Positions 1 to 64,000 of a stretch of 64,000 bases of DNA are shown here, one piece after another; the first letter of the stretch is position 1; every line of letters starts with the position of its first letter. The stretch is taken from positions 2,336,001 to 2,400,000 of the forward strand of contig JASGHG010000001.1 in the NCBI GenBank assembly GCA_047602425.1, written 5' to 3'. The notes under the pieces were generated by a model. It saw only the letters and a program-made list of their open reading frames with translations, made no database searches and was not told the origin of the DNA. Both the position numbers and the translations under genes were made by a program. This DNA comes from Nibricoccus sp. GTDB lineage: Bacteria; Verrucomicrobiota; Verrucomicrobiia; Opitutales; Opitutaceae.

Positions 1-1739
1 GCGGTATCCATCTCGCCATCTCTGCCAACATAGCGGCCGGTGACGGTGAGGGTGGGAAGAACCTTCACGATGCCGGTGAGTTTCTTGGCGGTGTATTCGT
101 AGCCGAGCACGTACTGGCCACCGACGCTGGTGCCGTAGCCGGTATAGCTATTACGGTGATCCTTGTAGAACACTTCAGCACGGAGCGTGAAAGCGGCACA
201 GGCATTCCAGTTGGCACCAACCTTGTAATGGCCGTGGTTTTCCTTGGCGTTGTTGAAGCTGGCTGCGAGGCTGGGTCCAACGGTGCCGGAGGCGCCGCTA
301 CCGACCGTAGTGACGCTGACGCTGGATCCGATTTCGTCGCCGGTCACATAACGGTAGTCCACCGTGGTGTAGAGGGAAACGTTGCGAATGCCGGTGTAGC
401 GGACGTTGAGTTCGGGCGTCCAGGAACGTTCGCTACGCTCCGCGGTATTGGGTGCGTCAATTGGTATGCTGGTCGAAACGCCCGTGGCTTGAATGAGACG
501 GGTGTTTTTGTAGACGACCTGATTGTTGCCCTCCATGTCGAGGTCTTCGCCCTTGAGGCCAAGGCTAACATAGAGATCTTTGGTCGGCTTGTAGCTGGCG
601 CAAAGGTTGGCGGTAAGGACATCCTGCGTCGTATCGCCGGCGAGCGTGGTGTAAGAGTAGGGAGGACGACCGCCAGGAGTGAAGCCGCCGAGAAGATCCT
701 GAACGCCGGTGCCCGTGGCGATCTTGAGGAACATCTGGCGATCGCCGCCGATTTTGGCGGTGGCGTGTTGGAAGCTAACGCCGCCGTGGAGACCGATTTT
801 GCTGGTCAGCTGGGTTTCGAACTTGCCGGTGTAGGTGATGATCTTCGGTTCGCTCATTTGGCGGTCGAAGCCGTAAACCGGGTTGTTGGCGAGCGCGGGA
901 GGAACGAGCGTGGCCGGTGTGGCGGGAATGGCGACGAGGGGCTTGAGTTCGCCGGGATAGCGGTTCACCCAACGGGTGTCGTCGCTTTTTGCGGTGACGT
1001 AAACAGCTTCGAGTTCGACAGTCGTGTTGCCGAAACTGTGCTTGAGCGCGGCTTCGAAGGTTTCCTGGCGCTCGTTCAAGTCGATGTACGAGGCGACGAT
1101 TTTGCGGTTGGCGGAGACTGGGTTCAGCGCGCTGCTGGACCAAATCGGCACGCCGGTGAAATCGGTATCGCCCCAGATCGTGGTGTCCTTGCTGCCGTTG
1201 CGCAGTTCATTCGTGTAGCGCAGCGTAAGAACCGGGAGGTTGGGCAACGTAATCGCGCCGCCCACCCAGAATTTCGAGCGGTCGACGTGGCGGACCTGAG
1301 CGGTCAGAGGGAACCAAGCGTTGTTGGTCGGAAAGAAACCGCCCACACCATCGTAATAGGTGCGAAAACGCTTGTAGCCCATGTCGAACGAGCCGAGTTC
1401 GTTTTTCGAAATCTTAACCTGACCGAGGAAGTCTTGGTTGCCCAAAAGAGCATGGCCGTCGACCGTGAGGCCGAAGTCGTTGCCGAGATCTTTGGTGATT
1501 TGGAAATCCTCAATGCCGGCAAAACCTTCGCGAGCGGTCCAGGTTCTGGCTTCATAGGCGGCCTTGTCGCCGCTGATCCAGCTGCCCTGACCTGAGAGCT
1601 TGATGTAGTTCTCGGTGATGTTGGGCAGCGGATCCGTATCGGGTTTGACGGCGTCGGCGGCATATGCGCTGACGGCCGTAGCCAGAATCGCACCTGCAAA
1701 GAGACCTGAAGCAATAGGGGAATGAAGTTTGGTTTGCAT
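1..1739 (-). CDS. MtrB/PioB-like outer-membrane beta-barrel protein (partial, runs off the window edge)
   Basis: Absent from the ORF track, consistent with no in-frame stop inside the window. Manual translation of the start from ATG 1739 gives signal peptide MQTKLHSPIASGLFAGAILATAVSAYA then ...GFAGIEDFQITKDLG...FDMGYKRFRTYYDGVGGFFP; lies directly downstream of a multiheme cytochrome. Confidence 0.7.
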   Translation of the reverse strand, partial: MQTKLHSPIASGLFAGAILATAVSAYAADAVKPDTDPLPNITENYIKLSGQGSWISGDKAAYEARTWTAREGFAGIEDFQITKDLGNDFGLTVDGHALLGNQDFLGQVKISKNELGSFDMGYKRFRTYYDGVGGFFPTNNAWFPLTAQVRHVDRSKFWVGGAITLPNLPVLTLRYTNELRNGSKDTTIWGDTDFTGVPIWSSSALNPVSANRKIVASYIDLNERQETFEAALKHSFGNTTVELEAVYVTAKSDDTRWVNRYPGELKPLVAIPATPATLVPPALANNPVYGFDRQMSEPKIITYTGKFETQLTSKIGLHGGVSFQHATAKIGGDRQMFLKIATGTGVQDLLGGFTPGGRPPYSYTTLAGDTTQDVLTANLCASYKPTKDLYVSLGLKGEDLDMEGNNQVVYKNTRLIQATGVSTSIPIDAPNTAERSERSWTPELNVRYTGIRNVSLYTTVDYRYVTGDEIGSSVSVTTVGSGASGTVGPSLAASFNNAKENHGHYKVGANWNACAAFTLRAEVFYKDHRNSYTGYGTSVGGQYVLGYEYTAKKLTGIVKVLPTLTVTGRYVGRDGEMDT

Positions 1740-1750
1740 GGCGTGGGATG

Positions 1751-2560
1751 TTAGTAGCGCATCGCTTTGCTGGCGTTGGAACCGTGGACGTCTTCGTGGC
1801 AGCCGGCGACCCAGCAGGTGCCGTTCTGCATGCGAGTGCGGTGATCTTCGCCGCCGGCAACAATCTTGCCGTCGCCGACGAACCCGCCGGTCAAAGTGGC
1901 CGGGTGTTCGACGTGACACTTGAGACACAGATTGGAATCGCGCTGGACGAGCATCTTTTGATTCACCGAACCGTGCGGGTTATGGCAGACGGTGCAGCCT
2001 TCGACCATGGCGTTGTGTTTGAAAAGGAAAGGACCCTTCTGGGCCGTATGGCACTTGGTGCAGGTCTCGTTGGGCGTTTCAAGTTCGCCGGCTCCGGTGC
2101 GGGCGACAACGTTGCCCTTGTGCGGATCGTGACACTCGGTGCAGGTCATTTTGCCAGCCATGACGGGATGGCTGTGCGGGAGGCTGAACTCGCCGCGCTT
2201 GTCGAGATGGCACTGGAAGCAACCTTCAGGCGTTTTGCCAGGGTTGATGATGGTGCCTTTGCCGCCGCCTGCCTGGACGTGCTTGCTGCCGGGACCATGG
2301 CAGCTTTCGCAGCCGAGGCCCTTGGCATGTTCGCCCTGCACCATCAATTTGGCGTGGGAAGCCGTGTCGAAATGCTTGGTGGTTTCTTCATGGCATTGGG
2401 CGCACTCTTGCGCGCCGACGAACGTGGCGCCGGCGATCTGGGCCGGAGCGACGACCGTGCGATCGCCCATGACAGTGCAGGAGATAAGGAGTGCAGCCCA
2501 AAGGGTGATGCCTCCGAAGACGAGTGTGTTCTTGGGCCAGCTGCGCGATTTAGATATCAT
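1751..2560 (-). CDS. MtrA/DmsE-like periplasmic multiheme cytochrome c
   Basis: 7 CxxCH motifs (CAQCH, CESCH, CFQCH, CTECH, CTKCH, CTVCH, CLKCH) plus terminal CWVAGCH...HGSN; N-terminal hydrophobic or lipoprotein-like signal. Confidence 0.85.
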   Translation of the reverse strand: MISKSRSWPKNTLVFGGITLWAALLISCTVMGDRTVVAPAQIAGATFVGAQECAQCHEETTKHFDTASHAKLMVQGEHAKGLGCESCHGPGSKHVQAGGGKGTIINPGKTPEGCFQCHLDKRGEFSLPHSHPVMAGKMTCTECHDPHKGNVVARTGAGELETPNETCTKCHTAQKGPFLFKHNAMVEGCTVCHNPHGSVNQKMLVQRDSNLCLKCHVEHPATLTGGFVGDGKIVAGGEDHRTRMQNGTCWVAGCHEDVHGSNASKAMRY

Positions 2561-3077
2561 GATAGGTTCGGCAAAGGTTATTTTGCAGAGGCATGGGGTG
2601 GCTATAACGGTTTGTTAGGGGCACAGACTTTGCCAGAAAACTGGCGAACTGGCTCCTCATTTCTTGCTGAAAATCGCTTCAATAAAGAAAAGTTATTGGT
2701 CTGATTTACAAATGAGCCTGAGGGTATTCCCTATTTTTGTCACCCATTTTTTGACAGGTCCGGGCCGCCAACTCGTTGAACTAAAGGATGGCTAATGCCC
2801 TGGTTTTACAAACACCCACGCGGTTTTTTCGTTGAAAAATCGTATTTGGCCAACCGGGTGTATTCTTAAATGTAATACGCCGGTTCAGGGGCGGTTTTCG
2901 ACAGCGATTTGGCAGGTGGCATATGGTTCCCGTTGGTCGGCACCGCTTCCCTTGGCCGTGGGATGGGTTTCTTGCTTTGGGAAAATGAATCGCTCGGCGC
3001 GCGGCGGAATGGTTTTGCGGAAAAATCCTGCCACTCGGGCTTGCGCCTTTCGCGCGTGCTGTGCTTAACCGCCAGGC

Positions 3078-3689
3078 GTGGACAATCCCGCTCGCACCGC
3101 TGAATATATCGCCCGTCGCGCCGCCCGCTGCGACGATCTTAAACGCACCCTGACCGGGCTGCTTGCCGGGCGGAAGCGCATCACGCTGGAAATCGGCGCG
3201 GGACACGGGCATTTTCTGACCGACTACGCGACGGCGCATCCCGAGGAGTTTTGCATTGGCGTCGATATCGTGCGCGATCGGGTGGAACGCGCGACGCGAA
3301 AGCGTGACCGCGCAAAGCTGTCGAACCTCGTTTTTCTTCTCGCGGAAGCCGGCGAATTTCTCGGCGCGTTGCCGGCGGATGTCGCATTTCAGCGCGTTTT
3401 CGTGCTTTTCCCGGATCCTTGGCCGAAACGCCGACATCACAAAAACCGGCTTATGCAGGCGGAGTTTCTTAGCACCATCGCCACCCGCGCAGAAAAAGCC
3501 GCGCACCTTTGCTTCCGGACCGACCACGCGGCGTATTTTGCGGCGGCGAAGGCGGAAGTTTTGGCGCATCCGGATTGGGAGGTTTTGCCCGAAGCGCCCT
3601 GGCCGTTCGAGCGCGTGACAGTTTTTCAGAGTCGAGCGCCAGCCTATGAATCGCTGGTCGCGGCAAGGCGGTCGGACGCCGCGAAGTAA
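3078..3689 (+). CDS. trmB: tRNA (guanine-N7)-methyltransferase
   Basis: LEIGAGHG SAM motif, FPDPWPKRRHHKNRL and FRTD motifs. Confidence 0.92.
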   Translation: MDNPARTAEYIARRAARCDDLKRTLTGLLAGRKRITLEIGAGHGHFLTDYATAHPEEFCIGVDIVRDRVERATRKRDRAKLSNLVFLLAEAGEFLGALPADVAFQRVFVLFPDPWPKRRHHKNRLMQAEFLSTIATRAEKAAHLCFRTDHAAYFAAAKAEVLAHPDWEVLPEAPWPFERVTVFQSRAPAYESLVAARRSDAAK

Positions 3690-3924
3690 TATCGGAGATG
3701 GCTGCGGTTGTCGGCTGAAACGCCTGCTCCGCCGAAAATAAAAACGTTAACCACGGCGCGTTCGTGCCGTTAGTAGATTTTTTGTTAGCTCCAGCCTCAA
3801 TTTTTCCACATTGGCTAATCTTTTAGCCCACATAAGCCCTTTGCATTTTCGAAGGTTGACGCTCCTGCGTGCGTTGCTTACTTCAAAACCTTTTCCAACT
3901 CTAAACAGGCCTCTCCCAAAAACC

Positions 3925-4809
3925 ATGCTTCGTGCGAAGAACCTCGCCCTGATCGCCGCATCTTTGGCCACTGCCATGTCTTCGTTCGCAGCTGAAGGCG
4001 AAGGGGTTTCAGCCAAGGTCGCCGTGCTGGTCGATTTTGGCGGCGGTTGGGCGCTCACCAACAGCATGATGACGGGTTGGGCGGTTTCGGCGCTGATTAT
4101 CTCTCTTATATTAGTGCTGGTGGGCAAACCTCAGGTGCTGCCCTCCAAAGGCCAGGCGGTGATCGAGTCGCTGATCGAAGGGCTGCGCGGACTTTTCGAA
4201 CCCATCGTGGGCAAAAAAGCTTTCCCCGCCGTTTTCCCGCTACTCGTTACGTTCTTCATTTTCATCCTCATCCAGAACTGGATGGGTCTTCTGCCCGGCG
4301 TCGGTACGATCGGCTTCGGTCACGATGTCGAAGGCAAATTTCACATGACGCGGCCGTTCATCCGTCCTTTCACGGCTGACTTCAACGGCACCATTGCGCT
4401 CGCGCTGATTTCCTTCGGCGCTTGGTTGATCATCATCTTCAAATATGCAGGGCCGAAGCTGATTCTCTTCGATCTTTTCGGTAACAAGGCCGACAAAAAG
4501 GAGACACCTGTCGTCCTCTATTTCGTGCTTTCGATTGTTTTCCTGTTGGTCGGCTTCATCGAAGTTTTCTCGATCTGTATCCGCCCCTTCACGCTGTCTG
4601 TGCGTCTCTTTGGCAACATCTTTGGCGGTGAAAACCTCCTTCATGGAACGGGTTTCTTTTTTGTCTTCTATTTCATGGAGCTGCTCGTCGGCCTGATTCA
4701 AGCCACGGTTTTCACGCTCCTTAGCTCCGTCTATATCGGTTTGATGTGTAACCACGGCGACGACCACGAGCACGAAGGCGAACACGTCCAAACTGAATCC
4801 CACCACTAA
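3925..4809 (+). CDS. atpB: ATP synthase F0 subunit a
   Basis: RPFTLSVRLFGNIFGGE and IQATVFTLL motifs; first gene of the atp operon; start set at ATG 3925. Confidence 0.95.
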   Translation: MLRAKNLALIAASLATAMSSFAAEGEGVSAKVAVLVDFGGGWALTNSMMTGWAVSALIISLILVLVGKPQVLPSKGQAVIESLIEGLRGLFEPIVGKKAFPAVFPLLVTFFIFILIQNWMGLLPGVGTIGFGHDVEGKFHMTRPFIRPFTADFNGTIALALISFGAWLIIIFKYAGPKLILFDLFGNKADKKETPVVLYFVLSIVFLLVGFIEVFSICIRPFTLSVRLFGNIFGGENLLHGTGFFFVFYFMELLVGLIQATVFTLLSSVYIGLMCNHGDDHEHEGEHVQTESHH

Positions 4810-4881
4810 ACCCTTTACCGCCGGGAGCGTGCCAACGAGTGCGCACGGCGGCAACTGCAACCTCCAAACATATCCAATAAC

Positions 4882-5097
4882 ATGATCCTCGCTGAAGCTG
4901 TTAACGCCATTACCGGCAATCTCGCTAGCGCATTCGGTCTTCTCGGCGCCGCCATCGGCGTCGGTTTGATCGGCACCAAAGCCGCCGAAGCCGTCGGCCG
5001 CAACCCCGGCGCCTCGGGCAAAATCCTCGTTCAAGCCATCATCGGTATGGCGCTCGCCGAAGGTCTCGGCGTTCTCGCGCTGTTCCTCGCCAAGTAA
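4882..5097 (+). CDS. atpE: ATP synthase F0 subunit c
   Basis: GxGxG helix, RNP loop, conserved Glu in ALAE. Confidence 0.95.
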   Translation: MILAEAVNAITGNLASAFGLLGAAIGVGLIGTKAAEAVGRNPGASGKILVQAIIGMALAEGLGVLALFLAK

Positions 5098-5160
5098 GAA
5101 TCCCTTCCCTGGTTGCGCTGCCTAAACCTCAGCGCAACCAACCTCTTTTCCGCTCCCGCC

Positions 5161-5724
5161 ATGCTGACCTCACTTTTCCTCGCAGTTGCCGAAGCCCACG
5201 GCGCCGTTGCCGGCGCGGCCGAACCTGGCCTCGTTGAAAAATTCGGCATCGAGTGGCACTACGTCGTTTTCCAAGGCATCAGTTTCCTCATTCTCTTTGG
5301 CGTGTTGTACAAGTTCGGCATCAAGCCGACGATCACCGCCATGGAGGAACGTCAGCATAAAATCGACTCCGGACTCAAGTATGCCGAGCAGATGAAGTCT
5401 CAACTCGCCTCCTCGCAGCAGGAGACGGCCGCCCTCCTCAAGAACGCTCAGCTCGAAGCCACCCGGATCATCGAAGAGTCCCGCAAAACCGCGAAGGATT
5501 TTGCCGACAAGGTTCAAAAAGAATCCACCGAGCGCGCCGCCGACCAGCTCGCCAAGGCCCAACAGGCCATCGAACTCGAGCACAAGAAAATGCTCGCCGA
5601 CGCCCGCAGCGAAATCGCCCGCCTTGTCGTCACCACGACCGAACGCGTCCTCGCCAAGAAGCTTTCCGACGCCGATCGCGCTGGCTTCAACGAAGCCGCC
5701 GCCAAAGAACTCTCGTCGGTCTGA
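5161..5724 (+). CDS. atpF: ATP synthase F0 subunit b
   Basis: N-terminal TM segment, KP...ER...I motif, long charged coiled coil, operon position. Confidence 0.93.
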
Positions 5725-5745
5725 TCGCAAATTTCCCTCTAGAAA

Positions 5746-6138
5746 ATGGCCGCCAACAAACAAGTCCAGCAACTCGCCCGTCAGCTCTTTAACCTGAGCT
5801 TCGCCGACGGCCAGCTGTCGGCCGCGCGGGTCAGCGGCGTATTGGGCTACGTCGAGAAAACCAAGCCCGCGCATACGCTCGCCGTCCTCAAGACCTACCA
5901 CCGCCTCGTCGCAAACGAATTGGCGAAAAGCCAGGCCGTCGTTGAGCACGCCGGCGCAGTATCCGATTCTTTGTTACAAACCATCGCGGCCGCCATGACT
6001 ACGAAGTACGGCCGCACGATTGCCGCCACCGCCCATCCCAATCCGAAACTCCTCGCCGGCCTGCGTGTACGCGTCGGCGACGACGTATACGAATCCTCCG
6101 TCGCCGGTCAGCTGAGTCAGCTCGCCGCCCAAGTATAA
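5746..6138 (+). CDS. atpH: ATP synthase F1 subunit delta (short form)
   Basis: C-terminal [18 protein letters not shown] motif; sits between atpF and atpA. Confidence 0.88.
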
Positions 6139-6169
6139 CCCTTTTAAACAACCAAAACCTCTCGCCCGC

Positions 6170-7696
6170 ATGAGCACGGTCATCGAACAAATCGAACAAC
6201 AGATCGCCAAACTGCAGAACAAAGCGGTTAAAAAGAACACCGGCACCATCCGCACCGTCGCCGACGGCGTGGCCAAGCTCGATGGCCTCTCCGAGGTCAT
6301 GTACAACGAGATGGTCCAGTTTCCCGGCGGCGCCATCGGCATCGCGCTCAACCTCGAAGAAGACGAAGTTGGCTGCGTCGTCCTTGGTGACGTTGCTGGC
6401 CTCAAGGAAGGCGACGAAGTCCAGACCACGGGCCGCCTCCTCTCCGTACCCGTCGGCAAGGCGCTCCTTGGCCGCGTGGTCGACGCGCTCGGTCGTCCGG
6501 TCGACGGCAAAGGTCCGATCGACTCCAAGGAATTTTACCCGGTCGAAAAGATCGCCCCCGGCATCATCGTCCGCAAATCCGTTACCCAACCACTCTTTAC
6601 CGGTATTACCGCGATCGACTCCATGATCCCGATCGGTCGCGGCCAACGCGAGCTCATCATCGGCGACCGCGGCACCGGCAAGACGACTATCGCGATTGAT
6701 ACCATCATCAACAACGCGCGCATCAACCGCGTCGGCCTGGCTTCGGGCGACAAATCCTTCCGTCCCGTCTATTCGATCTACGTCGCGATTGGCCAAAAGA
6801 ATTCCAACATCGTCCGCACCATGACCGCCCTCGAGGCGGCTGGCGCGCTTGAATACACCATTATCGTCGCCGCCCCTGCGGCCGACAATCCCGCTAACCA
6901 GTACCTTGCACCATACTCAGGCGCCGCCATGGGCGAATGGTTCATGGAAAATGACATGGACGCGCTGATCGTTTACGACGATCTCTCGAAGCACGCCGTC
7001 GCCTACCGCCAGATTTCGCTGATTCTGAAACGTCCCTCCGGCCGCGAAGCTTTTCCCGGCGACGTTTTCTATCTCCACAGCCGCCTCCTCGAACGCGCCG
7101 CCCGCCTCGCTGGCAAAGGCTCGCTCACCGCGCTGCCCATCATCGAAACCCTCGCGGGCGATCTCGCGGCGTACATTCCGACGAACGTCATTTCGATCAC
7201 CGATGGCCAGATCTTCCTCGAAACCGACCTCTTCAACCAAGGCATCCGTCCTGCGGTTTCCGTCGGTCTCTCCGTTTCGCGCGTCGGTTCCTCCGCGCAG
7301 ATCAAGGCCACCAAACAGGTCGCTGGTAAACTCAAGGGCGAGCTCGCCCAGTTCCGCGAACTTGCCGCTTTCGCTCAGTTCGGTGCCGATCTGGACGCCA
7401 AGACCAAAGCCCAGCTCGACCGCGGTTCCCGCATCGTCGAACTCTTCAAGCAACCGCAGCTCAACCCGATCTCGATCGAGCTTCAGGCCGCCTTCCTCTG
7501 GGCCATGCAGAAGAATTATTTCGACGGCATCGACGTGAAAAAAATCGTCGCCGCCGCCGCCAAGCTCCGCGAATTTTTCGCCACCCGCAAGCAGCCGCTT
7601 CTCGACAAGATCCGCAACAAGGCCGCCATCGACGCCGAGCTCGAAACCGAGCTCAAGGCCGCCTGCGACGAGTGGAAATCTTCCTTCACTGCTTGA
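6170..7696 (+). CDS. atpA: ATP synthase F1 subunit alpha
   Basis: [31 protein letters not shown]. Confidence 0.98.
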
Positions 7697-7715
7697 GCAA
7701 GCGCTGACCTAACCC

Positions 7716-10024
<2,309 letters not shown>

Positions 10025-10033
10025 TTCCAAACC

Positions 10034-10441
10034 ATGTCCCTCACGCTCGAAATCGTCACACCTGAAGCCCGTGTCTATTCCGACACGGTCGACACCGTCG
10101 TCATTCCGACGACCGAGGGCGAGATCGGCATCCTCCCCGGCCATATTCCGCTCCTCACGCAAGTTGGCGCGGGCGAACTTCGCGTGCAGAAAGGCAATAA
10201 AACCGAACTGCTTGCCGTAGGTAATGGCTTCGCTGAGATCGACGGCGACAAGGTCTCGATCCTCGCCGAAAGTGCCATCACGGAAGAAAAGATCGACGTC
10301 GACGCCGCCGAAAAAGCCATGCAACGCGCCCAGGATGCGCTGCGCGGCAGAGACTCGCTCGATGTGGCCGAGGTGGAACGTCTCGAAAGTATTGTCCGTT
10401 CGTCGGTCATCCAAATCGATCTTAAGCGCCGCCGTCGCTGA
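10034..10441 (+). CDS. atpC: ATP synthase F1 subunit epsilon
   Basis: EIVTPE, GEIGILPGHIP. Confidence 0.96.
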   Translation: MSLTLEIVTPEARVYSDTVDTVVIPTTEGEIGILPGHIPLLTQVGAGELRVQKGNKTELLAVGNGFAEIDGDKVSILAESAITEEKIDVDAAEKAMQRAQDALRGRDSLDVAEVERLESIVRSSVIQIDLKRRRR

Positions 10442-10469
10442 TCAACGGATCAACCGGTTTCTCTTTTCA

Positions 10470-10496
10470 GGGGCGCACACGTTTGCGCCCTTTTTT
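10470..10496 (+). terminator. Intrinsic terminator of the atp operon
   Basis: GGGCGCA/TGCGCCC stem followed by T6. Confidence 0.75.
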
Positions 10497-10550
10497 AGTT
10501 TTACTCCCTGTGGGTCCAAATGCCCCGAAGCTCGCTTCGGCTTGGTGAGT

Positions 10551-10611
10551 TGTAGGAGCGGGTTTATCCCGCGATGGTTCAGAAAAATCGCGGCGTAAAG
10601 CCGCTCCTACA
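10551..10611. repeat. GTAG-type REP doublet (REPIN-like)
   Basis: TGTAGGAGCGGGTTTATCCCGCGAT ... ATCGCGGCGTAAAGCCGCTCCTACA inverted pair; a further palindrome CCTCGGGGCTTGCCCCGAGG follows at about 10624-10643. Confidence 0.75.
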
Positions 10612-10857
10612 ATTTCGGCAATGCCTCGGGGCTTGCCCCGAGGATCTTTACTGGAGTAGCCCCGGCGGCCATTTCCGACTTTGCCGGGTTTTTTGTGCCT
10701 ATTGTCTGGTCTCGCTTTTTCCGACGCGACGGCCAATCTCCCGACTAATAAAGTCGGTCCACGAGCGTAGGGTAATGTGCAGGCCGCAGTGATCCGCCGC
10801 GGCCCGGCTTTTTTGCCACGCGTCACGTCATCACCTCATAGCCTTTCGGGAACCGCC

Positions 10858-13800
10858 ATGAACACACGTTTGCTTAAGGGAGTTTCTGTTTGTCTCGTCC
10901 TCGCACTCAACGTTTTCGCTGGTCCAACCGACCGCTCCGAGCAATGGGCCGAAGTGGAAAAAGCTCAGGCGAATGGCCAACCTCAGACGGCTCTTGAAAA
11001 ATTGGAGCCGATTATCACCGGCGCCTATTCTGACCTGCTTTACGCCGAGGCGATTCGCGCCCTCGCGCTCAAAATGGCCATCGAAGATCGCGTCAACGGC
11101 AATGGCGCTGAACGAAAAATCGTCCGCTTTCAGGCCGAAATAGAAAAAGCCCCTGCTGCGATGAAACCGGCGATGGAGGCAGTGCTCGCGCATTGGTACT
11201 GGCAATATTATCAGCAAAACCGCTGGCGTTTCATGCAACGTACGCAGACCGCCGAGTCGCCGGGCGCGGACATTCAAACGTGGGACCTTGCGCGAATTCT
11301 CACCGAAATCGACAAACACTTCACCGCCGCGCTCGCCGACGAAGCTACGCTTAAGAAAACGCCCATCCACGTGTATCGACAACTCCTCGAACCGGGCAAC
11401 GTTCCTGAAAGCTACCGTCCCACGCTCTTCGATTTTCTCGCTCACGAGGCATTAAAATTCTACCAAGCGGGCGAGCATGCGCAGCTAAAAGCCGAAGACG
11501 AATTCGAGATCGCTGCCACGAGTCCAATTTTTGGCGATGTGCGAGAGTTTATGGCTTGGCAGCCCGCGGGCACGGATGATGCCTCACCGAAACTAAAAGC
11601 CATCCACCTTTATCAAGCTCTGCTGAAATTCCACGCCGACGATCCGGCGCGCGACGCATTCTTCGATACTGATCTTGACCGGCTCGAATATGGGAAAAAC
11701 GTGGCGTTCGGCGACGATGCGATCGACCGCTACAAGACCGCGCTCGAACGTTTTATCGTCAACACGTCTGCTCACGGTATTTCCGCTCGGGCACTCGCTC
11801 TCCTTGCCATGCAATTCCAGCAGGAAGGCGAACCGGCCAAAGCTCGCGAAATCGCGCAACGCGGCTTGAAAGCTTTCCCCTCCAGCACAGGCGGGGCGAT
11901 GTGTTACAACCTAATCCAACAGATAGAGGCAAAGTCCGCCCAACTCCATACCGAGAGCGTTTGGAATGCGCCGTGGCCTACGCTCGATCTTACTTACCGA
12001 AATGTGAGGAAAGTCTTTTTTCGCGCCATCCCCGCCGACTTCGCGAAGCGCATCAAACAGGACCGTGACGAAAAGGATCTGCTCACGGAAAAACCCGTGC
12101 TCGAATGGGAAGCCGACCTGCCGCCGACGGCCGACTTCAAGGAGCGCACCGAAAAAATTCCCGCGCCGACCACGCTCAAGCCTGGCTACTACCTTATCGC
12201 GGCCAGCCACAATCCAAGTTTTGGCGACGACAATAACCAGGTTTCCGCCACTTTCGTTTGGGTGAGCGACCTCGCGCTGGTGCTGCGTCTGCGCTATGAC
12301 AGCGAGACGCAAAGCGGCTTGGTTGTTCGAGCCGGCAGCGGCGAGCCGGTGTCGGGAGCAGTGATCAGCATTTGGAAAGAAAATCGTTATGGCGATCTGG
12401 CGCCTGGCTTCTCCTCCGTCACTAACGACAACGGCCTATTTGAGTTCTCCTCGATCCAAGGCTCATGCTTCATTATGGCTGAGGCTGAAGGTCAAAAAGT
12501 CGCCACCGGCCACGGAGTCTACGTCTACGGCCGCGACTCTAAAGACGGTGCCGACACGCAGACCGTCTTCTTCACCGACCGTGCGATCTACCGCCCGGGC
12601 CAGACGATCAACTATAAGGGCGTTTCGATCCGCTACGATCGCGAGATGGGCAAGTATTCCGTGCTCTCGGGCCACAAGCTGACCGTCGTTTTCAACGATC
12701 CCAACGGCAAGGAAATCGCCCGCGCCGGACACCGAACCAACGACTACGGTTCGTTCAGCGGCACGTTCACCGCGCCCCGCGACCGGCTGACGGGTCAGAT
12801 GACGATTCAAGTGCTCGGTCGCCCGAGCCAGACGTCGGTCAGCGTCGAGGAGTACAAACGCCCGAAATTCCAAGTGGAAATCGCCACCCCCACGGAAGCC
12901 GCGAAGCTCGACGCCCCGGTGGAGCTCACCGGAAAAGCCACCGCCTACAACGGCGCCGCCATCGGCGGAGCCAAGGTGAAATGGCGCGTCGAACGCGGTG
13001 TGCAGCTGCCGTACTGGTGCTGGTGGTGGCAGCCAATGCCCAGCAAGGCCATTGCCCACGGCACCGCCGTGACCGAACCGGACGGTACCTTCAAAGTCCA
13101 GTTCCCCACCACGCCCGACCGCTCGGTGCCGGCGAAGAACGAGCCCGTATTTGTATTCACGGTCCATGCCGACGTCACCGATACGACCGGCGAAACCCGT
13201 TCCGACGACCGCGCTGTCCGCGCCGGCTACACGGCACTGCAAGCGACGTTGAGCGCGGAAGACTGGCAGACCGCGGCGCAGCCGGCCGAGTTGGCGATTT
13301 CAACCAGTTCGCTCGACGGCGATCCGCAGGCCGCGAGCGGCAAGGTGATCGTTCACGCGCTCAAACAACCCGCGGCGGTGGAGCGCGCACCCTTGCAGCG
13401 GGAACGTTTTTGGTGGCACCGCGCCGAGGAGCCTGGTGTTGATCTGGCGAATCCTGACTCGTGGGCGCTTGGCGATGTTGTTTCAGAAAATAGCTTTTCC
13501 ACCGACGCCTCCGGCAAAACGGAGCTCAAGCTTCCGCTCAAAGCCGGCATCTATCGCGTATTGCTGGAGACGAAAGACCGGTTCGGCAAAACGGTCACCG
13601 CTCGCCGCACAGTCGAAGTTGTCGACCCGAGTCAGCTTCGCTACACGGTGAAAATCCCGAACAAGCTAGCTGCCGAAAAATGGTCAGTCGAGCCGGGCGA
13701 AACTTTCACCGCCCTCTGGGGCACCGGTTACGACAAGGGCCGCGCCTTCGTGGAGCTGGAGTGTAACGGGGAACCATTGAAAACCTACTGGACTGTTGGC

Positions 13801-16800
13801 GACCGCACGCAGGATTTGATCAAGCTCCCGGTCAAGGAAGCGCATCGCGGCGGCTTCACGCTGCGCGTGACGCATATCCACGAAAATCGCGCCTACACGA
13901 CTGAGCGGGTTGTGAATGTGCCTTGGACGAACAAACAGCTTGCGGTAAAATGGGAAACCTTTCGCTCCAAGCTCGCTCCGGGACAAAAAGAAACTTGGAG
14001 CGCCGTCATCACTGGCCCCGATGCGAAACGGGTTTCGGCTGAAATGGCCGTCGCGCTCTACGACGCTTCGCTCGATCAATATGCGCCTCACCACTGGCTG
14101 GCCGGATTTGGGGTGTTCCGTTCTGAGCAAAACCGAACCCGGACCGAGTTTCAAAATACCCGGCAATACTTCCGCGGCATTTACAACTGGGGAGCAATCG
14201 GTCTGCGCGACACCAAGTGGCAGTACAGTTCTTTTGTTCCCGAACTTTCAATCAATAACCACGTCCGCTATGGTTCCTTGGGCGCGCAGAATGACGGAGG
14301 GATGGATGGTGATGTGGTGGTGCTGTCGCCATTCGCAGTAGCTGTGACCTCGCACGACGTCGGTTATCGGGCCTCCAATTCGCTTGTGGGGTCTCTTAGA
14401 CAAAGAGGTTTGGCGCGGGAGCGCGCACCTGCAGGAATTTCAATCGATAGTTTTGGCGATATTGCCCTCCCAGAGGCGAAAAAGGCAGTGGAAGAGGCAG
14501 GTGCGATAACGAAACAAACGAGGGAGCTTCTGCCCGATCTTTCCAAAGTCACCGCCCGCAAAAATCTCAACGAAACCGCGTTCTTCTTCCCACAGCTCAC
14601 GTCCGACGAAAACGGGGTTGTGAAGATGACGTTCACGATGCCGGAGGCGTTGACCGAATGGAAATTCCTCGGCTTCGTCTACGACAAGCAACTCCGGTCG
14701 GGGTTGTTGACCGATAAAGTCACAACCTCCAAAGACCTGATGGTCGAGCCGAATCCGCCCCGCTTTGTGCGCGAGGGCGATACGATCGAGTTCACGGTCA
14801 AAGTTAGCAACCAGTCCGACCAACCGCAGAAAGGGACGGTGAAGCTCACGCTCGCCGATGCCGCTTCGCTCAAGTCGGCCGACGACGCGCTGGGCAATCG
14901 CGCGGTCGAGCAGTCCTTCGACGTGCCGGCGAAACAATCGCGCAGCTACGCGTGGCGCATCGCGGTGCCGGACGGACTCGGGTTCCTCACGTACAAGGCC
15001 GTCGCGGCCACCGCGCAGTTCAGCGACGGCGAGGAAGGCTTCCTGCCCGTGCTCAGCCGTCGCATTCTCGTGACAGAGTCGTTGCCTTTGCCGATCCGTG
15101 GCAAAGCGACAAAAAAGTTCGAACTCGAGAAACTGCTCGCCTCGGGCAAATCCGACACGCTGCGCCACCAGTCGCTCACGGTGCAGATGACGTCGCAGCC
15201 CGCGTGGTACGCGGTGATGGCGCTGCCGTACCTGATGGAGTTTCCGCACGAGTGCAGCGAACAGCTTTTCAATCGTTTGTACGCCAACGCGCTCGCCCGG
15301 CACATCGCGAACTCCGACCCGAAAATCCGCCGCATCTTTGATCTTTGGAAAAACACGCCTGCACTCGACAGCCCGTTGGAGAAGAATCAGGACCTGAAAT
15401 CACTGATGCTCGAAGAAACGCCATGGTGGCGCGAAGCAACGGTCGAAAGCCAGGCGCGTCGTAGTCTCGGCCTGCTCTTCGAGAGCAATCGACTCGACGA
15501 CGAAGCCGCGCGCGCGCTCAAACAACTCGCCGAGCGTCAGCAGAGCGACGGCCTGTGGGCGTGGTTCCCGGGCGGCCGCTCCAGCGAATACATTAGCCGC
15601 TACATCGTGACCGGTTTTGGACGGCTGCGTCACCTCGGCGTGCAGATCGATGTTTCGCCAGCGGTCAAAGCGCTCGCGGCCCTCGATGCTGCGCTGGCGG
15701 AAGACTACCGAGAAATTTTGAAGCGCGATCGTGCCGAAGACTACGTGCCGACGCACCTGGACGCGCTCACGCTCTATGGCCGCAGTTTTTTCCTGAAAGA
15801 CCGCCCCGTCGCGAACGAGCACCAGGCAGCCGTCGATTTTTTCCTGCGACAGGCGCGGAAATTTTGGACCAAGTCAGAGGATCGGCAGCGGCTGGCGCAC
15901 CTTGCGATCGCGCTGCAGCGGTTTGGCGACGCTGAAACACCGCGTGCGATTATGAAATCGCTGAAGGAGCGCAGCCTGAACACCGAGGAGATGGGCATGC
16001 ACTGGCGCGACGCCGAATCGGGCTGGTGGTGGTATCAAGCGCCGATCGAAACGCAGGCGCTGATGATCGAAGCCTTCGCCGAAGTCACCAACGACGCGCA
16101 GGCCGTCGAGGACTGCAAAGTGTGGCTCTTGAAACAAAAGCAGACGCAGAACTGGAAAACCACCAAGGCCACGGCCGACGCTGTCTACGGCCTACTGTTG
16201 CGCGGCACGGACCTGCTCGCGAGCGATGCGCTGGTCGAAGTTTCGCTCGGCGGCGAAGCAATCAAACCCGAGAAAGTCGAAGCGGGAACCGGCTTCTATG
16301 AACAAAAATTTGTCCGCAGCGAAATCAAACCTGCGATGGGCGCGATCACGGTGAAGAAGACCGACGGCGGTGTGAGCTGGGGCAGCGTTCATTGGCAGTA
16401 CCTCGAAGACATGTCGAAGGTGACGCCGCACGAAGCCACGCCGTTGAAACTCAAGAAATCGCTCTGGATAAAAGAAACCACGAGCAAGGGCCAGGTCCTG
16501 AAACCCGTGAGCGGTCCCATGTCGGTCGGTGACGAACTTGTTGTCCGTATCGAACTGCGCGTCGACCGCGACATGGAGTATGTGCACCTGAAAGACCAGC
16601 GCGGCAGCGGCACGGAACCGGTGAATGTATTGAGCCGTTACAGGTGGCAGGATAGCCTCGGCTACTACGAGTCGACGCGTGACACGGCCTCGCATTTCTT
16701 CATCGATTACCTGCGACGTGGCACATACGTGTTCGAGTATTCGACGCGCGTGCAGCTGAAGGGCGTTTACCAGACGGGCATCGCCGAAATCCAGTGCATG

Positions 16801-16854
16801 TACGCCCCGGAGTTCAACAGCCACTCGGAGAGTATTCTGCTGGAGGTGAAGTGA
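10858..16854 (+). CDS. Alpha-2-macroglobulin family protein
   Basis: Signal peptide, FTDRAIYRPGQT, VEEYKRPKF, RKNLNETAFFFP, thioester-type PHECSEQ, C-terminal MYAPEF. Confidence 0.93.
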   Translation: MNTRLLKGVSVCLVLALNVFAGPTDRSEQWAEVEKAQANGQPQTALEKLEPIITGAYSDLLYAEAIRALALKMAIEDRVNGNGAERKIVRFQAEIEKAPAAMKPAMEAVLAHWYWQYYQQNRWRFMQRTQTAESPGADIQTWDLARILTEIDKHFTAALADEATLKKTPIHVYRQLLEPGNVPESYRPTLFDFLAHEALKFYQAGEHAQLKAEDEFEIAATSPIFGDVREFMAWQPAGTDDASPKLKAIHLYQALLKFHADDPARDAFFDTDLDRLEYGKNVAFGDDAIDRYKTALERFIVNTSAHGISARALALLAMQFQQEGEPAKAREIAQRGLKAFPSSTGGAMCYNLIQQIEAKSAQLHTESVWNAPWPTLDLTYRNVRKVFFRAIPADFAKRIKQDRDEKDLLTEKPVLEWEADLPPTADFKERTEKIPAPTTLKPGYYLIAASHNPSFGDDNNQVSATFVWVSDLALVLRLRYDSETQSGLVVRAGSGEPVSGAVISIWKENRYGDLAPGFSSVTNDNGLFEFSSIQGSCFIMAEAEGQKVATGHGVYVYGRDSKDGADTQTVFFTDRAIYRPGQTINYKGVSIRYDREMGKYSVLSGHKLTVVFNDPNGKEIARAGHRTNDYGSFSGTFTAPRDRLTGQMTIQVLGRPSQTSVSVEEYKRPKFQVEIATPTEAAKLDAPVELTGKATAYNGAAIGGAKVKWRVERGVQLPYWCWWWQPMPSKAIAHGTAVTEPDGTFKVQFPTTPDRSVPAKNEPVFVFTVHADVTDTTGETRSDDRAVRAGYTALQATLSAEDWQTAAQPAELAISTSSLDGDPQAASGKVIVHALKQPAAVERAPLQRERFWWHRAEEPGVDLANPDSWALGDVVSENSFSTDASGKTELKLPLKAGIYRVLLETKDRFGKTVTARRTVEVVDPSQLRYTVKIPNKLAAEKWSVEPGETFTALWGTGYDKGRAFVELECNGEPLKTYWTVGDRTQDLIKLPVKEAHRGGFTLRVTHIHENRAYTTERVVNVPWTNKQLAVKWETFRSKLAPGQKETWSAVITGPDAKRVSAEMAVALYDASLDQYAPHHWLAGFGVFRSEQNRTRTEFQNTRQYFRGIYNWGAIGLRDTKWQYSSFVPELSINNHVRYGSLGAQNDGGMDGDVVVLSPFAVAVTSHDVGYRASNSLVGSLRQRGLARERAPAGISIDSFGDIALPEAKKAVEEAGAITKQTRELLPDLSKVTARKNLNETAFFFPQLTSDENGVVKMTFTMPEALTEWKFLGFVYDKQLRSGLLTDKVTTSKDLMVEPNPPRFVREGDTIEFTVKVSNQSDQPQKGTVKLTLADAASLKSADDALGNRAVEQSFDVPAKQSRSYAWRIAVPDGLGFLTYKAVAATAQFSDGEEGFLPVLSRRILVTESLPLPIRGKATKKFELEKLLASGKSDTLRHQSLTVQMTSQPAWYAVMALPYLMEFPHECSEQLFNRLYANALARHIANSDPKIRRIFDLWKNTPALDSPLEKNQDLKSLMLEETPWWREATVESQARRSLGLLFESNRLDDEAARALKQLAERQQSDGLWAWFPGGRSSEYISRYIVTGFGRLRHLGVQIDVSPAVKALAALDAALAEDYREILKRDRAEDYVPTHLDALTLYGRSFFLKDRPVANEHQAAVDFFLRQARKFWTKSEDRQRLAHLAIALQRFGDAETPRAIMKSLKERSLNTEEMGMHWRDAESGWWWYQAPIETQALMIEAFAEVTNDAQAVEDCKVWLLKQKQTQNWKTTKATADAVYGLLLRGTDLLASDALVEVSLGGEAIKPEKVEAGTGFYEQKFVRSEIKPAMGAITVKKTDGGVSWGSVHWQYLEDMSKVTPHEATPLKLKKSLWIKETTSKGQVLKPVSGPMSVGDELVVRIELRVDRDMEYVHLKDQRGSGTEPVNVLSRYRWQDSLGYYESTRDTASHFFIDYLRRGTYVFEYSTRVQLKGVYQTGIAEIQCMYAPEFNSHSESILLEVK

Positions 16855-16951
16855 CGCTTTGTGACTAAGATCGGAAAGGCCGCCACAGCGGGCCGTCCTC
16901 CATTTTAATCCGACAATCCATCTGCGTCCGGGTCTACCTGACGGAGTAGTG

Positions 16952-18364
16952 CTAGTCGTGCTTGGTCTTGAAGGGCAGATTGAGCGGCAGGGTGGGGTCG
17001 GTCGGCCCGTGCGATGGCGCGATTGAGGTTCTTGCGGCGGAGAGCCCGGCGAGTTTTTCGCCGAGATCGGCCGGTGCATAAAACACGTTGAAGCGACCTT
17101 CCTTTCGCCCGACCAGCAATCCCTTTTCCATCAGGCTGAAAAGATCGGTGCGTGCTGTCTGGAAGGACACGTTGTGGCTTTTGCGGTGGCCTTCGATGAT
17201 GTATCGAGCGCCGGGTTCGCGCAGCGCGTGAGCGAGCAAGGCGTGTTGACGATGGTTAAGCCCTTCCAGGCCGCGCAATCTTTCCGCAGCGGCATGAAGT
17301 TGGGAGGACTTGTGTTTCACGTAGGCGTGCAAGGCCTCCACTGCTTCGCGTATAACCTGGGTTTGATGAAGGATGAAATAGGTAAGGTCGTTCTCGTCCG
17401 TCTCAGTGTAGACGAATGCGCGTGCGTACCGCATTGGAGCGCGAAGCAGGATTTGCGAAATCGAAATGAATTCAAAAAGGCCGTAGCCCTGCCGAAGCAT
17501 TGACCAATAAAACAATGCGCGCGCGGTGCGGCCGTTGCCATCGACAAAAGGGTGATCGTAAGCGAGCCAGAAATGTAGAATGATGGCGCGCATCACCGGA
17601 TGGATAAAATAGTCTGGCGTCTGGCCGTTTGCGAAATCGCACATCGCCTGGACCCTCATCGGTAATTCAGTCGCCGGCGGCGGCGTGTGAAAAACATTTC
17701 CTTCCTCGTCTTCGACGCGCACGTTTTCATCAGGAAGCCTCAGACGGCCGCAGGCATTGGGTTTGGAAAGTGTATCGGCTGTGACGAGCGCGTGCAGTTC
17801 CAGGACCAAGGTGGGCGAGAGGTTTGCCGTCCTGAGGGACTGGATACGCTGCATGGTTGCATAGTTGTTGAGGATCATGCGCTCGCTTTTGTCCTGCGGT
17901 GGCCGGCCAGTCCGCAGCATTTCCTTCGCAACTTCGCGCGTCGTCGCAGCGCCCTCCAGCTGGCTGGACGTGATCGATTCCTGCATCAGCGAACTAACAA
18001 TATAGTGATCCTTTGTCTCGGGAGCGGTGATTCCATCGGGCAGATTGAGAGCAAAGCCCAAACCTCGATCGATTTCATGAAGTTGTGCCGCTACCTCGTC
18101 TGGTGTTCCAAATTGGAAAGGCTGGCCTGATTTGTCGCGTAAAGGGACGCTGCGCAGATTGGCTCCGCGACCAAGTTTTAGCGCGAGCCACCATTCTTCG
18201 CTGGTAATTCCGGAGGGAGCAGGACGTCGCCGCAGCTCTTCCCAGTGCAAATAGCGGTCCGCTTTAGAGAGCGCCGGAATTTTCGGAAGCAATTCGTTCA
18301 AGCGCGCTTTGGAAAGACTGGAGATAGATCCTGACCAAGAGGGAGGGGGGGTGGGCAGTTTCAT
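16952..18364 (-). CDS. Fic family protein with probable C-terminal winged-HTH
   Basis: HPFVDGNGRTAR Fic motif; SSQLEG; C-terminal LNHRQ...VSFQTARTDL. Confidence 0.92.
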   Translation of the reverse strand: MKLPTPPPSWSGSISSLSKARLNELLPKIPALSKADRYLHWEELRRRPAPSGITSEEWWLALKLGRGANLRSVPLRDKSGQPFQFGTPDEVAAQLHEIDRGLGFALNLPDGITAPETKDHYIVSSLMQESITSSQLEGAATTREVAKEMLRTGRPPQDKSERMILNNYATMQRIQSLRTANLSPTLVLELHALVTADTLSKPNACGRLRLPDENVRVEDEEGNVFHTPPPATELPMRVQAMCDFANGQTPDYFIHPVMRAIILHFWLAYDHPFVDGNGRTARALFYWSMLRQGYGLFEFISISQILLRAPMRYARAFVYTETDENDLTYFILHQTQVIREAVEALHAYVKHKSSQLHAAAERLRGLEGLNHRQHALLAHALREPGARYIIEGHRKSHNVSFQTARTDLFSLMEKGLLVGRKEGRFNVFYAPADLGEKLAGLSAARTSIAPSHGPTDPTLPLNLPFKTKHD

Positions 18365-18433
18365 TCTAGGTTGGAATAAATTAGAATGAAGTTGGAACGC
18401 AATCTCATTCTAATTGTTAACTAATTAGAATGA
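18361..18433. promoter_or_regulatory. Two tandem palindromic operators TCATTCTA-N13-TAGAATGA
   Basis: Copies at 18361-18389 and 18405-18433, 44 bp apart; the first overlaps the Fic start codon. Confidence 0.7.
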
Positions 18434-18516
18434 AGTTGGAGTGATGCGCTGAACGAGGGAGGCACCAGCTTTGCGGAAATCCGCAGGCTATATCTTCACG
18501 CGCTCTCTTTCTGCTG

Positions 18517-21500
18517 CTACGAAAGGATTTTGCGCAGGCTTTCGAGGTCGAGGACGGTGGCGAGGGATTCCTCCTTCACTACGGCGGCGGCCATCGCGGC
18601 TTTCTCGCGTTGGAGGGCGCGGATCTTTTCCTCGATCGTGTTCTTCGCGATCAGGCGGTAGGCGTTGACCTTCGAGGTCTGGCCGATGCGATGCGTGCGG
18701 TCGATCGCCTGCGCCTCCACCGCCGGGTTCCACCACGGGTCGTAGAGCACGACGTAGCTGGCAGCGGTGAGATTTAGTCCCGAGCCGGCGGCTTTTAGCG
18801 ATAGCAAAAAGATCGGCGGTCCATCGACGGACTGGAATTTGTCAACGAGCTCCTGGCGGTTCTCCGTCTGGCCGGTGAGCATCAGGTGGCCGATGGAGCG
18901 TGCCGTGAGCTCGTCGCGGATGAGTTCGAGCATTGTCACGAACTGCGAGAAAATGAGAACGCGGTGTCCTTCCTCGACGAGGGGCTCGATGGTGTCGAGA
19001 AGGGCCTCCATCTTCGCGCTGGCAGCCGGCGCTGGTTCCCCGGGCGAGGCGGAAGCTGCGGATTTGCGGGATTTTTTCCGCGCGACGGGTGGTTCGCCCT
19101 CGAGGCCGACGAGGCGCGGGTCGCAGCAAATCTGGCGGAGCCGCAGCAGCGATTGCAGGATGTTGAAGCGCTGGATGTCGAACTGGCGAGCAGTCTTCAC
19201 CTGGAGCAACATCTGGCGGGCGCGCTTGAGCTCGGCGTCGTAGAGGGTGCGCTGGCGACCATCGAGCTCGCAGAAAAGATCCTCCTCGACGCGGGGTGGA
19301 AGGTCGTTTGCCACTTGGGATTTGGTTCGGCGCAGCAGGAACGGACGAACACGAGTGGCGAGGCGTGAGCGGGCGCCGGCTGGGTCGTCTTTTTCGCGGT
19401 AGAGACGCTGGAAGCCGGCCTGTGAACCGAGCAAGCCGGGCTGGGCAAAGGCGAGCAGGCTCCAGAGATCGAGCAGGCGGTTTTCGATGGGCGTGCCGGT
19501 GAGCACGAGGCGATGCCGGGCTTTCAGGGCGCGTGCGGTCTGCGCGGTGGAGCTGGAGGGATTTTTGATGTTCTGGCCCTCGTCGAGCACGACGGCCTCC
19601 CATTGAACCGGAAGGAGCGTGTCGGCGCGGAGGCGAAGTTGGGCGTAGTTGACGACGACGATGCCGGTCGCTGGCAGGAGTTGGGTGAGGGGATCGAGCG
19701 GGGCCGCGGAGAGGGCGGGCGTGAAACGTTTTGTTTCAAGCTGCCAGTTCGGCACGACGGATTTTGGGCAGACGACGAGGGCTCGGAAGGGTCGTTTCTC
19801 GGCGGTAGCGCGATCTTGCAGCCAGAGGAACCAGGTGAGCGTCTGGAGGGTTTTGCCGAGGCCCATGTCGTCGGCCAGGACGCCGCCCAGGCCGAGGGCG
19901 GCGAGATGGGCGAGGAATTGGTATCCTTCTTCCTGGTACGGGCGGAGCTCGGCCTGGAGTCTGTTGGGAAGCGCGGGCGGCACGATGGCGCGCAGGGAGG
20001 CGGCGCGAGCGCGGAGTTTTTCGGCGAGGGCTTCGTCGCGCTCGGCGGCGAGGCTGCCGGCGAGCTGGAGCGTGTGGTAGCGGTGCGAGTGCTTTTTGCC
20101 GAGGTGGAGATCGGTTTCGGGCGCGAGGCCGAGGCGGTCGAGTTCGGCGCGGGTGGCAGCGTCGGTCTGGTCGTCGACCGCGAGGCGGCGCCAGCCGTGT
20201 TTGGCAAGGCGGACCCAGCGGCCGCGGGCCTTCATGAGGAGGTCGATCTCTTTTTCGGTGAGGCTAGTGTCCTCGACACGAAGAGAAGTGTGAACATCGA
20301 ACCAGTCGATCTCGCTGCTCTCGTCGATCTCGATGACGACACTGGCACGGTCCGGGGCTTTGGCGAAGGAGGCTAGTTCGGGTGAGAGCTCGACGAGGAG
20401 GCCGGGAGGCACGGCGGCGAGCCAGGCGGCGAATTGCTCGGGAAAGTTTTTTCCGGTTATCTCGGAAGTGTAGCGGCCTCCCTCGGGGGCCCAACCGTCC
20501 CAGTGGATTCCGGGGAGCTGTTTCAGGTGGATCTCCGCGGGTGCGAGCGAGGCGTGGTCGTGGAGGAGCCAGGCATGGTCGTCGGGCGTGACGAGGCCGG
20601 GCACATCGTGGCGCCAGCCCTCGGGTTGGTATCTGGCGCGAGGTTCGTTCGCGGGTGAGAGGGCGTGCAGTTCGAGGACGAGGATCTCGTCGTCAGCGTT
20701 GTCGCGTCGAGCGGAGATCCGGGCGCGGAGGCGGGCATGAAGTTTTTCGCTGCGAAAACGATCGGCGACACTGCCCGGCAGGCGGACTCCGGCGCGCGCG
20801 GCGAAGCGTCCGGCCTCGGGAAGTTCGAGGGCCTTGCGCGGGACCTCGACGGAGAACGAGGCGTGCTGCGGCTTTGCGGGGTTGGCGATGGGCGGCAGGC
20901 CATGAAAAAGGAGGCGTTGCGCGTGCAGGTAGCGGGTCGGCGTGCCGGGGAGCAGCAGGACAGGCTCGGGCAAAGGGGAACCATCTGGAAGAACCAGATC
21001 GACAAGGACGAGGGCGGGATCAGAAGGATGGTCGTTGATGCGCCAGGTGACGGGACGCGGGTCGTCGGCGATGGGCGCGCCGTCGGGGCTGACGATGAGG
21101 GGCCGGAGGCGCGGGTCGGCGAGGAAAGTGCCGAGAAGCTCGCAGTCGTGCGAGTCGGCGTAGTTGAGGCTGGAGCGGCTGTAACCGGAGAAGTGTTCGC
21201 GCACGAGGGCGACGAGGACGTTGCTTACGTCGTCGAGGGCGCGGGCGCACTCGGCGGGTTGATGCACGAAGTCACGCAGCTGGTTGGCCTGGAGTTTGAC
21301 GTAGGTGCCGGTCTGGCCGGCGATTTCCCATACAGTATTTCGCGGCGTGAGGCGCAAGCGGAGGGATTGGCGGGCGGCTGGCGCTTCGGATGCGGAAGTC
21401 AACGCGTCGAGTTGGGCGAAGCGGGCGCGCCAGTGGCGGAGCTGGATCTCCTGGCGGCAGTGCTCGCGTTCGGCAACGGCGGATTGAAGATCTGTAAAAG

Positions 21501-22200
21501 GTTCGGTGAAAGATGGGAGCGGGATGTCGTTCTCGGTGAAGAGAAGCGCGACGAAGGACCAGAGTTTCAGCGGCGTGGTGGGCGCGGTGGTGAACCAGTC
21601 CTGAAACGGGCTGCCGTAGCCGCCGATGCGCAACTGATGGCGGTGCTTGGCGGGGGCAAGGTCGGCAAGAGCGCGGTGGTCGAACCAGCCGTAGTTCTGG
21701 CGAACGGATTGATGGACCCGGGCGAGGTTGCGCAGGAAGGCGAGTTCGACGCGTTCGGGCGGGCGACCGGTGGCGACCTGAAACTCGTGGATGAGGGGCT
21801 GCTCGCCGGGGAGGAGGTGAAGGGACTCGGCTTTGGGATGCGGAATGGATTCTTGTTTAACGGTGCCTTCTGGTTTTAGTCCGGTAAATATAGGAAGGTC
21901 CGGACTGGCGTGTTCGAGGAGCCAGGCTAGACCCGTTGCGTAGGCATGCTTGCAGTTGAACCCGAGCGGGCAGGAGCATTGTGAGCTCCAGCCCCTGGCG
22001 GTGAGGTTGAGGTCGACGCCGTATATCTGCGAACCTCGGACGTGGGCGACGATCTTGTTTCCGACCAAAGTGGGCTTGGAAACGCGGCCGGCGCTGAAGT
22101 ACGAACGGCCGCGCTGCTGTGAGCGAGCGTCGAAACTTCCGATGAAGTCCTGAAGGGCTTCCAATCCTTCGTCGGACTCCGGGCCGAATTCAATGGCCAT
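18517..22200 (-). CDS. SWIM zinc finger / SNF2-family helicase
   Basis: CSCPLGFNCKH SWIM motif; LADDMGLGKT, DEGQNIKN, QAIDRTHRIGQ. Confidence 0.93.
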   Translation of the reverse strand: MAIEFGPESDEGLEALQDFIGSFDARSQQRGRSYFSAGRVSKPTLVGNKIVAHVRGSQIYGVDLNLTARGWSSQCSCPLGFNCKHAYATGLAWLLEHASPDLPIFTGLKPEGTVKQESIPHPKAESLHLLPGEQPLIHEFQVATGRPPERVELAFLRNLARVHQSVRQNYGWFDHRALADLAPAKHRHQLRIGGYGSPFQDWFTTAPTTPLKLWSFVALLFTENDIPLPSFTEPFTDLQSAVAEREHCRQEIQLRHWRARFAQLDALTSASEAPAARQSLRLRLTPRNTVWEIAGQTGTYVKLQANQLRDFVHQPAECARALDDVSNVLVALVREHFSGYSRSSLNYADSHDCELLGTFLADPRLRPLIVSPDGAPIADDPRPVTWRINDHPSDPALVLVDLVLPDGSPLPEPVLLLPGTPTRYLHAQRLLFHGLPPIANPAKPQHASFSVEVPRKALELPEAGRFAARAGVRLPGSVADRFRSEKLHARLRARISARRDNADDEILVLELHALSPANEPRARYQPEGWRHDVPGLVTPDDHAWLLHDHASLAPAEIHLKQLPGIHWDGWAPEGGRYTSEITGKNFPEQFAAWLAAVPPGLLVELSPELASFAKAPDRASVVIEIDESSEIDWFDVHTSLRVEDTSLTEKEIDLLMKARGRWVRLAKHGWRRLAVDDQTDAATRAELDRLGLAPETDLHLGKKHSHRYHTLQLAGSLAAERDEALAEKLRARAASLRAIVPPALPNRLQAELRPYQEEGYQFLAHLAALGLGGVLADDMGLGKTLQTLTWFLWLQDRATAEKRPFRALVVCPKSVVPNWQLETKRFTPALSAAPLDPLTQLLPATGIVVVNYAQLRLRADTLLPVQWEAVVLDEGQNIKNPSSSTAQTARALKARHRLVLTGTPIENRLLDLWSLLAFAQPGLLGSQAGFQRLYREKDDPAGARSRLATRVRPFLLRRTKSQVANDLPPRVEEDLFCELDGRQRTLYDAELKRARQMLLQVKTARQFDIQRFNILQSLLRLRQICCDPRLVGLEGEPPVARKKSRKSAASASPGEPAPAASAKMEALLDTIEPLVEEGHRVLIFSQFVTMLELIRDELTARSIGHLMLTGQTENRQELVDKFQSVDGPPIFLLSLKAAGSGLNLTAASYVVLYDPWWNPAVEAQAIDRTHRIGQTSKVNAYRLIAKNTIEEKIRALQREKAAMAAAVVKEESLATVLDLESLRKILS

Positions 22201-22239
22201 GGGAAAAAGAGCGCGCGTTTTTTCGGGACGCGCGGGGGC

Positions 22240-23769
22240 TTAGTACACCTTCTCTTGGAGCAGGGCGAAGAGTTCGGCTTCGGTGATGCGGCGCTGTTCC
22301 ATCGTGTCGCGGTCGCGCAGGGTGAAGGTGTCGCCGGGTTTTTCGATCGTGTCGAAGTCGATGGTTACGCACCACGGAGTGCCGGCTTCGTCCTGGCGGC
22401 GGTAGCGTTTGCCGATGGCGCCGCCGTCGTCGTATTGCACGGCGTAGTTGCGCTTGAGTTTTGTGTAGAGAGCCTTGGCGCGGTTCGTGAGCTGCTCCTT
22501 GTTTTTGAGCAGCGGGAGAATGGCGACCTTGACCGGCGCGATGCGGGGAGAGAGGCGGAGTACGGTGCGTTTCTCGACGTTGCCCTTTTCGTCCTTTACG
22601 TCCTCTTCGGCGTAACCGGCGGCGAGCACGGCGAGGAAAATGCGGTCAACACCCACGGCGGGCTCGATGACGTGCGGGACGAATTTCTTCTTCGACGCTT
22701 CGTCGAAGATTTCCTGCGATTTGCCCGAGGCGGTCGCATGCTGGCCGAGATCGTAGTTGCCGCGGGCGGCGATGCCCCAAAGTTCCTGCACGCCGAACGG
22801 GTACTTGAACATGATGTCGACCGTGCCCTTCGAGTAGAAGGCGAGTTTCTCCTTCGGATGGGCGTAGAGCGAGAGGTGCGACTCGGGCAAACCAATCGAC
22901 AGAAGCCATTGGCGGCACCATTCGATCCAGTCCTTGTGGCACTTGTCCCAGTCAGCGTCCTCGTGGATGAAATATTCCATTTCCATCTGCTCGAATTCGC
23001 GCGAGCGGAAGATGAAATTGCGCGGCGTGATTTCGTTGCGAAACGATTTGCCGATTTGGGCGATGCCGAAGGGCAGCTTCACACGGGTGGTGTCGATGAC
23101 GTTCTTGAAATCGACGAACATGCCCTGCGCGGTCTCGGGGCGCAGGTAGGCGACTGAGGCGGAGTCGCGCATTGGGCCGACGTGCGTCTCGAACATCATA
23201 TTGAACGCGCGCGGCTCGGTGAGGCTGCCGGGTTCGCCGGTGGCGGGCGAGGGAATGAGCGCGTATTCCTCGGGCTTGGCCTCGGTGAAATCTTTTGCGA
23301 CGACGGGAGCGAGCGTGCCTTGGATGGCTTTCTTACGTTTGAAAGATTCGGCGGCGGTCTGGAGTTCGCCAGCGGTATTTTCGCTTTCGAGGGCGGAGAC
23401 GTAGCCGACTACTTTGCCATCGACAACAACGGGCGCGAAAAACAGTTGGTCGGCGCGGTAGCGTTGTTTGGAAACTTTGCAGTCGACAAGCGGGTCGGTG
23501 AAGCCGGCGACGTGGCCGGAAGCTTCCCACACCTTTGGATGCATGATGATCGAGGTCTCGATGCCGACGATGTCCTCGCGGCGGCGGACCATGTCGTTCC
23601 ACCAGCAGTCGCGGATGTTCTTTTTGAGTTCCACGCCGAGCGGACCGTAGTCGAAGAAACCGTTGAGGCCGCCGTAGATTTCGGAGGACTGGAAGACGAA
23701 GCCGCGGCGTTTCGCGAGGGAAACGATGGCTTCCATGATGTTTTCGGATTGGGCTTCTGGCGTGGACAT
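22240..23769 (-). CDS. glyQS: Glycine-tRNA ligase (homodimeric alpha2 type)
   Basis: [48 protein letters not shown]. Confidence 0.96.
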
Positions 23770-23835
23770 AAGAGGTGAGAGCTAGCCAGAGGAGCGGCGA
23801 CGGGTCAATGGCGGGGTTGGTGGTTTTTCGACGGT

Positions 23836-23865
23836 AAAAAGCCCCCGCCTGCTGCGCCGGGGGCT
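23836..23865 (-). terminator. Intrinsic terminator after the PL4 gene
   Basis: GCCCCCG/CGGGGGC stem with T5 on the minus strand. Confidence 0.7.
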
Positions 23866-23902
23866 GAAAGCCTCGTCAAAACCAAAAGTCGCGTGGGTTT
23901 GT

Positions 23903-25597
23903 TCAAAGCAGATCCACGCAATCAATGCTGTAGCCGGCGCTGAGGTAGCCGGTCGCGGCGCCACTGCCGGAGATCGGCGTGATCGTGAGCGTATTGGTGC
24001 CGGTCACGAACGTGTTGGCGGGAATCGCGAATGTGTACGTGGTGTTGTTGCCGCGATACGTGCCGACGGTGAGGGTGCGTGTGCTCGGCTGGGTCGAGGC
24101 GCTGGCATTGGCGGAGTTCCAACCACCGTTGATCGTGATGTCGGGACGGGCGCCGGCGTAGGCGACCGTGATGCCGACGCGGAGGGTGCGCGCGGTGGCA
24201 ACTTGAGCGACCGTGAGGGTGAACTGGATGTTTTGCGTGCCGTTTACCCCTTTCCACTGGTAGCAGGGAAAGCTCGAAGCGCTGCTGCTACCGACTACAT
24301 ATGTCCCCGGCGACCAGCTGGCGAGACGCGGGTCCTGTGGATGCATGGTGGTGATCGAGGAGCCGTTGCGGAATTCGGTCGGTGTGCCGTCCCAGTTGCC
24401 AATGCGCCAGAGGGCGGCCTGCGAGCTTGGATCACCGGTGATGGTTAGGGTATTGAGGGCGACGGTGCCTCCGGCGGTGACGGTCACGGAGCCGGTATAG
24501 ACCGCGAGCTCATTTTTGTAGATTTTCATTGTATAGGTGCCGGGTCGCATGCCGGCACAGGAGAACGCGCCATTGCTTGCAGCGGCGGTGCACCAGTATT
24601 GGGCGGTCGAGTTGGAAAAGCCGACGGTGTAAGTGTACGCGGTATCGCGGCCGGAGATGCCGACACCGGCGACTTTGCCACGGCCGGAGGCGGCGAGATA
24701 GCCGCTCAGGCCCATGCTGCCGAACCAGGAAGTATCGATCGACGTGGAAGGCGCGCCGCCAGTGGTGGCGACGAAGGTATAGGCATTGAGGATGCCGGTG
24801 CGCATGGCCTCGGTCTGGGCTTCGCCGTAGTTGACGATGTAAGTGATTTCCTGATCGCCGCCGCACTGGTTGAGGAGACAGCGATAGAACGGACCACCGG
24901 AAGCGCCTTCATTGTTGTCGCGCACAACCCACATGCCGACGCCGGAGCCGGAGGCGCCAATGTAGGACCAATCCTTGAGCCGCATGTTGGAGTAATGCTT
25001 GGAGCGAGTCTGGCCGTTGCTAAGAGCAAAGATGTCGCCCGACTCGATGGTGGTGGTAACATTACGGATATCGGATGGTGTGGGTCCGTTGGGCAACAAG
25101 GTCGATGGAATGCGGACGATATAGCGCACGAGGCCGTGGATGTCGGGCTCGGTCGTAAAATAGGTTGCCATGTAGATATGCGGATAGCCGGAGCGCGCCA
25201 TGTAGTAGTGCGTGAGATTGCCGGCCTGCACGGTGACCTTGATGTAACTCGTGTTGATCACAGAGGCACTCACCGAGACAGCGCTAACCCCGGTGTAGAG
25301 GTAGTCAAAGCCGGAGGTGATCTGCGAGCCGCGGGTCTGGTTCTGGTATTCGACACCATTCCAGACGAGGCTCATAATATCGCCCGCGGATTGGGTATTG
25401 GAACCGTTGTCGGTGCGGCGGACCTTGAAGACGAGACCGGCGCCAGTGTCTACCTGATAGTAGTCGGTTGCGGTTGTGAGACCGAAAGCGCCGAACATCG
25501 AAACAGGGACAAACAGGCACAGCGCGAGGACGATGAAACGCGAGACCCGGGAGCGGGCACGCGGTTGACTTTGGGGTATATATGATTGTGGGGTCAT
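23903..25597 (-). CDS. Rhamnogalacturonan lyase, PL4 (RhgB-like)
   Basis: Signal peptide then AFGLTT...VDTG; RSKHYS, SGGPFYR, WRIGNWDGTP and GTYRGNN motifs of PL4. Confidence 0.85.
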   Translation of the reverse strand: MTPQSYIPQSQPRARSRVSRFIVLALCLFVPVSMFGAFGLTTATDYYQVDTGAGLVFKVRRTDNGSNTQSAGDIMSLVWNGVEYQNQTRGSQITSGFDYLYTGVSAVSVSASVINTSYIKVTVQAGNLTHYYMARSGYPHIYMATYFTTEPDIHGLVRYIVRIPSTLLPNGPTPSDIRNVTTTIESGDIFALSNGQTRSKHYSNMRLKDWSYIGASGSGVGMWVVRDNNEGASGGPFYRCLLNQCGGDQEITYIVNYGEAQTEAMRTGILNAYTFVATTGGAPSTSIDTSWFGSMGLSGYLAASGRGKVAGVGISGRDTAYTYTVGFSNSTAQYWCTAAASNGAFSCAGMRPGTYTMKIYKNELAVYTGSVTVTAGGTVALNTLTITGDPSSQAALWRIGNWDGTPTEFRNGSSITTMHPQDPRLASWSPGTYVVGSSSASSFPCYQWKGVNGTQNIQFTLTVAQVATARTLRVGITVAYAGARPDITINGGWNSANASASTQPSTRTLTVGTYRGNNTTYTFAIPANTFVTGTNTLTITPISGSGAATGYLSAGYSIDCVDLL

Positions 25598-25605
25598 AGG
25601 AAAAA

Positions 25606-26562
25606 CTAGAGCGCCTCGATTGGACGATTGAGCGCGGCGAGGAGGGTTTGGCGTTGCTCGGGGTTGAAGTCGGACGAACCAGCCAGATAGCGACGGGCCG
25701 CAGCCGGGTCGTTGGCCGACCATTCGCGAACCACGTGGTCGAGGGTGTCGCGACGCAACTCTGGATCGGTGATCGTTTCAGCCCAACGCAACCTCTGGCT
25801 AGTGGAGTGCAGGGCGGCATCGGTTTTCGAAGCGAGAGCGGCGAAAAAAATATTTCTTTCGACTGGTTCGGTTAACAGTGTGGCGCAGTTGGCGACGGCG
25901 GAGGGGTCCTGTTGAATCCAAGGATCGAGTGCGGCGGCCAGTGCGGCGCTGCGATACGGGCTGGCGGGCAGGGCGAGGGCATAACGACCGAGCTCGGCTG
26001 GCGCGGAGGCGGCCCAATTTTTTGCGACGAGGGCGAAAGTTTCGGAGTCGACAGCATTCTGACGGAGCTGGTCGACGATCAGGTTGCCGGCGTCCGGCTC
26101 GGTGCGAGCCCAGTGGCTGAGGATGAGTTGCAGCCACTCCGCGCGGTTGGCGTCGGGACCATACTGGGCAATTTCGAGGGCAGACGCATGATGAGAGCCG
26201 CGGACGAGCGCACCGATCAGGATCGTGCCAATTTCGTCGGCGCGACCGGGAAACTCACGCATGAGTTGCCGGCCGAGATCGACGGCGGCGGCGGGATTTT
26301 CGGTTAGCGTTTCCAGTGCCTGCATCGTTGCAGCATCGCCAACGACAGACGTCTGGAGTGCAGCGGAAAGCTGATTGCGGACATCGTCGTTGATGACCGG
26401 CCGGTTGGGGAGAGCAGGCGCGGATGGCCGCGAACTCACGGTGGAGGGCGCGCGAGGGAAATTGATTGACGGCGAATTTAGCCGGTACGCGACAGCGGCG
26501 AGTGCGACGGAGGCGCTGAGGCAGACGGAGAGAAGCAGTCCTTTTGACGGGATGCGCGGCAT
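25606..26562 (-). CDS. Membrane-anchored alpha-helical repeat protein (W..xDPxAA repeats)
   Basis: N-terminal TM segment, repeated WA..P / W...DP.AA; co-oriented and abutting the PL4 gene. Confidence 0.6.
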   Translation of the reverse strand: MPRIPSKGLLLSVCLSASVALAAVAYRLNSPSINFPRAPSTVSSRPSAPALPNRPVINDDVRNQLSAALQTSVVGDAATMQALETLTENPAAAVDLGRQLMREFPGRADEIGTILIGALVRGSHHASALEIAQYGPDANRAEWLQLILSHWARTEPDAGNLIVDQLRQNAVDSETFALVAKNWAASAPAELGRYALALPASPYRSAALAAALDPWIQQDPSAVANCATLLTEPVERNIFFAALASKTDAALHSTSQRLRWAETITDPELRRDTLDHVVREWSANDPAAARRYLAGSSDFNPEQRQTLLAALNRPIEAL

Positions 26563-26840
26563 GGGGTGGGGTAGAGCCCGGGGCGGGCCAAAAGCGAAGC
26601 GGGATGATTGAACCAGTTTTGCGGATCGCCCAACCAGCCCCAGAACTGGGGATTTTTTGATGACAAATTGATGACACAAAAAAGGGTATTCTGCTGGCTG
26701 GTCAGCGGACAGCGCACGCTCTGCGACGCGCGAACCGCGGCCGAGTTTTGATTTTTTGTCACGCTTGCACTTCAGAGGACCATGGTCGGCGCATGTGAAT
26801 TGCCATCTGCTGCAGACTGTGGAATTGCTTGGTCGCTCCT

Positions 26841-27422
26841 ATGGAAAACACAGATCCAATTACTCTTTTTAAGGAATGGCAGGAAGACGCGCGCAAAGCC
26901 GGCGTCATCGATCCTACGGCGATGTCGCTCGCGACCGTTGATGCGCAGGGACGGCCGGCCGTGCGCATGGTTTTGCTCAAGGGTGTCGATGAGCGCGGGT
27001 TCGTTTTCTACACGAATCTCGACAGCCCCAAAGCGGCCGACCTCAAGGTGCATCCGCACGCGGCGCTGTGTTTTCATTGGGCGCAAAGCGAGCGTCAGGT
27101 GCGCGTCGACGGTCCGGTCGAGCCGGTGACCGACGCCGAGGCCGATGCCTATTTCGCGTCGCGTCCGCGGCTCAGCCAGATCGGCGCGTGGGCCTCGAAA
27201 CAGTCGAAGCCGATGGAAGGCTACTGGGAATTGGAAAAAGCCGTTGCGGCCACGACGCTGCGCTTTCCTTTTGGTGCGATCCCGCGCCCGCCAAACTGGT
27301 CGGGATTTCGGGTGAAACCGGAGGAAATCGAGTTCTGGCATCAACATCCATTTAGGCATCACAAACGGTTCGTCTACCGCCGTGACAGGTCCGTTTGGAA
27401 GATGCAGTGGCTGTTTCCATAG
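26841..27422 (+). CDS. pdxH: Pyridoxamine 5'-phosphate oxidase
   Basis: RMVLLKG, FYTN, YFASRPRLSQIGAWASKQS, EFW. Confidence 0.95.
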   Translation: MENTDPITLFKEWQEDARKAGVIDPTAMSLATVDAQGRPAVRMVLLKGVDERGFVFYTNLDSPKAADLKVHPHAALCFHWAQSERQVRVDGPVEPVTDAEADAYFASRPRLSQIGAWASKQSKPMEGYWELEKAVAATTLRFPFGAIPRPPNWSGFRVKPEEIEFWHQHPFRHHKRFVYRRDRSVWKMQWLFP

Positions 27423-27542
27423 CAGCTGGGTTGCGGTTGGTTTGCCGAGGGCAGATGGAAAACCGCCGCCTCCCGGCGAAAAATTCATCTTTGTTGTGCG
27501 ATTCTCGATTCGGCGCTGTTAATAGAGAAAAGCACTCCAACC

Positions 27543-28445
27543 ATGAAGCTCTGTCCATCGTTTCCCCTCGTCTTCCGCTGCGCGGCTTTGTTCTGCGTGA
27601 CGTTTTTTGCGACCTGCCTGCTCCCTGGCCAAACCGACGCCAAGAAACAAGAAGCGCCGGCCGATTCGCCGGTGAAGGCCGTTGTCGAGAATCGCGACGC
27701 ATTGCTCGCACGACTGACGAAGGCATTGAGCTACGGTAGTGAAATAGGCTTCGCAAAGCCTTCGAAAACCGACGTGGTGGTGGCGCTGGGAGTCATTGGA
27801 GACGAACACGCTGTTCCTGCGCTGGCTGAACATCTGGCCAACAACGAAAACAAATTTCTTCGCCTAAGAATCGTGCGTGCCTTGGGTTGGATTGGCGGTA
27901 CGCAGGTGGTCCCTCCCTTGGAGAAAGCGCTCAAGGACGAATATCCTCCAGTGCGGAAACAGGCCGCTGACGTCTTGCGGCAACTCACGGGACGCGATTA
28001 TGAATATGACAGGACGGGTCAGCCCGAAAGTTTTAGCGCGAATAATACGGACACTCCCTCTGCCAACGACGGCGCGCGGCTGGAGGAGATTGCGCGGGAA
28101 GTCGCCACGCGCCGCGAGATCCGACAGGCCGCAATGGCTGGCACGGATGCTCCTTTGAAAAAGAAGATAGTCGAACCAGTTGATATTGCTATGGAGGACC
28201 TGCCCGCACGCTTGGTTGCGAAAACGTACTCGGATCTTACCGGAAAGCTGGTGCTGGTAAGCCCGAAAATAGCCGCAGCGGCCATCACCTGCAAAATTGA
28301 AAAAACCACGCTGGCGGACGCAAAAGCGATCTTAACCAGGGCCCTGTTGGACGCGGGTGTGCAAGTGGTGGAACTGGAGCGCGGAGTGATCGCGTTCACG
28401 CCAGTCGATTCCACCAAGCCCGCCGACAAAGTGGTGAAGCCATAG
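27543..28445 (+). CDS. Secreted HEAT-repeat protein with C-terminal secretin-N-like domain
   Basis: Signal peptide; ALGVIGDEHAVPAL and ALGWIGG...VPPLEKAL repeats; YSDLTGKLVLV. Confidence 0.6.
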   Translation: MKLCPSFPLVFRCAALFCVTFFATCLLPGQTDAKKQEAPADSPVKAVVENRDALLARLTKALSYGSEIGFAKPSKTDVVVALGVIGDEHAVPALAEHLANNENKFLRLRIVRALGWIGGTQVVPPLEKALKDEYPPVRKQAADVLRQLTGRDYEYDRTGQPESFSANNTDTPSANDGARLEEIAREVATRREIRQAAMAGTDAPLKKKIVEPVDIAMEDLPARLVAKTYSDLTGKLVLVSPKIAAAAITCKIEKTTLADAKAILTRALLDAGVQVVELERGVIAFTPVDSTKPADKVVKP

Positions 28446-28484
28446 CCGGCAATCCTCGCGGCAGAGCGTTTCAATCGCACAGGC

Positions 28485-30083
28485 ATGAATGACGACGCCA
28501 AGCTCCTGTTGCGCTATGTTCGGGATCATTCGCAAGCGGCCTTTGCCGAGCTGGTGCGCCGTCACATCGACCTTGTTTACTCGGCCGCGGTCCGGCGGTG
28601 TAACGGCGACACCCACAAAGCCGAGGACGCCGTGCAGCAAGTTTTCCTGTCGCTCGCGAAAAACGCCGAAAAACTTGCGAGCCATCCCGTGCTCGAAGCC
28701 TGGCTCTATTCCGCGACGCGCAACGTCGTTATCAACTCGGCCTTGGCTGAGCAGCGGCGCGCGAAGAGGGACGAGGAGGCGGCGATGAGTGCCCTGTTGA
28801 CCGCCGAGGAGCCGGCGCCCGATTGGAGCGAGTTGAGGCCCGTGCTCGACGACGTGATGGACGAATTGAGCGAGCCGGATCGCACGGCGGTGCTCATGCG
28901 GTTTTTCAAAAAACATTCGTTCGCGGAAATCGGTGCATCGCTCAACATTTCCGAAAACACCGCGCGCATGCGGACCGAGCGGGCGCTGGAAAAACTGCGC
29001 GGGTTACTCGCAAAACGCGGTGTGAAGTCGAGCGCCGGAGTGCTCGGCTTGGTACTCACGCGGCAAGCAGTGGTCGCAGCACCGGTAGCGATTGCAGTGG
29101 GCGTGACGGCCTATGTTTTGGGTTTGCCAAAGGGTTCGACTATCTCCGCAACAGCGGGTACGATGAAGATGGTTTTGACGGCGCTGGTGCTGGCAACCAT
29201 GGCGGTGTTGGTGACGGTGGGCTTTTATTCGGTACGGAGGGCAAAAATTAGGTCGTCGAACAGCCTCGAAGTTTGGACAGCTACTGCTATGACACCCGCG
29301 GTGGATAATTCGCGAGAAAAAAATTCCACGGTCAATGTGAAGGCTGCGGACGACCGCGTGGCCACTTCGGCAAGAGCGATTGTTGCGGCACAATTGCCAA
29401 CGGCAGATTCCGATCCGAAGGCAGTGGAAATCTTGCAGAAGATGGCAGTGACCTATGCTGACTTTTTGACCTATCAGGACAGAAGCGAAGTCACACTAGT
29501 AACATCTGAAGGCACAAAATTGAGTACAGTCATAGGCCAAACGATATTTCAGCGTGCAGGAGGATTTAAGATGGTTTGGCGTCGTACACAGCAGAGCCGC
29601 GACGCAATCAATGGAAAAATTCTCAACGATGGCAGACGGACTGAGGTATGGAGTACTGGCAGCAACGGCCAAGTCATGCCGACATTGCTCTCAGCTTTTC
29701 GGAGCGAACAAATGCTGACCTATGGAAGTTCCTATTTCGTGCCCCGGTTACTCGCGAGCGGTGACGGAACGCCGTCCTTTCCTCTCGATGAAATACACGG
29801 CGTGAAGCTCGTTGGAGAAGGGGTTGTGGACGGGGTCTCCTGTTACAAAATCGTGGGTTCGCGGGCCGACGGCGCTCTGCAGGAGCTCTTGATCGGAAAG
29901 AATGATTACGTGCTCAGGACTATAAAAACGAACCTGTTGGATCCTGCCTCAAAAACTTCGGATAAGCCGGCGTCAATTTTTGGCGTGCGGATGGAGATCC
30001 GTTGGGAAATTTCCTTCAACAAGGTAGTTGAGGATGGAGCCTTTGCGGAGGCTGGATTGGGACCGACGCCCTCTACCAAATAA
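28485..30083 (+). CDS. ECF sigma-70 factor with TM segment and periplasmic LolA-like extension
   Basis: DAKLL..Y...SQAAFAELVRRH region 2, EIGASLNISENTARMRTERAL region 4, TM helix, then EILQKMAVTY...YQD domain. Confidence 0.85.
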   Translation: MNDDAKLLLRYVRDHSQAAFAELVRRHIDLVYSAAVRRCNGDTHKAEDAVQQVFLSLAKNAEKLASHPVLEAWLYSATRNVVINSALAEQRRAKRDEEAAMSALLTAEEPAPDWSELRPVLDDVMDELSEPDRTAVLMRFFKKHSFAEIGASLNISENTARMRTERALEKLRGLLAKRGVKSSAGVLGLVLTRQAVVAAPVAIAVGVTAYVLGLPKGSTISATAGTMKMVLTALVLATMAVLVTVGFYSVRRAKIRSSNSLEVWTATAMTPAVDNSREKNSTVNVKAADDRVATSARAIVAAQLPTADSDPKAVEILQKMAVTYADFLTYQDRSEVTLVTSEGTKLSTVIGQTIFQRAGGFKMVWRRTQQSRDAINGKILNDGRRTEVWSTGSNGQVMPTLLSAFRSEQMLTYGSSYFVPRLLASGDGTPSFPLDEIHGVKLVGEGVVDGVSCYKIVGSRADGALQELLIGKNDYVLRTIKTNLLDPASKTSDKPASIFGVRMEIRWEISFNKVVEDGAFAEAGLGPTPSTK

Positions 30084-30111
30084 AAAAGCCCGCGCTTTGC
30101 GGCGCGGGCTT
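30082..30111 (-). terminator. Terminator between convergent genes
   Basis: AAGCCCGCGC/GCGCGGGCTT stem with an A-tract on the left. Confidence 0.75.
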
Positions 30112-30155
30112 GGGAGAAAGAGGAAAGATAAAGAGAACGAGAAAGATTTTTTCGT

Positions 30156-31148
30156 TCAAACCTTCCAAAGCTGGAGGGTGCGGAGGTAGTTGCCGCGTTC
30201 GTAGGCTTCTTGGTCGGGGCAGCTCTTCAGGCTGAGGGCGCCGATCATCTGTTCGACGGACTCGTACTCGTGCTCCTGCATCCAGGCTTTGAGGCCGGTG
30301 AGGATTTCGCCGAGGCGGGCCGGGCCTTTTGTGAGCAATTCAGCGACGATTTGCACCGAGTCAGCGCCAGCGAGCAGGGCCTTCACGACGTCGGTTGGCG
30401 TATGCACGCCGCCGGAGCAGGCGACGCTCAAGCTAACTTGATCGTGGAGCAGGCCGAGCCAGCGGAGGCGCAGGCGGAGATCTTCGGAAGTCGAAAGGTC
30501 GAGTTTAGGAGTAACGTCGAGTTCGTCTGTATTGATTTCCGGCTGGAAGAAACGGTTGAAGAGGACGACACCGTCGATTTTTTCATCTTCGAGACGGCCG
30601 ACGAGATGAGCGACGCAGGTATAGAAAGGCGAGAGCTTCACTGCGATCGGGATCTGAACGGCGGCACGAACGGCGCGGGCGATTTCCACGACGCGGTTTT
30701 CCAAAGCCGAGGCGCAGAGGCGGCGGCTGGAACCGAGGAAGTAGGTATTCAGCTCGAGGGCATCGGCGCCGGCTTTTTCGATCAGCTTGGCGTGTTCGAT
30801 CCACGAGCCGGCGTTGGTGCCGTTAAGCGAGGCGATAACAGGCAGTTCGGTCTTGGCTTTGATCTTCGCGATATGGCCGAGATACTCATCGGGTCCGAGC
30901 GTGAAACCGTCGGTGGAGGGGAAGAAACTAGTGGCTTCGGCGAAGTTGTCCTGCCAGCGCTCGATGTGGTGGTCGAAGGCGATTTGGTTGCCTTCAATTT
31001 GTTCGGCGAAGAGCGAGTGCATGACGATGGCGGAGGCGCCGGCATCTTCGAGACGTTTGATGTTGTCGATATTATCGACGAGCGGGGACGCACCCGGCAT
31101 GAGTGGGTTCTTGAGTTCCAGGCCGAGGTATTTGGTTTTGAGATTCAT
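30156..31148 (-). CDS. Dihydroorotate dehydrogenase-like protein (nifJ-associated type)
   Basis: YLGLELKNPL, SLFAEQI, VKLSPFY, FNRFFQP, SGGVH, YERGNY. Confidence 0.88.
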   Translation of the reverse strand: MNLKTKYLGLELKNPLMPGASPLVDNIDNIKRLEDAGASAIVMHSLFAEQIEGNQIAFDHHIERWQDNFAEATSFFPSTDGFTLGPDEYLGHIAKIKAKTELPVIASLNGTNAGSWIEHAKLIEKAGADALELNTYFLGSSRRLCASALENRVVEIARAVRAAVQIPIAVKLSPFYTCVAHLVGRLEDEKIDGVVLFNRFFQPEINTDELDVTPKLDLSTSEDLRLRLRWLGLLHDQVSLSVACSGGVHTPTDVVKALLAGADSVQIVAELLTKGPARLGEILTGLKAWMQEHEYESVEQMIGALSLKSCPDQEAYERGNYLRTLQLWKV

Positions 31149-31183
31149 TTGGGAGACAGTGAAAGGAGGTTGGAAAGGTTTTC

Positions 31184-31219
31184 AAAAAAAGGAGTGCGCT
31201 TTTTTTGGCGCACTCCTTT
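31184..31219 (-). terminator. Terminator-like hairpin between nifJ and the DHODH-like gene
   Basis: AAAGGAGTGCGC/GCGCACTCCTTT stem with a T-run on the minus strand. Confidence 0.6.
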
Positions 31220-31228
31220 GAGAGAACT

Positions 31229-34200
31229 TTAGGCGGAGGGCTTGGCCGGCGGCGCCTCCTTGGCGGGGGCGGCTGGTGCGGCAGGCGTCATGGGCGTGAC
31301 GACTTTGGCTCCAGCGGCGGCCAGATGCTGGTAGCCGGCGAAGCGTTCGTCGACGGCGGCCTGGGCCTTCTTACCGAGCATGGCGGCGTGCTCCGGGTTG
31401 GCCTTGGTGAGGGCCTGGAAGCGGAGCTCGTTGGCCATGAAATTGGCCACGGGAACCTTCGGTGCGGCGGAGTCGAGGAGCATCGGAGCCTGGCCCTTTT
31501 CGATGCGAGCCGGGTCGTAGCGGAACATCGGCCAATAACCCGTATCAACCGCCAACTTCTGCTGATCGAGGCCATTGGCGATATTGTAGCCGTGGGCGAT
31601 ACAGTGCGAGTAAGCGATGATGAGGGAGACACCGGGATGTTTCTCGGCTTCGACGAAGGCTTGCACGGTCTGGCTGTCCTTGGCGCCAAGAGCGATCTTG
31701 GCGACGTAGACGTTGCCGTACGAAGCGGCGATCATGGCGAGATCCTTCTTGTTGGTCTCCTTGCCGCCGGCGGCGAATTTGGCGATCGCGCCGATCGGAG
31801 TCGACTTCGAGCACTGGCCACCGGTGTTGGAGTATACTTCGGTGTCGAGCACGAGGATGTTGATCTTGCGACCGGAGGCGAAGACGTGGTCGAGGCCACC
31901 GAAACCAATGTCATAGGCCCAACCGTCGCCACCGAGAATCCAGACGGATTTCTTGACGAGGTAGTCGGCGAGCGTGAGCAGCGACTTGGCTTTCTCGTCG
32001 TTCAGCCCGGCGAGGAGTTTCTTCAACTGTTCGACGTGGCCGCGAACCGTCGCGATGCCGGCGTCATTGGATTGATCGGTCTTCTGGATACCGTCGACAA
32101 GGGCGGCCGGGAGCTGGGCGGCGAGTTCGCCGAGCAGGCGGGCCGACTGAACGGCGAGCTGATCGACGCCGGCGCGGATGCCGAGGCCGTATTCAGCATT
32201 GTCTTCGAATAGTGAGTTGGACCAGGCGGGGCCGCGACCCTCGGGGGTCGTGGTGTAAGGTGTGGTCGGCAGATTGCCGCCGTAGATGGAGGAACAGCCG
32301 GTGGCGTTGGCCACGAGGAGGCGGTCGCCGTAGAGCTGGGTGAGCAGCTTGACGTACGGGGTTTCGCCGCAGCCCGTGCAGGCGCCGGAGTATTCGAACA
32401 GCGGCTGGCGGAACTGGGTGCCCTTGACGGTATCCTGCAACAGCGCGGCGGGGGCCGGCGGCAGTTTTAGGAAGAAGTCGTAGTTGTTGCGCTCCTGTAC
32501 ACGCAGCGGAGGCTGCGGAGCCATCATGAGGGCTTTGCGCTTGATGTCGGACTTGTCCTTCGCAGGGCAGACCTTGGCGCAGAGCGTGCAGCCGGTGCAA
32601 TCTTCCGGAGCGACCTGGATGGTGTACAGGTGGTTCGGCACATCTTTGACCTTGAGGTCGGTCTTTTTAAACGTCTCAGGAGCGCCGGCGGCGGCGTCCT
32701 TCGGATAAGCGGCACAACGGATGGCGGCGTGCGGGCAAACCATGACGCACTTGTTGCACTGAATGCAGAGCGATGGATCCCACACGGGAATTTCGAGGGC
32801 GATATTGCGTTTTTCCCACTGCGTGGTCGAAACGGGGAACTGGCCGTCAGCGGCAAACGCACTGACCGGCAGGCGGTCGCCATCACCGGCCATCATGACG
32901 GCGGTGATGCGCTTGACGTAGTCGGGCGCGACAGCGGCGACGACGGGCTGGCGAGCTTCCTTCGCGGTAACGGCGCAAGGAACCTTGATCTCGTGCAAAG
33001 CGGCGAGCGAGGCATCGACGGCGGCGTGGTTCTTGGCCACGACGGCGTCGCCCTTCTTGCCGTAGGTTTTCTTGATCGCGTATTTGATCGCCTCGATGGC
33101 TTCCTCACGCGGCAGAACACCGGAGAGGGCGAAGAAACACGTCTGCATGACGGTGTTGATCTGGCCACCCATGCCGGCGGCGCGGGCGACGGAGTAAGCG
33201 TCGATGGCGAAGAGTTTCAATTTCTTCGCGATGATCGTGCTCTGAACTTCGCGTGGCAGACGATCCCAAACCTGATCGGCGGGGACGTTGAGATTGATCA
33301 GGAGCGTGGCGCCGGTTGCGGCCTGGCCGAGCACTTCGATGCGTTCCATGAACGGGAAGTGGTGGATGGCGACGAAGCTGGCCTGGCTGATGAGGTACGG
33401 CGAGCGAATCGGCTTCGGGCCGAAGCGCAGGTGAGAGACGGTCATCGCGCCGGACTTCTTCGAGTCATAAACGAAGTAGCCTTGGGCGTAGAGATCGGTT
33501 CCCTCGCCGATGATCTTGATGGAATTCTTGTTCGCACCGACGGTGCCGTCAGCGCCCAGTCCGTAGAACAGCGCGCGGCGGGTGTCGGGCGTTTCGATGT
33601 CGAACGTCTCGTCGTAGTTGAGCGAAAGGCGGGTGACATCGTCGTTGATGCCGACGGTGAAACGCTTCTTCGGGCTGGCGGATTTGAGCTCGTCGAACAC
33701 GGCTTTGACCATCGCGGGCGTGAACTCTTTCGAGCCGAGGCCGTAGCGGCCGCCGACGATGGAAACCTTGCCGCAGCGGTCGCTCTCGTAGAGGGCAGTG
33801 GCGACGTCCTGGAACAGTGGTTCGCCGAGGGCGCCCGGTTCCTTGGTGCGATCGAGAACAGCGATGCTCTTCACCGTCTTCGGCAGCGCGGCTAACATGG
33901 CTTTCGCGTCGAACGGACGGAAGAGACGCACGGTGACGACGCCGGTCTTTTCGCCCTTGGCGTTGAGGAAGGCGGAGGTTTCGGCGACGGTCTCGGCGCC
34001 GGAGCCCATGATAACAACGACGCGCTCAGCATCGGGTGCACCTTCGTAGTCGAAGAGGTTGTATTTGCGGCCGGTGCGGGCAGCGAGGTCGGCAAAGGCT
34101 TCCTGCACGGCGCCAGCGACGGCATCGTAGTAGGAGTTGCAAGCTTCGCGGGCTTGGAAGAACACGTCGGGATTCTGCGCGGTGCCGCGAATCGAAGGAC

Positions 34201-34846
34201 GATCAGGCGTGAGGGCGTGTTCGCGGAAAACTTTGAGCGCCTTCTCGTCGATCATCGAGCGCACGTCGTCGTCACTGAGGATCGAGATCTTCTGCACTTC
34301 ATGGGAAGTACGGAAGCCGTCGAAGAAATGCATGAACGGCACGCGAGTTTTCAGCGTGACCGAGTGGGAAATAGCGGCGAAGTCGTGGGCTTCCTGCACG
34401 GAGTTCGAGCAGAGCATGGCGACGCCAGTCTGACGACACGACATGACGTCCGAGTGGTCGCCGAAGATCGACAACGCATGTGTGGCGAGCGCGCGGGCCG
34501 TCACGTGGATGACGAATGGATGAAGTTCGCCGGCGATCTTGTAGAGATTCGGGATCATCAACAGGAGGCCCTGCGATGCGGTGAACGTGGCGGACAAAGC
34601 GCCAGCTTGGAGAGCGCCGTGTACGGCACCGGCGGCGCCGCCTTCGGACTGCATCTCAATGACTTCGGGAGTGTGGCCCCAGAGATTCTTCTTCTTTTTG
34701 GCGGCCCATTCATCGACCCATTCGCCCATGGGCGAAGAGGGGGTAATGGGGTAGATCGCGAAAAGTTCGCAAACTCGGAAGGCTACGTTGGCCACGGCCT
34801 CGTTGGCATCGAGGGTGGATTTTTCGGTGGAGAGCGGCTTGATCAC
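31229..34846 (-). CDS. nifJ: Pyruvate:ferredoxin (flavodoxin) oxidoreductase
   Basis: YPITPSS, two ferredoxin CxxCxxCxxxCP motifs, GGDGWAYDIG, EVYSNTGGQ; start (GTG 34846) uncertain. Confidence 0.95.
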   Translation of the reverse strand: MIKPLSTEKSTLDANEAVANVAFRVCELFAIYPITPSSPMGEWVDEWAAKKKKNLWGHTPEVIEMQSEGGAAGAVHGALQAGALSATFTASQGLLLMIPNLYKIAGELHPFVIHVTARALATHALSIFGDHSDVMSCRQTGVAMLCSNSVQEAHDFAAISHSVTLKTRVPFMHFFDGFRTSHEVQKISILSDDDVRSMIDEKALKVFREHALTPDRPSIRGTAQNPDVFFQAREACNSYYDAVAGAVQEAFADLAARTGRKYNLFDYEGAPDAERVVVIMGSGAETVAETSAFLNAKGEKTGVVTVRLFRPFDAKAMLAALPKTVKSIAVLDRTKEPGALGEPLFQDVATALYESDRCGKVSIVGGRYGLGSKEFTPAMVKAVFDELKSASPKKRFTVGINDDVTRLSLNYDETFDIETPDTRRALFYGLGADGTVGANKNSIKIIGEGTDLYAQGYFVYDSKKSGAMTVSHLRFGPKPIRSPYLISQASFVAIHHFPFMERIEVLGQAATGATLLINLNVPADQVWDRLPREVQSTIIAKKLKLFAIDAYSVARAAGMGGQINTVMQTCFFALSGVLPREEAIEAIKYAIKKTYGKKGDAVVAKNHAAVDASLAALHEIKVPCAVTAKEARQPVVAAVAPDYVKRITAVMMAGDGDRLPVSAFAADGQFPVSTTQWEKRNIALEIPVWDPSLCIQCNKCVMVCPHAAIRCAAYPKDAAAGAPETFKKTDLKVKDVPNHLYTIQVAPEDCTGCTLCAKVCPAKDKSDIKRKALMMAPQPPLRVQERNNYDFFLKLPPAPAALLQDTVKGTQFRQPLFEYSGACTGCGETPYVKLLTQLYGDRLLVANATGCSSIYGGNLPTTPYTTTPEGRGPAWSNSLFEDNAEYGLGIRAGVDQLAVQSARLLGELAAQLPAALVDGIQKTDQSNDAGIATVRGHVEQLKKLLAGLNDEKAKSLLTLADYLVKKSVWILGGDGWAYDIGFGGLDHVFASGRKINILVLDTEVYSNTGGQCSKSTPIGAIAKFAAGGKETNKKDLAMIAASYGNVYVAKIALGAKDSQTVQAFVEAEKHPGVSLIIAYSHCIAHGYNIANGLDQQKLAVDTGYWPMFRYDPARIEKGQAPMLLDSAAPKVPVANFMANELRFQALTKANPEHAAMLGKKAQAAVDERFAGYQHLAAAGAKVVTPMTPAAPAAPAKEAPPAKPSA

Positions 34847-35064
34847 GACGTTAACATAACGCGGACACGTGCTGTCTGCAAAGCGGTCGTTGGCCATCGC
34901 TGCGCATTTTTTGCGTAGGGAAAACTTATTGTATCTATTAGTCTCATACATGTGAGCTTAAGGGAAAAGTTTTTCGTCTCGGCCAATCGGCAGCAGGGAA
35001 GTGAAACTTGCCATTGCTAGAAAAGAGTTTGGCAGGCACCCGCGCTTGTTGTGGTGTTGGACGC

Positions 35065-35607
35065 ATGACGCCTTCCGAGCTGATCAAATCCAAAATCCGC
35101 ACCGTGCGCGGCTGGCCCAAGGTCGGCGTGAATTTTCGCGACGTCACCACGCTGTTTCACGAGCCTGAGGCCTTTCGCGCCGCGATCGATGCTTTTGCCG
35201 AGGATTGCGAGAAACAGAAGATCGACATCCTCGCGGCGGTTGATGCGCGCGGTTTCATCTTGGGCGGCGCTCTGGCCTATCGGCTCAACAAGCCCTTCGC
35301 CCTCGTGCGAAAAAAGGGCAAGCTTCCCTTCAAAACCCTTTCTGAAGACTATAGCCTCGAATACGGCACGGCCACGGTTGAGATCCACGCCGACGCGTGC
35401 AAACCCGGCGACCGCATCCTCATCATCGACGACTTGATTGCGACCGGGGGTACGTTGCTCGCGGCGGCAAAACTTTTTCGTCTGCTGCACGGCGAAGTGG
35501 TGGGCGTGGCGGCGGTGATCGATTTACCGGAACTGGGTGGTTCGGCACGCTTGCGTTCAGCCGGCCTCTCTGTGCACGCGCTGTGCGAATTTTCCGAAAA
35601 CGAATAG
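35065..35607 (+). CDS. apt: Adenine phosphoribosyltransferase
   Basis: DARGF, RKKGKLP, LEYG, IDDLIATGGT. Confidence 0.96.
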   Translation: MTPSELIKSKIRTVRGWPKVGVNFRDVTTLFHEPEAFRAAIDAFAEDCEKQKIDILAAVDARGFILGGALAYRLNKPFALVRKKGKLPFKTLSEDYSLEYGTATVEIHADACKPGDRILIIDDLIATGGTLLAAAKLFRLLHGEVVGVAAVIDLPELGGSARLRSAGLSVHALCEFSENE

Positions 35608-35743
35608 GATAAGCCCTGCTTTTCGCGCGCGCATGTGAGGCGAAAAACGGATGAGAGCGGAGGTTTTGAAAAGATCTCCTAATAGAATTTATAAATTCTT
35701 TGGGTAGGGCTTGTGGCGATAGTTTACGGCAGCAACTTTCGGC

Positions 35744-37636
35744 ATGACACGCAGGCTACTTCTGGTCGAAGACGACCGGCCAGTTCTTATCGTGACGGCA
35801 GAGCTTTTGAAACGGACGGGTTGTGAAATCGTCACAGCTGATTCCGCGCCAGCGGCGATCGCGCGTCTGCAGCACGAGAAATTCGATTTGTTAGTCACGG
35901 ATTTTTTCCTAGGAGACCGCACCGCCGAAGAAGTGATTAAGACACTTCGCGCCGCACACCCTTCGGTTCCGATCATCGTCGTGACGGGTGACATCGACTC
36001 GGTTCCCGAGTGGATCAAGCAACCGGGCGTGGTTGAACAAATATTTTCGAAGCCATTTTCGTCGGCTCAATTGGTGCGCGCCGTCAGCGACGCCTTGGAG
36101 CCAACCGGTGAGACTCAAGCCAAGGCTCGGGCCGCGGCGCCGGAGCCAGTCGATTTCAGATTGCCCAAGGGAATTGAGGAAATGGTGCACCGCGCCGTCG
36201 ACGACGAGAGCATCGTGGCCATTACGGATAAAAAAGGTTCTATTGTTTACGCCAACGACCGCTTCTGCGAAATCTCCGGTTATAGCCGGAGCGAATTGCT
36301 GGGCCGCAACCATCGGTTGCTCAAATCCGATCAGCATCCGCCGGCTTTCTATAAAACACTTTGGGGCACGATCCTCAGTGGCCGTGTGTGGCGCGGAGAA
36401 ATCTGCAACAAGGCCAAGGATGGTCATCTCTATTTCGTCGACACGATTATCTCGCCCTTGCGCAGCGAGGGTTTGATCACGCACTTCCTTGCGTTGCGCA
36501 CCGACATCACGGCTAAAAAGGAGATCGAAAAAGAACTGATCCGGCAGCATCAGCGCGAGGAGGAAGATCGCCGGATGACCGCGCTCGGCCGGATGGCCAA
36601 CGGCTTCTTGCATGATCTCAATAATGTACTCACCGGCGTAATGGGCATTGCGACGGAGGCAAGCGGTGCCGCGCGCGACGCGATGTTGCAAGACGCGATC
36701 AGCCGCATGGCGCAGCTCACTCGAACCCTGCGCGATTATTCCGCAGGGCGTCCGTCGAAAGTGGAATCCTTCCCCTTGAATCCGCTGCTGTCTTGTGCTT
36801 GTTCGTTGGTTCGTCACCGCAAGGGCGCGCCGCCCGGACTGAGCATCGTCGAACAGACGACGGAAACGCGCAAAGTCGAGGTCGTCGGCTGCGAGGCTCA
36901 AATTTTCGAAGTCGTACTCAACTTGGTCATCAACGCCATGGAGGCTGTCGCCGAAGTGCCTTCGCCGCGAGTAGTGCTTCATGCAAGCCGCGCGGGCCGC
37001 GACGTGGTCATAACCGTCGAGGATAACGGCCCGGGCGTTCCTCTGGCCGTGGCGGACAATATCTTTGAACCCTACACTTCGTCGAAAGGCGCGGGTCGCG
37101 GCATAGGACTTTCCGTCGCGCGCAGCATCGCAACGGCGCACAACGGAAATCTCCAGCTTGAGTCTGCTGGCGGTGACGGAAAAGGCGCGCGGTTTCGTTT
37201 CACCCTGCCAGCCCGCGAAACGGCGCCGGCGGTTCCGGTGGAAAATGCAACACCGGCCGGTCCTCGCCGCATCGTTCTCGTTTCCGAGGATGAAGTCGAC
37301 GTTCGCCGCTTGATCACCAGGAGCGCCAGCGAAATCGGACTCACCGTCATGAGCGCCGGCGACACCGCCGACCTGCTCGCGCTCGCGGCACAAATGAAGG
37401 AAGTTCTCGCCGCCGCGATTATCGACAATTGTGAAGTCGAATCCGAACAGGGCGCCGTGGCCTGCCTGCGTCGAATCTCGCCGGATCTGCCGATTATCCT
37501 GATTTCTGCAAAACTAACGACCCGGGGCCGAAGCTCAACGCCGTGGGGCGAAGTGGAAAATATCCCGAAGCCCTTCGAGGGCGAAGCGCTCCAGCGCGCC
37601 TTGACCACGTCGGTCTCACGGACCGCCACCCGTTGA
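35744..37636 (+). CDS. Hybrid sensor kinase (REC-PAS-HisKA/HATPase-degenerate REC)
   Basis: LLLVEDD receiver, ITDKKGSIVYAN PAS, HDLNN H-box, DNGPG and GRGIGL boxes. Confidence 0.9.
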   Translation: MTRRLLLVEDDRPVLIVTAELLKRTGCEIVTADSAPAAIARLQHEKFDLLVTDFFLGDRTAEEVIKTLRAAHPSVPIIVVTGDIDSVPEWIKQPGVVEQIFSKPFSSAQLVRAVSDALEPTGETQAKARAAAPEPVDFRLPKGIEEMVHRAVDDESIVAITDKKGSIVYANDRFCEISGYSRSELLGRNHRLLKSDQHPPAFYKTLWGTILSGRVWRGEICNKAKDGHLYFVDTIISPLRSEGLITHFLALRTDITAKKEIEKELIRQHQREEEDRRMTALGRMANGFLHDLNNVLTGVMGIATEASGAARDAMLQDAISRMAQLTRTLRDYSAGRPSKVESFPLNPLLSCACSLVRHRKGAPPGLSIVEQTTETRKVEVVGCEAQIFEVVLNLVINAMEAVAEVPSPRVVLHASRAGRDVVITVEDNGPGVPLAVADNIFEPYTSSKGAGRGIGLSVARSIATAHNGNLQLESAGGDGKGARFRFTLPARETAPAVPVENATPAGPRRIVLVSEDEVDVRRLITRSASEIGLTVMSAGDTADLLALAAQMKEVLAAAIIDNCEVESEQGAVACLRRISPDLPIILISAKLTTRGRSSTPWGEVENIPKPFEGEALQRALTTSVSRTATR

Positions 37637-37688
37637 GTGGGATCACGACGGGCTTGAAAAACGCCGCGCTTGGCACCGTGTTTACTGC

Positions 37689-38669
37689 ATGCCCGCGCCG
37701 CTGACGATCTGGACCAACGCCAAACTTGCCGAACCAGCTCATAGGTTACTTGTCGAGGGAGTGAAACCGCATCGGCTCGTGATCGACGCGAACTCCTCCG
37801 CGTCCGTCCTTGCCGGCGGTGCAGCTGATCCTGCGCTTGCCGACGCCGACATCGCTTTCGGCCAGCCGCATGTCGAGTCCTGCATCGAAAACACGAAATT
37901 GCGGTGGATCGAGCTGACTTCGGCCGGCTTTACACGTTACGACCGTGAGGATTTTCGCGAAGCATTGCGACGACGCGGAGGCATTTTCACCAATGCCTCC
38001 AGCGTTTTTGCGGAGCCTTGTGCACAACACGCGCTGGCGATGATGCTGGCCTGCGCCCGCCAGCTTTTGCCCGCTCACCGTGACCAACTTGGCAATCGTC
38101 CCTGGCGGCATCTGGAGCTCCGTTCCGAGTCGCGCCTACTGAACGGCCAGATAGTTCTTTTGCTTGGTTATGGCGCCATTGGCCGCCGTGTGGCCGAGTT
38201 GCTCGCGCCATTTCGGATGAAAATCTACGCGGTGCGTCGCAAAACCTACAGCGAGCCCGGCGTGCACATCATTCCAGAGGAAATGCTCAGCTCGGTCATC
38301 GCCACGGCCGACCACGTGGTCAATGTTCTCCCGGAGAACCCATCCACGCTCAATTACGTCAATGCCCGGCGCCTTGGCTGGTGCAAACGTGGCGCACGCT
38401 TCTATAACGTGGGCCGCGGCACCACGGTGGATCAAAACGCTTTGGCGGAATCGCTTGGTTCAGGTCGGCTCGGGGCCGCTTATCTCGACGTCACCGATCC
38501 CGAACCGCTGCCTCCCTCGCATCCGCTTTGGGAGGCGCCGAATTGTTTCATCACGCCGCACTCTGCCGGCGGCCGCCACGATCAGGACGAGGCGTTGGTT
38601 CAACATTTTCTTGGTAATCTCAAAAACTACCTTGCCGGGGGCGAAACCTGGACAGACCGGGTGCTGTAA
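37689..38669 (+). CDS. D-2-hydroxyacid dehydrogenase
   Basis: GYGAIG, NVGRG, LDVTDPEPLP, TPHSAG. Confidence 0.92.
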   Translation: MPAPLTIWTNAKLAEPAHRLLVEGVKPHRLVIDANSSASVLAGGAADPALADADIAFGQPHVESCIENTKLRWIELTSAGFTRYDREDFREALRRRGGIFTNASSVFAEPCAQHALAMMLACARQLLPAHRDQLGNRPWRHLELRSESRLLNGQIVLLLGYGAIGRRVAELLAPFRMKIYAVRRKTYSEPGVHIIPEEMLSSVIATADHVVNVLPENPSTLNYVNARRLGWCKRGARFYNVGRGTTVDQNALAESLGSGRLGAAYLDVTDPEPLPPSHPLWEAPNCFITPHSAGGRHDQDEALVQHFLGNLKNYLAGGETWTDRVL

Positions 38670-38697
38670 GCGGGTGACATGAACCGGGCGCCGCAGC

Positions 38698-40614
38698 CTA
38701 CACCCAACGCGAAAGCTCTGCGAGACGCTCGTTTGAAGATCTACCGGTTGGTTCGGCCTCCGATGACCACCATGGTTGCTGTTTCTTCAGAATGCGAAGC
38801 GTGGCACCATCGATCAGCGCGGAAAAGTCCCGCGCTTCGAGGAAATTGTCCTCACGCGCGTTGCTGCCGACGACGAGATTGGCGAGCCAGCTTTCTCCTC
38901 CAGCTTCATGCATGGAACGGAGAAGCGGCATTGCCGTGAGGGACGCGATCAAGGAACTGTTGGCGCCCAGTTCGGCGCATTCGGGTTTTTGTTCGCCGAG
39001 CAACGCGCGCATCAGCGAGGCGCCATTTGGACCGCGTACGATTGGGCCCAACTCATCCTTGGAATTTTGCACGAGAGTGTTTTTGCGCGTATAGGCGATG
39101 GGAAAGCCTCCGTCGATCAACCAGAGTTGCCGCCCTGTCGTTATTTTATGGATACGCACGTGGGCGTTTGGCGTCGCGACAATCCAGGTTCGGATTTCGA
39201 CGTCGGGCCAGGGCTGCCAGCGGGAATAGGCGACGCCATCCTTGAGCGCGCCGTTTTCGCAATGCTCGCGCACGCGGAAAAAGCGGTTGTTGTCGCTGAC
39301 CGAGATGCCGTTGTCCAAGCCACCCTCTGCCAACGTGGGCGCGCCCGCGGGCACGTTGAAGCCGAAGCGTGTGGAGTATGCACATTTTGAATACTTGTGT
39401 GGCGCATTGCGCGGCCAATCGTAGACCGGCTGTCCGGGGGTAAGCGCCGTGATCTCGCGACGCACGGGGTCGGTGGCGATGATCTGGTTGGCGTTGGGAA
39501 TTGTCACAACCGCCCGGCGTGGCGGCAGCGGCTCTTCCTCGGCTTTCCAAAAAGGATGATTTTTGGCCAGGGCGAGCGGCAGGAACGCCTTGAGCGCCCA
39601 GTATGGCGAGTCGGGCGAGTTATAGCTCTCGGCCATGTGCAGATTCGGATATGCATAACCGATCGTAAGCAGGCCGGTTTCGGAAAAAATCGGCTGCTGC
39701 ATCCACCAGCGCAGATGGCGGAGGTAAAGGCCCTTGATCACGCCCCACGGCAGAGCCTCGACTGAGGCAAACGCCAGTCCACCCCAGAATGAACCTTGGG
39801 CGAAACGATAGGTTAGACTTCGTCCGAATGGCAAAGCCGAACCATCAGCAGAGAAATAATAAACGAAATCGCGCGCAAAGGAGCGGGCGCGCTCGACATA
39901 GCGGGCCGCGCGCGTCGGATCGGAATCCGAGGCGAGGCGCGCATAGATCAGGCTATAGAGATGAAACGCCATCGGAATGTAGTAATCGCCGAGTCGCCCA
40001 TCGCGAAAGCCGGGCGGATAGGTTTTCCCATCCGAGTACCAGCCGTCGCCAAGATAAAATTGATCGATTTGATCAAGGTCCGCGTGGATGCGATCGGGCG
40101 ACCAAGGCTGGCCGCAGCGGCGCAATCCGAGATTCACGAGCACGCGGAAAAACAACCAGTTGCTCTGCACCAGCTTCACTTCGTTGATGTGTTGCAGCCA
40201 GATGGAGAGGCGTTTTTTAGCGTCGCTGGAGAGCGGATCCCAGACGGTCTTGGGCGTGAGGGCGAGCCCGAAGCCGATGGCGGCTTGTTCGACACTGCGT
40301 TGATCGTAGTCGCCGGCCAGTCCCCAATATTCTTGGTGCGAAGGATTGGTTCCAGAATCGAGCCCCTCGCGCCAGAGCGACCAGTGTTTGAAATCGCCAT
40401 CTCCGGCCGTCAGCGGCACAAGTCCCCAGAGCGGGCGGGCAAAACCTTCGAGCCAGCCCGGAGGATCGCCGTACAGCGCGCGGTTTTCGCCGAGGTGCAC
40501 TTCGGCGCGGCCCTTCGAGAAGTGCGGCACGATGGGTTCGACCAGGTCGCGCAGAAGCTGCTGAACATCGGCGCGTGTGCGCAGTGGGTTGGTCGAAAAA
40601 GGCAGTGGATTCAT
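38698..40614 (-). CDS. DUF2264 protein (probable glycoside hydrolase, GH154-like)
   Basis: LEGFARPLWG, DQRSVE, NWLFF, GDGWYSDG, GRSLTYRFA, ESYNSPDSPYWA. Confidence 0.8.
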   Translation of the reverse strand: MNPLPFSTNPLRTRADVQQLLRDLVEPIVPHFSKGRAEVHLGENRALYGDPPGWLEGFARPLWGLVPLTAGDGDFKHWSLWREGLDSGTNPSHQEYWGLAGDYDQRSVEQAAIGFGLALTPKTVWDPLSSDAKKRLSIWLQHINEVKLVQSNWLFFRVLVNLGLRRCGQPWSPDRIHADLDQIDQFYLGDGWYSDGKTYPPGFRDGRLGDYYIPMAFHLYSLIYARLASDSDPTRAARYVERARSFARDFVYYFSADGSALPFGRSLTYRFAQGSFWGGLAFASVEALPWGVIKGLYLRHLRWWMQQPIFSETGLLTIGYAYPNLHMAESYNSPDSPYWALKAFLPLALAKNHPFWKAEEEPLPPRRAVVTIPNANQIIATDPVRREITALTPGQPVYDWPRNAPHKYSKCAYSTRFGFNVPAGAPTLAEGGLDNGISVSDNNRFFRVREHCENGALKDGVAYSRWQPWPDVEIRTWIVATPNAHVRIHKITTGRQLWLIDGGFPIAYTRKNTLVQNSKDELGPIVRGPNGASLMRALLGEQKPECAELGANSSLIASLTAMPLLRSMHEAGGESWLANLVVGSNAREDNFLEARDFSALIDGATLRILKKQQPWWSSEAEPTGRSSNERLAELSRWV

Positions 40615-40652
40615 GTGGGGCAGATGAAGATCAATATGGAGGTGTCTAAAGG

Positions 40653-40964
40653 TTATTGTTCGGCTGCTGGCGGCACGGACGGTGTTTTGGGTTTTCGGTC
40701 CGCGTGACCGAGACTGCGGCCAGGTGCGATGCGATCGCGCACGAGTTGCTTGAGCTCGGTTATCTCCGGAAAGCGCCCCGCTTCCTTGCGTGACCAAACC
40801 AAGACGCCATCAGCGCGCACTTCGAAAATTCCTCCAGTGTTGGGCTTCAAAACAAACTCACCAATTTCCTCTTCGAATGTCGTCAATAACTCCTGTGCCA
40901 TCCACGCGGAGCGCAGGAGCCACCGGCATTTTGTGCAATAAGCAATCTCGATACGGTGTGTCAT
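40653..40964 (-). CDS. SelT/SelW/SelH (Rdx) family protein
   Basis: YCTKCRWLLRSAWMAQELLTTF, GGIFEV, FPE..ELKQLVRD. Confidence 0.9.
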   Translation of the reverse strand: MTHRIEIAYCTKCRWLLRSAWMAQELLTTFEEEIGEFVLKPNTGGIFEVRADGVLVWSRKEAGRFPEITELKQLVRDRIAPGRSLGHADRKPKTPSVPPAAEQ

Positions 40965-41015
40965 AGCAGTCTTCGATTAAGCGAACGACGCGGCGTTGGC
41001 GAGTGGTAGATGATT

Positions 41016-41846
41016 TTAAGGAGGAAAAACGAATGTCTGCAGGGACGAGGTCCGCTGGTCGTCGCGCCAGGTTCCAACCAGCGCGCCTTTTGCGGAAAAT
41101 TCCAGCAGTGAGTATCCCGTCGCGCCTAAATTTACCCCGTGACCGAGCCAATTGCAGACGAGCATTCCGCCATGGGGAAGCAGGATGAAATCGCCAAAAA
41201 AGAAGGGACGAATTTCCTCTTGGTCACCAATGCAGAGCCAGCGTCGGAGTTCTCGTCCATCGCGGTCGCATTGCACCACGAAGGCACCATATCCCGCGGA
41301 AATATAGGTGGTGCCGTCGTCATGACGAAGTGCTTTCCACGCATGCCTGAAGCCAGGTATGGAAAATTTCATAACCATCCGGCCCAACCAATCTGCCTCG
41401 GCTACAAAAGTGTCGCGGGTGAAGAGAATCGTATCTTCCCAAGTGGAACTTGCACGACGAACGTAGTCGCCCGGAAAACGGACAGAGCGAAAGAGAGCGC
41501 AGTGGGAGTCGACCTCCAGAAATTCAATCGTGTTAGATTCGGTTAAGCCGAGTCCACCGACGAACGTGCGGCCATTGCTGAGGCGCTCGGCGGAAATCAC
41601 TCCTGCGTTCGCGACGCGCAGTTCGTTCTGAAGTTGGCCAGTTCGGACGTCTATTTCCAGGACTCCGGTCTCGCACACCGCCAGCAAAACTCCGGAGGGC
41701 AACCATTGCAGCGACCGACATTTGTCTTTGAGCGGATACGTCCAAACAACCTCCTGCGCACCTCGATCGAAAAAGAGAATCCGGTCTAGTCCTTCGTCGA
41801 CCGCTCCGAACGGCGGGAGGGGAAAGGATAGCGGAGGTGGAGACAT
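41016..41846 (-). CDS. Beta-propeller-like hypothetical protein
   Basis: Repeated LPSG/LSNG/LPHGG turns with VVW/VLEID strands; lies within the glycan operon. Confidence 0.55.
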   Translation of the reverse strand: MSPPPLSFPLPPFGAVDEGLDRILFFDRGAQEVVWTYPLKDKCRSLQWLPSGVLLAVCETGVLEIDVRTGQLQNELRVANAGVISAERLSNGRTFVGGLGLTESNTIEFLEVDSHCALFRSVRFPGDYVRRASSTWEDTILFTRDTFVAEADWLGRMVMKFSIPGFRHAWKALRHDDGTTYISAGYGAFVVQCDRDGRELRRWLCIGDQEEIRPFFFGDFILLPHGGMLVCNWLGHGVNLGATGYSLLEFSAKGALVGTWRDDQRTSSLQTFVFPP

Positions 41847-41886
41847 GGCGGGCGGTTGGTCTGTTGTGGAACCCTCGCGGCGCTGC

Positions 41887-43929
41887 TTATACCACAGGTT
41901 TCGATCGTTTGAGAATTCGTACTCCGAAACCGGGCAGGCTCTCGGCCCCTGCGCAGGTTTTTCCGGTGAGGAGATCGACACCGGTCCAACCGGCATAGTC
42001 GACTTTTGCTTCGGCTGGCTGATGGTTGATGACGAAGAGAAATTCATCCCGATCATTACCTCTTACGGAAAGTTCGACTCCGGCTTCAGCGTAAACCGGT
42101 GCTTCGAGCCTGCGCTCGGAAAATATTCGTGCAAACAATCGCTGCAGGGAATCGGGTTCGGGTTGCGTCCCAATATAGATTGCTTCGCCGCGGCCGAAGC
42201 GGTGCGTTGTGATCGCCGCGCGCCCCGCGGGGAAACCTTCCGTGTAGCGGGCCAAGGGCTGTGCGCCGAGGAGATGAATCGCTTCGCAAAATTTGGAGCA
42301 GCGGCCCTCCTTGGATTCGCCTTCATGGTCCAAGGTGTTGGTTTCACCGGGCAGAAGCGGTTGCCATTCTTCGACGACGAGGCCGAAGACGTCTTTCAGC
42401 GTCGCTGGATAACCGCCGAGCCAGATGTGGTCGCGCTGATCGGCCACGCCGCTAAAATACGACATGACCAACACGCCGCCTTTTTCGACGAAGCGCCTCA
42501 ACTGGTCCGACTGCGCTTGGGAGATTTGGTATAAAGCCGGCGCAATCACGACCGAATAACCGTCGAGCGGACCATCGGGATGAACGATATCTGCGGCGAC
42601 GTTAAGCTCCCATAACGGACGGTAGAAATCGCCGACGATGGCCGCGTAGTCGAACTGGGTTGGTTTCGATTCAAGCTCGATGGCCCAGCGATTTTCCCAG
42701 CTGACCATGTAGGCCACGCGCGCCGGTATTCGAGATCCCGATACACAACCAAGCTTTTTCAACTCGTTGCCCAGAGCACAAACTTCACGGTAGATGCGGC
42801 CACCGGTTCCATAGTGGGGAATCATTGCGCCGTGGAACTTTTCCGCGCCGGCTTTCGACGCGCGCCACTGAAAAAACATGATGCCATCGGCACCGCGGGC
42901 CATCGCCTGATAGCTGAGGGCTCGCATCTGGCTCGGAGCTTTGAGCTGGTTGACGGTGCGCCAATTCACCTGCGAGGTAACTTGCTCCATCAGGATGAAT
43001 GGTTGTCCACCGCGCAGGGAACGGAAAAGGTCGTGACCGAAGGCCGCGGTGCAAACGTCGCTCAGTCCGGTGGCGGGATCCGGATAGGAATCCCAAGCGG
43101 CGATGTCGACGTGTTTGTACCAAGAAAAGTAGTCGGTTTGTCGCCAGAAGCCGAGACCGTTGGTGGTGACCTTTGCATCCGGAGCGACTTCGCGCAGTGC
43201 CTCGATTTCGCCGGTGAGAATCGCGCGCAGCGAATCGTTCATGAAGCGCGTATAGTCGAGGACCTGGCCGGGATTGCGAAAGGTCATCATCTTTCTCGGT
43301 GGCTGGATTTCCTCCCAGTCGCCGTAGGCTTGGCTCCAGAAAGCGGTTCCCCACGAATCGTTGAGGGCCTCGAGGGTTTGGTAACGCTCTTTCAGCCACG
43401 TGCGAAAATCGGTCGCGCAGGTTTCGCAATAGCACGTGTGGCTATGGCAGCCGATTTCGTTGTTGAGATGCCACAAGGCCACAGCGGGATGGCTGGCGTA
43501 ACGTTCGCCGAGTTTTCGGCAGAGACGGGCGGAGGCTTGTCGGTAAGCGCGACTATTTGGGCAATAGTGCTGGCGTGAACCGATGTAGAACTGGACGCCG
43601 TTTTCGTCGACGGGGAGACTCTCGGGGTGCGCGCGGGAAAGCCAGGCGGGCGGCGAGGCTGTCGCGGTGGCGAGATTGATCGAGACGCCATTTTTCCAGA
43701 GCAGATCGATGACGCGATCAAGCCACGCGAACTCGTATTCTTCGGACCGCGGCTCAATCTTTGCCCAGGAAAAAATCGCGAGACTAACGAAGTTCACTCC
43801 TGCTTCGCGCATCAGGCGCACATCTTCCTGCCAGGTTTCCTCGGGCCACTGTTCTGGATTGTAGTCCCCGCCGTAGAGGATGCCGGAAGGGAGTTTTGGC
43901 GCGATCGATTTCAGAGGAGTCGCAGGCAT
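41887..43929 (-). CDS. Beta-galactosidase, GH42
   Basis: GGDYNPEQW, IFSW, WHLNNE, WDSYP, FILMEQ, GAEKFHG. Confidence 0.95.
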   Translation of the reverse strand: MPATPLKSIAPKLPSGILYGGDYNPEQWPEETWQEDVRLMREAGVNFVSLAIFSWAKIEPRSEEYEFAWLDRVIDLLWKNGVSINLATATASPPAWLSRAHPESLPVDENGVQFYIGSRQHYCPNSRAYRQASARLCRKLGERYASHPAVALWHLNNEIGCHSHTCYCETCATDFRTWLKERYQTLEALNDSWGTAFWSQAYGDWEEIQPPRKMMTFRNPGQVLDYTRFMNDSLRAILTGEIEALREVAPDAKVTTNGLGFWRQTDYFSWYKHVDIAAWDSYPDPATGLSDVCTAAFGHDLFRSLRGGQPFILMEQVTSQVNWRTVNQLKAPSQMRALSYQAMARGADGIMFFQWRASKAGAEKFHGAMIPHYGTGGRIYREVCALGNELKKLGCVSGSRIPARVAYMVSWENRWAIELESKPTQFDYAAIVGDFYRPLWELNVAADIVHPDGPLDGYSVVIAPALYQISQAQSDQLRRFVEKGGVLVMSYFSGVADQRDHIWLGGYPATLKDVFGLVVEEWQPLLPGETNTLDHEGESKEGRCSKFCEAIHLLGAQPLARYTEGFPAGRAAITTHRFGRGEAIYIGTQPEPDSLQRLFARIFSERRLEAPVYAEAGVELSVRGNDRDEFLFVINHQPAEAKVDYAGWTGVDLLTGKTCAGAESLPGFGVRILKRSKPVV

Positions 43930-43953
43930 GGCGCGCGGACGGTGTGGACGGAT

Positions 43954-45117
43954 TTACCAATAAGGCTGCCAATCGCGTGTGATACGGACAAGCGCTTCGA
44001 AATAGAAATAATCGCCCCAGATGCAGCATTCGTCGACGCCGAGGCCATTGGACTTGGCGTAGACGGAATGCAGCAGCACGGCGTTGGACGCGGGCGAGTT
44101 TTTGCTGGTGTAGCTTTGCGAAAGAGACGCGATCATCGCGTGGGCGGCGTTTTCATAGCGGACCCGATCACGGTCATTTGGCGGTAGGTGTTTGATCAGT
44201 TCGAGCAGGCCACAGGCGATGATGGCTGCGGCCGAGGCGTCGCGCTCCTCGTTGCCAGAGGTGAAAACCAAGTCCCAGTAGCTGACGGCGTCCTCGGGCA
44301 AGCGCTCGAGAAAATAGTCGGCAAGGCGTTTGGCGTAGTCGACGAACGTAGTGTCTTGAGTGTAGAGATAGCTCAGCGAAAAACCGTAGACGCCCCAGGC
44401 TTGGCCGCGCGCCCAGCATGACGAGTCCGAGAACCCCTGACTGGTTTTACCGAATTTCGGTGAACCCGTCTCGGTGTCCATATAAAATGTATGGTAAGTC
44501 GAACTATCTGGCCGAACCAAATAGCGGGCGGACTGGAGGGCATGATTGCTGGCGGCAGTTTTGTATTTTCCGGCTCCGGTCATCTCGCTGGCCCAGTACA
44601 GCAGTGGCAGATTCATGCAACAGTCGATGATCATGCGGCCGCGTTCCTTGGGGTCGTTGAGGTTGCCCCAGGCCTGAATGATGCCAGCTTTCTCGAAATA
44701 TCGCGTCATCAGTAGATCGGCGGCGGCGAGCGCGGTTGTTTTGGCCTGTTCGCTCCGCGTCAGTTTGTATCCAGCCATGCACGACAAAATATAGAGGAAG
44801 CCGAGATCGTGCGTGTCGGTCTCGACGCGTTTTTCCAGGCGCTCGCGGAAGCTGGCGAGGTGGCGCTCAGCGACACGAAGATACTTTTCCTCCCGGGTTA
44901 CCTCGTACGCCAGCCAGACCATGCCCGTCCAGAAACTGGTGGTCCAGTAGTTGTTCGGTATTGGTGCGTAGACGTTGTCTTTGCCGACAGGCGAGGGAAA
45001 CTGGTCCGTGAAAAGCGGCAGATTCGCGTCGATTTTCGCGAGGACAAATCGGATGTTTTCTTCGGCGGTGGCGCGATCGATCAGGCGGCGCGCTTCGAAA
45101 CGGCTGGCGGAAGACAT
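43954..45117 (-). CDS. Unsaturated glucuronyl hydrolase, GH88
   Basis: WTTSFWTG, HDLGF, IIDCCMNL, SCWARGQAW, DASA, WGDYFYFEAL. Confidence 0.92.
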   Translation of the reverse strand: MSSASRFEARRLIDRATAEENIRFVLAKIDANLPLFTDQFPSPVGKDNVYAPIPNNYWTTSFWTGMVWLAYEVTREEKYLRVAERHLASFRERLEKRVETDTHDLGFLYILSCMAGYKLTRSEQAKTTALAAADLLMTRYFEKAGIIQAWGNLNDPKERGRMIIDCCMNLPLLYWASEMTGAGKYKTAASNHALQSARYLVRPDSSTYHTFYMDTETGSPKFGKTSQGFSDSSCWARGQAWGVYGFSLSYLYTQDTTFVDYAKRLADYFLERLPEDAVSYWDLVFTSGNEERDASAAAIIACGLLELIKHLPPNDRDRVRYENAAHAMIASLSQSYTSKNSPASNAVLLHSVYAKSNGLGVDECCIWGDYFYFEALVRITRDWQPYW

Positions 45118-45183
45118 GATTGAAAAGTTTTCTGAAAAATGAAGGAAGGTTCCCGCTGGATGATCACTGGTTCAGTAAGACAG

Positions 45184-46608
45184 TTAGGCAACAGCACCTG
45201 CCGGCACCTGGCTTTGCGCGCGCCGTCGCTGGAGCTCAGCCTTGATTTCGTAGGACTCGCGCTCGCCGAGGTCGTATTGGCGGATAAAATACAAGGCGAG
45301 AATCGCCCCAGTCGTGGGCGCGAGGAAGTAACTGAACTTCATCAGTGCCAGCGTGTGGCTGGTTTGCGCGCCGAGTTTTGCGTCGAAACCGATCCACACG
45401 AGGACGAAACCGGCGAGGAGAGAGCCGAGCGAGTTGCCGGCTTTTTCGAACCACGACAGCAGCGACGCAAAAAGCGCTTCGCGCCGCAGGCCGGTCCTGA
45501 GTTCATCCTGATCCGCGATGTCGCCGAGCATGGCGTTGGGCATCAGCGATAGGCCGGCGCTGGCGGCGCCATTGGCCGAAAGCACGATGAACTGCCACCA
45601 CGGGTGGCCCGGATGATAGACGAGGAGTTTCGCCGCGCAGCCGCACATCAGGATGCCTGCGGCGATTTGGAACGTACGTTTCTTGCCGACGCGGCGCGCG
45701 ATCACCGGATAAATGAACAACGACATGACAAGTGCCGCCACGTGGAAAGCCGAGCCGAGAAAACCGTACGCGATCGACGAGGCTTTCAGATCGCCGCCGA
45801 ACACGTAGTAAGTGTTCATGTAGATGCCGAGCATACCCACGACGTTGTAGCCAAAGCTCGCGAGGAAACGCGCCGACAGCATCGCGAGGAACGAGCGGTT
45901 GCCCCGCACGGCTTTCAGGTTTTTTAGCAACGAAGTGGACTCCTGTTTACCTGCGATGCGTTGATAGTGCCGTTCCCGGCAGAGCAGAACGGGCATCAGG
46001 CCAAACGCCAGGAAAAGCAGTGCGCAACCGATCGAAATCCAGCGCAGTCCCTGTATCCCATCGCTGAATACAGACAGCTGCGTCAACGGGAACAGCCACT
46101 GGCTTGTGATTTGAAAAGCGAAGCCGAAAGCCAGCGTGATTGAGGCGAGGCGCGTGCGTTCATGGTAGTCGTCGGTGGCCTCGACGGTGAGCCCGCCGAG
46201 CGGCATGGAGAACAGCGAGTGTGCAGTATAGAAAACCAGCGAAACCAGCAGCAGATGCCAGAAGAGCCACGTCTGGCTGGCGCCGCGCGGAAACCACCAA
46301 ATAGCAGCAAACAAAACCGCCAGCGGCAGGCAGGCGGTTAGCAGGAGGGGAATGCGCCGGCCCCAGCGCGAGCGGAAGTTGTCGGAGAAATTTCCCCATA
46401 CCGGATCGAGCATGGCATCCCAGATGCGCTGGATGAACACGACCGTGCTGATGAGCGCGGGGTTGAGCCCGAGCGTCATGTTGTAGATCGGGTTCACCAG
46501 TACGTGCAACGTGCCATGCGTGCCGTCGGCCACGACTTTGCCCAGACCGAGGCCAATGCGTTCGCGCCAGGAAACGCGATCGACGGTATTGATTGGTTCG
46601 GGATTCAT
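45184..46608 (-). CDS. MFS glycoside-pentoside-hexuronide transporter
   Basis: RIWDAMLDP, RSRWGRRIP, DYHERT, DELRTGLRREA; about 12 TM helices. Confidence 0.9.
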   Translation of the reverse strand: MNPEPINTVDRVSWRERIGLGLGKVVADGTHGTLHVLVNPIYNMTLGLNPALISTVVFIQRIWDAMLDPVWGNFSDNFRSRWGRRIPLLLTACLPLAVLFAAIWWFPRGASQTWLFWHLLLVSLVFYTAHSLFSMPLGGLTVEATDDYHERTRLASITLAFGFAFQITSQWLFPLTQLSVFSDGIQGLRWISIGCALLFLAFGLMPVLLCRERHYQRIAGKQESTSLLKNLKAVRGNRSFLAMLSARFLASFGYNVVGMLGIYMNTYYVFGGDLKASSIAYGFLGSAFHVAALVMSLFIYPVIARRVGKKRTFQIAAGILMCGCAAKLLVYHPGHPWWQFIVLSANGAASAGLSLMPNAMLGDIADQDELRTGLRREALFASLLSWFEKAGNSLGSLLAGFVLVWIGFDAKLGAQTSHTLALMKFSYFLAPTTGAILALYFIRQYDLGERESYEIKAELQRRRAQSQVPAGAVA

Positions 46609-46691
46609 GGGAGACGGTGATTCCGGCTGCACAGGGCGGGCGCATCACGACCCGCCCCGTGCTGACCAGACCACACACACAGATTTTCAGC

Positions 46692-49007
46692 TCAGAAACT
46701 ATAGGTGACTTTTAGCCGCAGGTTGATTGGCGCGCCCACCCAGAGATTGGTACGGCCAGTCGACGATTGGATATATTCTTTATTGAGCAGGTTATCGATA
46801 TTCAGCTGGGCCTTCCAGTTCTGGTTATATTGGTAGGAGACATTCGCATTCACGAGCGTACGTGCGGGCAGCCAGAATGACGGCTGCTGGCGAATGATGT
46901 GGTCCGGTGTACTGGCGGAGGTCGCGCCACCCGTGTTGTCGCCGGCGCGTTTGCTCAAATAGTCCAGACCAAGGCCGGCGGAAAGGCCCTGAAGGGTCGA
47001 ACCTTTAGCAAAGGAATAATTTATCCAGAGGGCGCCTGCTTTTTCCGCGGTGCCGCGGAAGGGCATGTTGTTGGCGTCGCGATTCGTCATCGAGGTGCCG
47101 CTGCCGACGATGGAAAATTCCTTCGTGACAGCATATCTGACTTCCAACTCGGCGCCGCGCGCCACGCGGTCGAAGAACAGCGGCGGAGCCGGTGGCACGG
47201 GCGAGGGCACGGCGCTGTTTAGAGGATTCGGAATTGAGAAATTATTCTGGTGAATATCGAAGACACTCAATGTCGCGTAGAGCGTATTGTTGAATTGTTG
47301 CGTACGAACGCCGACTTCGTGTTGCACGCTGGATTGAAGGTTGAAGGAATTGCTATTGCTGACCACTCCCGTCGAGCTCGTATAGACGAGGTTGGGGTTG
47401 ATGGCTGTGGCCTGTTTGGCGAAGCCGTAATAGAGGGAGACGTTTTTGTTGAGCTTCACCACTGCGCCGGCGGACGGGAGCCAGACTTTCGGCTTCACAT
47501 TGAGGCGAGCTCCATACGGCATGGAAGTGGGTGTGGCCGGAGGCAGTAGATTCAGATTTTCGGAATAGTAATAATTGCGGGAGATGCCGCCGCTTACGAT
47601 CAAACGATCGTCGAAGAACCCGAATTGCTGCGACAGGTAGAACTGTAGGTTGCGATAGTGCCGCGTGTTTTCTCCGGTGTAATTAGTTAGGGTATATGGC
47701 TCACGAACGGCTAACGGCAGCGTTGTCGGTGTGGTGGCGAAGGTGTAATTTTGAACTTTCTCGTTGAGGGTGGCGGCATAGTTGATTGCGAGGCCGCCGA
47801 TGACGGTCCATTTGACCGGAGTATTTTTCAATTCGTATAGGTAGTCGTTGTTTAGGTCGAAATACTGGCGATGCTGGTCATTGACATTGCCTCCCAAGGT
47901 AAAGGTCGGATTCGGCCTGGCTACACCGTTCCAAACAAACAAACCAGTCGAAGGATCCAAGATGGTCACTTGCTGAGTCCCGGTGGTCGTATTGGATCCC
48001 ACGGAGCCGATGTTGGTCTGCTTGGACTCGGCGTGCGAATTGATCGCATTCAATACGAGCCGCATCGAGAAATTGTCGCTGAAACTCGTCGTGAAGAATG
48101 TGCGTGCGTGTATAGCCGACTGGTCGCGTGTGATATCTTTAGATTGAACAATGTAGTCGAGAGGCACGCTTGGGACGACGCGGGGGGCGTCATTGGTGCC
48201 AACTTCGAGCGCGAGGGGAAGACCGTTGAAATTGAGCGCCGTCCACTTGTAAGCCTCGATCTGCATGGTGAGCTCAGTCCTCGGACCGAATCGGTACGTG
48301 AACATCGGCATCGCAATATAGGATTTGTGAAAATTATAGTCGCCGTAGTCATCGGCGTTCTGCGCTGCGGCTACGACGCGAACAGCGAGTTTGCCGGCGA
48401 TGGCAACACGGTTAACGTCGAGCTCCGCACGATTGGCTGAGTAACGGCCGACTTGATAGGAGATCGATCCTTGATCCTTAAACACCGGCTTCTTCGTGAT
48501 GTTGTTCACGGTGCCGCCAGGAACGCCTTGAGGCGCGATAATGGCATTTGGCCCTTTCACGACTTCGACGCGTTCAATCAACACCGGATCGAGATTGGCG
48601 AAAGAAAAATAGCTGAAACCATCCACCGTGGCGCCGTCGTTTTGGAAACCGCGGATGGTGGTGCGATCTTGGGCATTTGGAATTGTCGATTCAGTGATGC
48701 CTGAAACGTATTTGGCGGCATCAACCACACGACCCGCACCAATATCAGCGATAAGGTCGCCCGTGATAACGGATATACTTTGGCTCGAGTCCATCAGCGG
48801 AATACGCATACGCGTTCCAGAGACTGCGTCGGCCGCTTGATAGCGACCCGTGGCAAAATCTGAAACGGTGAACGGAGAGAGTAGAATCACATCATCACCG
48901 GCGGGGGCAGCCGGTTTGGTTTGGGTCGTGGTTTGAGCGAACAACGCTGCGGGACAAAATGCGCCGAGCGCGAGGAACAGGTACGGCAATGCTTTGGTTG
49001 GGGACAT
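46692..49007 (-). CDS. TonB-dependent receptor
   Basis: Signal peptide, VILLSPFTV, IERVEVVKGPNA plug motif, NIDNLLNKEY, C-terminal YSF. Confidence 0.93.
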   Translation of the reverse strand: MSPTKALPYLFLALGAFCPAALFAQTTTQTKPAAPAGDDVILLSPFTVSDFATGRYQAADAVSGTRMRIPLMDSSQSISVITGDLIADIGAGRVVDAAKYVSGITESTIPNAQDRTTIRGFQNDGATVDGFSYFSFANLDPVLIERVEVVKGPNAIIAPQGVPGGTVNNITKKPVFKDQGSISYQVGRYSANRAELDVNRVAIAGKLAVRVVAAAQNADDYGDYNFHKSYIAMPMFTYRFGPRTELTMQIEAYKWTALNFNGLPLALEVGTNDAPRVVPSVPLDYIVQSKDITRDQSAIHARTFFTTSFSDNFSMRLVLNAINSHAESKQTNIGSVGSNTTTGTQQVTILDPSTGLFVWNGVARPNPTFTLGGNVNDQHRQYFDLNNDYLYELKNTPVKWTVIGGLAINYAATLNEKVQNYTFATTPTTLPLAVREPYTLTNYTGENTRHYRNLQFYLSQQFGFFDDRLIVSGGISRNYYYSENLNLLPPATPTSMPYGARLNVKPKVWLPSAGAVVKLNKNVSLYYGFAKQATAINPNLVYTSSTGVVSNSNSFNLQSSVQHEVGVRTQQFNNTLYATLSVFDIHQNNFSIPNPLNSAVPSPVPPAPPLFFDRVARGAELEVRYAVTKEFSIVGSGTSMTNRDANNMPFRGTAEKAGALWINYSFAKGSTLQGLSAGLGLDYLSKRAGDNTGGATSASTPDHIIRQQPSFWLPARTLVNANVSYQYNQNWKAQLNIDNLLNKEYIQSSTGRTNLWVGAPINLRLKVTYSF

Positions 49008-49176
49008 GGTGAGTGCGTGCAAGTATTGTGAGGTGTAGGGGAAACACTCGGGAGGGGGAAATTTCCGAGCGGCGGGGAGTGGAACGTTTGCGCGGTCCTA
49101 AGTGGCAGGATTAAACGGGGGTCTCGAGATGGCGGGAACGTCGCGACAGTTTTTCGTAAACACAAACGCGCTGTAG

Positions 49177-49189
49177 CTGTAACGTACAG
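49177..49189. promoter_or_regulatory. Candidate LacI-family operator CTGTAACGTACAG
   Basis: Short palindrome with central ACG between the divergent TBDR and LacI genes. Confidence 0.35.
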
Positions 49190-49224
49190 TTGCAAATCAT
49201 ATCCGAATAGCCAAACGTCCTAAC

Positions 49225-50238
49225 GTGAGCACCCCCTCCAGCTCTTCAGGTAAAGGCCGAGTCACGCTGCGCACCATCGCGGCTGCGAGCAAGGTGAGCG
49301 TGATGACTGTTTCCTACGCATTGCGAAATAATCCCGAGGTCTCCGCCGAGGAGCGTTCTCGCATTCAGCGCATCGCGGACGAACTCGGCTATCGACCCGA
49401 TCCATTGCTTACGCATTTGATGGAGCATTTGCGTTCGCAGCGCACGTTGAAGTTTGCGGGCAACCTCGCCGTGCTCACCAGCCTCAATGCACCTTTCGTC
49501 ACCCGGCTCCTCACTGGCGCACATGCGCGCGCCGAGCGGCTAGGGTATCATCTGGACGAGATTAATGTCCGGGAACATGCCCAGTCGGAACGAGTGCTGA
49601 CGCGAACGCTGATTGCCCGCGGCATTTCAGGAGTACTGCTCGCACCGACAGAAAAACCGACCACGTATTTAAAACTACTCGATTGGAACAAATTTGCCGC
49701 GGTTGCGATGACTTACTCGATTGTGGAGCCGCACGTACATCGCGTGGTCACGCATCACTTCGACAATGCGGTTCGCACTTTCACTCTGCTCGAACAACGC
49801 GGCTTCAAACGTATCGGACTCGCGATGACCCGTGACATGGAATTCAGGACCAATCATTCCTACACCGGCGCGTATCACCGGATGATCGGCACCAGTTCCT
49901 GTGCCAACCTACCCATCCTTTATCTGAACGAAACAACGCAGTACGGCATGCGGCAGTGGTTTCAAAAGAACCGTCCTCAAGCCGTGGTGGTGGCGAATGC
50001 ATTTCAGATGAAAAGCATTTTGCTGCCGGCAATCGGCGTGAAACAGGCGGCGCGCACCAGTTTTTTATGTCTCGATTATGAGGAGGCTGCGGGCGTTTCG
50101 GGAATCGACCAACTCTTTGAGATCATTGGCAGCTCCGCAGTCGACGCGTTGGTGGCCCAGATTCACCGCAACGAAAAAGGCCTGCCGAAAAATCCCACTA
50201 TCGCGATGGTGGAAGGGCAGTGGGTGGATGTGGATTGA
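49225..50238 (+). CDS. LacI-family transcriptional regulator
   Basis: VTLRTIAAASKVSVMTVSYALRN HTH, LGYRPDP. Confidence 0.92.
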   Translation: MSTPSSSSGKGRVTLRTIAAASKVSVMTVSYALRNNPEVSAEERSRIQRIADELGYRPDPLLTHLMEHLRSQRTLKFAGNLAVLTSLNAPFVTRLLTGAHARAERLGYHLDEINVREHAQSERVLTRTLIARGISGVLLAPTEKPTTYLKLLDWNKFAAVAMTYSIVEPHVHRVVTHHFDNAVRTFTLLEQRGFKRIGLAMTRDMEFRTNHSYTGAYHRMIGTSSCANLPILYLNETTQYGMRQWFQKNRPQAVVVANAFQMKSILLPAIGVKQAARTSFLCLDYEEAAGVSGIDQLFEIIGSSAVDALVAQIHRNEKGLPKNPTIAMVEGQWVDVD

Positions 50239-50242
50239 TGGA

Positions 50243-50551
50243 TGGTGGGCCCACTGGGATTCGAACCCAGAACCAAAGGATTATGCTTACCACTTCGACT
50301 TTTGCCGCCGGATTTTTATTCGGAAATCCGTGCGTGGTCTGGACCATGCCTTCGCCGTGACATTGCTGTTTTAGGCGGGTGATTATGGTCTCTACACCTT
50401 CACGTATTCGAGAAACGACTACGTGCTTGGCTCGGCGTTGGGTCGTCCTTGCGGACAGGCCGTTCACCGAATTTACACCTGACAACCGGCGCGTTTCCAC
50501 GCCGGCGACCCGAATCTGAGTCCTCTGCTCTAACCGTTGAGCTATAGGCCC
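50243..50551 (-). tRNA. tRNA-Ile2(CAT) interrupted by a group I intron
   Basis: Exon 1 50551-50519 (GGGCCTATAGCTCAACGGTTAGAGCAGAGGACT) plus exon 2 50285-50243 (CATAATCCTTTGGTTCTGGGTTCGAATCCCAGTGGGCCCACCA) give a canonical 76-nt Ile2-like tRNA. Confidence 0.9.
50286..50518 (-). ncRNA. Group I self-splicing intron, 233 nt, no ORF (IC3-like)
   Basis: 5' exon ends in U with P1 GACUC/GGGUC (U-G wobble); P AAAUUCGGUGAA, Q AACGCCGAGCCAAG, R GUGUAGAGACCA, S AAGGCAUGGUCC; terminal omega-G. Confidence 0.9.
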
Positions 50552-50702
50552 ACAAAAATCCAAAGAACGAACAGATCGTGGAGAGCGATTTGTTTCACCT
50601 CAACAGCAATTCCCAAAAATTATATGGAAGTGGAAATCCTTCGTGAAATCAGCTCGGCGATAGCCAGGGGACATTTTTCACAAAAAACTTCTCCAGTAGT
50701 CG

Positions 50703-51614
50703 TCACTTTAGCTGTAGAACTCTGCGTAGTTCTGCGACCAGATGAGCGGCACCAGGACGAATCGCGACAAGGCGCGGATTCCAAACGAGCACGATGGGAC
50801 GTTTCAACTGCTCGAGGATCTTGGACTCGATCACGACGTAGTCCACGGGCGCGAGGTCGGTCAATGCTAGCTTTGGCAAGATGGCGGCAAAGTGGCCCGA
50901 GCGAACTGCACTCAGTGCGTGAGGGAACGATTGGCAAGCGATGGTGGGAGCGAAAGCCGCGCCGCATTCCTCAGTTAGTGCACGAAGTTTTTGTGCGAAT
51001 TGGCCGTCGGTTGTTTGGGCGACGAGCGGGACTTTGGCTAGAACCTCTTCCAGCGTGAGCTGTTGAACTCGTGATACGAGTTTGCGGGGAACGACAGCCA
51101 CAAATGGAACATCTCCCAATGGTGCCGACTTGAGGCCTTCGCCAACCGCGTCGCGGCGGATCAGGCCGAAGTCGATGCGGCCATCGTTCAGTTGCTGGAC
51201 GATTTCGTTCGTGCGGTGATTGTAGGTAGAGAATCGCATCGGCGTTTTTCCGTGTGAAACTTGGCCGAGCCGTGGGAGCACTAACCATTGAAGCAGGTTG
51301 TCGCCGGCTGCTATACTGTACTCGACGCAGCCCGCATGGCATTCCGAGCGGAAATCCTGTAGCGATCGTAGTTGGTTGCGGGCGAGTTCTGCCAGGCGTG
51401 CGCCTTGAACGGTGAGTTTGAGGATTTTTCCCTGCCGCTTAGTGACTTCGACGCCAAAGAATTCAGAGAGCTCGCGCAATTGACGGCTATATTGGCTCTG
51501 GCGAATGGGATCGCCAGGAGCTGCTTGGGCAATGCTGCCTGCGTCCTGAACTTCAACCAAGACCTTGAGTCGGTCGAGGGATAGACCGCGTTCTGCGAAG
51601 AGAGTGTCAAACAT
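50703..51614 (-). CDS. LysR-family transcriptional regulator
   Basis: LDRLKVLVEVQDAGSIAQAA...QSQYSRQLRELSEFFG HTH, LT.QG, DGRIDFGL. Confidence 0.88.
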   Translation of the reverse strand: MFDTLFAERGLSLDRLKVLVEVQDAGSIAQAAPGDPIRQSQYSRQLRELSEFFGVEVTKRQGKILKLTVQGARLAELARNQLRSLQDFRSECHAGCVEYSIAAGDNLLQWLVLPRLGQVSHGKTPMRFSTYNHRTNEIVQQLNDGRIDFGLIRRDAVGEGLKSAPLGDVPFVAVVPRKLVSRVQQLTLEEVLAKVPLVAQTTDGQFAQKLRALTEECGAAFAPTIACQSFPHALSAVRSGHFAAILPKLALTDLAPVDYVVIESKILEQLKRPIVLVWNPRLVAIRPGAAHLVAELRRVLQLK

Positions 51615-51647
51615 GACTACTAAGTCAGGTATCCTGAGTAATCATGT
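51611..51647. promoter_or_regulatory. Palindrome over the LysR start codon (candidate operator)
   Basis: ACATGACTACT ... AGTAATCATGT (10/11 match) with inner TCAGG-TAT-CCTGA. Confidence 0.45.
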
Positions 51648-51797
51648 ATGGCAAGACTTCTCACGATCGGGTAAAGTCTGCCCCGTCAACTGAGCCGGGA
51701 TTTAAAAATCACGAGAAATATTTTAAACACCTCTTGATTTTTGAAACCCCGGATCCGTTGTAACTCTTCGAACACTCATTCGTCTCAACCTTCTGCC

Positions 51798-51953
51798 ATG
51801 AATTCCACACGACAAATAAAATCAACGACCCTCCGGTTAGCGGAGAGGCATTGGTCGTGCGGCAAACAGACTGCCAAGATGACCATGCGTCGAGGTTTGG
51901 AAAGTTTCCGACCCGACTATGCGAATATTAACCAAGGAAGTGGTGTAACCTGA
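51798..51953 (+). CDS. Putative 51-aa leader peptide (uORF) of the tRNA array
   Basis: ATG...TGA ending 25 nt before a terminator; its last codons contain the antiterminator strand GGAAGTGG. Confidence 0.55.
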   Translation: MNSTRQIKSTTLRLAERHWSCGKQTAKMTMRRGLESFRPDYANINQGSGVT

Positions 51954-51978
51954 GCAACGACTTTACGTAGACTCAAGG

Positions 51979-52007
51979 AACCCACTTCCCTCAGAAGTGG
52001 GTTTTTT
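51979..52007 (+). terminator. Intrinsic terminator (attenuator) upstream of the tRNA array
   Basis: AACCCACTTC-CCTCA-GAAGTGGGTT followed by TTTT. Confidence 0.8.
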
Positions 52008-52336
52008 CATGCCTGAAAAGCCGCTTCTGGGATCCGAGCAAGACTCGTTTTTCCAAGTTTCAAGCGGCTTCACTGCTGAGCCCAGGTCAATCAGCCAACG
52101 TCCGCACAAAATCCCGCGGCCGTCCAAACCACTCGCAAAGTGATAGGGCCGGAGGTGTGTGTTCTTTTTTGCGAATGCAGGAGCCGAAACAAGCTCCTGC
52201 ACTAATATATCAAGATGCGGTGCGCTTAGATGGCGTTAAACGGCGATGCCGGCCGCATTTTCAATTTTCCCGCGCACGAGCTAAAGACCGACAGTGTTGT
52301 TATATTTGTTGTGAGGTCACAGCTCCGGCGCGAAAA

Positions 52337-52413
52337 CGCCTTGTCGTCTAACAGCATAGGATCCCGGAATTTCAAACCGAGGGATGGGGGTGCGAATCCC
52401 GTCGAGGCGACCA
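52337..52413 (+). tRNA. tRNA-Glu(TTC), weak anticodon stem
   Basis: CGCCTTG/CGAGGCG acceptor, loop ATTTCAA, T-loop TGCGAAT, CCA. Confidence 0.65.
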
Positions 52414-52521
52414 TTTTGTTCGAACAAGCGCCGGTTCTTAGTCCGAGACCGGAGTGCGCAGTCCCCATCGGATTTCCCGCGAGCCAGTCGGCGGCCAATG
52501 CCGGCAGGGGAATATTTCCAT

Positions 52522-52595
52522 GCGTGTGTGGCGTAACAGCAACGTGCCGGTCTGCCAGTCCGGAGTTCCGAGTGCGATCCTCGGCATGCGCACCA
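52522..52595 (+). tRNA. tRNA-Gly(GCC), A73
   Basis: GCGTGTG/CATGCGC acceptor, loop CTGCCAG, CCA. Confidence 0.8.
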
Positions 52596-52602
52596 TTTTC
52601 AT

Positions 52603-52693
52603 GCGCCGGTCCCCATAGCAGCGATTGGTCCAGACTTTTAATCTGGAGAGCCGCAACGCTCCAACGGGGGTGCAAGTCCCTCTCGGCGCACCA
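52603..52693 (+). tRNA. tRNA-Lys(TTT) with a long variable arm
   Basis: CCAGA-CTTTTAA-TCTGG; variable hairpin GAGC-CGCAAC-GCTC; CCA. Confidence 0.75.
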
Positions 52694-52713
52694 ATTTAAT
52701 AGATACAATTTAC

Positions 52714-52791
52714 GCACGTCGAGGGAGCCAGTGAACCCGGCTGCCTGCAAAGCAGTGTTTCAGCACGGTGCGACACCGTGGACGTGCTCCA
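52714..52791 (+). tRNA. tRNA-Cys(GCA)
   Basis: GCACGTC/GACGTGC acceptor, loop CTGCAAA, U73, CCA. Confidence 0.8.
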
Positions 52792-52799
52792 TTTCATTT

Positions 52800-52874
52800 G
52801 GGGATATGGCCGAGTTAGTAAGGCATCCGCCCTGCAAGCGGACCATGAGGGTGCGAATCCCTCTGTCTCCACCA
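52800..52874 (+). tRNA. tRNA-Ala(TGC)
   Basis: G3-U70 pair, TCCGC-CCTGCAA-GCGGA, CCA. Confidence 0.85.
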
Positions 52875-52912
52875 ATCTTTCCCCCGGTTTTGCGCGAGTG
52901 GGCCGGGTTCAA

Positions 52913-52987
52913 GCCTGAGAGGTGTTGATAGATACACGACCGTCTTCCAAGCGGATGTAGCCGGCGCGATACCGGCCTCGGGCACCA
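52913..52987 (+). tRNA. tRNA-Gly(TCC), A73
   Basis: GCCTGAG/CTCGGGC acceptor, loop CTTCCAA, CCA. Confidence 0.8.
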
Positions 52988-52994
52988 TTTTTAT

Positions 52995-53072
52995 AGCAGG
53001 ATGGAGGAGCGGCCGTCCTCACCAGCCTCATAAGCTGCGAGATCGCTGGTTCAAATCCAGCTCCTGCTACCA
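52995..53072 (+). tRNA. tRNA-Met(CAT), initiator-like
   Basis: A11-U24 pair, loop CTCATAA; the only array member with canonical D-loop GG and T-loop TTCAAAT. Confidence 0.8.
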
Positions 53073-53078
53073 TTTCAT

Positions 53079-53153
53079 ACGGACGTGGCAGACAAGCAAT
53101 GCAGCGGTCTCCAAAACCGCCTTATGGGGGAGCGATACCCTCCGTCCGTGCCA
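53079..53153 (+). tRNA. tRNA-Trp(CCA)
   Basis: GCGGT-CTCCAAA-ACCGC, G73, CCA. Confidence 0.85.
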
Positions 53154-53250
53154 ATTTGCAATATGAAGAGTAACACTTCGCCGAGGGCGAAGGACGAGTA
53201 AAAGTCTCGTTGAAGCAATGTGCGGCTCCGCGTTCAGCGGGGCTGTATCT

Positions 53251-53326
53251 GGAGGTTAGGCCGATCTAGTGATGGCACGTGGTTGAAGCCCACGAGAGCG
53301 CGGCGCAAAACCGCGAGCCTCCACCA
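53251..53326 (+). tRNA. tRNA-Phe(GAA)
   Basis: CGTGG-TTGAAGC-CCACG, CCA. Confidence 0.8.
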
Positions 53327-53334
53327 ATTTTCAT

Positions 53335-53410
53335 CGGGGTGTAGCGTAGCAGCCAACGCGCTCGGCTTGGGACCGAAAGATCGCAGGTGCAACTCCTGTC
53401 ATCCCGACCA
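53335..53410 (+). tRNA. tRNA-Pro(TGG)
   Basis: C1-G72, A73, loop CTTGGGA, CCA. Confidence 0.85.
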
Positions 53411-53463
53411 GTTTTCCAGGTGTGTGGCCCAGTCAGCGGGGCACCGGCCCGTGACGCCGGGGA

Positions 53464-53526
53464 CGGAGCGAAGCGGAGATGGGGCCGCCGATAAGCGGAG
53501 GGCGTCATCCCCGAGCGTAGCGAGCC
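53464..53526 (-). mobile_element. Palindromic mini-element, reverse copy in the His tRNA variable loop
   Basis: CGGAGCGAAGCGGAGATGG...GAGCGTAGCGAGCC is the reverse complement of the family consensus. Confidence 0.65.
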
Positions 53527-53540
53527 AAATGGGTGCAATT

Positions 53541-53619
53541 GACTCGTATTCGACAAGCGGATACTCGGGCCTTCGGCCCGCACCTGCGGTGCGCCGTTCC
53601 GCGTAGGAACCACGCTCCA
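53541..53619 (+). mobile_element. Palindromic mini-element in the His tRNA T-loop
   Basis: GACTCG-hp-CTC-hp-hp-GCCGTTCCGC-hp-GCTCCA after TGCAATT. Confidence 0.7.
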
Positions 53620-53639
53620 CCCACCCACCTGACCATTTC

Positions 53640-53716
53640 GCTCGTGGAGGCGAAGTAGTCGAGGCAACCCTCTGTCTGAGGGGAGTAAGCCGGTGCGAGT
53701 CCGGTCGCGAGCGCCA
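53640..53716 (+). tRNA. tRNA-Asp(GTC)
   Basis: GCTCGTG/CGCGAGC acceptor, loop CTGTCTG, G73, CCA. Confidence 0.75.
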
Positions 53717-53723
53717 ATTCTAT

Positions 53724-53800
53724 CGAGGCGTAGCCAAGCAGCTAAGGCAGCTGGCCTACACCCAGCCATTCCGGGGGTGCAAGTCCCTCCGCCTCGACCA
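53724..53800 (+). tRNA. tRNA-Val(TAC)
   Basis: GCTGG-CCTACAC-CCAGC, CCA. Confidence 0.85.
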
Positions 53801-53806
53801 TTTGAT

Positions 53807-53881
53807 TCTGGAGTAGTTCAGCAGCAGAACGCCTGGCTGTTAACCAGGATGTCGCAGGGGCAGAACCTGCCTCCAGAGCCA
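53807..53881 (+). tRNA. tRNA-Asn(GTT)
   Basis: U1-A72, CCTGG-CTGTTAA-CCAGG, G73, CCA. Confidence 0.88.
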
Positions 53882-53885
53882 TTTT

Positions 53886-53961
53886 CGTCGGCGAGACGGC
53901 CAGTGAAGTCACCTGCCCGACATGCAGGCAACGCTCGGTGCGACACCGAGGCCGACGACCA
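53886..53961 (+). tRNA. tRNA-Val(GAC)
   Basis: CCTGC-CCGACAT-GCAGG, CCA. Confidence 0.82.
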
Positions 53962-54055
53962 TTTCCTTAGTTGTGTCGGAGGATTGGGCACAGCGAGGAG
54001 ATCAACTGGCCCGGCCACAGGCCGGAGACGAGTGCCTCCGCTCCGCCAGCACCAT

Positions 54056-54130
54056 CCGGACGTAGTGTAGCAGCAACATACTCGCCTCGGACGCGAGTGA
54101 CCGAGGGTGCAAATCCCTCCGTCCGGACCA
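54056..54130 (+). tRNA. tRNA-Pro(CGG), A37
   Basis: C1-G72, CTCGC-CTCGGAC-GCGAG, CCA. Confidence 0.85.
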
Positions 54131-54136
54131 ATTTTT

Positions 54137-54211
54137 TGCGGTGTCGTCTAACACGCAGGACAGCGGACTTTGAATCCGTTTGTGGAGGTGCGAATCCTCC
54201 CGCCGCAGCCA
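54137..54211 (+). tRNA. tRNA-Gln(TTG)
   Basis: U1-A72, GCGGA-CTTTGAA-TCCGT, G73, CCA. Confidence 0.88.
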
Positions 54212-54215
54212 GCCT

Positions 54216-54355
54216 TGGTCACAAGCTTTAATAGTTAAGCCGCCGGCTCTTAACCGGCAGAACTCGGAGCATTTGACTCGCGCATACGCGCTCGGGGCCT
54301 TGCCCCTAACCTGCTGGTTAGCCGCTCCGCGTTGCTCCGCCGAGGCGGCCCACCA
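54216..54355 (+). pseudogene. tRNA-Lys(CTT) interrupted in the T-loop
   Basis: GCCGG-CTCTTAA-CCGGC; T-stem CTCGG/CCGAG split by a 65-nt element; two acceptor mismatches. Confidence 0.7.
54275..54339 (+). mobile_element. Palindromic mini-element in the Lys(CTT) T-loop
   Basis: GACTCG-hp-CTC-hp-hp-GCCGCTCCGC-GTT-GCTCCG after AGCATTT. Confidence 0.7.
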
Positions 54356-54356
54356 T

Positions 54357-54433
54357 GGCTCGATGGCGCAGCATGTAGCGCAGCTCCCTCATAACGAGAA
54401 GGTCGCGGGGTGCGAATCCCGCTCGAGCCCCCA
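54357..54433 (+). tRNA. tRNA-Met/Ile(CAT), degenerate
   Basis: GGCTCGA/TCGAGCC acceptor, loop CTCATAA, imperfect anticodon stem, C73. Confidence 0.65.
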
Positions 54434-54440
54434 TTTTCAA

Positions 54441-54528
54441 CGGGACGTGGCAGAGCAGCAAATGCAACGCACTGTAAATGCGTCGGCTTTACAGCCTATC
54501 ACTGGTGCAAGTCCAGTCGGCCCGACCA
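54441..54528 (+). tRNA. tRNA-Tyr(GTA), C1-G72
   Basis: ACGCA-CTGTAAA-TGCGT, long variable arm, CCA. Confidence 0.85.
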
Positions 54529-54643
54529 CTTTCTCGGTCTCATGGGTGCCAACAACTCATGCTTTTGTCGGTTAAGGTTAAAACCGGCCAGCAGTTCTGG
54601 TGGATCAGAGCAATCGTTAGGTTTTTGCGTAAAAAACCAGTTT

Positions 54644-54719
54644 GCCTCTTAAGCATAGTTAGCGATGCAACTTCTTGGTAAGGAGTAGATGGTCGGCGCA
54701 CATCCGACAGGAGGCTCCA
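54644..54719 (+). tRNA. tRNA-Thr(GGT)
   Basis: GCCTCTT/AGGAGGC acceptor, loop TTGGTAA, CCA. Confidence 0.8.
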
Positions 54720-54726
54720 ATTTCAT

Positions 54727-54884
54727 GCGAGCGTGGCGGAATAGCATACGCGCCGGCCCGAGATGCCGGTGAGCGCAAGCTCATGAGGGTGCGATTGACT
54801 CGTATTCGACGAGCGAATACTCGGGCCTGCGGCCCATGCCTGACGGCATGCCGTTCCGCTTCGCTTCACCCTTCGTTCGCACCA
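54727..54884 (+). pseudogene. tRNA-Leu(GAG) interrupted in the T-loop
   Basis: CCGGC-CCGAGAT-GCCGG, long variable arm; T-stem GAGGG/CCCTT split by a 72-nt element; otherwise intact, CCA. Confidence 0.75.
54797..54868 (+). mobile_element. Palindromic mini-element in the Leu(GAG) T-loop
   Basis: GACTCG-hp-CTC-hp-hp-GCCGTTCCGC-TTC-GCTTCA after TGCGATT. Confidence 0.72.
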
Positions 54885-54890
54885 ATTTAT

Positions 54891-54980
54891 CGCGGCGTGG
54901 TTGGAATTAGTATACACAGCGGTCTCAAAATCCGCTGGGCTTCAACGCCCGTGCCGGTGCGAGTCCGGTCGCCGCGACCA
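54891..54980 (+). tRNA. tRNA-Leu(CAA)
   Basis: Loop CTCAAAA, long variable arm, CCA. Confidence 0.82.
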
Positions 54981-54981
54981 T

Positions 54982-55069
54982 GCGGCTGTGTGTGGAAAAG
55001 TAGACCAGGCGGTTTTAAAAACCGCTGCGCCTCTGGCGCGTGGGCGTGCAAGTCGCCCCAGCCGCACCA
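54982..55069 (+). tRNA. tRNA-Leu(TAA)
   Basis: GCGGT-TTTAAAA-ACCGC, long variable arm, CCA. Confidence 0.8.
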
Positions 55070-55078
55070 ATTTGATAT

Positions 55079-55165
55079 CGGCAAGTGATGGAACAAGCAT
55101 ACACGCGAGTCTCAGAAACTCGAGGGCGCGAGCCTGTGCAGGTGCAAATCCTGTCTTGCCGACCA
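55079..55165 (+). tRNA. tRNA-Leu(CAG), A37
   Basis: CGAGT-CTCAGAA-ACTCG, long variable arm, CCA. Confidence 0.85.
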
Positions 55166-55174
55166 TTTTACTAT

Positions 55175-55251
55175 CGCCCTGTCCTCTAACGAGCACAGGA
55201 GACCCGTTTCTCAAATGGGCAATGTGGGTGCAAGTCCCATCGGGGCGACCA
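55175..55251 (+). tRNA. tRNA-Glu(CTC)
   Basis: CCCGT-TTCTCAA-ATGGG, CCA. Confidence 0.82.
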
Positions 55252-55255
55252 TTGA

Positions 55256-55347
55256 CGCCGCGTAGTTCAAAGTGAACCGTCCGCCTTATAAACGGAATCG
55301 CGCTAGATGAGCGCCAGGCCCGGGAGCGTTACCCGGCGCGGCGACCA
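55256..55347 (+). tRNA. tRNA-Ile(TAT) with a long variable arm
   Basis: TCCGC-CTTATAA-ACGGA; variable hairpin GCGCT-AGATG-AGCGC; CCA. Confidence 0.72.
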
Positions 55348-55425
55348 ATTTGGGGCAGTGAGAACAGGGGTACTTCGTTCGAAACACGTCAAACAACACC
55401 TTGTTCATGTTTCTCCTCAATATAT

Positions 55426-55500
55426 GCCTCTTATGCGTAGTTAGCGACGCGCGGCGCTTGTACCGCTGAAAGGCCGGCGCAAATCCGGCAGGAGGCTCCA
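55426..55500 (+). tRNA. tRNA-Thr(TGT)
   Basis: CGGCG-CTTGTAC-CGCTG, CCA. Confidence 0.8.
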
Positions 55501-55504
55501 ATTT

Positions 55505-55579
55505 CTCCCTGTAGTGAAATAGCTATCACACGGCTCTGCGAAGGCCGAGATCCAGGTGCAAGTCCCGGCAGGGGGACCA
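55505..55579 (+). tRNA. tRNA-Arg(GCG)
   Basis: CGGCT-CTGCGAA-GGCCG, CCA. Confidence 0.8.
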
Positions 55580-55587
55580 TTTTTCAG

Positions 55588-55662
55588 CTCTGCGTGGTGA
55601 AATTATTATCATGTCGTGCTTCGAACGCGTCGTTGTGGCTGGGATTCCCGCCGCAGAGTCCA
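55588..55662 (+). tRNA. tRNA-Arg(TCG), degenerate T-arm
   Basis: CTCTGCG/CGCAGAG acceptor, loop CTTCGAA, CCA. Confidence 0.65.
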
Positions 55663-55704
55663 ATCTCGTTGTATCTATGCCGTGGTTTATTGCGGCGATA
55701 TTTT

Positions 55705-55777
55705 CTCCGCGTGGCCGAGAAGCTCAGGCCTCCGCCTTCTAAGCGGATCGACGCAGGTGCAAATCCTGTCGCGGAGA
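55705..55777 (+). tRNA. tRNA-Arg(TCT), CCA not encoded
   Basis: TCCGC-CTTCTAA-GCGGA, CTCCGCG/CGCGGAG acceptor. Confidence 0.8.
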
Positions 55778-55783
55778 CTTTAC

Positions 55784-55874
55784 GGAGGCGAAATCGGACA
55801 AGCGTGCCGACAACCGTTTGAAGCGGTCAGGGCGACTGCGTGTCGCTGGGGAGCATGACCTCTCGCCTCCGCCA
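55784..55874 (+). tRNA. tRNA-Ser(TGA)
   Basis: GGAGGCG/CGCCTCC acceptor, G73, long variable arm, loop TTTGAAG. Confidence 0.72.
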
Positions 55875-55880
55875 ATCTTT

Positions 55881-55966
55881 GGAGAGTAAAGCCGTGAAGC
55901 GCGGCGACCGGTTGGAAGCCGGCTCGGACCTCCGGGTCTGTGGGGCGGAACCACTGCTCTCCGCCA
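55881..55966 (+). tRNA. tRNA-Ser(GGA)
   Basis: GGAGAGT/GCTCTCC acceptor, G73, loop TTGGAAG, long variable arm. Confidence 0.75.
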
Positions 55967-55974
55967 AATTTGAT

Positions 55975-56200
55975 GGAGAGTGAATCCGCCGAGGTGCGGA
56001 CACTGTTTCGACGAAGCGAAGCGGAGATGGATCGACCGAAGGTCGACCCGCAGGGTGAGCGTAGCGAATCAAAGCAGATGGATTGCCGGCACAAAGACTC
56101 CGCTTTGTTCGTCGTGTTGCCCGCGTTGCGGGCGCCCACGCGACTACCCCTCGCTTCGCTCAGGGCTGCGCCATCTTCGTGCTGCGCACTCCGTCCGCCA
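55975..56200 (+). pseudogene. tRNA-Ser(CGA) disrupted by several palindromic insertions
   Basis: GGAGAGT 5' end, ACTGT-TTCGA, insert, AAAGCAG; ends TCCGCCA; a second degenerate element at about 56148-56193. Confidence 0.6.
56012..56070 (-). mobile_element. Palindromic mini-element, reverse copy in the Ser(CGA) anticodon loop
   Basis: CGAAGCGAAGCGGAGATGG-hp-hp-GAGCGTAGCGAATC followed by AA. Confidence 0.68.
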
Positions 56201-56204
56201 TCTT

Positions 56205-56278
56205 CCTCGTGTAGCTCAAAAGCAGAGCAATCGGCTGATAACCGATCGACGTCGGAGCGTTACCGAATGCGAGGACCA
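56205..56278 (+). tRNA. tRNA-Ile(GAT)
   Basis: ATCGG-CTGATAA-CCGAT, CCA. Confidence 0.85.
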
Positions 56279-56285
56279 TTTTTTC

Positions 56286-56373
56286 GGAGGGTTAATCCCG
56301 AGAGTCGGAAGCCGCGGTGCTAACGCGTGCGGCGGTGAAAGCCGCTGAGGGGCAGGACCTCAACCCTCCGCCA
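56286..56373 (+). tRNA. tRNA-Ser(GCT)
   Basis: GGAGGGT/ACCCTCC acceptor, G73, loop GTGCTAA, long variable arm. Confidence 0.75.
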
Positions 56374-56394
56374 TTTTTCATCGCGTGTGCGATT

Positions 56395-56474
56395 GACTCG
56401 TTTTCGCTAAAGCGAAACTCGGGGCCTTGCCCCGCACCTGCTGGTGCGCCGCTCCGCGCTCGATGAGCGTTGCG
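56395..56474 (+). mobile_element. Palindromic mini-element in an isolated T-arm remnant
   Basis: GCGTG-TGCGATT-[GACTCG...GCCGCTCCGC...GTTGCG]-CATGC; the 5' part of the host tRNA is missing. Confidence 0.65.
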
Positions 56475-56496
56475 CATGCCCGGCAGCATTTTTCAC

Positions 56497-56571
56497 TCTC
56501 TGCAAGCATAGGCAGCGATGCAGCGGTTTCGTAAACCGCAGAGGCCGGCGCACACCCGGCGCGGAGATCCA
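56497..56571 (+). tRNA. tRNA-Thr(CGT)
   Basis: GCGGT-TTCGTAA-ACCGC, TCTCTGC/GCGGAGA acceptor, CCA. Confidence 0.82.
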
Positions 56572-56691
56572 GTTTTTCAGTCAGACGGTTTTTGGACTGA
56601 GGAGTTAAACGCAAAAAAGAACACACACCCACGTTGGCTGAGCTGAGCCCAGCGGAGCTGTGCCATTTTTTAATTTATCCATTTCGTTCCC

Positions 56692-57327
56692 ATGAACACT
56701 AGCATTCTCGATAAACCCATCGTCCTGTCGCTTAACCGCGCCTGGCAGGTGATCGGCCACCGTACCGTGAAGCAGGCTCTCGTAGCTCTTAACGGTGGTT
56801 CGGCTGGTCTACCGCCTGCGCTCGGTCTCGACATTGCCTATCCGAAGCTCGACGACGGTGGTTGGAATTTCGACCGCCCGCTTTTCCTCAATCCACTTCC
56901 GTGGGTTGATTGGATCAATCTGCCGGTTCGTGAATTCGACTTCGTCGTTGCGACGCCGCGGATGCAAATCCGCGTGCCAACCGTTATCATCTCGACGCAA
57001 TATGATCGCATGCCGATTCGGCTTCCGCGGGTCACGCGCCAGGCGATTTTTGAGCGCGATGGTGGTATCTGCCAATACACCGGCGAGTACGTCGGCAAAG
57101 GCGGCGGTAATCTCGATCACGTTGTGCCCCGCGACCGCGGTGGCCGCGACAGCTTCGAGAACCTCGTCTGGGCAAAAAAGGAGATCAACTCGATGAAGGC
57201 TAACCGTCTTCCCCACGAGGCCGGTCTCCGACTGCTCCGCCGTCCGAAAACGCCCGCGCCGTTGCCCGCCGCCGCGGCCATCCGCGAGCCCAAACATCCT
57301 GACTGGCGCCACTTCCTCGCACACTGA
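56692..57327 (+). CDS. HNH endonuclease
   Basis: VLSLNRAWQ, TRQAIFERDGGICQYTG, LDHVVPRDRGG...ENLV...NSMKAN. Confidence 0.9.
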   Translation: MNTSILDKPIVLSLNRAWQVIGHRTVKQALVALNGGSAGLPPALGLDIAYPKLDDGGWNFDRPLFLNPLPWVDWINLPVREFDFVVATPRMQIRVPTVIISTQYDRMPIRLPRVTRQAIFERDGGICQYTGEYVGKGGGNLDHVVPRDRGGRDSFENLVWAKKEINSMKANRLPHEAGLRLLRRPKTPAPLPAAAAIREPKHPDWRHFLAH

Positions 57328-57396
57328 AACCCTGCGGTGGGGGAGTGGCCCAAGCCGACTCAACGACTTATCGCCTTTTCCGCAGGGCTAACTTCC

Positions 57397-58104
57397 ATGA
57401 ACACCGAATCAACATCTTCCATCGGGATCTCCGATGTCCTCGACATCGTAGATACTGCCCTGGCGACGATCTCCCGTCGTTTGCCGGTCCATGTTGGTCG
57501 TGAAGACTTGGCCACTGTTGGCAAGCTCGCGCTCATATCTGCGCTGGGCCAGTGCAGTGGTTCGGTCAGCGAGGTTCGCGCTTACTGCTTCGTGCGTGTG
57601 CGCGGTGCAATTCTGGACGAACTGCGCCGCCTCGATCCGCTTTCGCGCCGCCGCCGTGAACAAGTGACGGCGGTTGTTCGCGCCCAGGCAGAACTGAGCG
57701 CGCGCTTCAGCCGTGCAGCCACGCGGGCTGAAATCGCGGTGGCGACAAAACTGTCCATTGCCGAGGTCGCGGCCGTGCAGCACATGCTCGCTCAGGAATC
57801 GGAGTTTTCAGAAACGGAATTGGACATGTTGCCGGACACGGTAGCGCCAACGCCGGCTGAAACTTCTGAAACCGAGGACCTGCGTTTAAATCTGCGTGGC
57901 GCACTTCAACGGCTGTCAGGCAACCAGGCAGCGGTTCTGTACCGCTATTACTTCGATGAAGTGACGCTCGATGTAATCGCGGCCGAGATGGGCCTCTCGA
58001 AAGAGCGTGTCCGTCAGATCCGCGACGCCGGTGAGAAAAAACTCCGTGCTGACTTCATCGTCCTGTCGATCTGGCAGTCACTCTTTAATCACAGCCGGGA
58101 TTAG
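57397..58104 (+). CDS. Sigma-70 factor, FliA/WhiG-like
   Basis: RLPVHVGREDL...G.LALI, RVRGAILDELRRLDPLSR, TLDVIAAEMGLSKERVRQI. Confidence 0.85.
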   Translation: MNTESTSSIGISDVLDIVDTALATISRRLPVHVGREDLATVGKLALISALGQCSGSVSEVRAYCFVRVRGAILDELRRLDPLSRRRREQVTAVVRAQAELSARFSRAATRAEIAVATKLSIAEVAAVQHMLAQESEFSETELDMLPDTVAPTPAETSETEDLRLNLRGALQRLSGNQAAVLYRYYFDEVTLDVIAAEMGLSKERVRQIRDAGEKKLRADFIVLSIWQSLFNHSRD

Positions 58105-58124
58105 TCATCCCGGCTGCTTTGCTC

Positions 58125-58793
58125 ATGCGCTTTTTGGACAAACACACCATTCGGGACAAGCTGTTGCTTAGCCTTGAACGCGAGCGCAACCGGCTTAGGC
58201 AGGCGCAGCGAGATGCTCCGATTGTTCCGCTGGAACATCCTTACCAGCGTGGCTGGGTGAAGACGTTTCAACTTCGTGAGGATGTTTCACGTCGTCCGGA
58301 CGTTGCCATTTTCCGAACAATCTTGGCTGCCGTGAACCGGAAAGTTTTTTCCCGCAATCGAGAATTTCTAAATCCACGGGGAGAGGAAATCCTGCTGCGA
58401 CCGAAGAAACTCAGAATCGACCAGTGGAGAAAGCTGGCTTGGCCAGCCAGTCATCAGCGCTTCTTTGCTTTCGGGCATTGGCGAGCGGACGAAGAGGCAT
58501 GGATGCCTTTGCGGCTCCGCCGGCTGCTGCCCGGCTACAAGCTGGTGCATAACTGGTGGTTAGTAGAAGATACACAGCCGCATTTGATCACTCACCAGCG
58601 CGTGGAGCTTCCGGCAGTCCGCAAGCGCCTTGCAGAAATTGAGGCATACCTGAGCCATCGGCAGGGACACGAGCGACTCAACAAGCTTCATGGCCGGAGT
58701 GATTGGTGGCGCAGATTTGTGGAATCGCGTGCCGAAATTCGGACAAATTGCTTTATCGAAGAGCAGCTCGCCGCGAAATCCATACATGACTGA
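58125..58793 (+). CDS. Basic, Trp/Arg-rich hypothetical protein
   Basis: 222-aa ORF, co-oriented within the operon; VPLEHPYQRGWVKTFQLREDV. Confidence 0.65.
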   Translation: MRFLDKHTIRDKLLLSLERERNRLRQAQRDAPIVPLEHPYQRGWVKTFQLREDVSRRPDVAIFRTILAAVNRKVFSRNREFLNPRGEEILLRPKKLRIDQWRKLAWPASHQRFFAFGHWRADEEAWMPLRLRRLLPGYKLVHNWWLVEDTQPHLITHQRVELPAVRKRLAEIEAYLSHRQGHERLNKLHGRSDWWRRFVESRAEIRTNCFIEEQLAAKSIHD

Positions 58794-58887
58794 GCAGTCA
58801 TGTATTATTCCGACAACACGCTGTTTCGCGGCAAGGTCCTCTGGTATATTTTTCCAATCAAAACTAAGAAAAAGAAACAAAATACAT

Positions 58888-59376
58888 ATGAAAACGATCA
58901 CCCTTTCACACGCCCTGAAACACAAAAACCGTCTGGCCGGCGACGTCGCACGGCTGCGCGAAATCGTGCAACGCGAAAACTCACGCAAGGAATCGCAGCC
59001 GGCTCGCGCCGACGTGCGGGTTGCCTTCGACGATAGCGTCGCCCGTTCCCGCGAACTGGCTGCTTTCAAAGGTGCAATCGCCTCCGCAAATGCAGGCGTG
59101 CTTTCCGAGGATCGTGGTATCTATGCCAAGTTGAATCTTCAGGCCGAGCTGCGTGGCCTGATCGTCTTTATCAAGGGGCTCAACACCAAGGAGGGTGAAG
59201 AGGTTGAGCGCGTCGGCTTCATGAGTCGCGACGATGCCATCCGCACGGTCTACGTTGCAACGATTACCCGCGAGGAAGTTGATCGTCTGGTTGTCGCCTA
59301 TCAGAATGAAATCGAACGTTTGCAGGATGAAATCGACGAGTTCAACGCAACAACGCGCATTCCTTTGACCAACTAG
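58888..59376 (+). CDS. DIP1984-like coiled-coil protein
   Basis: ITLSHALKHKNRL...LK.AI..AN...EIERLQDEIDEFN pattern. Confidence 0.6.
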   Translation: MKTITLSHALKHKNRLAGDVARLREIVQRENSRKESQPARADVRVAFDDSVARSRELAAFKGAIASANAGVLSEDRGIYAKLNLQAELRGLIVFIKGLNTKEGEEVERVGFMSRDDAIRTVYVATITREEVDRLVVAYQNEIERLQDEIDEFNATTRIPLTN

Positions 59377-59381
59377 TCCTT

Positions 59382-59583
59382 TCGGGCCCGGCTTGAACAC
59401 GTACGACTGACTACAGGCATTCTGGCATCCAACGATGCCATTGCGGTCTGATAAACCGTAACAACGATATCGACCTGATTGTTAACAGTCATCGTTCAAC
59501 CTCTCAAAATACAAAAATTACCGCTAAAGGTTAAAACTTTTGCCACCTGCTTCAATTGTACGCGTTTCAGGCCGGTGTCCCGA
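59382..59583 (+). ncRNA. Putative ~200-nt structured RNA
   Basis: Long closing stem: TCGGG/CCCGA, CCGGCTTGAA/TTCAGGCCGG, CGTACGA/TTGTACG, TGA/TCA, with G-U pairs on the + strand. Confidence 0.55.
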
Positions 59584-59599
59584 TCAAATTGTAAGAGCC

Positions 59600-61146
59600 A
59601 TGAATATGGAAATCAAAGCCCGTGATCTCGTTGCTGCCGGTTGGCATGAAGGCCGCCGCCTGGGCGCTGCTCTCCGCCGCGCACGTGATCTCGAATCCAC
59701 TGGAATTTCTCGCGCCGAAGTGCTCGTTCAACTCGAACAAGAATTTCCAAAGCAACTCGCCGTGATTCTTCCGCGCTATGAGCCGGCTCCGCTGGCCGAA
59801 GCGATCGAAGCTACCACACCGGAAGAAGCGACCAACGTTACCTCGGCCCGTCAGCGCATGCTCGAACTTCTCCACGTCCCGGTGGTGAAGCGCGGAAGCA
59901 TCATGCCGGACGCCTGCCCGTCGGGTGGTGGTCGTGCCACGATTCCGGTTGGGGGAGCCATCGAAGTCGAGAATGCCATCATTCCCGGCGCTCACTCGGC
60001 TGATATCTGCTGCTCGATGTACGCATCCTTTTTCCCGGCCAACCATCCGGTGGGCGAAATGATGGATCATCTTCAGAAGACCACGCACTTCGGTGCGGGT
60101 GGTCGTGCACGCGGTCAGCAATGGACCACGTCGGTGGTGGAAGAGCCGGTTTGGGATAACCCTTTCCTTTCCGGACTGCGTAGCCGGGCCAGGATTTCAT
60201 GGGAACCCAAGGCGACGGAAATCATTTCGCCTATGTCGGACGTATCCAGTTTACGGATGCGCAACGCGCTGCGCTTGAATCCGCCGGCTATACCGAACTC
60301 ACCGAATGGATCGTGCGCCGCGACGGTGAATTCAACGTCCTCGTGACTCACCACGGTTCGCGTGGTCTCGGTGCTGATGTGTACAAACGCGGCCAGAAAG
60401 CTGCCCGCAAATGGTGTGACGAAAACGCCAAAGATATTCCCGACGCAGCTGTCTGGTTGCCGTACGATTCTCCGGATGGCTCCGCTTACTGGGACGCGTT
60501 GCAGTACGTATCTCGCTGGACGCGTGAAAACCACGCCCAGATCCATGCCGCCTTCCTGCGTCGCTTGGGTCAGCGTGGCCTCGTGCAAATCGGCAACGAG
60601 CACAACTTTGTTTGGAAACGCGGAGATTCTTTCTTCCACGGAAAGGGTGCTACGCCGGCGTGGAAAGACGCGCAGGGCCGTCCGCTGCTCGGAATTATTC
60701 CGCTTAACATGGCCCGTGAAATCCTCCTCGTACTTGGTTCGGACAACAACAACTACCTGTCGTTCTGTCCGCACGGCGCTGGTCGCAACCTGTCGCGCTC
60801 GGCCATGCTGCGTCCTTACAAAGACGTGGACGGTGAAATCGATCCGGCACTCGTGCAGAAGACCCTGGCCGAAACCACGGCCGGGCTTGATATCCGTTGG
60901 TTCAATGGCGCACCGGATTTGTCCGAGTCTCCGCTCGGCTACAAAAACGCTACGCAGGTGAAGGCGCAGATCGACCGCTTTGGTTTGGCCACGGTGGTTG
61001 GCGAAATCCAACCGCGCGGTTGCATAATGGCCGGCGAAGCTCCGGAACCGCCATGGGCTCGTGCTCGCCGCGAAAAACGCGCTGCCCACAAAGCCATGCG
61101 CCGCGAAGGTGAAGCTGAGGCGGCTGAAAGTGCGCGAACTTTGTGA
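59600..61146 (+). pseudogene. rtcB: RtcB family RNA ligase, frameshifted near 60189
   Basis: MPDAC, IPVGG, SADICCSM in one frame; GTQGDGNHF, HHGSRGLG, HNF, HGKGAT, HGAGR, ESPLGYK in another; one added C restores ...RAQDFMGTQG. Confidence 0.88.
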
Positions 61147-61251
61147 AGATTTTATTGGGTGGGACAGGTAATGACCCACCTGATGGTTTATAATCATATT
61201 TTTGATCGGCTGCCGTCATTAGGCGGCAATCTCAATCTCTACGTACATTTT

Positions 61252-61996
61252 ATGAGACTTTACGTCGTCAGCGACCTGCACCAGGAGTTTGCGGCATTCA
61301 CGCCGCCGAAGGTTGATTGCGACGTCGTGATTCTTGCTGGTGATATCAATTTGAAGCGGCACGGCTCTACATTGGGCGAAGGCAACATTTCCCGATCAAC
61401 CCGTCCTCTATGTTTTCGGCAACCATGAATTTTACGGGGAGAAATACCCCCGACTTATCGAAAAGGGTCGTGACCTCGTGAAGGGATCGAATGTGCGGAT
61501 CTTGGAAAACGAGATATGTGAGATCGACGGATGGAGTTTTTTCGGTGCCACCCTTTGGTCCGACTATTCTTTGTTGGGCGACCCATTCGATTCAATCGAA
61601 GCCTCCCAGCGAGTCATGACGGACTTCAAAAAGATTCGTCATTGGCCCACGCTAAAGCGGTTTCAGCCGCAGCACGTGCGGCAGGCTCATGTGAATTCCA
61701 AAAATGCACTGCGCAATTTTCTGGAGGCTGGTGACCGCGACCGGTCGGTCGTGATCACCCACCATGCTCCCTCGGCGCGGTCATTGCCGGACAAACTAAA
61801 GGCAGATCCTGTGAGTGGGGCTTATGCCTCAAATATGGATGCCTTCATCGAAGAGATGGGCCCGAAGTTATGGATTCACGGGCACATTCACACCCCGTCT
61901 TCGTACGTGATTGGTTCAACTCTGATCACGGCCAACCCACGTGGATATCCGGGTGAAACCGGCTTTGATCCTGGGTTGGTAATTGAAGTGCCATAA
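61252..61996 (+). pseudogene. Calcineurin-like metallophosphoesterase, frameshifted near 61366
   Basis: SDLH and LAGDI in one frame; GNHEFY, GATLW, THHAPS, WIHGHIH, NPRGY in the next. Confidence 0.85.
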
Positions 61997-62010
61997 ACGT
62001 TACCTTTGGT

Positions 62011-62193
62011 ATGAAAGAGACTATAGAACTTTCGGAACGCCTCGTCAAAGACGCACATGCCGTCGGCCAGATATCCGGCCGTTCAGTGGAGGATCAGATC
62101 GAATTCTGGATAGTTTTGGGGCGGGCGACAGAGAAGGCTCTGGGATCGGATCGCGCATTGACGCTCATCAAACGCATGGGAGAACTGGAATAA
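62011..62193 (+). CDS. ParD-like antitoxin (short)
   Basis: LSERLVKDA...GRSVEDQIEFW..LGR pattern. Confidence 0.65.
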   Translation: MKETIELSERLVKDAHAVGQISGRSVEDQIEFWIVLGRATEKALGSDRALTLIKRMGELE

Positions 62194-62272
62194 CCTGGTC
62201 ACAGGCCAATGCGGAAAAGCCATTGCAACTAAGCACTAGGTGGCAGGAAGGTTGAAAACCGAACAATATAAT

Positions 62273-62641
62273 ATGGATAAATCAGAAAAACAGTCCACTC
62301 CGCGGAAATCGGCCCCGCAGCCCACGGATGACGTATTGTCCGGGCTGCCCGGCATTGTAGCCGCAACCGCCTCTCTCCATCGCGCGGACGGTTGCCTTGA
62401 TGCTGCCAGGATCCAGGAACTTTTCGGCCTGCGCGCTCTTCCTGCTGATCACGAATTACCGTGGTTGGAACGGATTGCCCGTCTCCTTGTTTTTAATCCC
62501 GACCCCGACAATTTCAGGAAATGGTTGCGGCTGCCAAATTCTGAGCTGAGTGAAAATACACCAATCGGATTAATTGAATGCGGTCGGGCTGAGTTGATTG
62601 CCAACTTCGTTGAGGATATCCTGACCAACCGTGGCGGATGA
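62273..62641 (+). CDS. Xre/MbcA/ParS-type antitoxin (toxin-binding domain)
   Basis: FRKWLRLPNSELSENTPIGLIECGRAELI. Confidence 0.7.
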   Translation: MDKSEKQSTPRKSAPQPTDDVLSGLPGIVAATASLHRADGCLDAARIQELFGLRALPADHELPWLERIARLLVFNPDPDNFRKWLRLPNSELSENTPIGLIECGRAELIANFVEDILTNRGG

Positions 62642-62737
62642 TTAGTGGTACGAAGTGGTCGCGACCGGAAATACCTTTTGATCTAGGTCACTAGGTGTGA
62701 GTGGAAGAGATGGTTGTATTCCGTCTGAATTGTCTCG

Positions 62738-63712
62738 TCACCAGATTTTCCACCACGGCTTTTGGTTGGAAACGGACAGTGAAGAGGTAGACGAGGTTGT
62801 CGCACCACCCTTGGACTTAGAGGCCCAATCGGCAGCCATTTCCTCAGCGGTTTTGCAGATTGCCTGAAAGCCCGCGTAGAGAAACTTAGGTTCCTTTCGT
62901 TCCCAGCGCTTTGCGACGAAATTGAATGGGTCGGTGTTGACGTTTGCTGTGCCTCGCAAGGCGACTACCGCCAAGCATACACCATACGAATCGGAAATGA
63001 TGGCCCATTCGAAGGATTTTGCGCGCACCAAATGGTCTCCTAACATTACACCGATCCCATTCACGACCGCATCAACCGTTTTGCTGTCGTTCGGTGGTGC
63101 CGCTATAAATCGACCCCAGAACTCATCGAGCACTTCGAGTGGGATGAGGCCGTCGCCATCAAAGCCAGTGGTTTTGCGTACGCGGGCTGCAATGTCAGTT
63201 CGATGGTGCTGGAACCAACGACGCTGCGAATCTTCTAGATCGAAAATATCGATAGCATTTCCTTTACGCTGTTTGTCAGGAAAAGTGAGTCTCACACTGC
63301 GAATGATTTTTTCGACCGTTGCTCTTATGCCTTCTAGATCGAGAAACGATCGATCTGATTCTAGGTACGAAAGCGTCATTACCAGCTCACGATTGCCGAA
63401 TCCGACTATCCAAAACTCGTTTATGCCTGGTCCGTTACCCCATTCTGTTGGTTTGTTTTCTTGGTAGAAACAGAGAGCATCTGAAACGCTCTCATAGCTG
63501 ACTCCCAATTTTGCAGCTCCTTCAATGACGTTTTTTACGCAAAGATTTCGAGCTGCCGGATCTTTTCCCTGCACGGTAATGCCGCTGATATGAAGTGTGA
63601 ACCGATCTGACGCGTCGACGGCGAGGAGCGCGCCAGACTCGTCGTATGAGCAACGCAAATACGACGGCAGCTCGATGTCCATTAATAGATCTCCGACAGC
63701 GATGCGTGTCAT
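62738..63712 (-). CDS. DUF3806-like domain protein with KPWWKIW tail
   Basis: GIGVMLGDHL...FEWAIISDSYG...P...VAKRWE; C-terminal KPWWKIW. Confidence 0.6.
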   Translation of the reverse strand: MTRIAVGDLLMDIELPSYLRCSYDESGALLAVDASDRFTLHISGITVQGKDPAARNLCVKNVIEGAAKLGVSYESVSDALCFYQENKPTEWGNGPGINEFWIVGFGNRELVMTLSYLESDRSFLDLEGIRATVEKIIRSVRLTFPDKQRKGNAIDIFDLEDSQRRWFQHHRTDIAARVRKTTGFDGDGLIPLEVLDEFWGRFIAAPPNDSKTVDAVVNGIGVMLGDHLVRAKSFEWAIISDSYGVCLAVVALRGTANVNTDPFNFVAKRWERKEPKFLYAGFQAICKTAEEMAADWASKSKGGATTSSTSSLSVSNQKPWWKIW

Positions 63713-63746
63713 AGGCGTGAGGTTGGTCTAGTATGCCTCATATAGA

Positions 63747-63998
63747 TCAAACTGGTATGTGCCAGCGGGTGATCGCACCAGAGCTATCGAACACGGCCAA
63801 TTCGTGTGGTATGTTCGTTCCGCTCAGGCCGATTGTTACGGCGTTGCTAGATGGTAGAGAGAACCATCCAGCCTCATGCATGCGGCCTTCGTGACACTGG
63901 AAAACTTTTCCATCTCCTCCTGAAAGTACAACAAGTCGTCCATCTTGAAGGTAGGTCCCGCGTGGCATTGGCATGGTATCATCCAAGCTCGCTATGGA
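63747..63998 (-). CDS. C-terminal part of a beta-repeat (WD40-like) protein, partial
   Basis: Frame is open to the window edge; LSGGDGKV and DSSGAITRW. Confidence 0.4.
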   Translation of the reverse strand, partial: SIASLDDTMPMPRGTYLQDGRLVVLSGGDGKVFQCHEGRMHEAGWFSLPSSNAVTIGLSGTNIPHELAVFDSSGAITRWHIPV

Positions 63999-64000
63999 AT

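Follow-up and report, generated by a model that had tools for sequence, protein, structure and literature searches.

A supernumerary tRNA array with HNH and RtcB genes behind a predicted leader attenuator in a patchily distributed cassette of Opitutia

Background

L-arrays of tRNA genes with HNH and rtcB neighbours are a general kind of locus that is already published, and the array of Anabaena is described as induced by translation inhibitors (PMC8421152). The trn operon of PCC 7120 (Santamaria-Gomez et al. 2021, PMC8421152; TrcR regulon, PMC10272220) is, as far as these accounts were available, a long co-oriented supernumerary array of patchy distribution with a conserved HNH neighbour and rtcB nearby, for which a role in translational stress has been proposed; the locus described here has all of these features in common with it. 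In Salmonella, the rsr-yrlBA-rtcBA operon joins Ro60/Rsr, tRNA-like Y RNAs and RtcB, according to the portions consulted of Chen et al. 2014 (PMC4201824) and Hughes et al. 2020 (PMC7790460). Attenuators in which translation of a short upstream ORF decides between terminator and antiterminator include the trpL and hisL leaders and the whiB7/wblC uORF of Actinobacteria, and many translation stresses, as well as limitation for many amino acids, are described as activating the whiB7 uORF (Poulton et al. 2023, PMC10274678). In Tunturiibacter phage Tunturi_5 (PP885688.1), as in the cassette, dozens of tRNA genes occur within ~20 kb together with a gene for a tRNA-splicing ligase and a homologue of the HNH gene.

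The locus lies in a window of 64,000 nucleotides of Nibricoccus sp. (assembly GCA_047602425.1, contig JASGHG010000001.1, positions 2,336,001 to 2,400,000). A preliminary description had proposed an inducible backup tRNA set with a repair kit against tRNA-cleaving toxins, phage or ribosome antibiotics; its observation is confirmed by the present analysis, and its interpretation overall is partly supported. The locus is probably best explained as a cassette of the L-array kind, in which a near-complete supernumerary tRNA set, HNH and RtcB stand behind a leader switch that would be turned on when translation falters, and of which the copy in the window is decaying. All features below are on the plus strand except the LysR gene.

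Results and discussion

Extent and distribution of the cassette

The co-oriented block with a divergent LysR gene that had been described from the window is one cassette (copy A, 50561-61128), delimited by blastn as the unit common to a second, fuller copy that had been overlooked (copy B, genome positions 2423120-2435715, 36 kb from copy A). The two copies align in co-linear blocks of 86-97% identity, with a sharp left edge at 50561 and homology that decays beyond ~61128, and their flanks differ. Copy A consists of the divergent LysR gene, a leader, the tRNA array and genes for an HNH endonuclease, a sigma-70-family factor, an unnamed protein ('unk223'), a weakly DIP1984-like protein, a structured RNA and RtcB. 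The phosphoesterase gene formerly counted in the system is outside this shared unit, and its Metallophos match (E 0.0012) is below the cut-off. Copy B additionally carries Ro60/Rsr and two Y-RNA-like matches, which score below the Rfam gathering score, and its rtcB is intact; in this full version the Rsr and Y-RNA-like genes are placed inside the array. Copy A has no Rsr/Y-RNA module, a 1-nt frameshift in rtcB and small insertions in five tRNA units, with tRNA-His interrupted; it is a decaying paralogue, the more decayed of the two. Copy B and 10 of the 14 related loci described below resemble the Salmonella operon, as far as the latter is described, in joining Ro60/Rsr, tRNA-like Y RNAs and RtcB, but the cassette has neither RtcA nor RtcR/sigma-54 control and embeds a full tRNA array; in the window copy, Rsr and Y RNA are gone.

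The gene order, on the conservation of which the preliminary description had staked its reading, recurs in 14 other loci from several genera of Opitutia: a LysR gene on the opposite strand, an array with the same order of tRNAs, HNH, sigma factor, unk223 and RtcB, with Rsr in 10 of the 14 and the DIP1984-like gene in five. LysR was matched in 10 of them; the match is absent from L005, L015, L016 and L017, three of which are near a contig end, and L015 has neither array nor HNH. Because of this synteny, a chance arrangement is excluded. The distribution is patchy (one of 41 relatives; nine of 401 genomes of the class). The cassette is a conserved unit of Opitutia (Verrucomicrobiota) from soil and freshwater. 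Its GC content (0.57) equals that of the genome, the 46 housekeeping tRNA genes of which are dispersed. As had been reported for the window, integrase and phage genes are missing: no tyrosine integrase is found within ~440 kb, and the flanks of both copies are free of genes for phage structure, replication or integration. The RNA libraries with similar sequence hold only metatranscriptome contigs of relatives, 90-95% alike, which cannot show induction.

LysR gene, leader and switch

The LysR-type regulator (50703-51614, minus strand; Pfam HTH_1 E 2.5e-8, LysR_substrate E 1.8e-20) is divergent from the operon. A promoter-like motif (51733-51764) made of a CTTGA box, 17 nt and a 10-nt box is marked by invariant columns in nine aligned leaders, and in the 5.16-Mb genome the two leaders are the only sites with the complete motif. 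The leader ORF that follows (51799-51953) has 51 codons and all 20 amino acids, and is kept in all nine aligned loci and four more; no Shine-Dalgarno sequence is seen before its ATG when the sequence is read directly. Across these 13 loci the ORF has 50-55 codons, with a peptide identity between lineages of only 24-55%. Its indels are multiples of three in eight of eight cases, compared with 5 of 15 in the upstream flank and 3 of 25 in the downstream flank. All 20 kinds of amino acid are present in eight of the 13 leaders, 19 in two and 18 in three; random 51-residue windows of the proteome contain a mean of 16.4 kinds and reach 20 with a probability of 1.1%. Without the last eight residues the leaders still contain 18-20 kinds (probability of at least 19, ~3%). 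The sole valine of the leaders of copies A and B is codon 50, which a ribosome would by then cover, so that sensing cannot extend to all amino acids. Variation is spread almost evenly over the three codon positions (32, 38 and 37 of 49 columns for positions 1, 2 and 3). Like the missing Shine-Dalgarno sequence and the late valine, this counts against the preferred explanation.

The predicted switch (51936-52007) consists of region 1 (51936-51943), region 2 (51981-51989), region 3 (51994-52001) and a T6 run (52002-52007). The three regions and the hairpin with T6 (51981-52007) are invariant in the nine aligned loci, so covariation support comes mainly from one locus, L015, where a matching three-way compensatory change extends across regions 1, 2 and 3. 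Antiterminator and terminator are nearly iso-energetic (-23.0 and -23.1 kcal/mol), and the minimum free energy fold of the whole leader is the antiterminator. Together with the preserved frame, these features of the sequence bear out the earlier proposal and make an attenuator ahead of the array well supported. In L015 the leader directly precedes sigma factor, unk223 and RtcB, with no array between, and the leader must therefore also serve the protein genes. A consensus scan of 50000-64000 on both strands found 18 terminator-like sites versus 17.1 expected from shuffles, and those on the plus strand past 52007 are few and weak, in agreement with the earlier reading, which had found no intrinsic terminator after 52007. 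A leader-peptide attenuator with LysR is thus proposed here, whereas the PCC 7120 trn operon is described as controlled by a repressor on direct repeats. The leader is rich in variety, unlike the one-amino-acid leaders trpL and hisL, and it would gate tRNA and RNA repair genes instead of the transcription factor or biosynthetic operon described for whiB7, trpL and hisL.

The tRNA array

The array (52337-56571) contains 33 intact units, four interrupted units and one or two uncertain remnants (53962-54054, 54212-54355), close to the ~37 genes first counted; the order agrees with that of orthologous arrays. ARAGORN with default settings called 16 tRNAs (52522-55778, all on the plus strand), and Rfam yielded 19 tRNA matches and two matches to the tRNA-Sec model (52337-56275). 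A cloverleaf scan that required a CCA end, at least six of seven acceptor pairs, at least four of five T-stem pairs and an anticodon arm found 30 units, to which Glu-UUC (52337), Met-CAU (54357) and Arg-UCU (55705) are added. Three Ser units, Gly-UCC and Asp-GUC of copy A are uncalled by ARAGORN and Rfam, and come from the cloverleaf scan or from orthologues and copy B. The interrupted units are His (53417-53635), Leu-GAG (54727-54884), Ser-CGA (~55973-56200) and Gln-CUG (56379-56490). The claim of tRNAs for all 20 amino acids holds in the window for the 19 covered by intact units; His is represented solely by an interrupted gene, the counterpart of which in copy B is intact, and the ~38 anticodons of copy B cover all 20. 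The insertions in tRNA-His (53464-53619, variable region and T-loop) are confined to copy A, being missing from copy B and from contigs of relatives, which have 13 nt at this site. A 74-nt insert that folds into three hairpins in the T-loop of tRNA-Leu(GAG) (54795-54868) is shared by copies A and B and is missing from eight of eight orthologous genes and from the contigs of relatives.

The atypical architecture noted earlier is confirmed. In copies A and B, 34 of 38 tRNAs have G55 and lack the D-loop GG (~90% of array tRNAs); in related loci 173 of 182 array tRNAs have G55, versus none of the 46 housekeeping tRNAs, all of which have U55. The HNH-flanked arrays of Nostoc and Mycobacterium differ in having almost only TTC T-loops (TGC in two Nostoc genes), and the T-loops of Tunturi_5 are canonical (TTC in 30 of 32). 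Stems of orthologous array tRNAs are maintained via compensatory changes, CCA ends are encoded, and tRNA-Ala retains the identity pair G3:U70; the array tRNA-His does not have the G-1:C73 pair that is present in housekeeping tRNA-His. The array tRNAs may function as tRNAs, although their part in translation might suffer from G55 and the lack of a D-loop GG.

Long-range helix and structured RNA

The array is bracketed by a long-range helix, the 5' strand of which (52088-52173; Y 52091-52101, Z 52154-52173) is complementary to the 3' strand (56610-56641; Z' 56610-56629, Y' 56631-56641). Nine of nine loci show this complementarity, and L006, L009, L014 and L018 carry compensatory changes in it; the helix has no counterpart in the PCC 7120 trn operon as described. 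The ncRNA first noted between the DIP1984-like gene and rtcB is a conserved structured RNA (59385-59579) with no Rfam match: in the alignment of seven loci, 98% of cells across its 46 pairs are paired (25-44% in slid controls), and seven pairs have changes on both sides versus 2.9 +/- 1.2 in shuffles (1 of 500).

Protein genes

Pfam agrees with the earlier assignments of LysR, HNH and sigma factor. The HNH endonuclease (56692-57327, 211 aa; HNH_4 E 2.3e-7) is 68-84% identical in 13 loci, with an invariant D-H...N...N motif and an internal stop in the gene of L007; its homologues adjoin tRNA arrays in the jumbo phage Tunturi_5 and on plasmids of Nostoc and Mycobacterium. Its gene is downstream of the array, unlike the upstream HNH gene described for the PCC 7120 trn operon. 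The sigma-70-family factor (57337-58104; Pfam regions r2, r3 and r4) is nearest to FliA/WhiG, and the copy-B protein scores 120 bits against TIGR02479, under the cut-off of 189.6. The unnamed array-associated protein unk223 (58119-58793, likely start ATG 58125) yielded no family or fold match, and no Pfam domain was found in 108 relatives; distant homologues adjoin HNH, RtcB and tRNA arrays in five further loci and one viral contig. The DIP1984-like protein (58888-59376, 162 aa; NCBIfam NF038048) does have the match first proposed, but it is weak (E 3.8e-4, 20.6 bits versus a cut-off of 70, copy-B protein); the protein is 74-84% identical in the five loci that have it. RtcB is likewise present, but its gene (59600-61146) is split by a 1-nt deletion at ~60189 (CC in copy A where copy B has CCC), with Pfam RtcB on both pieces; an error of the assembly, in a short run of C, might account for this frameshift. 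The copy-B RtcB matches phrog_1075 (E 5.8e-72). HNH, RtcB and Rsr are 70-87% identical across genera. RtcB, sigma factor, Rsr/Y RNA, the unnamed protein and the structured RNA are in the same predicted operon here, unlike in the PCC 7120 trn operon as described. Tunturi_5 showed neither LysR nor leader, and neither a sigma factor nor a homologue of the unnamed protein.

Proposed mechanism and alternatives

A dedicated promoter beside the divergent LysR gene is predicted to start a transcript, the first 155 nt of which encode a leader peptide of ~51 codons with nearly every amino acid. The last leader codons overlap region 1 (8 nt), which, by folding and covariation, can pair with region 2; the alternative pairing of region 2 with region 3 forms an intrinsic terminator. 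A ribosome that reaches the stop codon smoothly would cover region 1, so that the terminator forms and the operon is off; if ribosomes are stalled or not loaded, region 1 would pair with region 2 and RNA polymerase would read on. Shortage of any one charged tRNA, cleavage of tRNAs or antibiotic block of translation could each cause the stall or the failure to load. Read-through would yield the tRNA array, which the bracketing helix may allow a double-strand RNase to excise, and would continue into HNH, sigma factor, unnamed protein, structured RNA and RtcB, taking in Ro60/Rsr and the Y-RNA-like genes in the full version.

It is unlikely that the cassette is instead a selfish, cryptic L-array, spread horizontally by an HNH homing endonuclease, silenced by the terminator, of no benefit to the host and slowly decaying here. 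Such an element would fit the patchy distribution, the duplication in one genome with different flanks, the HNH homologues beside arrays on plasmids and in phages, the matches of RtcB, Rsr and HNH to phage families, the internal stop in L007 and the losses of copy A (rtcB frame, Rsr, tRNA insertions), and PMC8421152 makes the case that an L-array, when newly acquired, would probably be disadvantageous and poorly expressed; but the identity of HNH, RtcB and Rsr across genera, the pairing kept via compensatory changes in tRNA stems and helix, the elaborate frame-preserved leader switch kept in 13 loci, the GC content equal to that of the genome and the lack of an integrase nearby all count against it. 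Very improbable is a decayed prophage fragment with a leftover tRNA, RtcB and Ro module: 14 loci of bacteria share the same 10.6-kb unit with the same edges, preceded by a LysR gene of host type, the flanks of neither copy hold phage structural, replication or integrase genes, and only one viral contig of 2.9 million scanned was matched, at 32% identity, against which stand the joint presence of HNH, 32 tRNAs and RtcB in Tunturi_5, a viral contig with an unk223 homologue among 10 tRNAs, and the matches of cassette proteins to PHROG families.

The altered elbow of the array RNAs could also mean that they are barred from the ribosome and the modification machinery, and act as decoys or sponges that soak up tRNA-targeting nucleases, or as substrates of Rsr, RtcB or HNH. 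The contrast in G55 and D-loop GG with housekeeping tRNAs, the tRNA-His without G-1:C73 and the presence of tRNA-like Y RNAs and Rsr inside the array point this way, and a sponge role is floated in the available part of PMC8421152. Such a role is nevertheless distinctly doubtful given the near-complete anticodon set of copy B, the encoded CCA ends and the retained G3:U70 pair of tRNA-Ala; restored decoding as the outcome would best explain a leader in which all amino acids are read, and aminoacylation in vivo is reported in PMC8421152 for 23 of 26 tRNAs of the Anabaena array.

Conclusions

The tRNA cassette of Nibricoccus sp. would probably be turned on by faltering protein synthesis. By analogy with Anabaena, as described in PMC8421152, it may be induced by translation stress and may protect against toxins that cut tRNAs. 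What the cassette adds to the published L-arrays is a leader ORF with all 20 amino acids that ends on an antiterminator/terminator switch, a long-range helix that brackets the array, and tRNAs with G55 and no D-loop GG.

Organization and conservation of the cassette

The genome of this Nibricoccus sp. is complete (5.16 Mb), and all features of the window between 51799 and 61146 are on the plus strand, with the gene of a LysR-type regulator (50703..51614, minus strand) divergent from the operon. A palindrome at 51615..51626 is a candidate site for the binding of LysR. Downstream of a tRNA array are plus-strand genes for an HNH endonuclease (56692..57327), a sigma-70-family protein (57337..58104), a protein of no family (58119..58793, here the unnamed protein) and a protein with a weak match to DIP1984 (58888..59376), followed by a conserved structured RNA (59385..59579) and rtcB (59600..61146). 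The unit from LysR to RtcB (window positions 50561..61128, copy A) is repeated at genome positions 2423120..2435715 (copy B) with 86-97% sequence identity (blastn).

The block of tRNA array and protein genes given in the preliminary description is confirmed, as is its sigma factor, which belongs to the sigma-70 family by its matches to regions r2, r3 and r4 and scores 120.4 bits against the FliA/WhiG subfamily (TIGR02479; cut-off 189.6). The gene called DIP1984-like is present, but its product scores far under the family cut-off (NF038048; 20.6 bits versus 70, E = 3.8e-4), and a search for a solved relative gave none. The predicted model of the HNH endonuclease has a pLDDT of 58, with the N-terminal part below approximately 55. 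The phosphoesterase that had been listed as a member is removed: the Metallophos match is weak and the ORF (61478..61996) is beyond the conserved unit. This 172-aa ORF and an 89-aa ORF form a pair (61159..61996); of 20 other loci, just two (L007, 2460..3203; L029, 19130..19888) have homologues close to the cassette, with approximately 49-50% identity and on different sides of it. Just downstream of the cassette are an ORF (62240..62641) that weakly matches the C-terminal domain of Xre/MbcA/ParS antitoxins and a gene for a DUF3806 protein (62738..63712, minus strand).

When one genome per species was scanned by alignment, 14 loci were obtained, in which gene order was read by tblastn and ARAGORN. 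The order is common to these loci, and therefore the refutation set beforehand, that gene order would not be conserved elsewhere, fails. The unnamed protein is encoded in all 14 loci, HNH, sigma factor and RtcB each in 13, Rsr inside the array in ten and the DIP1984-like protein in five. The LysR gene is found on the minus strand in ten; there is no match in L005, L015, L016 and L017. Three of these four sit close to the end of a contig, and in L015 array and HNH are missing as well. The HNH gene adjoins the array in 13 of the 14 loci, and its homologues adjoin arrays on plasmids; in L007 (Geminisphaera colitermitum TAV2) the HNH gene (8578..9207) has an internal stop codon. The arrays of the related loci start with Glu-Gly-Lys-Cys. 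Identity to copy B is 71-87% for Rsr, HNH, the DIP1984-like protein and RtcB, 56-72% for LysR, and 47-60% for the sigma factor and the unnamed protein. As a marker of the cassette, the unnamed protein is present in one of 41 relatives and absent from 40, including four of the same genus; of 401 genomes sampled from the class, 9 encode it. The phylogenetic distribution is patchy.

Content of the tRNA array

The tRNA genes were counted by three methods: ARAGORN with default settings found 16 in the window, Rfam gave 19 tRNA matches plus two matches to the tRNA-Sec model, and our own cloverleaf scan found 30 units. Relaxed ARAGORN made many overlapping spurious calls and served as a cross-check only. 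Combined, the methods give 33 intact and four interrupted units plus one or two remnants in 4.2 kb, all on the plus strand, in agreement with the earlier count of about 37 genes. The intact units are Glu (UUC, CUC), Gly (GCC, UCC), Lys (UUU), Cys (GCA), Ala (UGC), two Met (CAU), Trp (CCA), Phe (GAA), Pro (UGG, CGG), Asp (probably GUC), Val (UAC, GAC), Asn (GUU), Gln (UUG), Tyr (GUA), Thr (GGU, UGU, CGU), Leu (CAA, UAA, CAG), Ile (UAU, GAU), Arg (GCG, UCG, UCU) and Ser (UGA, GGA, GCU), of which Gly-UCC, Asp and the three Ser units are known from our own scan or from orthologues only. The interrupted units are His-GUG, Leu-GAG, Ser-CGA and Gln-CUG. The alternative set had been called complete; intact units represent 19 amino acids, but His is interrupted in copy A.

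ARAGORN predicts 84 tRNAs in the whole genome. A second array (2425174..2431080) accounts for 22 and the window for 16; the other 46 are dispersed. The array adds isodecoders to the 46 dispersed tRNAs with the exceptions of Ile-UAU (55256..55347; 92 nt, with a long extra arm) and Arg-GCG (55505..55579), the anticodons of which are absent among the dispersed tRNAs. Two further stretches, 53962..54054 (93 nt, with CCA at the end) and 52414..52521 (108 nt), are kept in copy B and have no recognizable cloverleaf.

A leader ORF with a probable transcriptional switch

Nine leaders can be aligned over approximately 700 nt with long invariant blocks, and a promoter-like motif (51733..51764) occurs in the whole genome only at the two leaders. 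The leader ORF has 50-55 codons, with a conserved ATG at 51799 and a stop codon at 51951..51953, and is open in all nine aligned loci and four further loci. Distinct indels are multiples of three in 8 of 8 cases within the ORF, in 5 of 15 upstream and in 3 of 25 downstream. Region 1 (51936..51943) is within the last codons of the ORF, ending 8 nt before the stop codon, and is complementary to region 2 (51981..51989), which together with region 3 (51994..52001) and a run of six T forms a terminator that is invariant in the nine aligned leaders. The alternative folds have nearly equal predicted energies (antiterminator -23.0, terminator -23.1 kcal/mol), and folding of the entire leader to minimum energy yields the antiterminator. 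Matching substitutions in all three switch regions are present in L015 (7813..12161, from an Opitutaceae MAG), where the leader directly precedes the genes of the sigma factor, the unnamed protein and RtcB, with neither tRNA array nor HNH. Judged by its sequence, the region has what an attenuator would need, namely a short conserved ORF before a terminator and a mutually exclusive antiterminator that a terminating ribosome could mask. The attenuator proposed in the preliminary description is well supported by an ORF with preserved frame in 13 loci, an invariant terminator, exclusive folds and the three-way change in L015.

All 20 amino acids are encoded in the leaders of 8 of the 13 loci, 19 in two and 18 in three, in peptides whose identity across lineages is only 24-55%. 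When windows of 51 residues are drawn at random from the proteome, all 20 are present in 1.1% of draws, and the mean is 16.4 kinds. Without their last eight residues, the leaders have 18-20 kinds (P for at least 19, approximately 3%). A classical leader-peptide attenuator differs in having a run of codons for the single regulated amino acid; the leaders have no such run, with 18-20 kinds instead, many of which occur once. The nearest published sensor logic is that described for the whiB7 uORF in PMC10274678. Against a reading of the leader as a sensor are the position of valine, found in copies A and B at codon 50 only, the absence of a visible Shine-Dalgarno sequence at the ORF, and the approximately equal variability of codon positions 1, 2 and 3.

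A helix that brackets the array

Positions 52091..52101 and 52154..52173 are the reverse complement of 56631..56641 and 56610..56629, respectively, the 3' strand of the resulting helix being just past the last tRNA and approximately 50 nt before HNH. All nine loci that possess both ends show the pairing, with compensatory substitutions or paired insertions in four of them (L006, L009, L014, L018) and a longer helix in L007. By analogy with rRNA operons, we infer that the helix is a processing stem at which the array would be freed from flanking mRNA. The strands may alternatively be the terminal inverted repeats of a DNA element, which would show the same co-variation as the proposed processing stem.

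An altered tRNA elbow

Housekeeping tRNAs of this genome have U55 in 46 of 46 cases and GG in the D-loop in 44 of 46. The array tRNAs fail to show this canonical elongator elbow (U55 with G18-G19): among the 38 called by ARAGORN in copies A and B, 34 have G55 and lack the D-loop GG, and two have U55, these being the Met-CAU copies, which retain GG. In the 14 related loci, G55 is found in 173 of 182 called tRNAs, 157 of which lack GG. The usual D-loop motif is AGC (128 of 207 G55 tRNAs). Stems of orthologous array tRNAs are maintained by compensatory changes, and tRNA-Ala retains G3:U70; the array tRNA-His lacks the G-1:C73 pair that the housekeeping tRNA-His has.

The trait is lineage-specific. 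T-loops are TTC almost throughout in an array next to a homologous HNH gene on a Nostoc plasmid (TGC in 2 of 21 genes), almost only TTC in such an array on a Mycobacterium plasmid, and canonical TTC in 30 of 32 tRNAs of the jumbo phage Tunturi_5. A distant verrucomicrobial array (L026) has the trait, with TGC loops in 14 of 22. A literature search found no paper on a G55 class of tRNA in arrays.

Insertions in array tRNAs

Four related inserts of approximately 70 nt, each with three hairpins, are at one shared position of the T-loop. Those in His (53538..53612) and Gln-CUG (56389..56466) are in copy A only; those in a Lys-CUU-like remnant (54274..54339) and Leu-GAG (54795..54868) are in both copies. 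The inserts differ from each other through compensatory changes in the hairpins, and their close copies are confined to the two arrays of this genome, none being found in the 14 related loci. A second type of insert interrupts His and Ser-CGA in the variable region and has a short match in L007. A search of sequencing runs gave only two metatranscriptomes (word share 6-9%), with contigs that are 90-95% alike, hence from relatives, and that jump the T-loop and variable-region inserts (from 53463 to 53620, 54273 to 54340 and 54794 to 54869). Between 56673 and 59600 these contigs give no coverage, a gap that carries no information on expression. Splicing of the inserts was considered as an explanation and rejected, because the orthologous Leu-GAG genes are free of the insert in DNA in 8 of 8 cases and the contigs are therefore read as transcripts of insert-free relatives.

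The second copy and the region between the copies

Copy B contains an additional 2.3 kb, absent from copy A, between tRNA-Thr(UGU) and tRNA-Arg(GCG), which encodes a 497-aa TROVE/Ro60 protein (Pfam E = 3.2e-19; phrog_850 E = 1.6e-39). Upstream of its gene, two YrlA-like matches score 40.1 and 31.3 bits, under the gathering score of 69; five such hits in L006, L011 and L018 (31-41 bits) are also below that score, and tandem tRNAs can mimic YrlA, as described in PMC4201824. In the window, ORFs of at least 100 aa between 56600 and 64000 have no TROVE match, and Rfam gives no Y RNA hit. GOLLD and other known large RNAs were considered and discarded, with no Rfam hits at E <= 1. In copy B, rtcB is a single open frame and tRNA-His, Ser-CGA and Gln-CUG are intact. 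The rtcB gene that had been claimed for the window is present, but its frame is broken at approximately 60189, where a CCC run is short of one C, which may be a genuine frameshift or a fault of the assembly. The window copy is the decaying one of the two, and copy B is the fuller.

The upstream flank of copy A has LacI, TonB-receptor and MFS genes, and that of copy B a DUF6998 gene and a GT9 glycosyltransferase gene. The GC content of the cassette is equal to that of the genome, and the earlier observation that no integrase is visible extends to approximately 440 kb, within which no tyrosine integrase was found. On the minus strand at 50510..50551, approximately 40 nt look like a canonical tRNA cut to its 5' half (acceptor, D-arm with GG, and start of the anticodon arm), and no 3' half follows. 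Insertion of the cassette at a tRNA gene was rejected: this 5' half is 10 nt outside the left edge, but it has no partner half genome-wide and no integrase nearby.

The 26 kb between the copies are an island of conflict, ADP-ribose, NAD and RNA-repair genes. A 20-kb part of it (L001, genome positions 2400001..2420000), with its genes on the minus strand, encodes a MoxR-vWA-beta-propeller system (bpX0-4, bpMoxR); the same 20 kb encode Macro, ADP-ribosylglycohydrolase, NADAR, PARG, Band-7 and Tpt1/KptA RNA 2'-phosphotransferase proteins, and NMNAT-like, isochorismatase, NrtR, NAD synthase, PRPP synthetase and NAPRTase proteins. The island and the two cassettes make up a region of approximately 50 kb for RNA repair, ADP-ribose and NAD metabolism.

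The unnamed protein

The unnamed protein has 108 relatives, all devoid of Pfam domains; the few with a source label are from Opitutus terrae, an Opitutaceae bacterium and Verrucomicrobia bacteria. The protein has no match in Pfam, PHROGs or PDB sequences. Its AlphaFold model is predicted with a pLDDT of 84.9; Foldseek found no match to the model at E <= 0.001, and the best VIA-wide structural match (Z 8.0) is of helices only. A Portal_Mu identity, scored at 0.94 in the ESM Atlas, was rejected, as only 130-145 features are common and Pfam gives no support. A role as an anti-sigma factor was rejected because distant homologues accompany HNH and RtcB without a sigma factor. Five distant homologues (27-39% identity) adjoin HNH and RtcB, four of them with tRNA arrays nearby, and one viral contig has a homologue amid ten tRNAs.

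Relationship to known systems and possible function

To our knowledge, L-arrays are widespread, just one has been functionally studied, and its sensor is a repressor. The account of L-arrays in PMC8421152 defines them, lists Verrucomicrobia among the carrier phyla, and describes HNH as a conserved neighbour, the occurrence of rtcB close to arrays and, for Anabaena, an array that translation inhibitors induce; therefore the general kind is known. The present array resembles L-arrays as described there in being a co-oriented, closely spaced run of tRNA genes that is supernumerary, patchily distributed and linked to HNH. From the Rsr-Y RNA-RtcB repair operon it differs in that the window copy lacks Ro60/TROVE, whereas copy B has one, and in that the regulator is of LysR type, with no match to RtcA cyclase or the RtcR activator among the cassette ORFs (Pfam, NCBIfam). 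A literature search found no paper describing the present cassette, nor an attenuator before a tRNA array. Three features set the cassette apart: a leader switch that covers all amino acids, the helix around the array and the rewired elbow of the tRNAs.

In the earlier interpretation of the cassette as a translation-rescue system, the anatomy and conservation are supported, and the function is plausible by analogy. A joint reading of the features, which we put forward as speculative and improbable in its entirety, is that of a self-contained translation-rescue device combining a sensor, an orthogonal tRNA pool, RNA repair and sigma feedback. The leader peptide would be the sensor, sampling all 20 aminoacyl-tRNAs, and the output would be a structurally orthogonal tRNA pool, excised from the transcript at the bracketing helix. 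With their elbow of G55 and D-loop AGC, these tRNAs might be poor targets for any nuclease or toxin that recognizes or cuts the canonical T-loop and elbow; one Burkholderia CDI toxin cleaves between T54 and Psi55. RtcB, Rsr/Y RNA, HNH and the unnamed protein would process or repair RNA, and the cassette's own sigma factor would read a cassette-specific promoter for positive feedback.

With approximately 90% of approximately 220 array tRNAs affected, the G55 elbow without GG amounts to a natural experiment on a highly conserved tertiary contact, and the unnamed protein, as a companion of HNH, RtcB and tRNA arrays, gives array biology a new point of entry. Translation of the leader would report decoding capacity for nearly every amino acid, gating spare tRNAs and RNA repair, and the idea of a backup tRNA pool is thereby made testable by a simple leader-reporter in a cultured carrier.

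What the first reader, a model, noticed from the sequence alone, without database searches (positions are those of the whole stretch)
51798..52007. Leader-peptide attenuator that could sense loss of any tRNA
Seen: a 51-codon ORF (MNSTRQIKSTTLRLAERHWSCGKQTAKMTMRRGLESFRPDYANINQGSGVT) ends 25 nt before a terminator (AACCCACTTC/GAAGTGGGTT + T-run). Its last codons contain GGAAGTGG (51936-51943), exactly complementary to CCACTTCC (51982-51989) in the terminator 5' arm, with nested TGAG/CTCA pairing, so the two folds are mutually exclusive. The peptide contains all 20 amino acids and 39 different codons by my count, including ATA, TTA, AGG and three CGA. Inference: a ribosome that reaches the stop masks the antiterminator strand and the array stays off, while a stall anywhere upstream frees it and allows read-through. 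Classical attenuators sense one amino acid; this could sense general translation failure. My rough estimate of all 20 amino acids occurring by chance in 51 uniform codons is about 6%, so that part is only suggestive.
Basis: partly seen in the sequence, partly recalled or inferred. Interest (0 to 1): 0.88.

Follow-up and report, generated by a model that had tools for sequence, protein, structure and literature searches.

The report
Twenty-amino-acid leader gating spare tRNAs
In this bacterium and many relatives, a tiny gene that evolution keeps stocked with nearly all 20 amino acids ends inside an RNA stop/go switch, so a spare tRNA set, a sigma factor and RNA-repair genes are probably made only when ribosomes stall.

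Summary
Confirmed and strengthened. The 51-codon uORF, antiterminator strand and terminator are real and conserved across Opitutaceae. Of 87 loci found without using the attenuator, 83 have an in-frame 49-60-codon uORF; its stop lies 5 codons after the antiterminator start in 68 of 82 parsed. The pairing shows compensatory changes, and some relatives use other reading frames yet stop at the same place. Of 74 distinct peptides, 33 hold all 20 amino acids (about 2-4 expected); a second set gave 42 of 98 (2.9 expected). Rare residues move between positions but stay present. Codon or isoacceptor coverage is not clearly selected, so the leader covers amino acids, not every tRNA. The most constant downstream gene is a FliA/WhiG-like sigma factor; a tRNA array, HNH, TROVE and RtcB genes are often added. 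It works like the mycobacterial whiB7 uORF attenuator, with no homology seen; Anabaena controls a similar array with a repressor instead. Translation and read-through are inferred; RNA data were inconclusive. This scan reported all-20-amino-acid leaders before phage tRNA arrays on other DNA; no sequence match to them was found.

The parts
51732..51761 (+). Promoter-like motif CTTGAWW-N16-CCGTTGTA, ending 36 nt before the uORF start
   Evidence: Found in 48 of 74 leaders, 47 with the same 30-nt span; the strict form occurs at both leader copies plus one other place in this genome, shuffles 1-6. Function inferred.
51798..51953 (+). Leader uORF, 51 codons, all 20 amino acids; codons 1-42 are the predicted sensing region (19 amino acids)
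   Evidence: No Pfam hit.
51936..51943 (+). Antiterminator strand S2 (GGAAGTGG) inside the last codons
   Evidence: S2:S3 570 of 592 cells paired; TA to CG in 6 of 26 clusters; GC to AT in 2 clusters where S4 did not change.
51950..51976 (+). Inner stem of the antiterminator fold, covering the stop codon (TGAG/CTCA)
   Evidence: the sequence varies in homologues.
51978..52007 (+). Intrinsic terminator: 5' arm with S3 (51982-51989), 3' arm with S4 (51993-52000), T-run 52002-52007
   Evidence: S3:S4 582 of 592 cells paired, AT to GC in 5 clusters.
52021..52030 (+). S5, partner of the terminator 3' arm in the read-through fold
   Evidence: 711 of 740 cells paired (partner picked as best match, so this leans upward); this genome changes both sides (G to A in S4, C to T in S5); two-hairpin fold -45.7 kcal/mol, z -6.3.
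52057..52173 (+). Conserved structured RNA element of unknown family ahead of the array
   Evidence: Present in 74 of 74 leaders followed by 3 or more tRNAs and in 20 of 37 without; two covarying pairs; no Rfam match at gathering score.
52337..56278 (+). Supernumerary tRNA array: 27 genes at relaxed ARAGORN threshold, 14 at default, plus an Rfam tRNA at 53807
   Evidence: The genome holds 46 other tRNA genes covering all 20 amino acids.
56692..57327 (+). HNH endonuclease
   Evidence: PF13395.
57394..58104 (+). FliA/WhiG-like sigma factor, the most constant partner of the attenuator
   Evidence: Pfam sigma70 r3/r4; TIGR02479 E 4.7e-34 but below its cutoff.
58125..59376 (+). Two conserved proteins of unknown function (58125-58793; 58888-59376, weak DIP1984-like match)
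   Evidence: also in the second copy or relatives.
59600..61146 (+). RtcB RNA ligase, split over two frames here; one open frame of 511 aa in the second copy
   Evidence: PF01139; 99.4% identical to the second copy with one 1-base gap.
50703..51614 (-). Divergent LysR regulator, a possible second layer of control
   Evidence: homologue within 1.8 kb upstream in 49 of 78 loci with enough flank.

Best explanation
A ribosome-coupled transcription attenuator that reports on translation as a whole. Transcription starts near 51770 (inferred) and a ribosome follows through the uORF. If it reaches the last ~9 codons in time, it covers S2, the terminator S3:S4 forms and the operon stays off. If it fails to start, lags, or stalls earlier (shortage of a charged tRNA for any encoded amino acid, tRNA damage, a ribosome-targeting antibiotic), S2 captures S3 before S4 is made, S4 later pairs with S5, and RNA polymerase reads on into the spare tRNAs, HNH, sigma factor and RNA-repair genes. 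The peptide sequence drifts; what is kept is its length, the stop position and at least one codon for nearly every amino acid. Supported by computation here: architecture, conservation, covariation, selection for completeness. Inferred: translation, termination, read-through and the inducing signals.
For: uORF in 83 of 87 loci found by whole-region DNA similarity or the downstream element; stop at +5 codons in 68 of 82, other frames open with an ATG in 3 and 0 of 82; uORF in 111 of 114 complete loci chosen only on the RNA motif, in all three frames relative to S2, stop 10-27 nt after the S2 start. Covariation. Nascent folding: S2:S3 probability above 0.5 in 22 of 26 clusters with no ribosome, 23 of 26 with the A site at -20 codons, 0 of 26 at -3 (the last follows from the mask itself). 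All 20 amino acids in 33 of 74 peptides against 1.8-3.6% of real protein windows, 2.1 expected after base shuffling, 3.4 after column chimeras; 8 of 26 cluster representatives against 0.8. Chimera excess +0.7 to +0.9 in three of four large clusters and +1.5 across representatives, against -0.06 +/- 0.25 for sigma and TROVE windows. Replication 42 of 98 (2.9 expected) and 13 of 48 below 50% identity to the first set (1.0 expected). Sensing region alone: 50 of 164 complete (1.8 expected), 52 of 57 clusters above null. Downstream genes overlap those induced by translation stress in Anabaena (PMC10272220, PMC8421152, passages). Removing the single Trp codon of the whiB7 uORF weakens Trp sensing (PMC10274678, passages).
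Against: No direct expression evidence. At equilibrium on the full leader the terminator already has probability above 0.6 without a ribosome in 13 of 20 representatives, so the switch needs co-transcriptional kinetics there. 41 of 74 peptides lack at least one amino acid, most often Trp (16); cluster-weighted completeness is 0.32. One cluster of 6 showed no chimera excess, and its other frames showed +0.5 to +0.6. No Shine-Dalgarno motif before any of 74 uORFs, though only 9.6% of sampled genome ORFs have one. Some positions (a central W-x-C, a late P-D-Y) are conserved, which a functional peptide could also give. Kin are not independent, so the permutation p-values overstate.
Confidence: 0.8

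Rival explanations
1. An attenuator, but tuned to particular antibiotics or a nascent-peptide arrest motif; completeness is a by-product.
For: Partly conserved motifs; third codon positions change only modestly more than first and second (0.32 vs 0.23); uORFs that sense several antibiotic classes exist (toiL, PMC12121999, abstract).
Against: 57 clusters at 55% identity with no invariant motif; the C-terminus is read in three frames; rare residues are regained elsewhere when lost (Trp in L068 and L129; Phe in L025, L043, L062); the chimera test removes position-specific conservation as the cause.
Confidence: 0.1
2. The main control is at initiation (divergent LysR or the operon's own sigma); the terminator only trims basal output and releases a small RNA or peptide acting in trans.
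For: LysR upstream in 49 of 78 loci; a strongly conserved promoter-like motif; Anabaena's array is controlled by a repressor (PMC10272220).
Against: Does not explain the fixed stop position, the S2:S3 covariation or completeness; LysR was not found upstream in 29 of 78 loci. Compatible as an added layer.
Confidence: 0.07
3. A ligand- or tRNA-binding RNA switch (riboswitch or T-box-like) with an incidental ORF.
For: Mutually exclusive folds, and a highly conserved structured element nearby.
Against: No Rfam family; the conserved element lies downstream of the terminator and is missing from 17 attenuator loci; upstream nucleotides vary but keep an open frame.
Confidence: 0.03

Closest known systems
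whiB7/wblC uORF transcription attenuator (PMC10274678, passages read)
   Same: Diverse uORF over an antiterminator; efficient translation gives intrinsic termination; stalling gives read-through into a transcription regulator; uORF composition sets which starvations are sensed (the M. smegmatis uORF has 19 of 20 amino acids).
   Different: No homology seen; another phylum; regulator is a FliA/WhiG-like sigma. whiB7 uORFs are Ala-enriched and some lack several amino acids, whereas here no residue dominates and completeness itself is selected. Output includes a tRNA array and RNA-repair genes.
Anabaena trn L-array and TrcR regulon (PMC8421152, PMC10272220, passages read)
   Same: Long supernumerary tRNA array with patchy distribution, next to an HNH gene; RtcB is in the same regulon there and in the same operon here; induced by translation stress in Anabaena.
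   Different: Anabaena uses a promoter repressor. The words 'attenuat' and 'leader' do not occur in the main text of PMC8421152, nor 'leader' in PMC10272220.
Classical amino-acid attenuators (trpL, hisL, thrL, ilvL; recalled)
   Same: Leader peptide plus alternative antiterminator and terminator.
   Different: No run of control codons; about 52 codons; an untranslated leader is predicted to read through rather than terminate.
E. coli toiL uORF (PMC12121999, abstract and outline)
   Same: Multipurpose uORF sensing translation stress.
   Different: Translational attenuation with Rho-dependent termination, controlling a toxin-antitoxin pair.

Membership tests
Ribosome-mediated transcription attenuators | Conserved uORF overlapping the antiterminator strand | tested here: met
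   83 of 87 and 111 of 114 loci
Ribosome-mediated transcription attenuators | Mutually exclusive antiterminator and intrinsic terminator with covariation | tested here: met
Ribosome-mediated transcription attenuators | Antiterminator can form before the terminator and is blocked by a ribosome near the stop | tested here: met
   Folding model only: 22 of 26 clusters form it in the nascent RNA; at equilibrium 13 of 20 favour the terminator
Ribosome-mediated transcription attenuators | uORF translated and read-through dependent on stalling in cells | not testable with these tools
   Only assembled contigs of relatives were available
Classical amino-acid attenuators (trpL type) | Tandem control codons for one or a few amino acids | tested here: not met
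   Flat composition; rare residues usually single
Classical amino-acid attenuators (trpL type) | Upstream 1:2 hairpin that makes an untranslated leader terminate | tested here: not met
   Naked nascent RNA forms S2:S3 in 22 of 26 clusters; a 5' UTR partner pairs all 8 bases in only 8 of 74 leaders
whiB7/wblC attenuator | Controls a WhiB7 transcription factor | tested here: not met
   Downstream regulator is a sigma-70-family protein
whiB7/wblC attenuator | Alanine-enriched uORF | tested here: not met
   Ala 9.8%, level with Arg 11.2, Ser 10.1, Thr 9.8
whiB7/wblC attenuator | Positive feedback of the regulator on its own promoter | not testable with these tools
   A conserved promoter-like motif exists; which sigma reads it is unknown
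tRNA L-arrays | Long co-oriented array adding redundant anticodons to a complete housekeeping set | tested here: met
   27 genes; 46 tRNAs for all 20 amino acids elsewhere
tRNA L-arrays | Patchy distribution and linked HNH gene | tested here: met
   Leader not found in 4 of 4 same-genus genomes, found in 9 of 36 of the family; HNH
tRNA L-arrays | Silent normally, induced by translation stress | not testable with these tools
   Shown only for Anabaena (PMC8421152)
Riboswitch or T-box | Match to an Rfam aptamer | tested here: not met

The most novel reading that the evidence does not exclude
Opitutaceae carry an independently evolved translation-distress circuit: a leader selected as a 20-amino-acid checksum switches on a dedicated sigma factor that feeds back on its own promoter, while the ~115-nt RNA acts as a processive antiterminator or processing signal that lets polymerase cross a 4-6 kb tRNA array into tRNA-repair genes.
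Probability: 0.3. Interest if true: 0.87.

Novelty: new variant of a known kind. Interest (0 to 1): 0.72.

Why it matters
It offers a testable mechanism for how cryptic bacterial tRNA arrays outside cyanobacteria are kept silent and switched on. It also shows an unusual kind of selection, on the presence of each amino acid rather than on peptide sequence, with 164 natural variants to test it. It points to an uncharacterised sigma factor and an unknown RNA element linked to translation stress, and gives a signature (short uORF, excess amino-acid completeness, terminator) for finding such sensors elsewhere.

Tried and rejected
RNA evidence: no run held half of the stretch's words. Laying four runs gave nothing for X21, long contigs spanning genes on both strands for X4 (probably DNA) and a few low-depth pieces for X5 and X6: no verdict. 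Codon or isoacceptor coverage: distinct codons 35.4 against 36.3 (uniform), 34.3 (pooled leader usage) and 33.1 (genome usage); in 57 clusters the excess over pooled usage had sign-test p 0.06-0.11 and none over uniform; split boxes for Leu, Arg, Ser, Ile no better than expected. The 14 of 74 'complete' +2-frame translations came from an added Met and ignored stops (3 without the Met; 66 have stops). Completeness against array size: weak (16 vs 18 clusters, 19.2 vs 18.3 amino acids, p 0.04; Spearman p 0.10). A regulon for the promoter motif: none seen in this genome. Viral contigs: 0 matches to the exact motif. Other families of the phylum: 0 of 366 genomes for the exact motif and for the sigma at E 1e-28; diverged forms would be missed. 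Element as a second uORF: rejected, its spacer varies by single bases. Element as Y RNA, T-box or twister (recalled leads): no Rfam support. Sequence look-ups in earlier findings were empty. Paper searches listed no description of this leader; subscription journals are not covered.

Full report
Observation. The ORF, its 20 amino acids and 39 codons, the 8-base complementarity and the terminator are as described. Both folds beat all 200 shuffles and share bases 51982-51988. Alone, the completeness of this one peptide is a 4-5% event.

Context. The leader heads a co-oriented array of 27 tRNA genes at relaxed threshold (52337-56278; 14 at default), then HNH, a FliA/WhiG-like sigma factor, two unknown proteins and a split RtcB. 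The genome has 46 further tRNA genes for all 20 amino acids, so the array is spare. A second copy lies about 36.5 kb downstream with 34 tRNA calls, an embedded TROVE-like gene and an unbroken RtcB; its leader is 92% identical and its different 51-aa peptide also has all 20 amino acids (TROVE by likeness to the relative scanned). Relatives are titled mostly Opitutaceae.

Conservation. To avoid circularity I collected loci three ways. (a) By DNA similarity of the whole region (11 loci) and by the downstream element only (76 loci). Of these 87, 82 parsed automatically and 68 have the stop exactly 5 codons after the first base of S2; the other two frames were open with an ATG at that distance in 3 and 0 of 82. 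After allowing GTG starts, 83 of 87 have a 49-60-codon uORF; dropped were one truncated locus, one without antiterminator and two where the frame is shifted but, read by eye, a stop still follows S2. (b) By the S2-S3-S4 motif only: 115 metagenome and 10 genome loci; 11 were cut at the 5' end and 111 of 114 have the uORF, in all three frames relative to S2, with the stop 10-27 nt after its start. Two of the three misses look like TPP riboswitches (motif recalled); one counted locus (L175) looks like a repeat-array artefact and was removed. (c) By the sigma gene only: found in 37 of 120 family genomes. Of 26 upstream regions newly fetched (14 further matches were not fetched: the two in this genome, 11 whose leaders I already held, 1 at a contig end), 20 gave attenuator plus uORF, 2 more show the motif by eye, 1 has the terminator alone and 3 show none within the fetched DNA. 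In a phylum sample all 12 sigma-positive genomes carry the attenuator (9 exact, 3 variant), against 1 of the 22 other family genomes by exact motif; none of 366 genomes of other families matched either query. In minimal loci the sigma gene starts 45-80 nt after the terminator.

RNA switch. Across 74 leaders S2:S3 pairs in 570 of 592 cells, S3:S4 in 582 of 592. One position changes TA to CG in S2:S3 in 6 of 26 clusters; another changes GC to AT in 2 clusters while S4 stays G, which supports S2:S3 independently of the terminator. A further segment S5 pairs with the terminator 3' arm (711 of 740, partner chosen as best match). Masking a ribosome footprint (-15 to +13 around the A site, my assumption) moves this copy from terminator probability 0.04-0.55 to 0.8-1.0 once the A site is within 9 codons of the stop. 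In 13 of 20 representatives the terminator wins at equilibrium anyway, but in transcripts ending before S4 the antiterminator forms in 22 of 26 clusters without a ribosome. The switch is therefore plausible as a kinetic one, with 'on' as the default when translation fails.

Completeness. 33 of 74 distinct peptides contain all 20 amino acids and 52 contain at least 19. Nulls: 1.8-3.6% for windows of real proteins of this genome, 2.1 of 74 for base shuffles, 2.2% for pooled composition, 3.4 of 74 for chimeras that keep each alignment column but break linkage. 24 of 26 clusters exceed their shuffle mean. The chimera excess is absent from sigma and TROVE windows and small in other frames, with one cluster of 6 as an exception. 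The second set gave 42 of 98, and 13 of 48 among peptides under 50% identical to the first (nulls 2.9 and 1.0). In the pooled 164 peptides (57 clusters) 72 are complete and 50 are complete within the predicted sensing region (1.8 expected); residue types found only in the tail are fewer than by permutation (0.51 vs 1.16), partly because S2 fixes common residues there. Examples of turnover: Trp lost at its usual place reappears elsewhere in L068 and L129, Phe in L025, L043 and L062, while L035 simply lacks Trp. Selection is thus real but imperfect. At codon and isoacceptor level I found no clear signal; codon use is merely flatter than the genome's (GC3 0.57 vs 0.69).

Mechanism. See Best explanation. 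Architecture and selection are computed results; translation, termination and induction are inferred from established attenuator logic. The RNA data available were assembled contigs of relatives and decide nothing.

Other parts. A promoter-like motif with fixed spacing precedes 47 of 74 leaders. The ~115-nt element follows every leader that has an array (74 of 74) and 20 of 37 that do not; part of the sample was collected with this element, which inflates its frequency, though arrays from the other two sets carry it too. Its role is unexplained; antitermination or processing is my guess. A divergent LysR lies upstream in 49 of 78 loci.

Comparison. The closest working analogue is the whiB7 uORF attenuator (PMC10274678, passages; its supplementary table of uORF compositions was not seen and could bear on how unusual completeness is). 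The array is an L-array as defined in PMC8421152 (passages; its supplementary species list was not seen), which in Anabaena is controlled by the TrcR repressor (PMC10272220, passages). toiL is a translational analogue (PMC12121999, abstract and outline). All other papers were seen as search listings only. Seven searches listed no account of this leader. Earlier unchecked notes of this scan describe codon-matched leaders before tRNA arrays and two all-20-amino-acid leaders in phages; sequence look-ups found no likeness to this locus. I read them after my own tests of completeness and did not check them.

Verdict. A real, conserved uORF attenuator and a new variant of a known kind: the whiB7 logic reached separately, with measurable selection for holding every amino acid, wired to a sigma factor and usually a spare tRNA and RNA-repair operon. 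Confidence in the mechanism 0.8; interest 0.72.

Noticed in passing
window 50242-50551, - strand: A tRNA gene with CAT anticodon that seems interrupted after U33 by a 233-nt insert ending in G, like a group I intron (read by eye; pattern recalled). Missed by ARAGORN and by Rfam at E 1. It lies next to the LysR gene and may mark the edge of the locus.
   Followed up: partly
G000:C1:2423266-2435721: Second copy of LysR, leader, array and downstream genes, 86-95% identical, with a TROVE-like gene inside the array and an unbroken RtcB; the window's copy lacks the TROVE-like gene.
   Followed up: partly
window 52057-52173: Unknown conserved RNA element that tracks tRNA arrays; in most relatives it ends in a GT-rich stretch and a T-run.
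   Followed up: partly
window 52420-52510: A conserved non-tRNA segment inside the array start also persists in loci that have lost all tRNAs (for example L004, L005, L108); possibly a degenerate tRNA or another RNA.
   Followed up: no
window 57394-58104: This sigma subfamily was found only in the window's family (12 of 34; 0 of 366 others at E 1e-28) and its targets are unknown.
   Followed up: partly
G000:C1:2409648-2419676: Between the two copies lie ORFs that look by eye like NAD-salvage genes and an SPFH-type protein (names recalled, not scanned).
   Followed up: no
window array 52337-56278: No Ser or Asp tRNA was called in either array of this genome, although the leader encodes both.
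   Followed up: no
L029 downstream: An AAA ATPase gene is part of the operon in several relatives.
   Followed up: no
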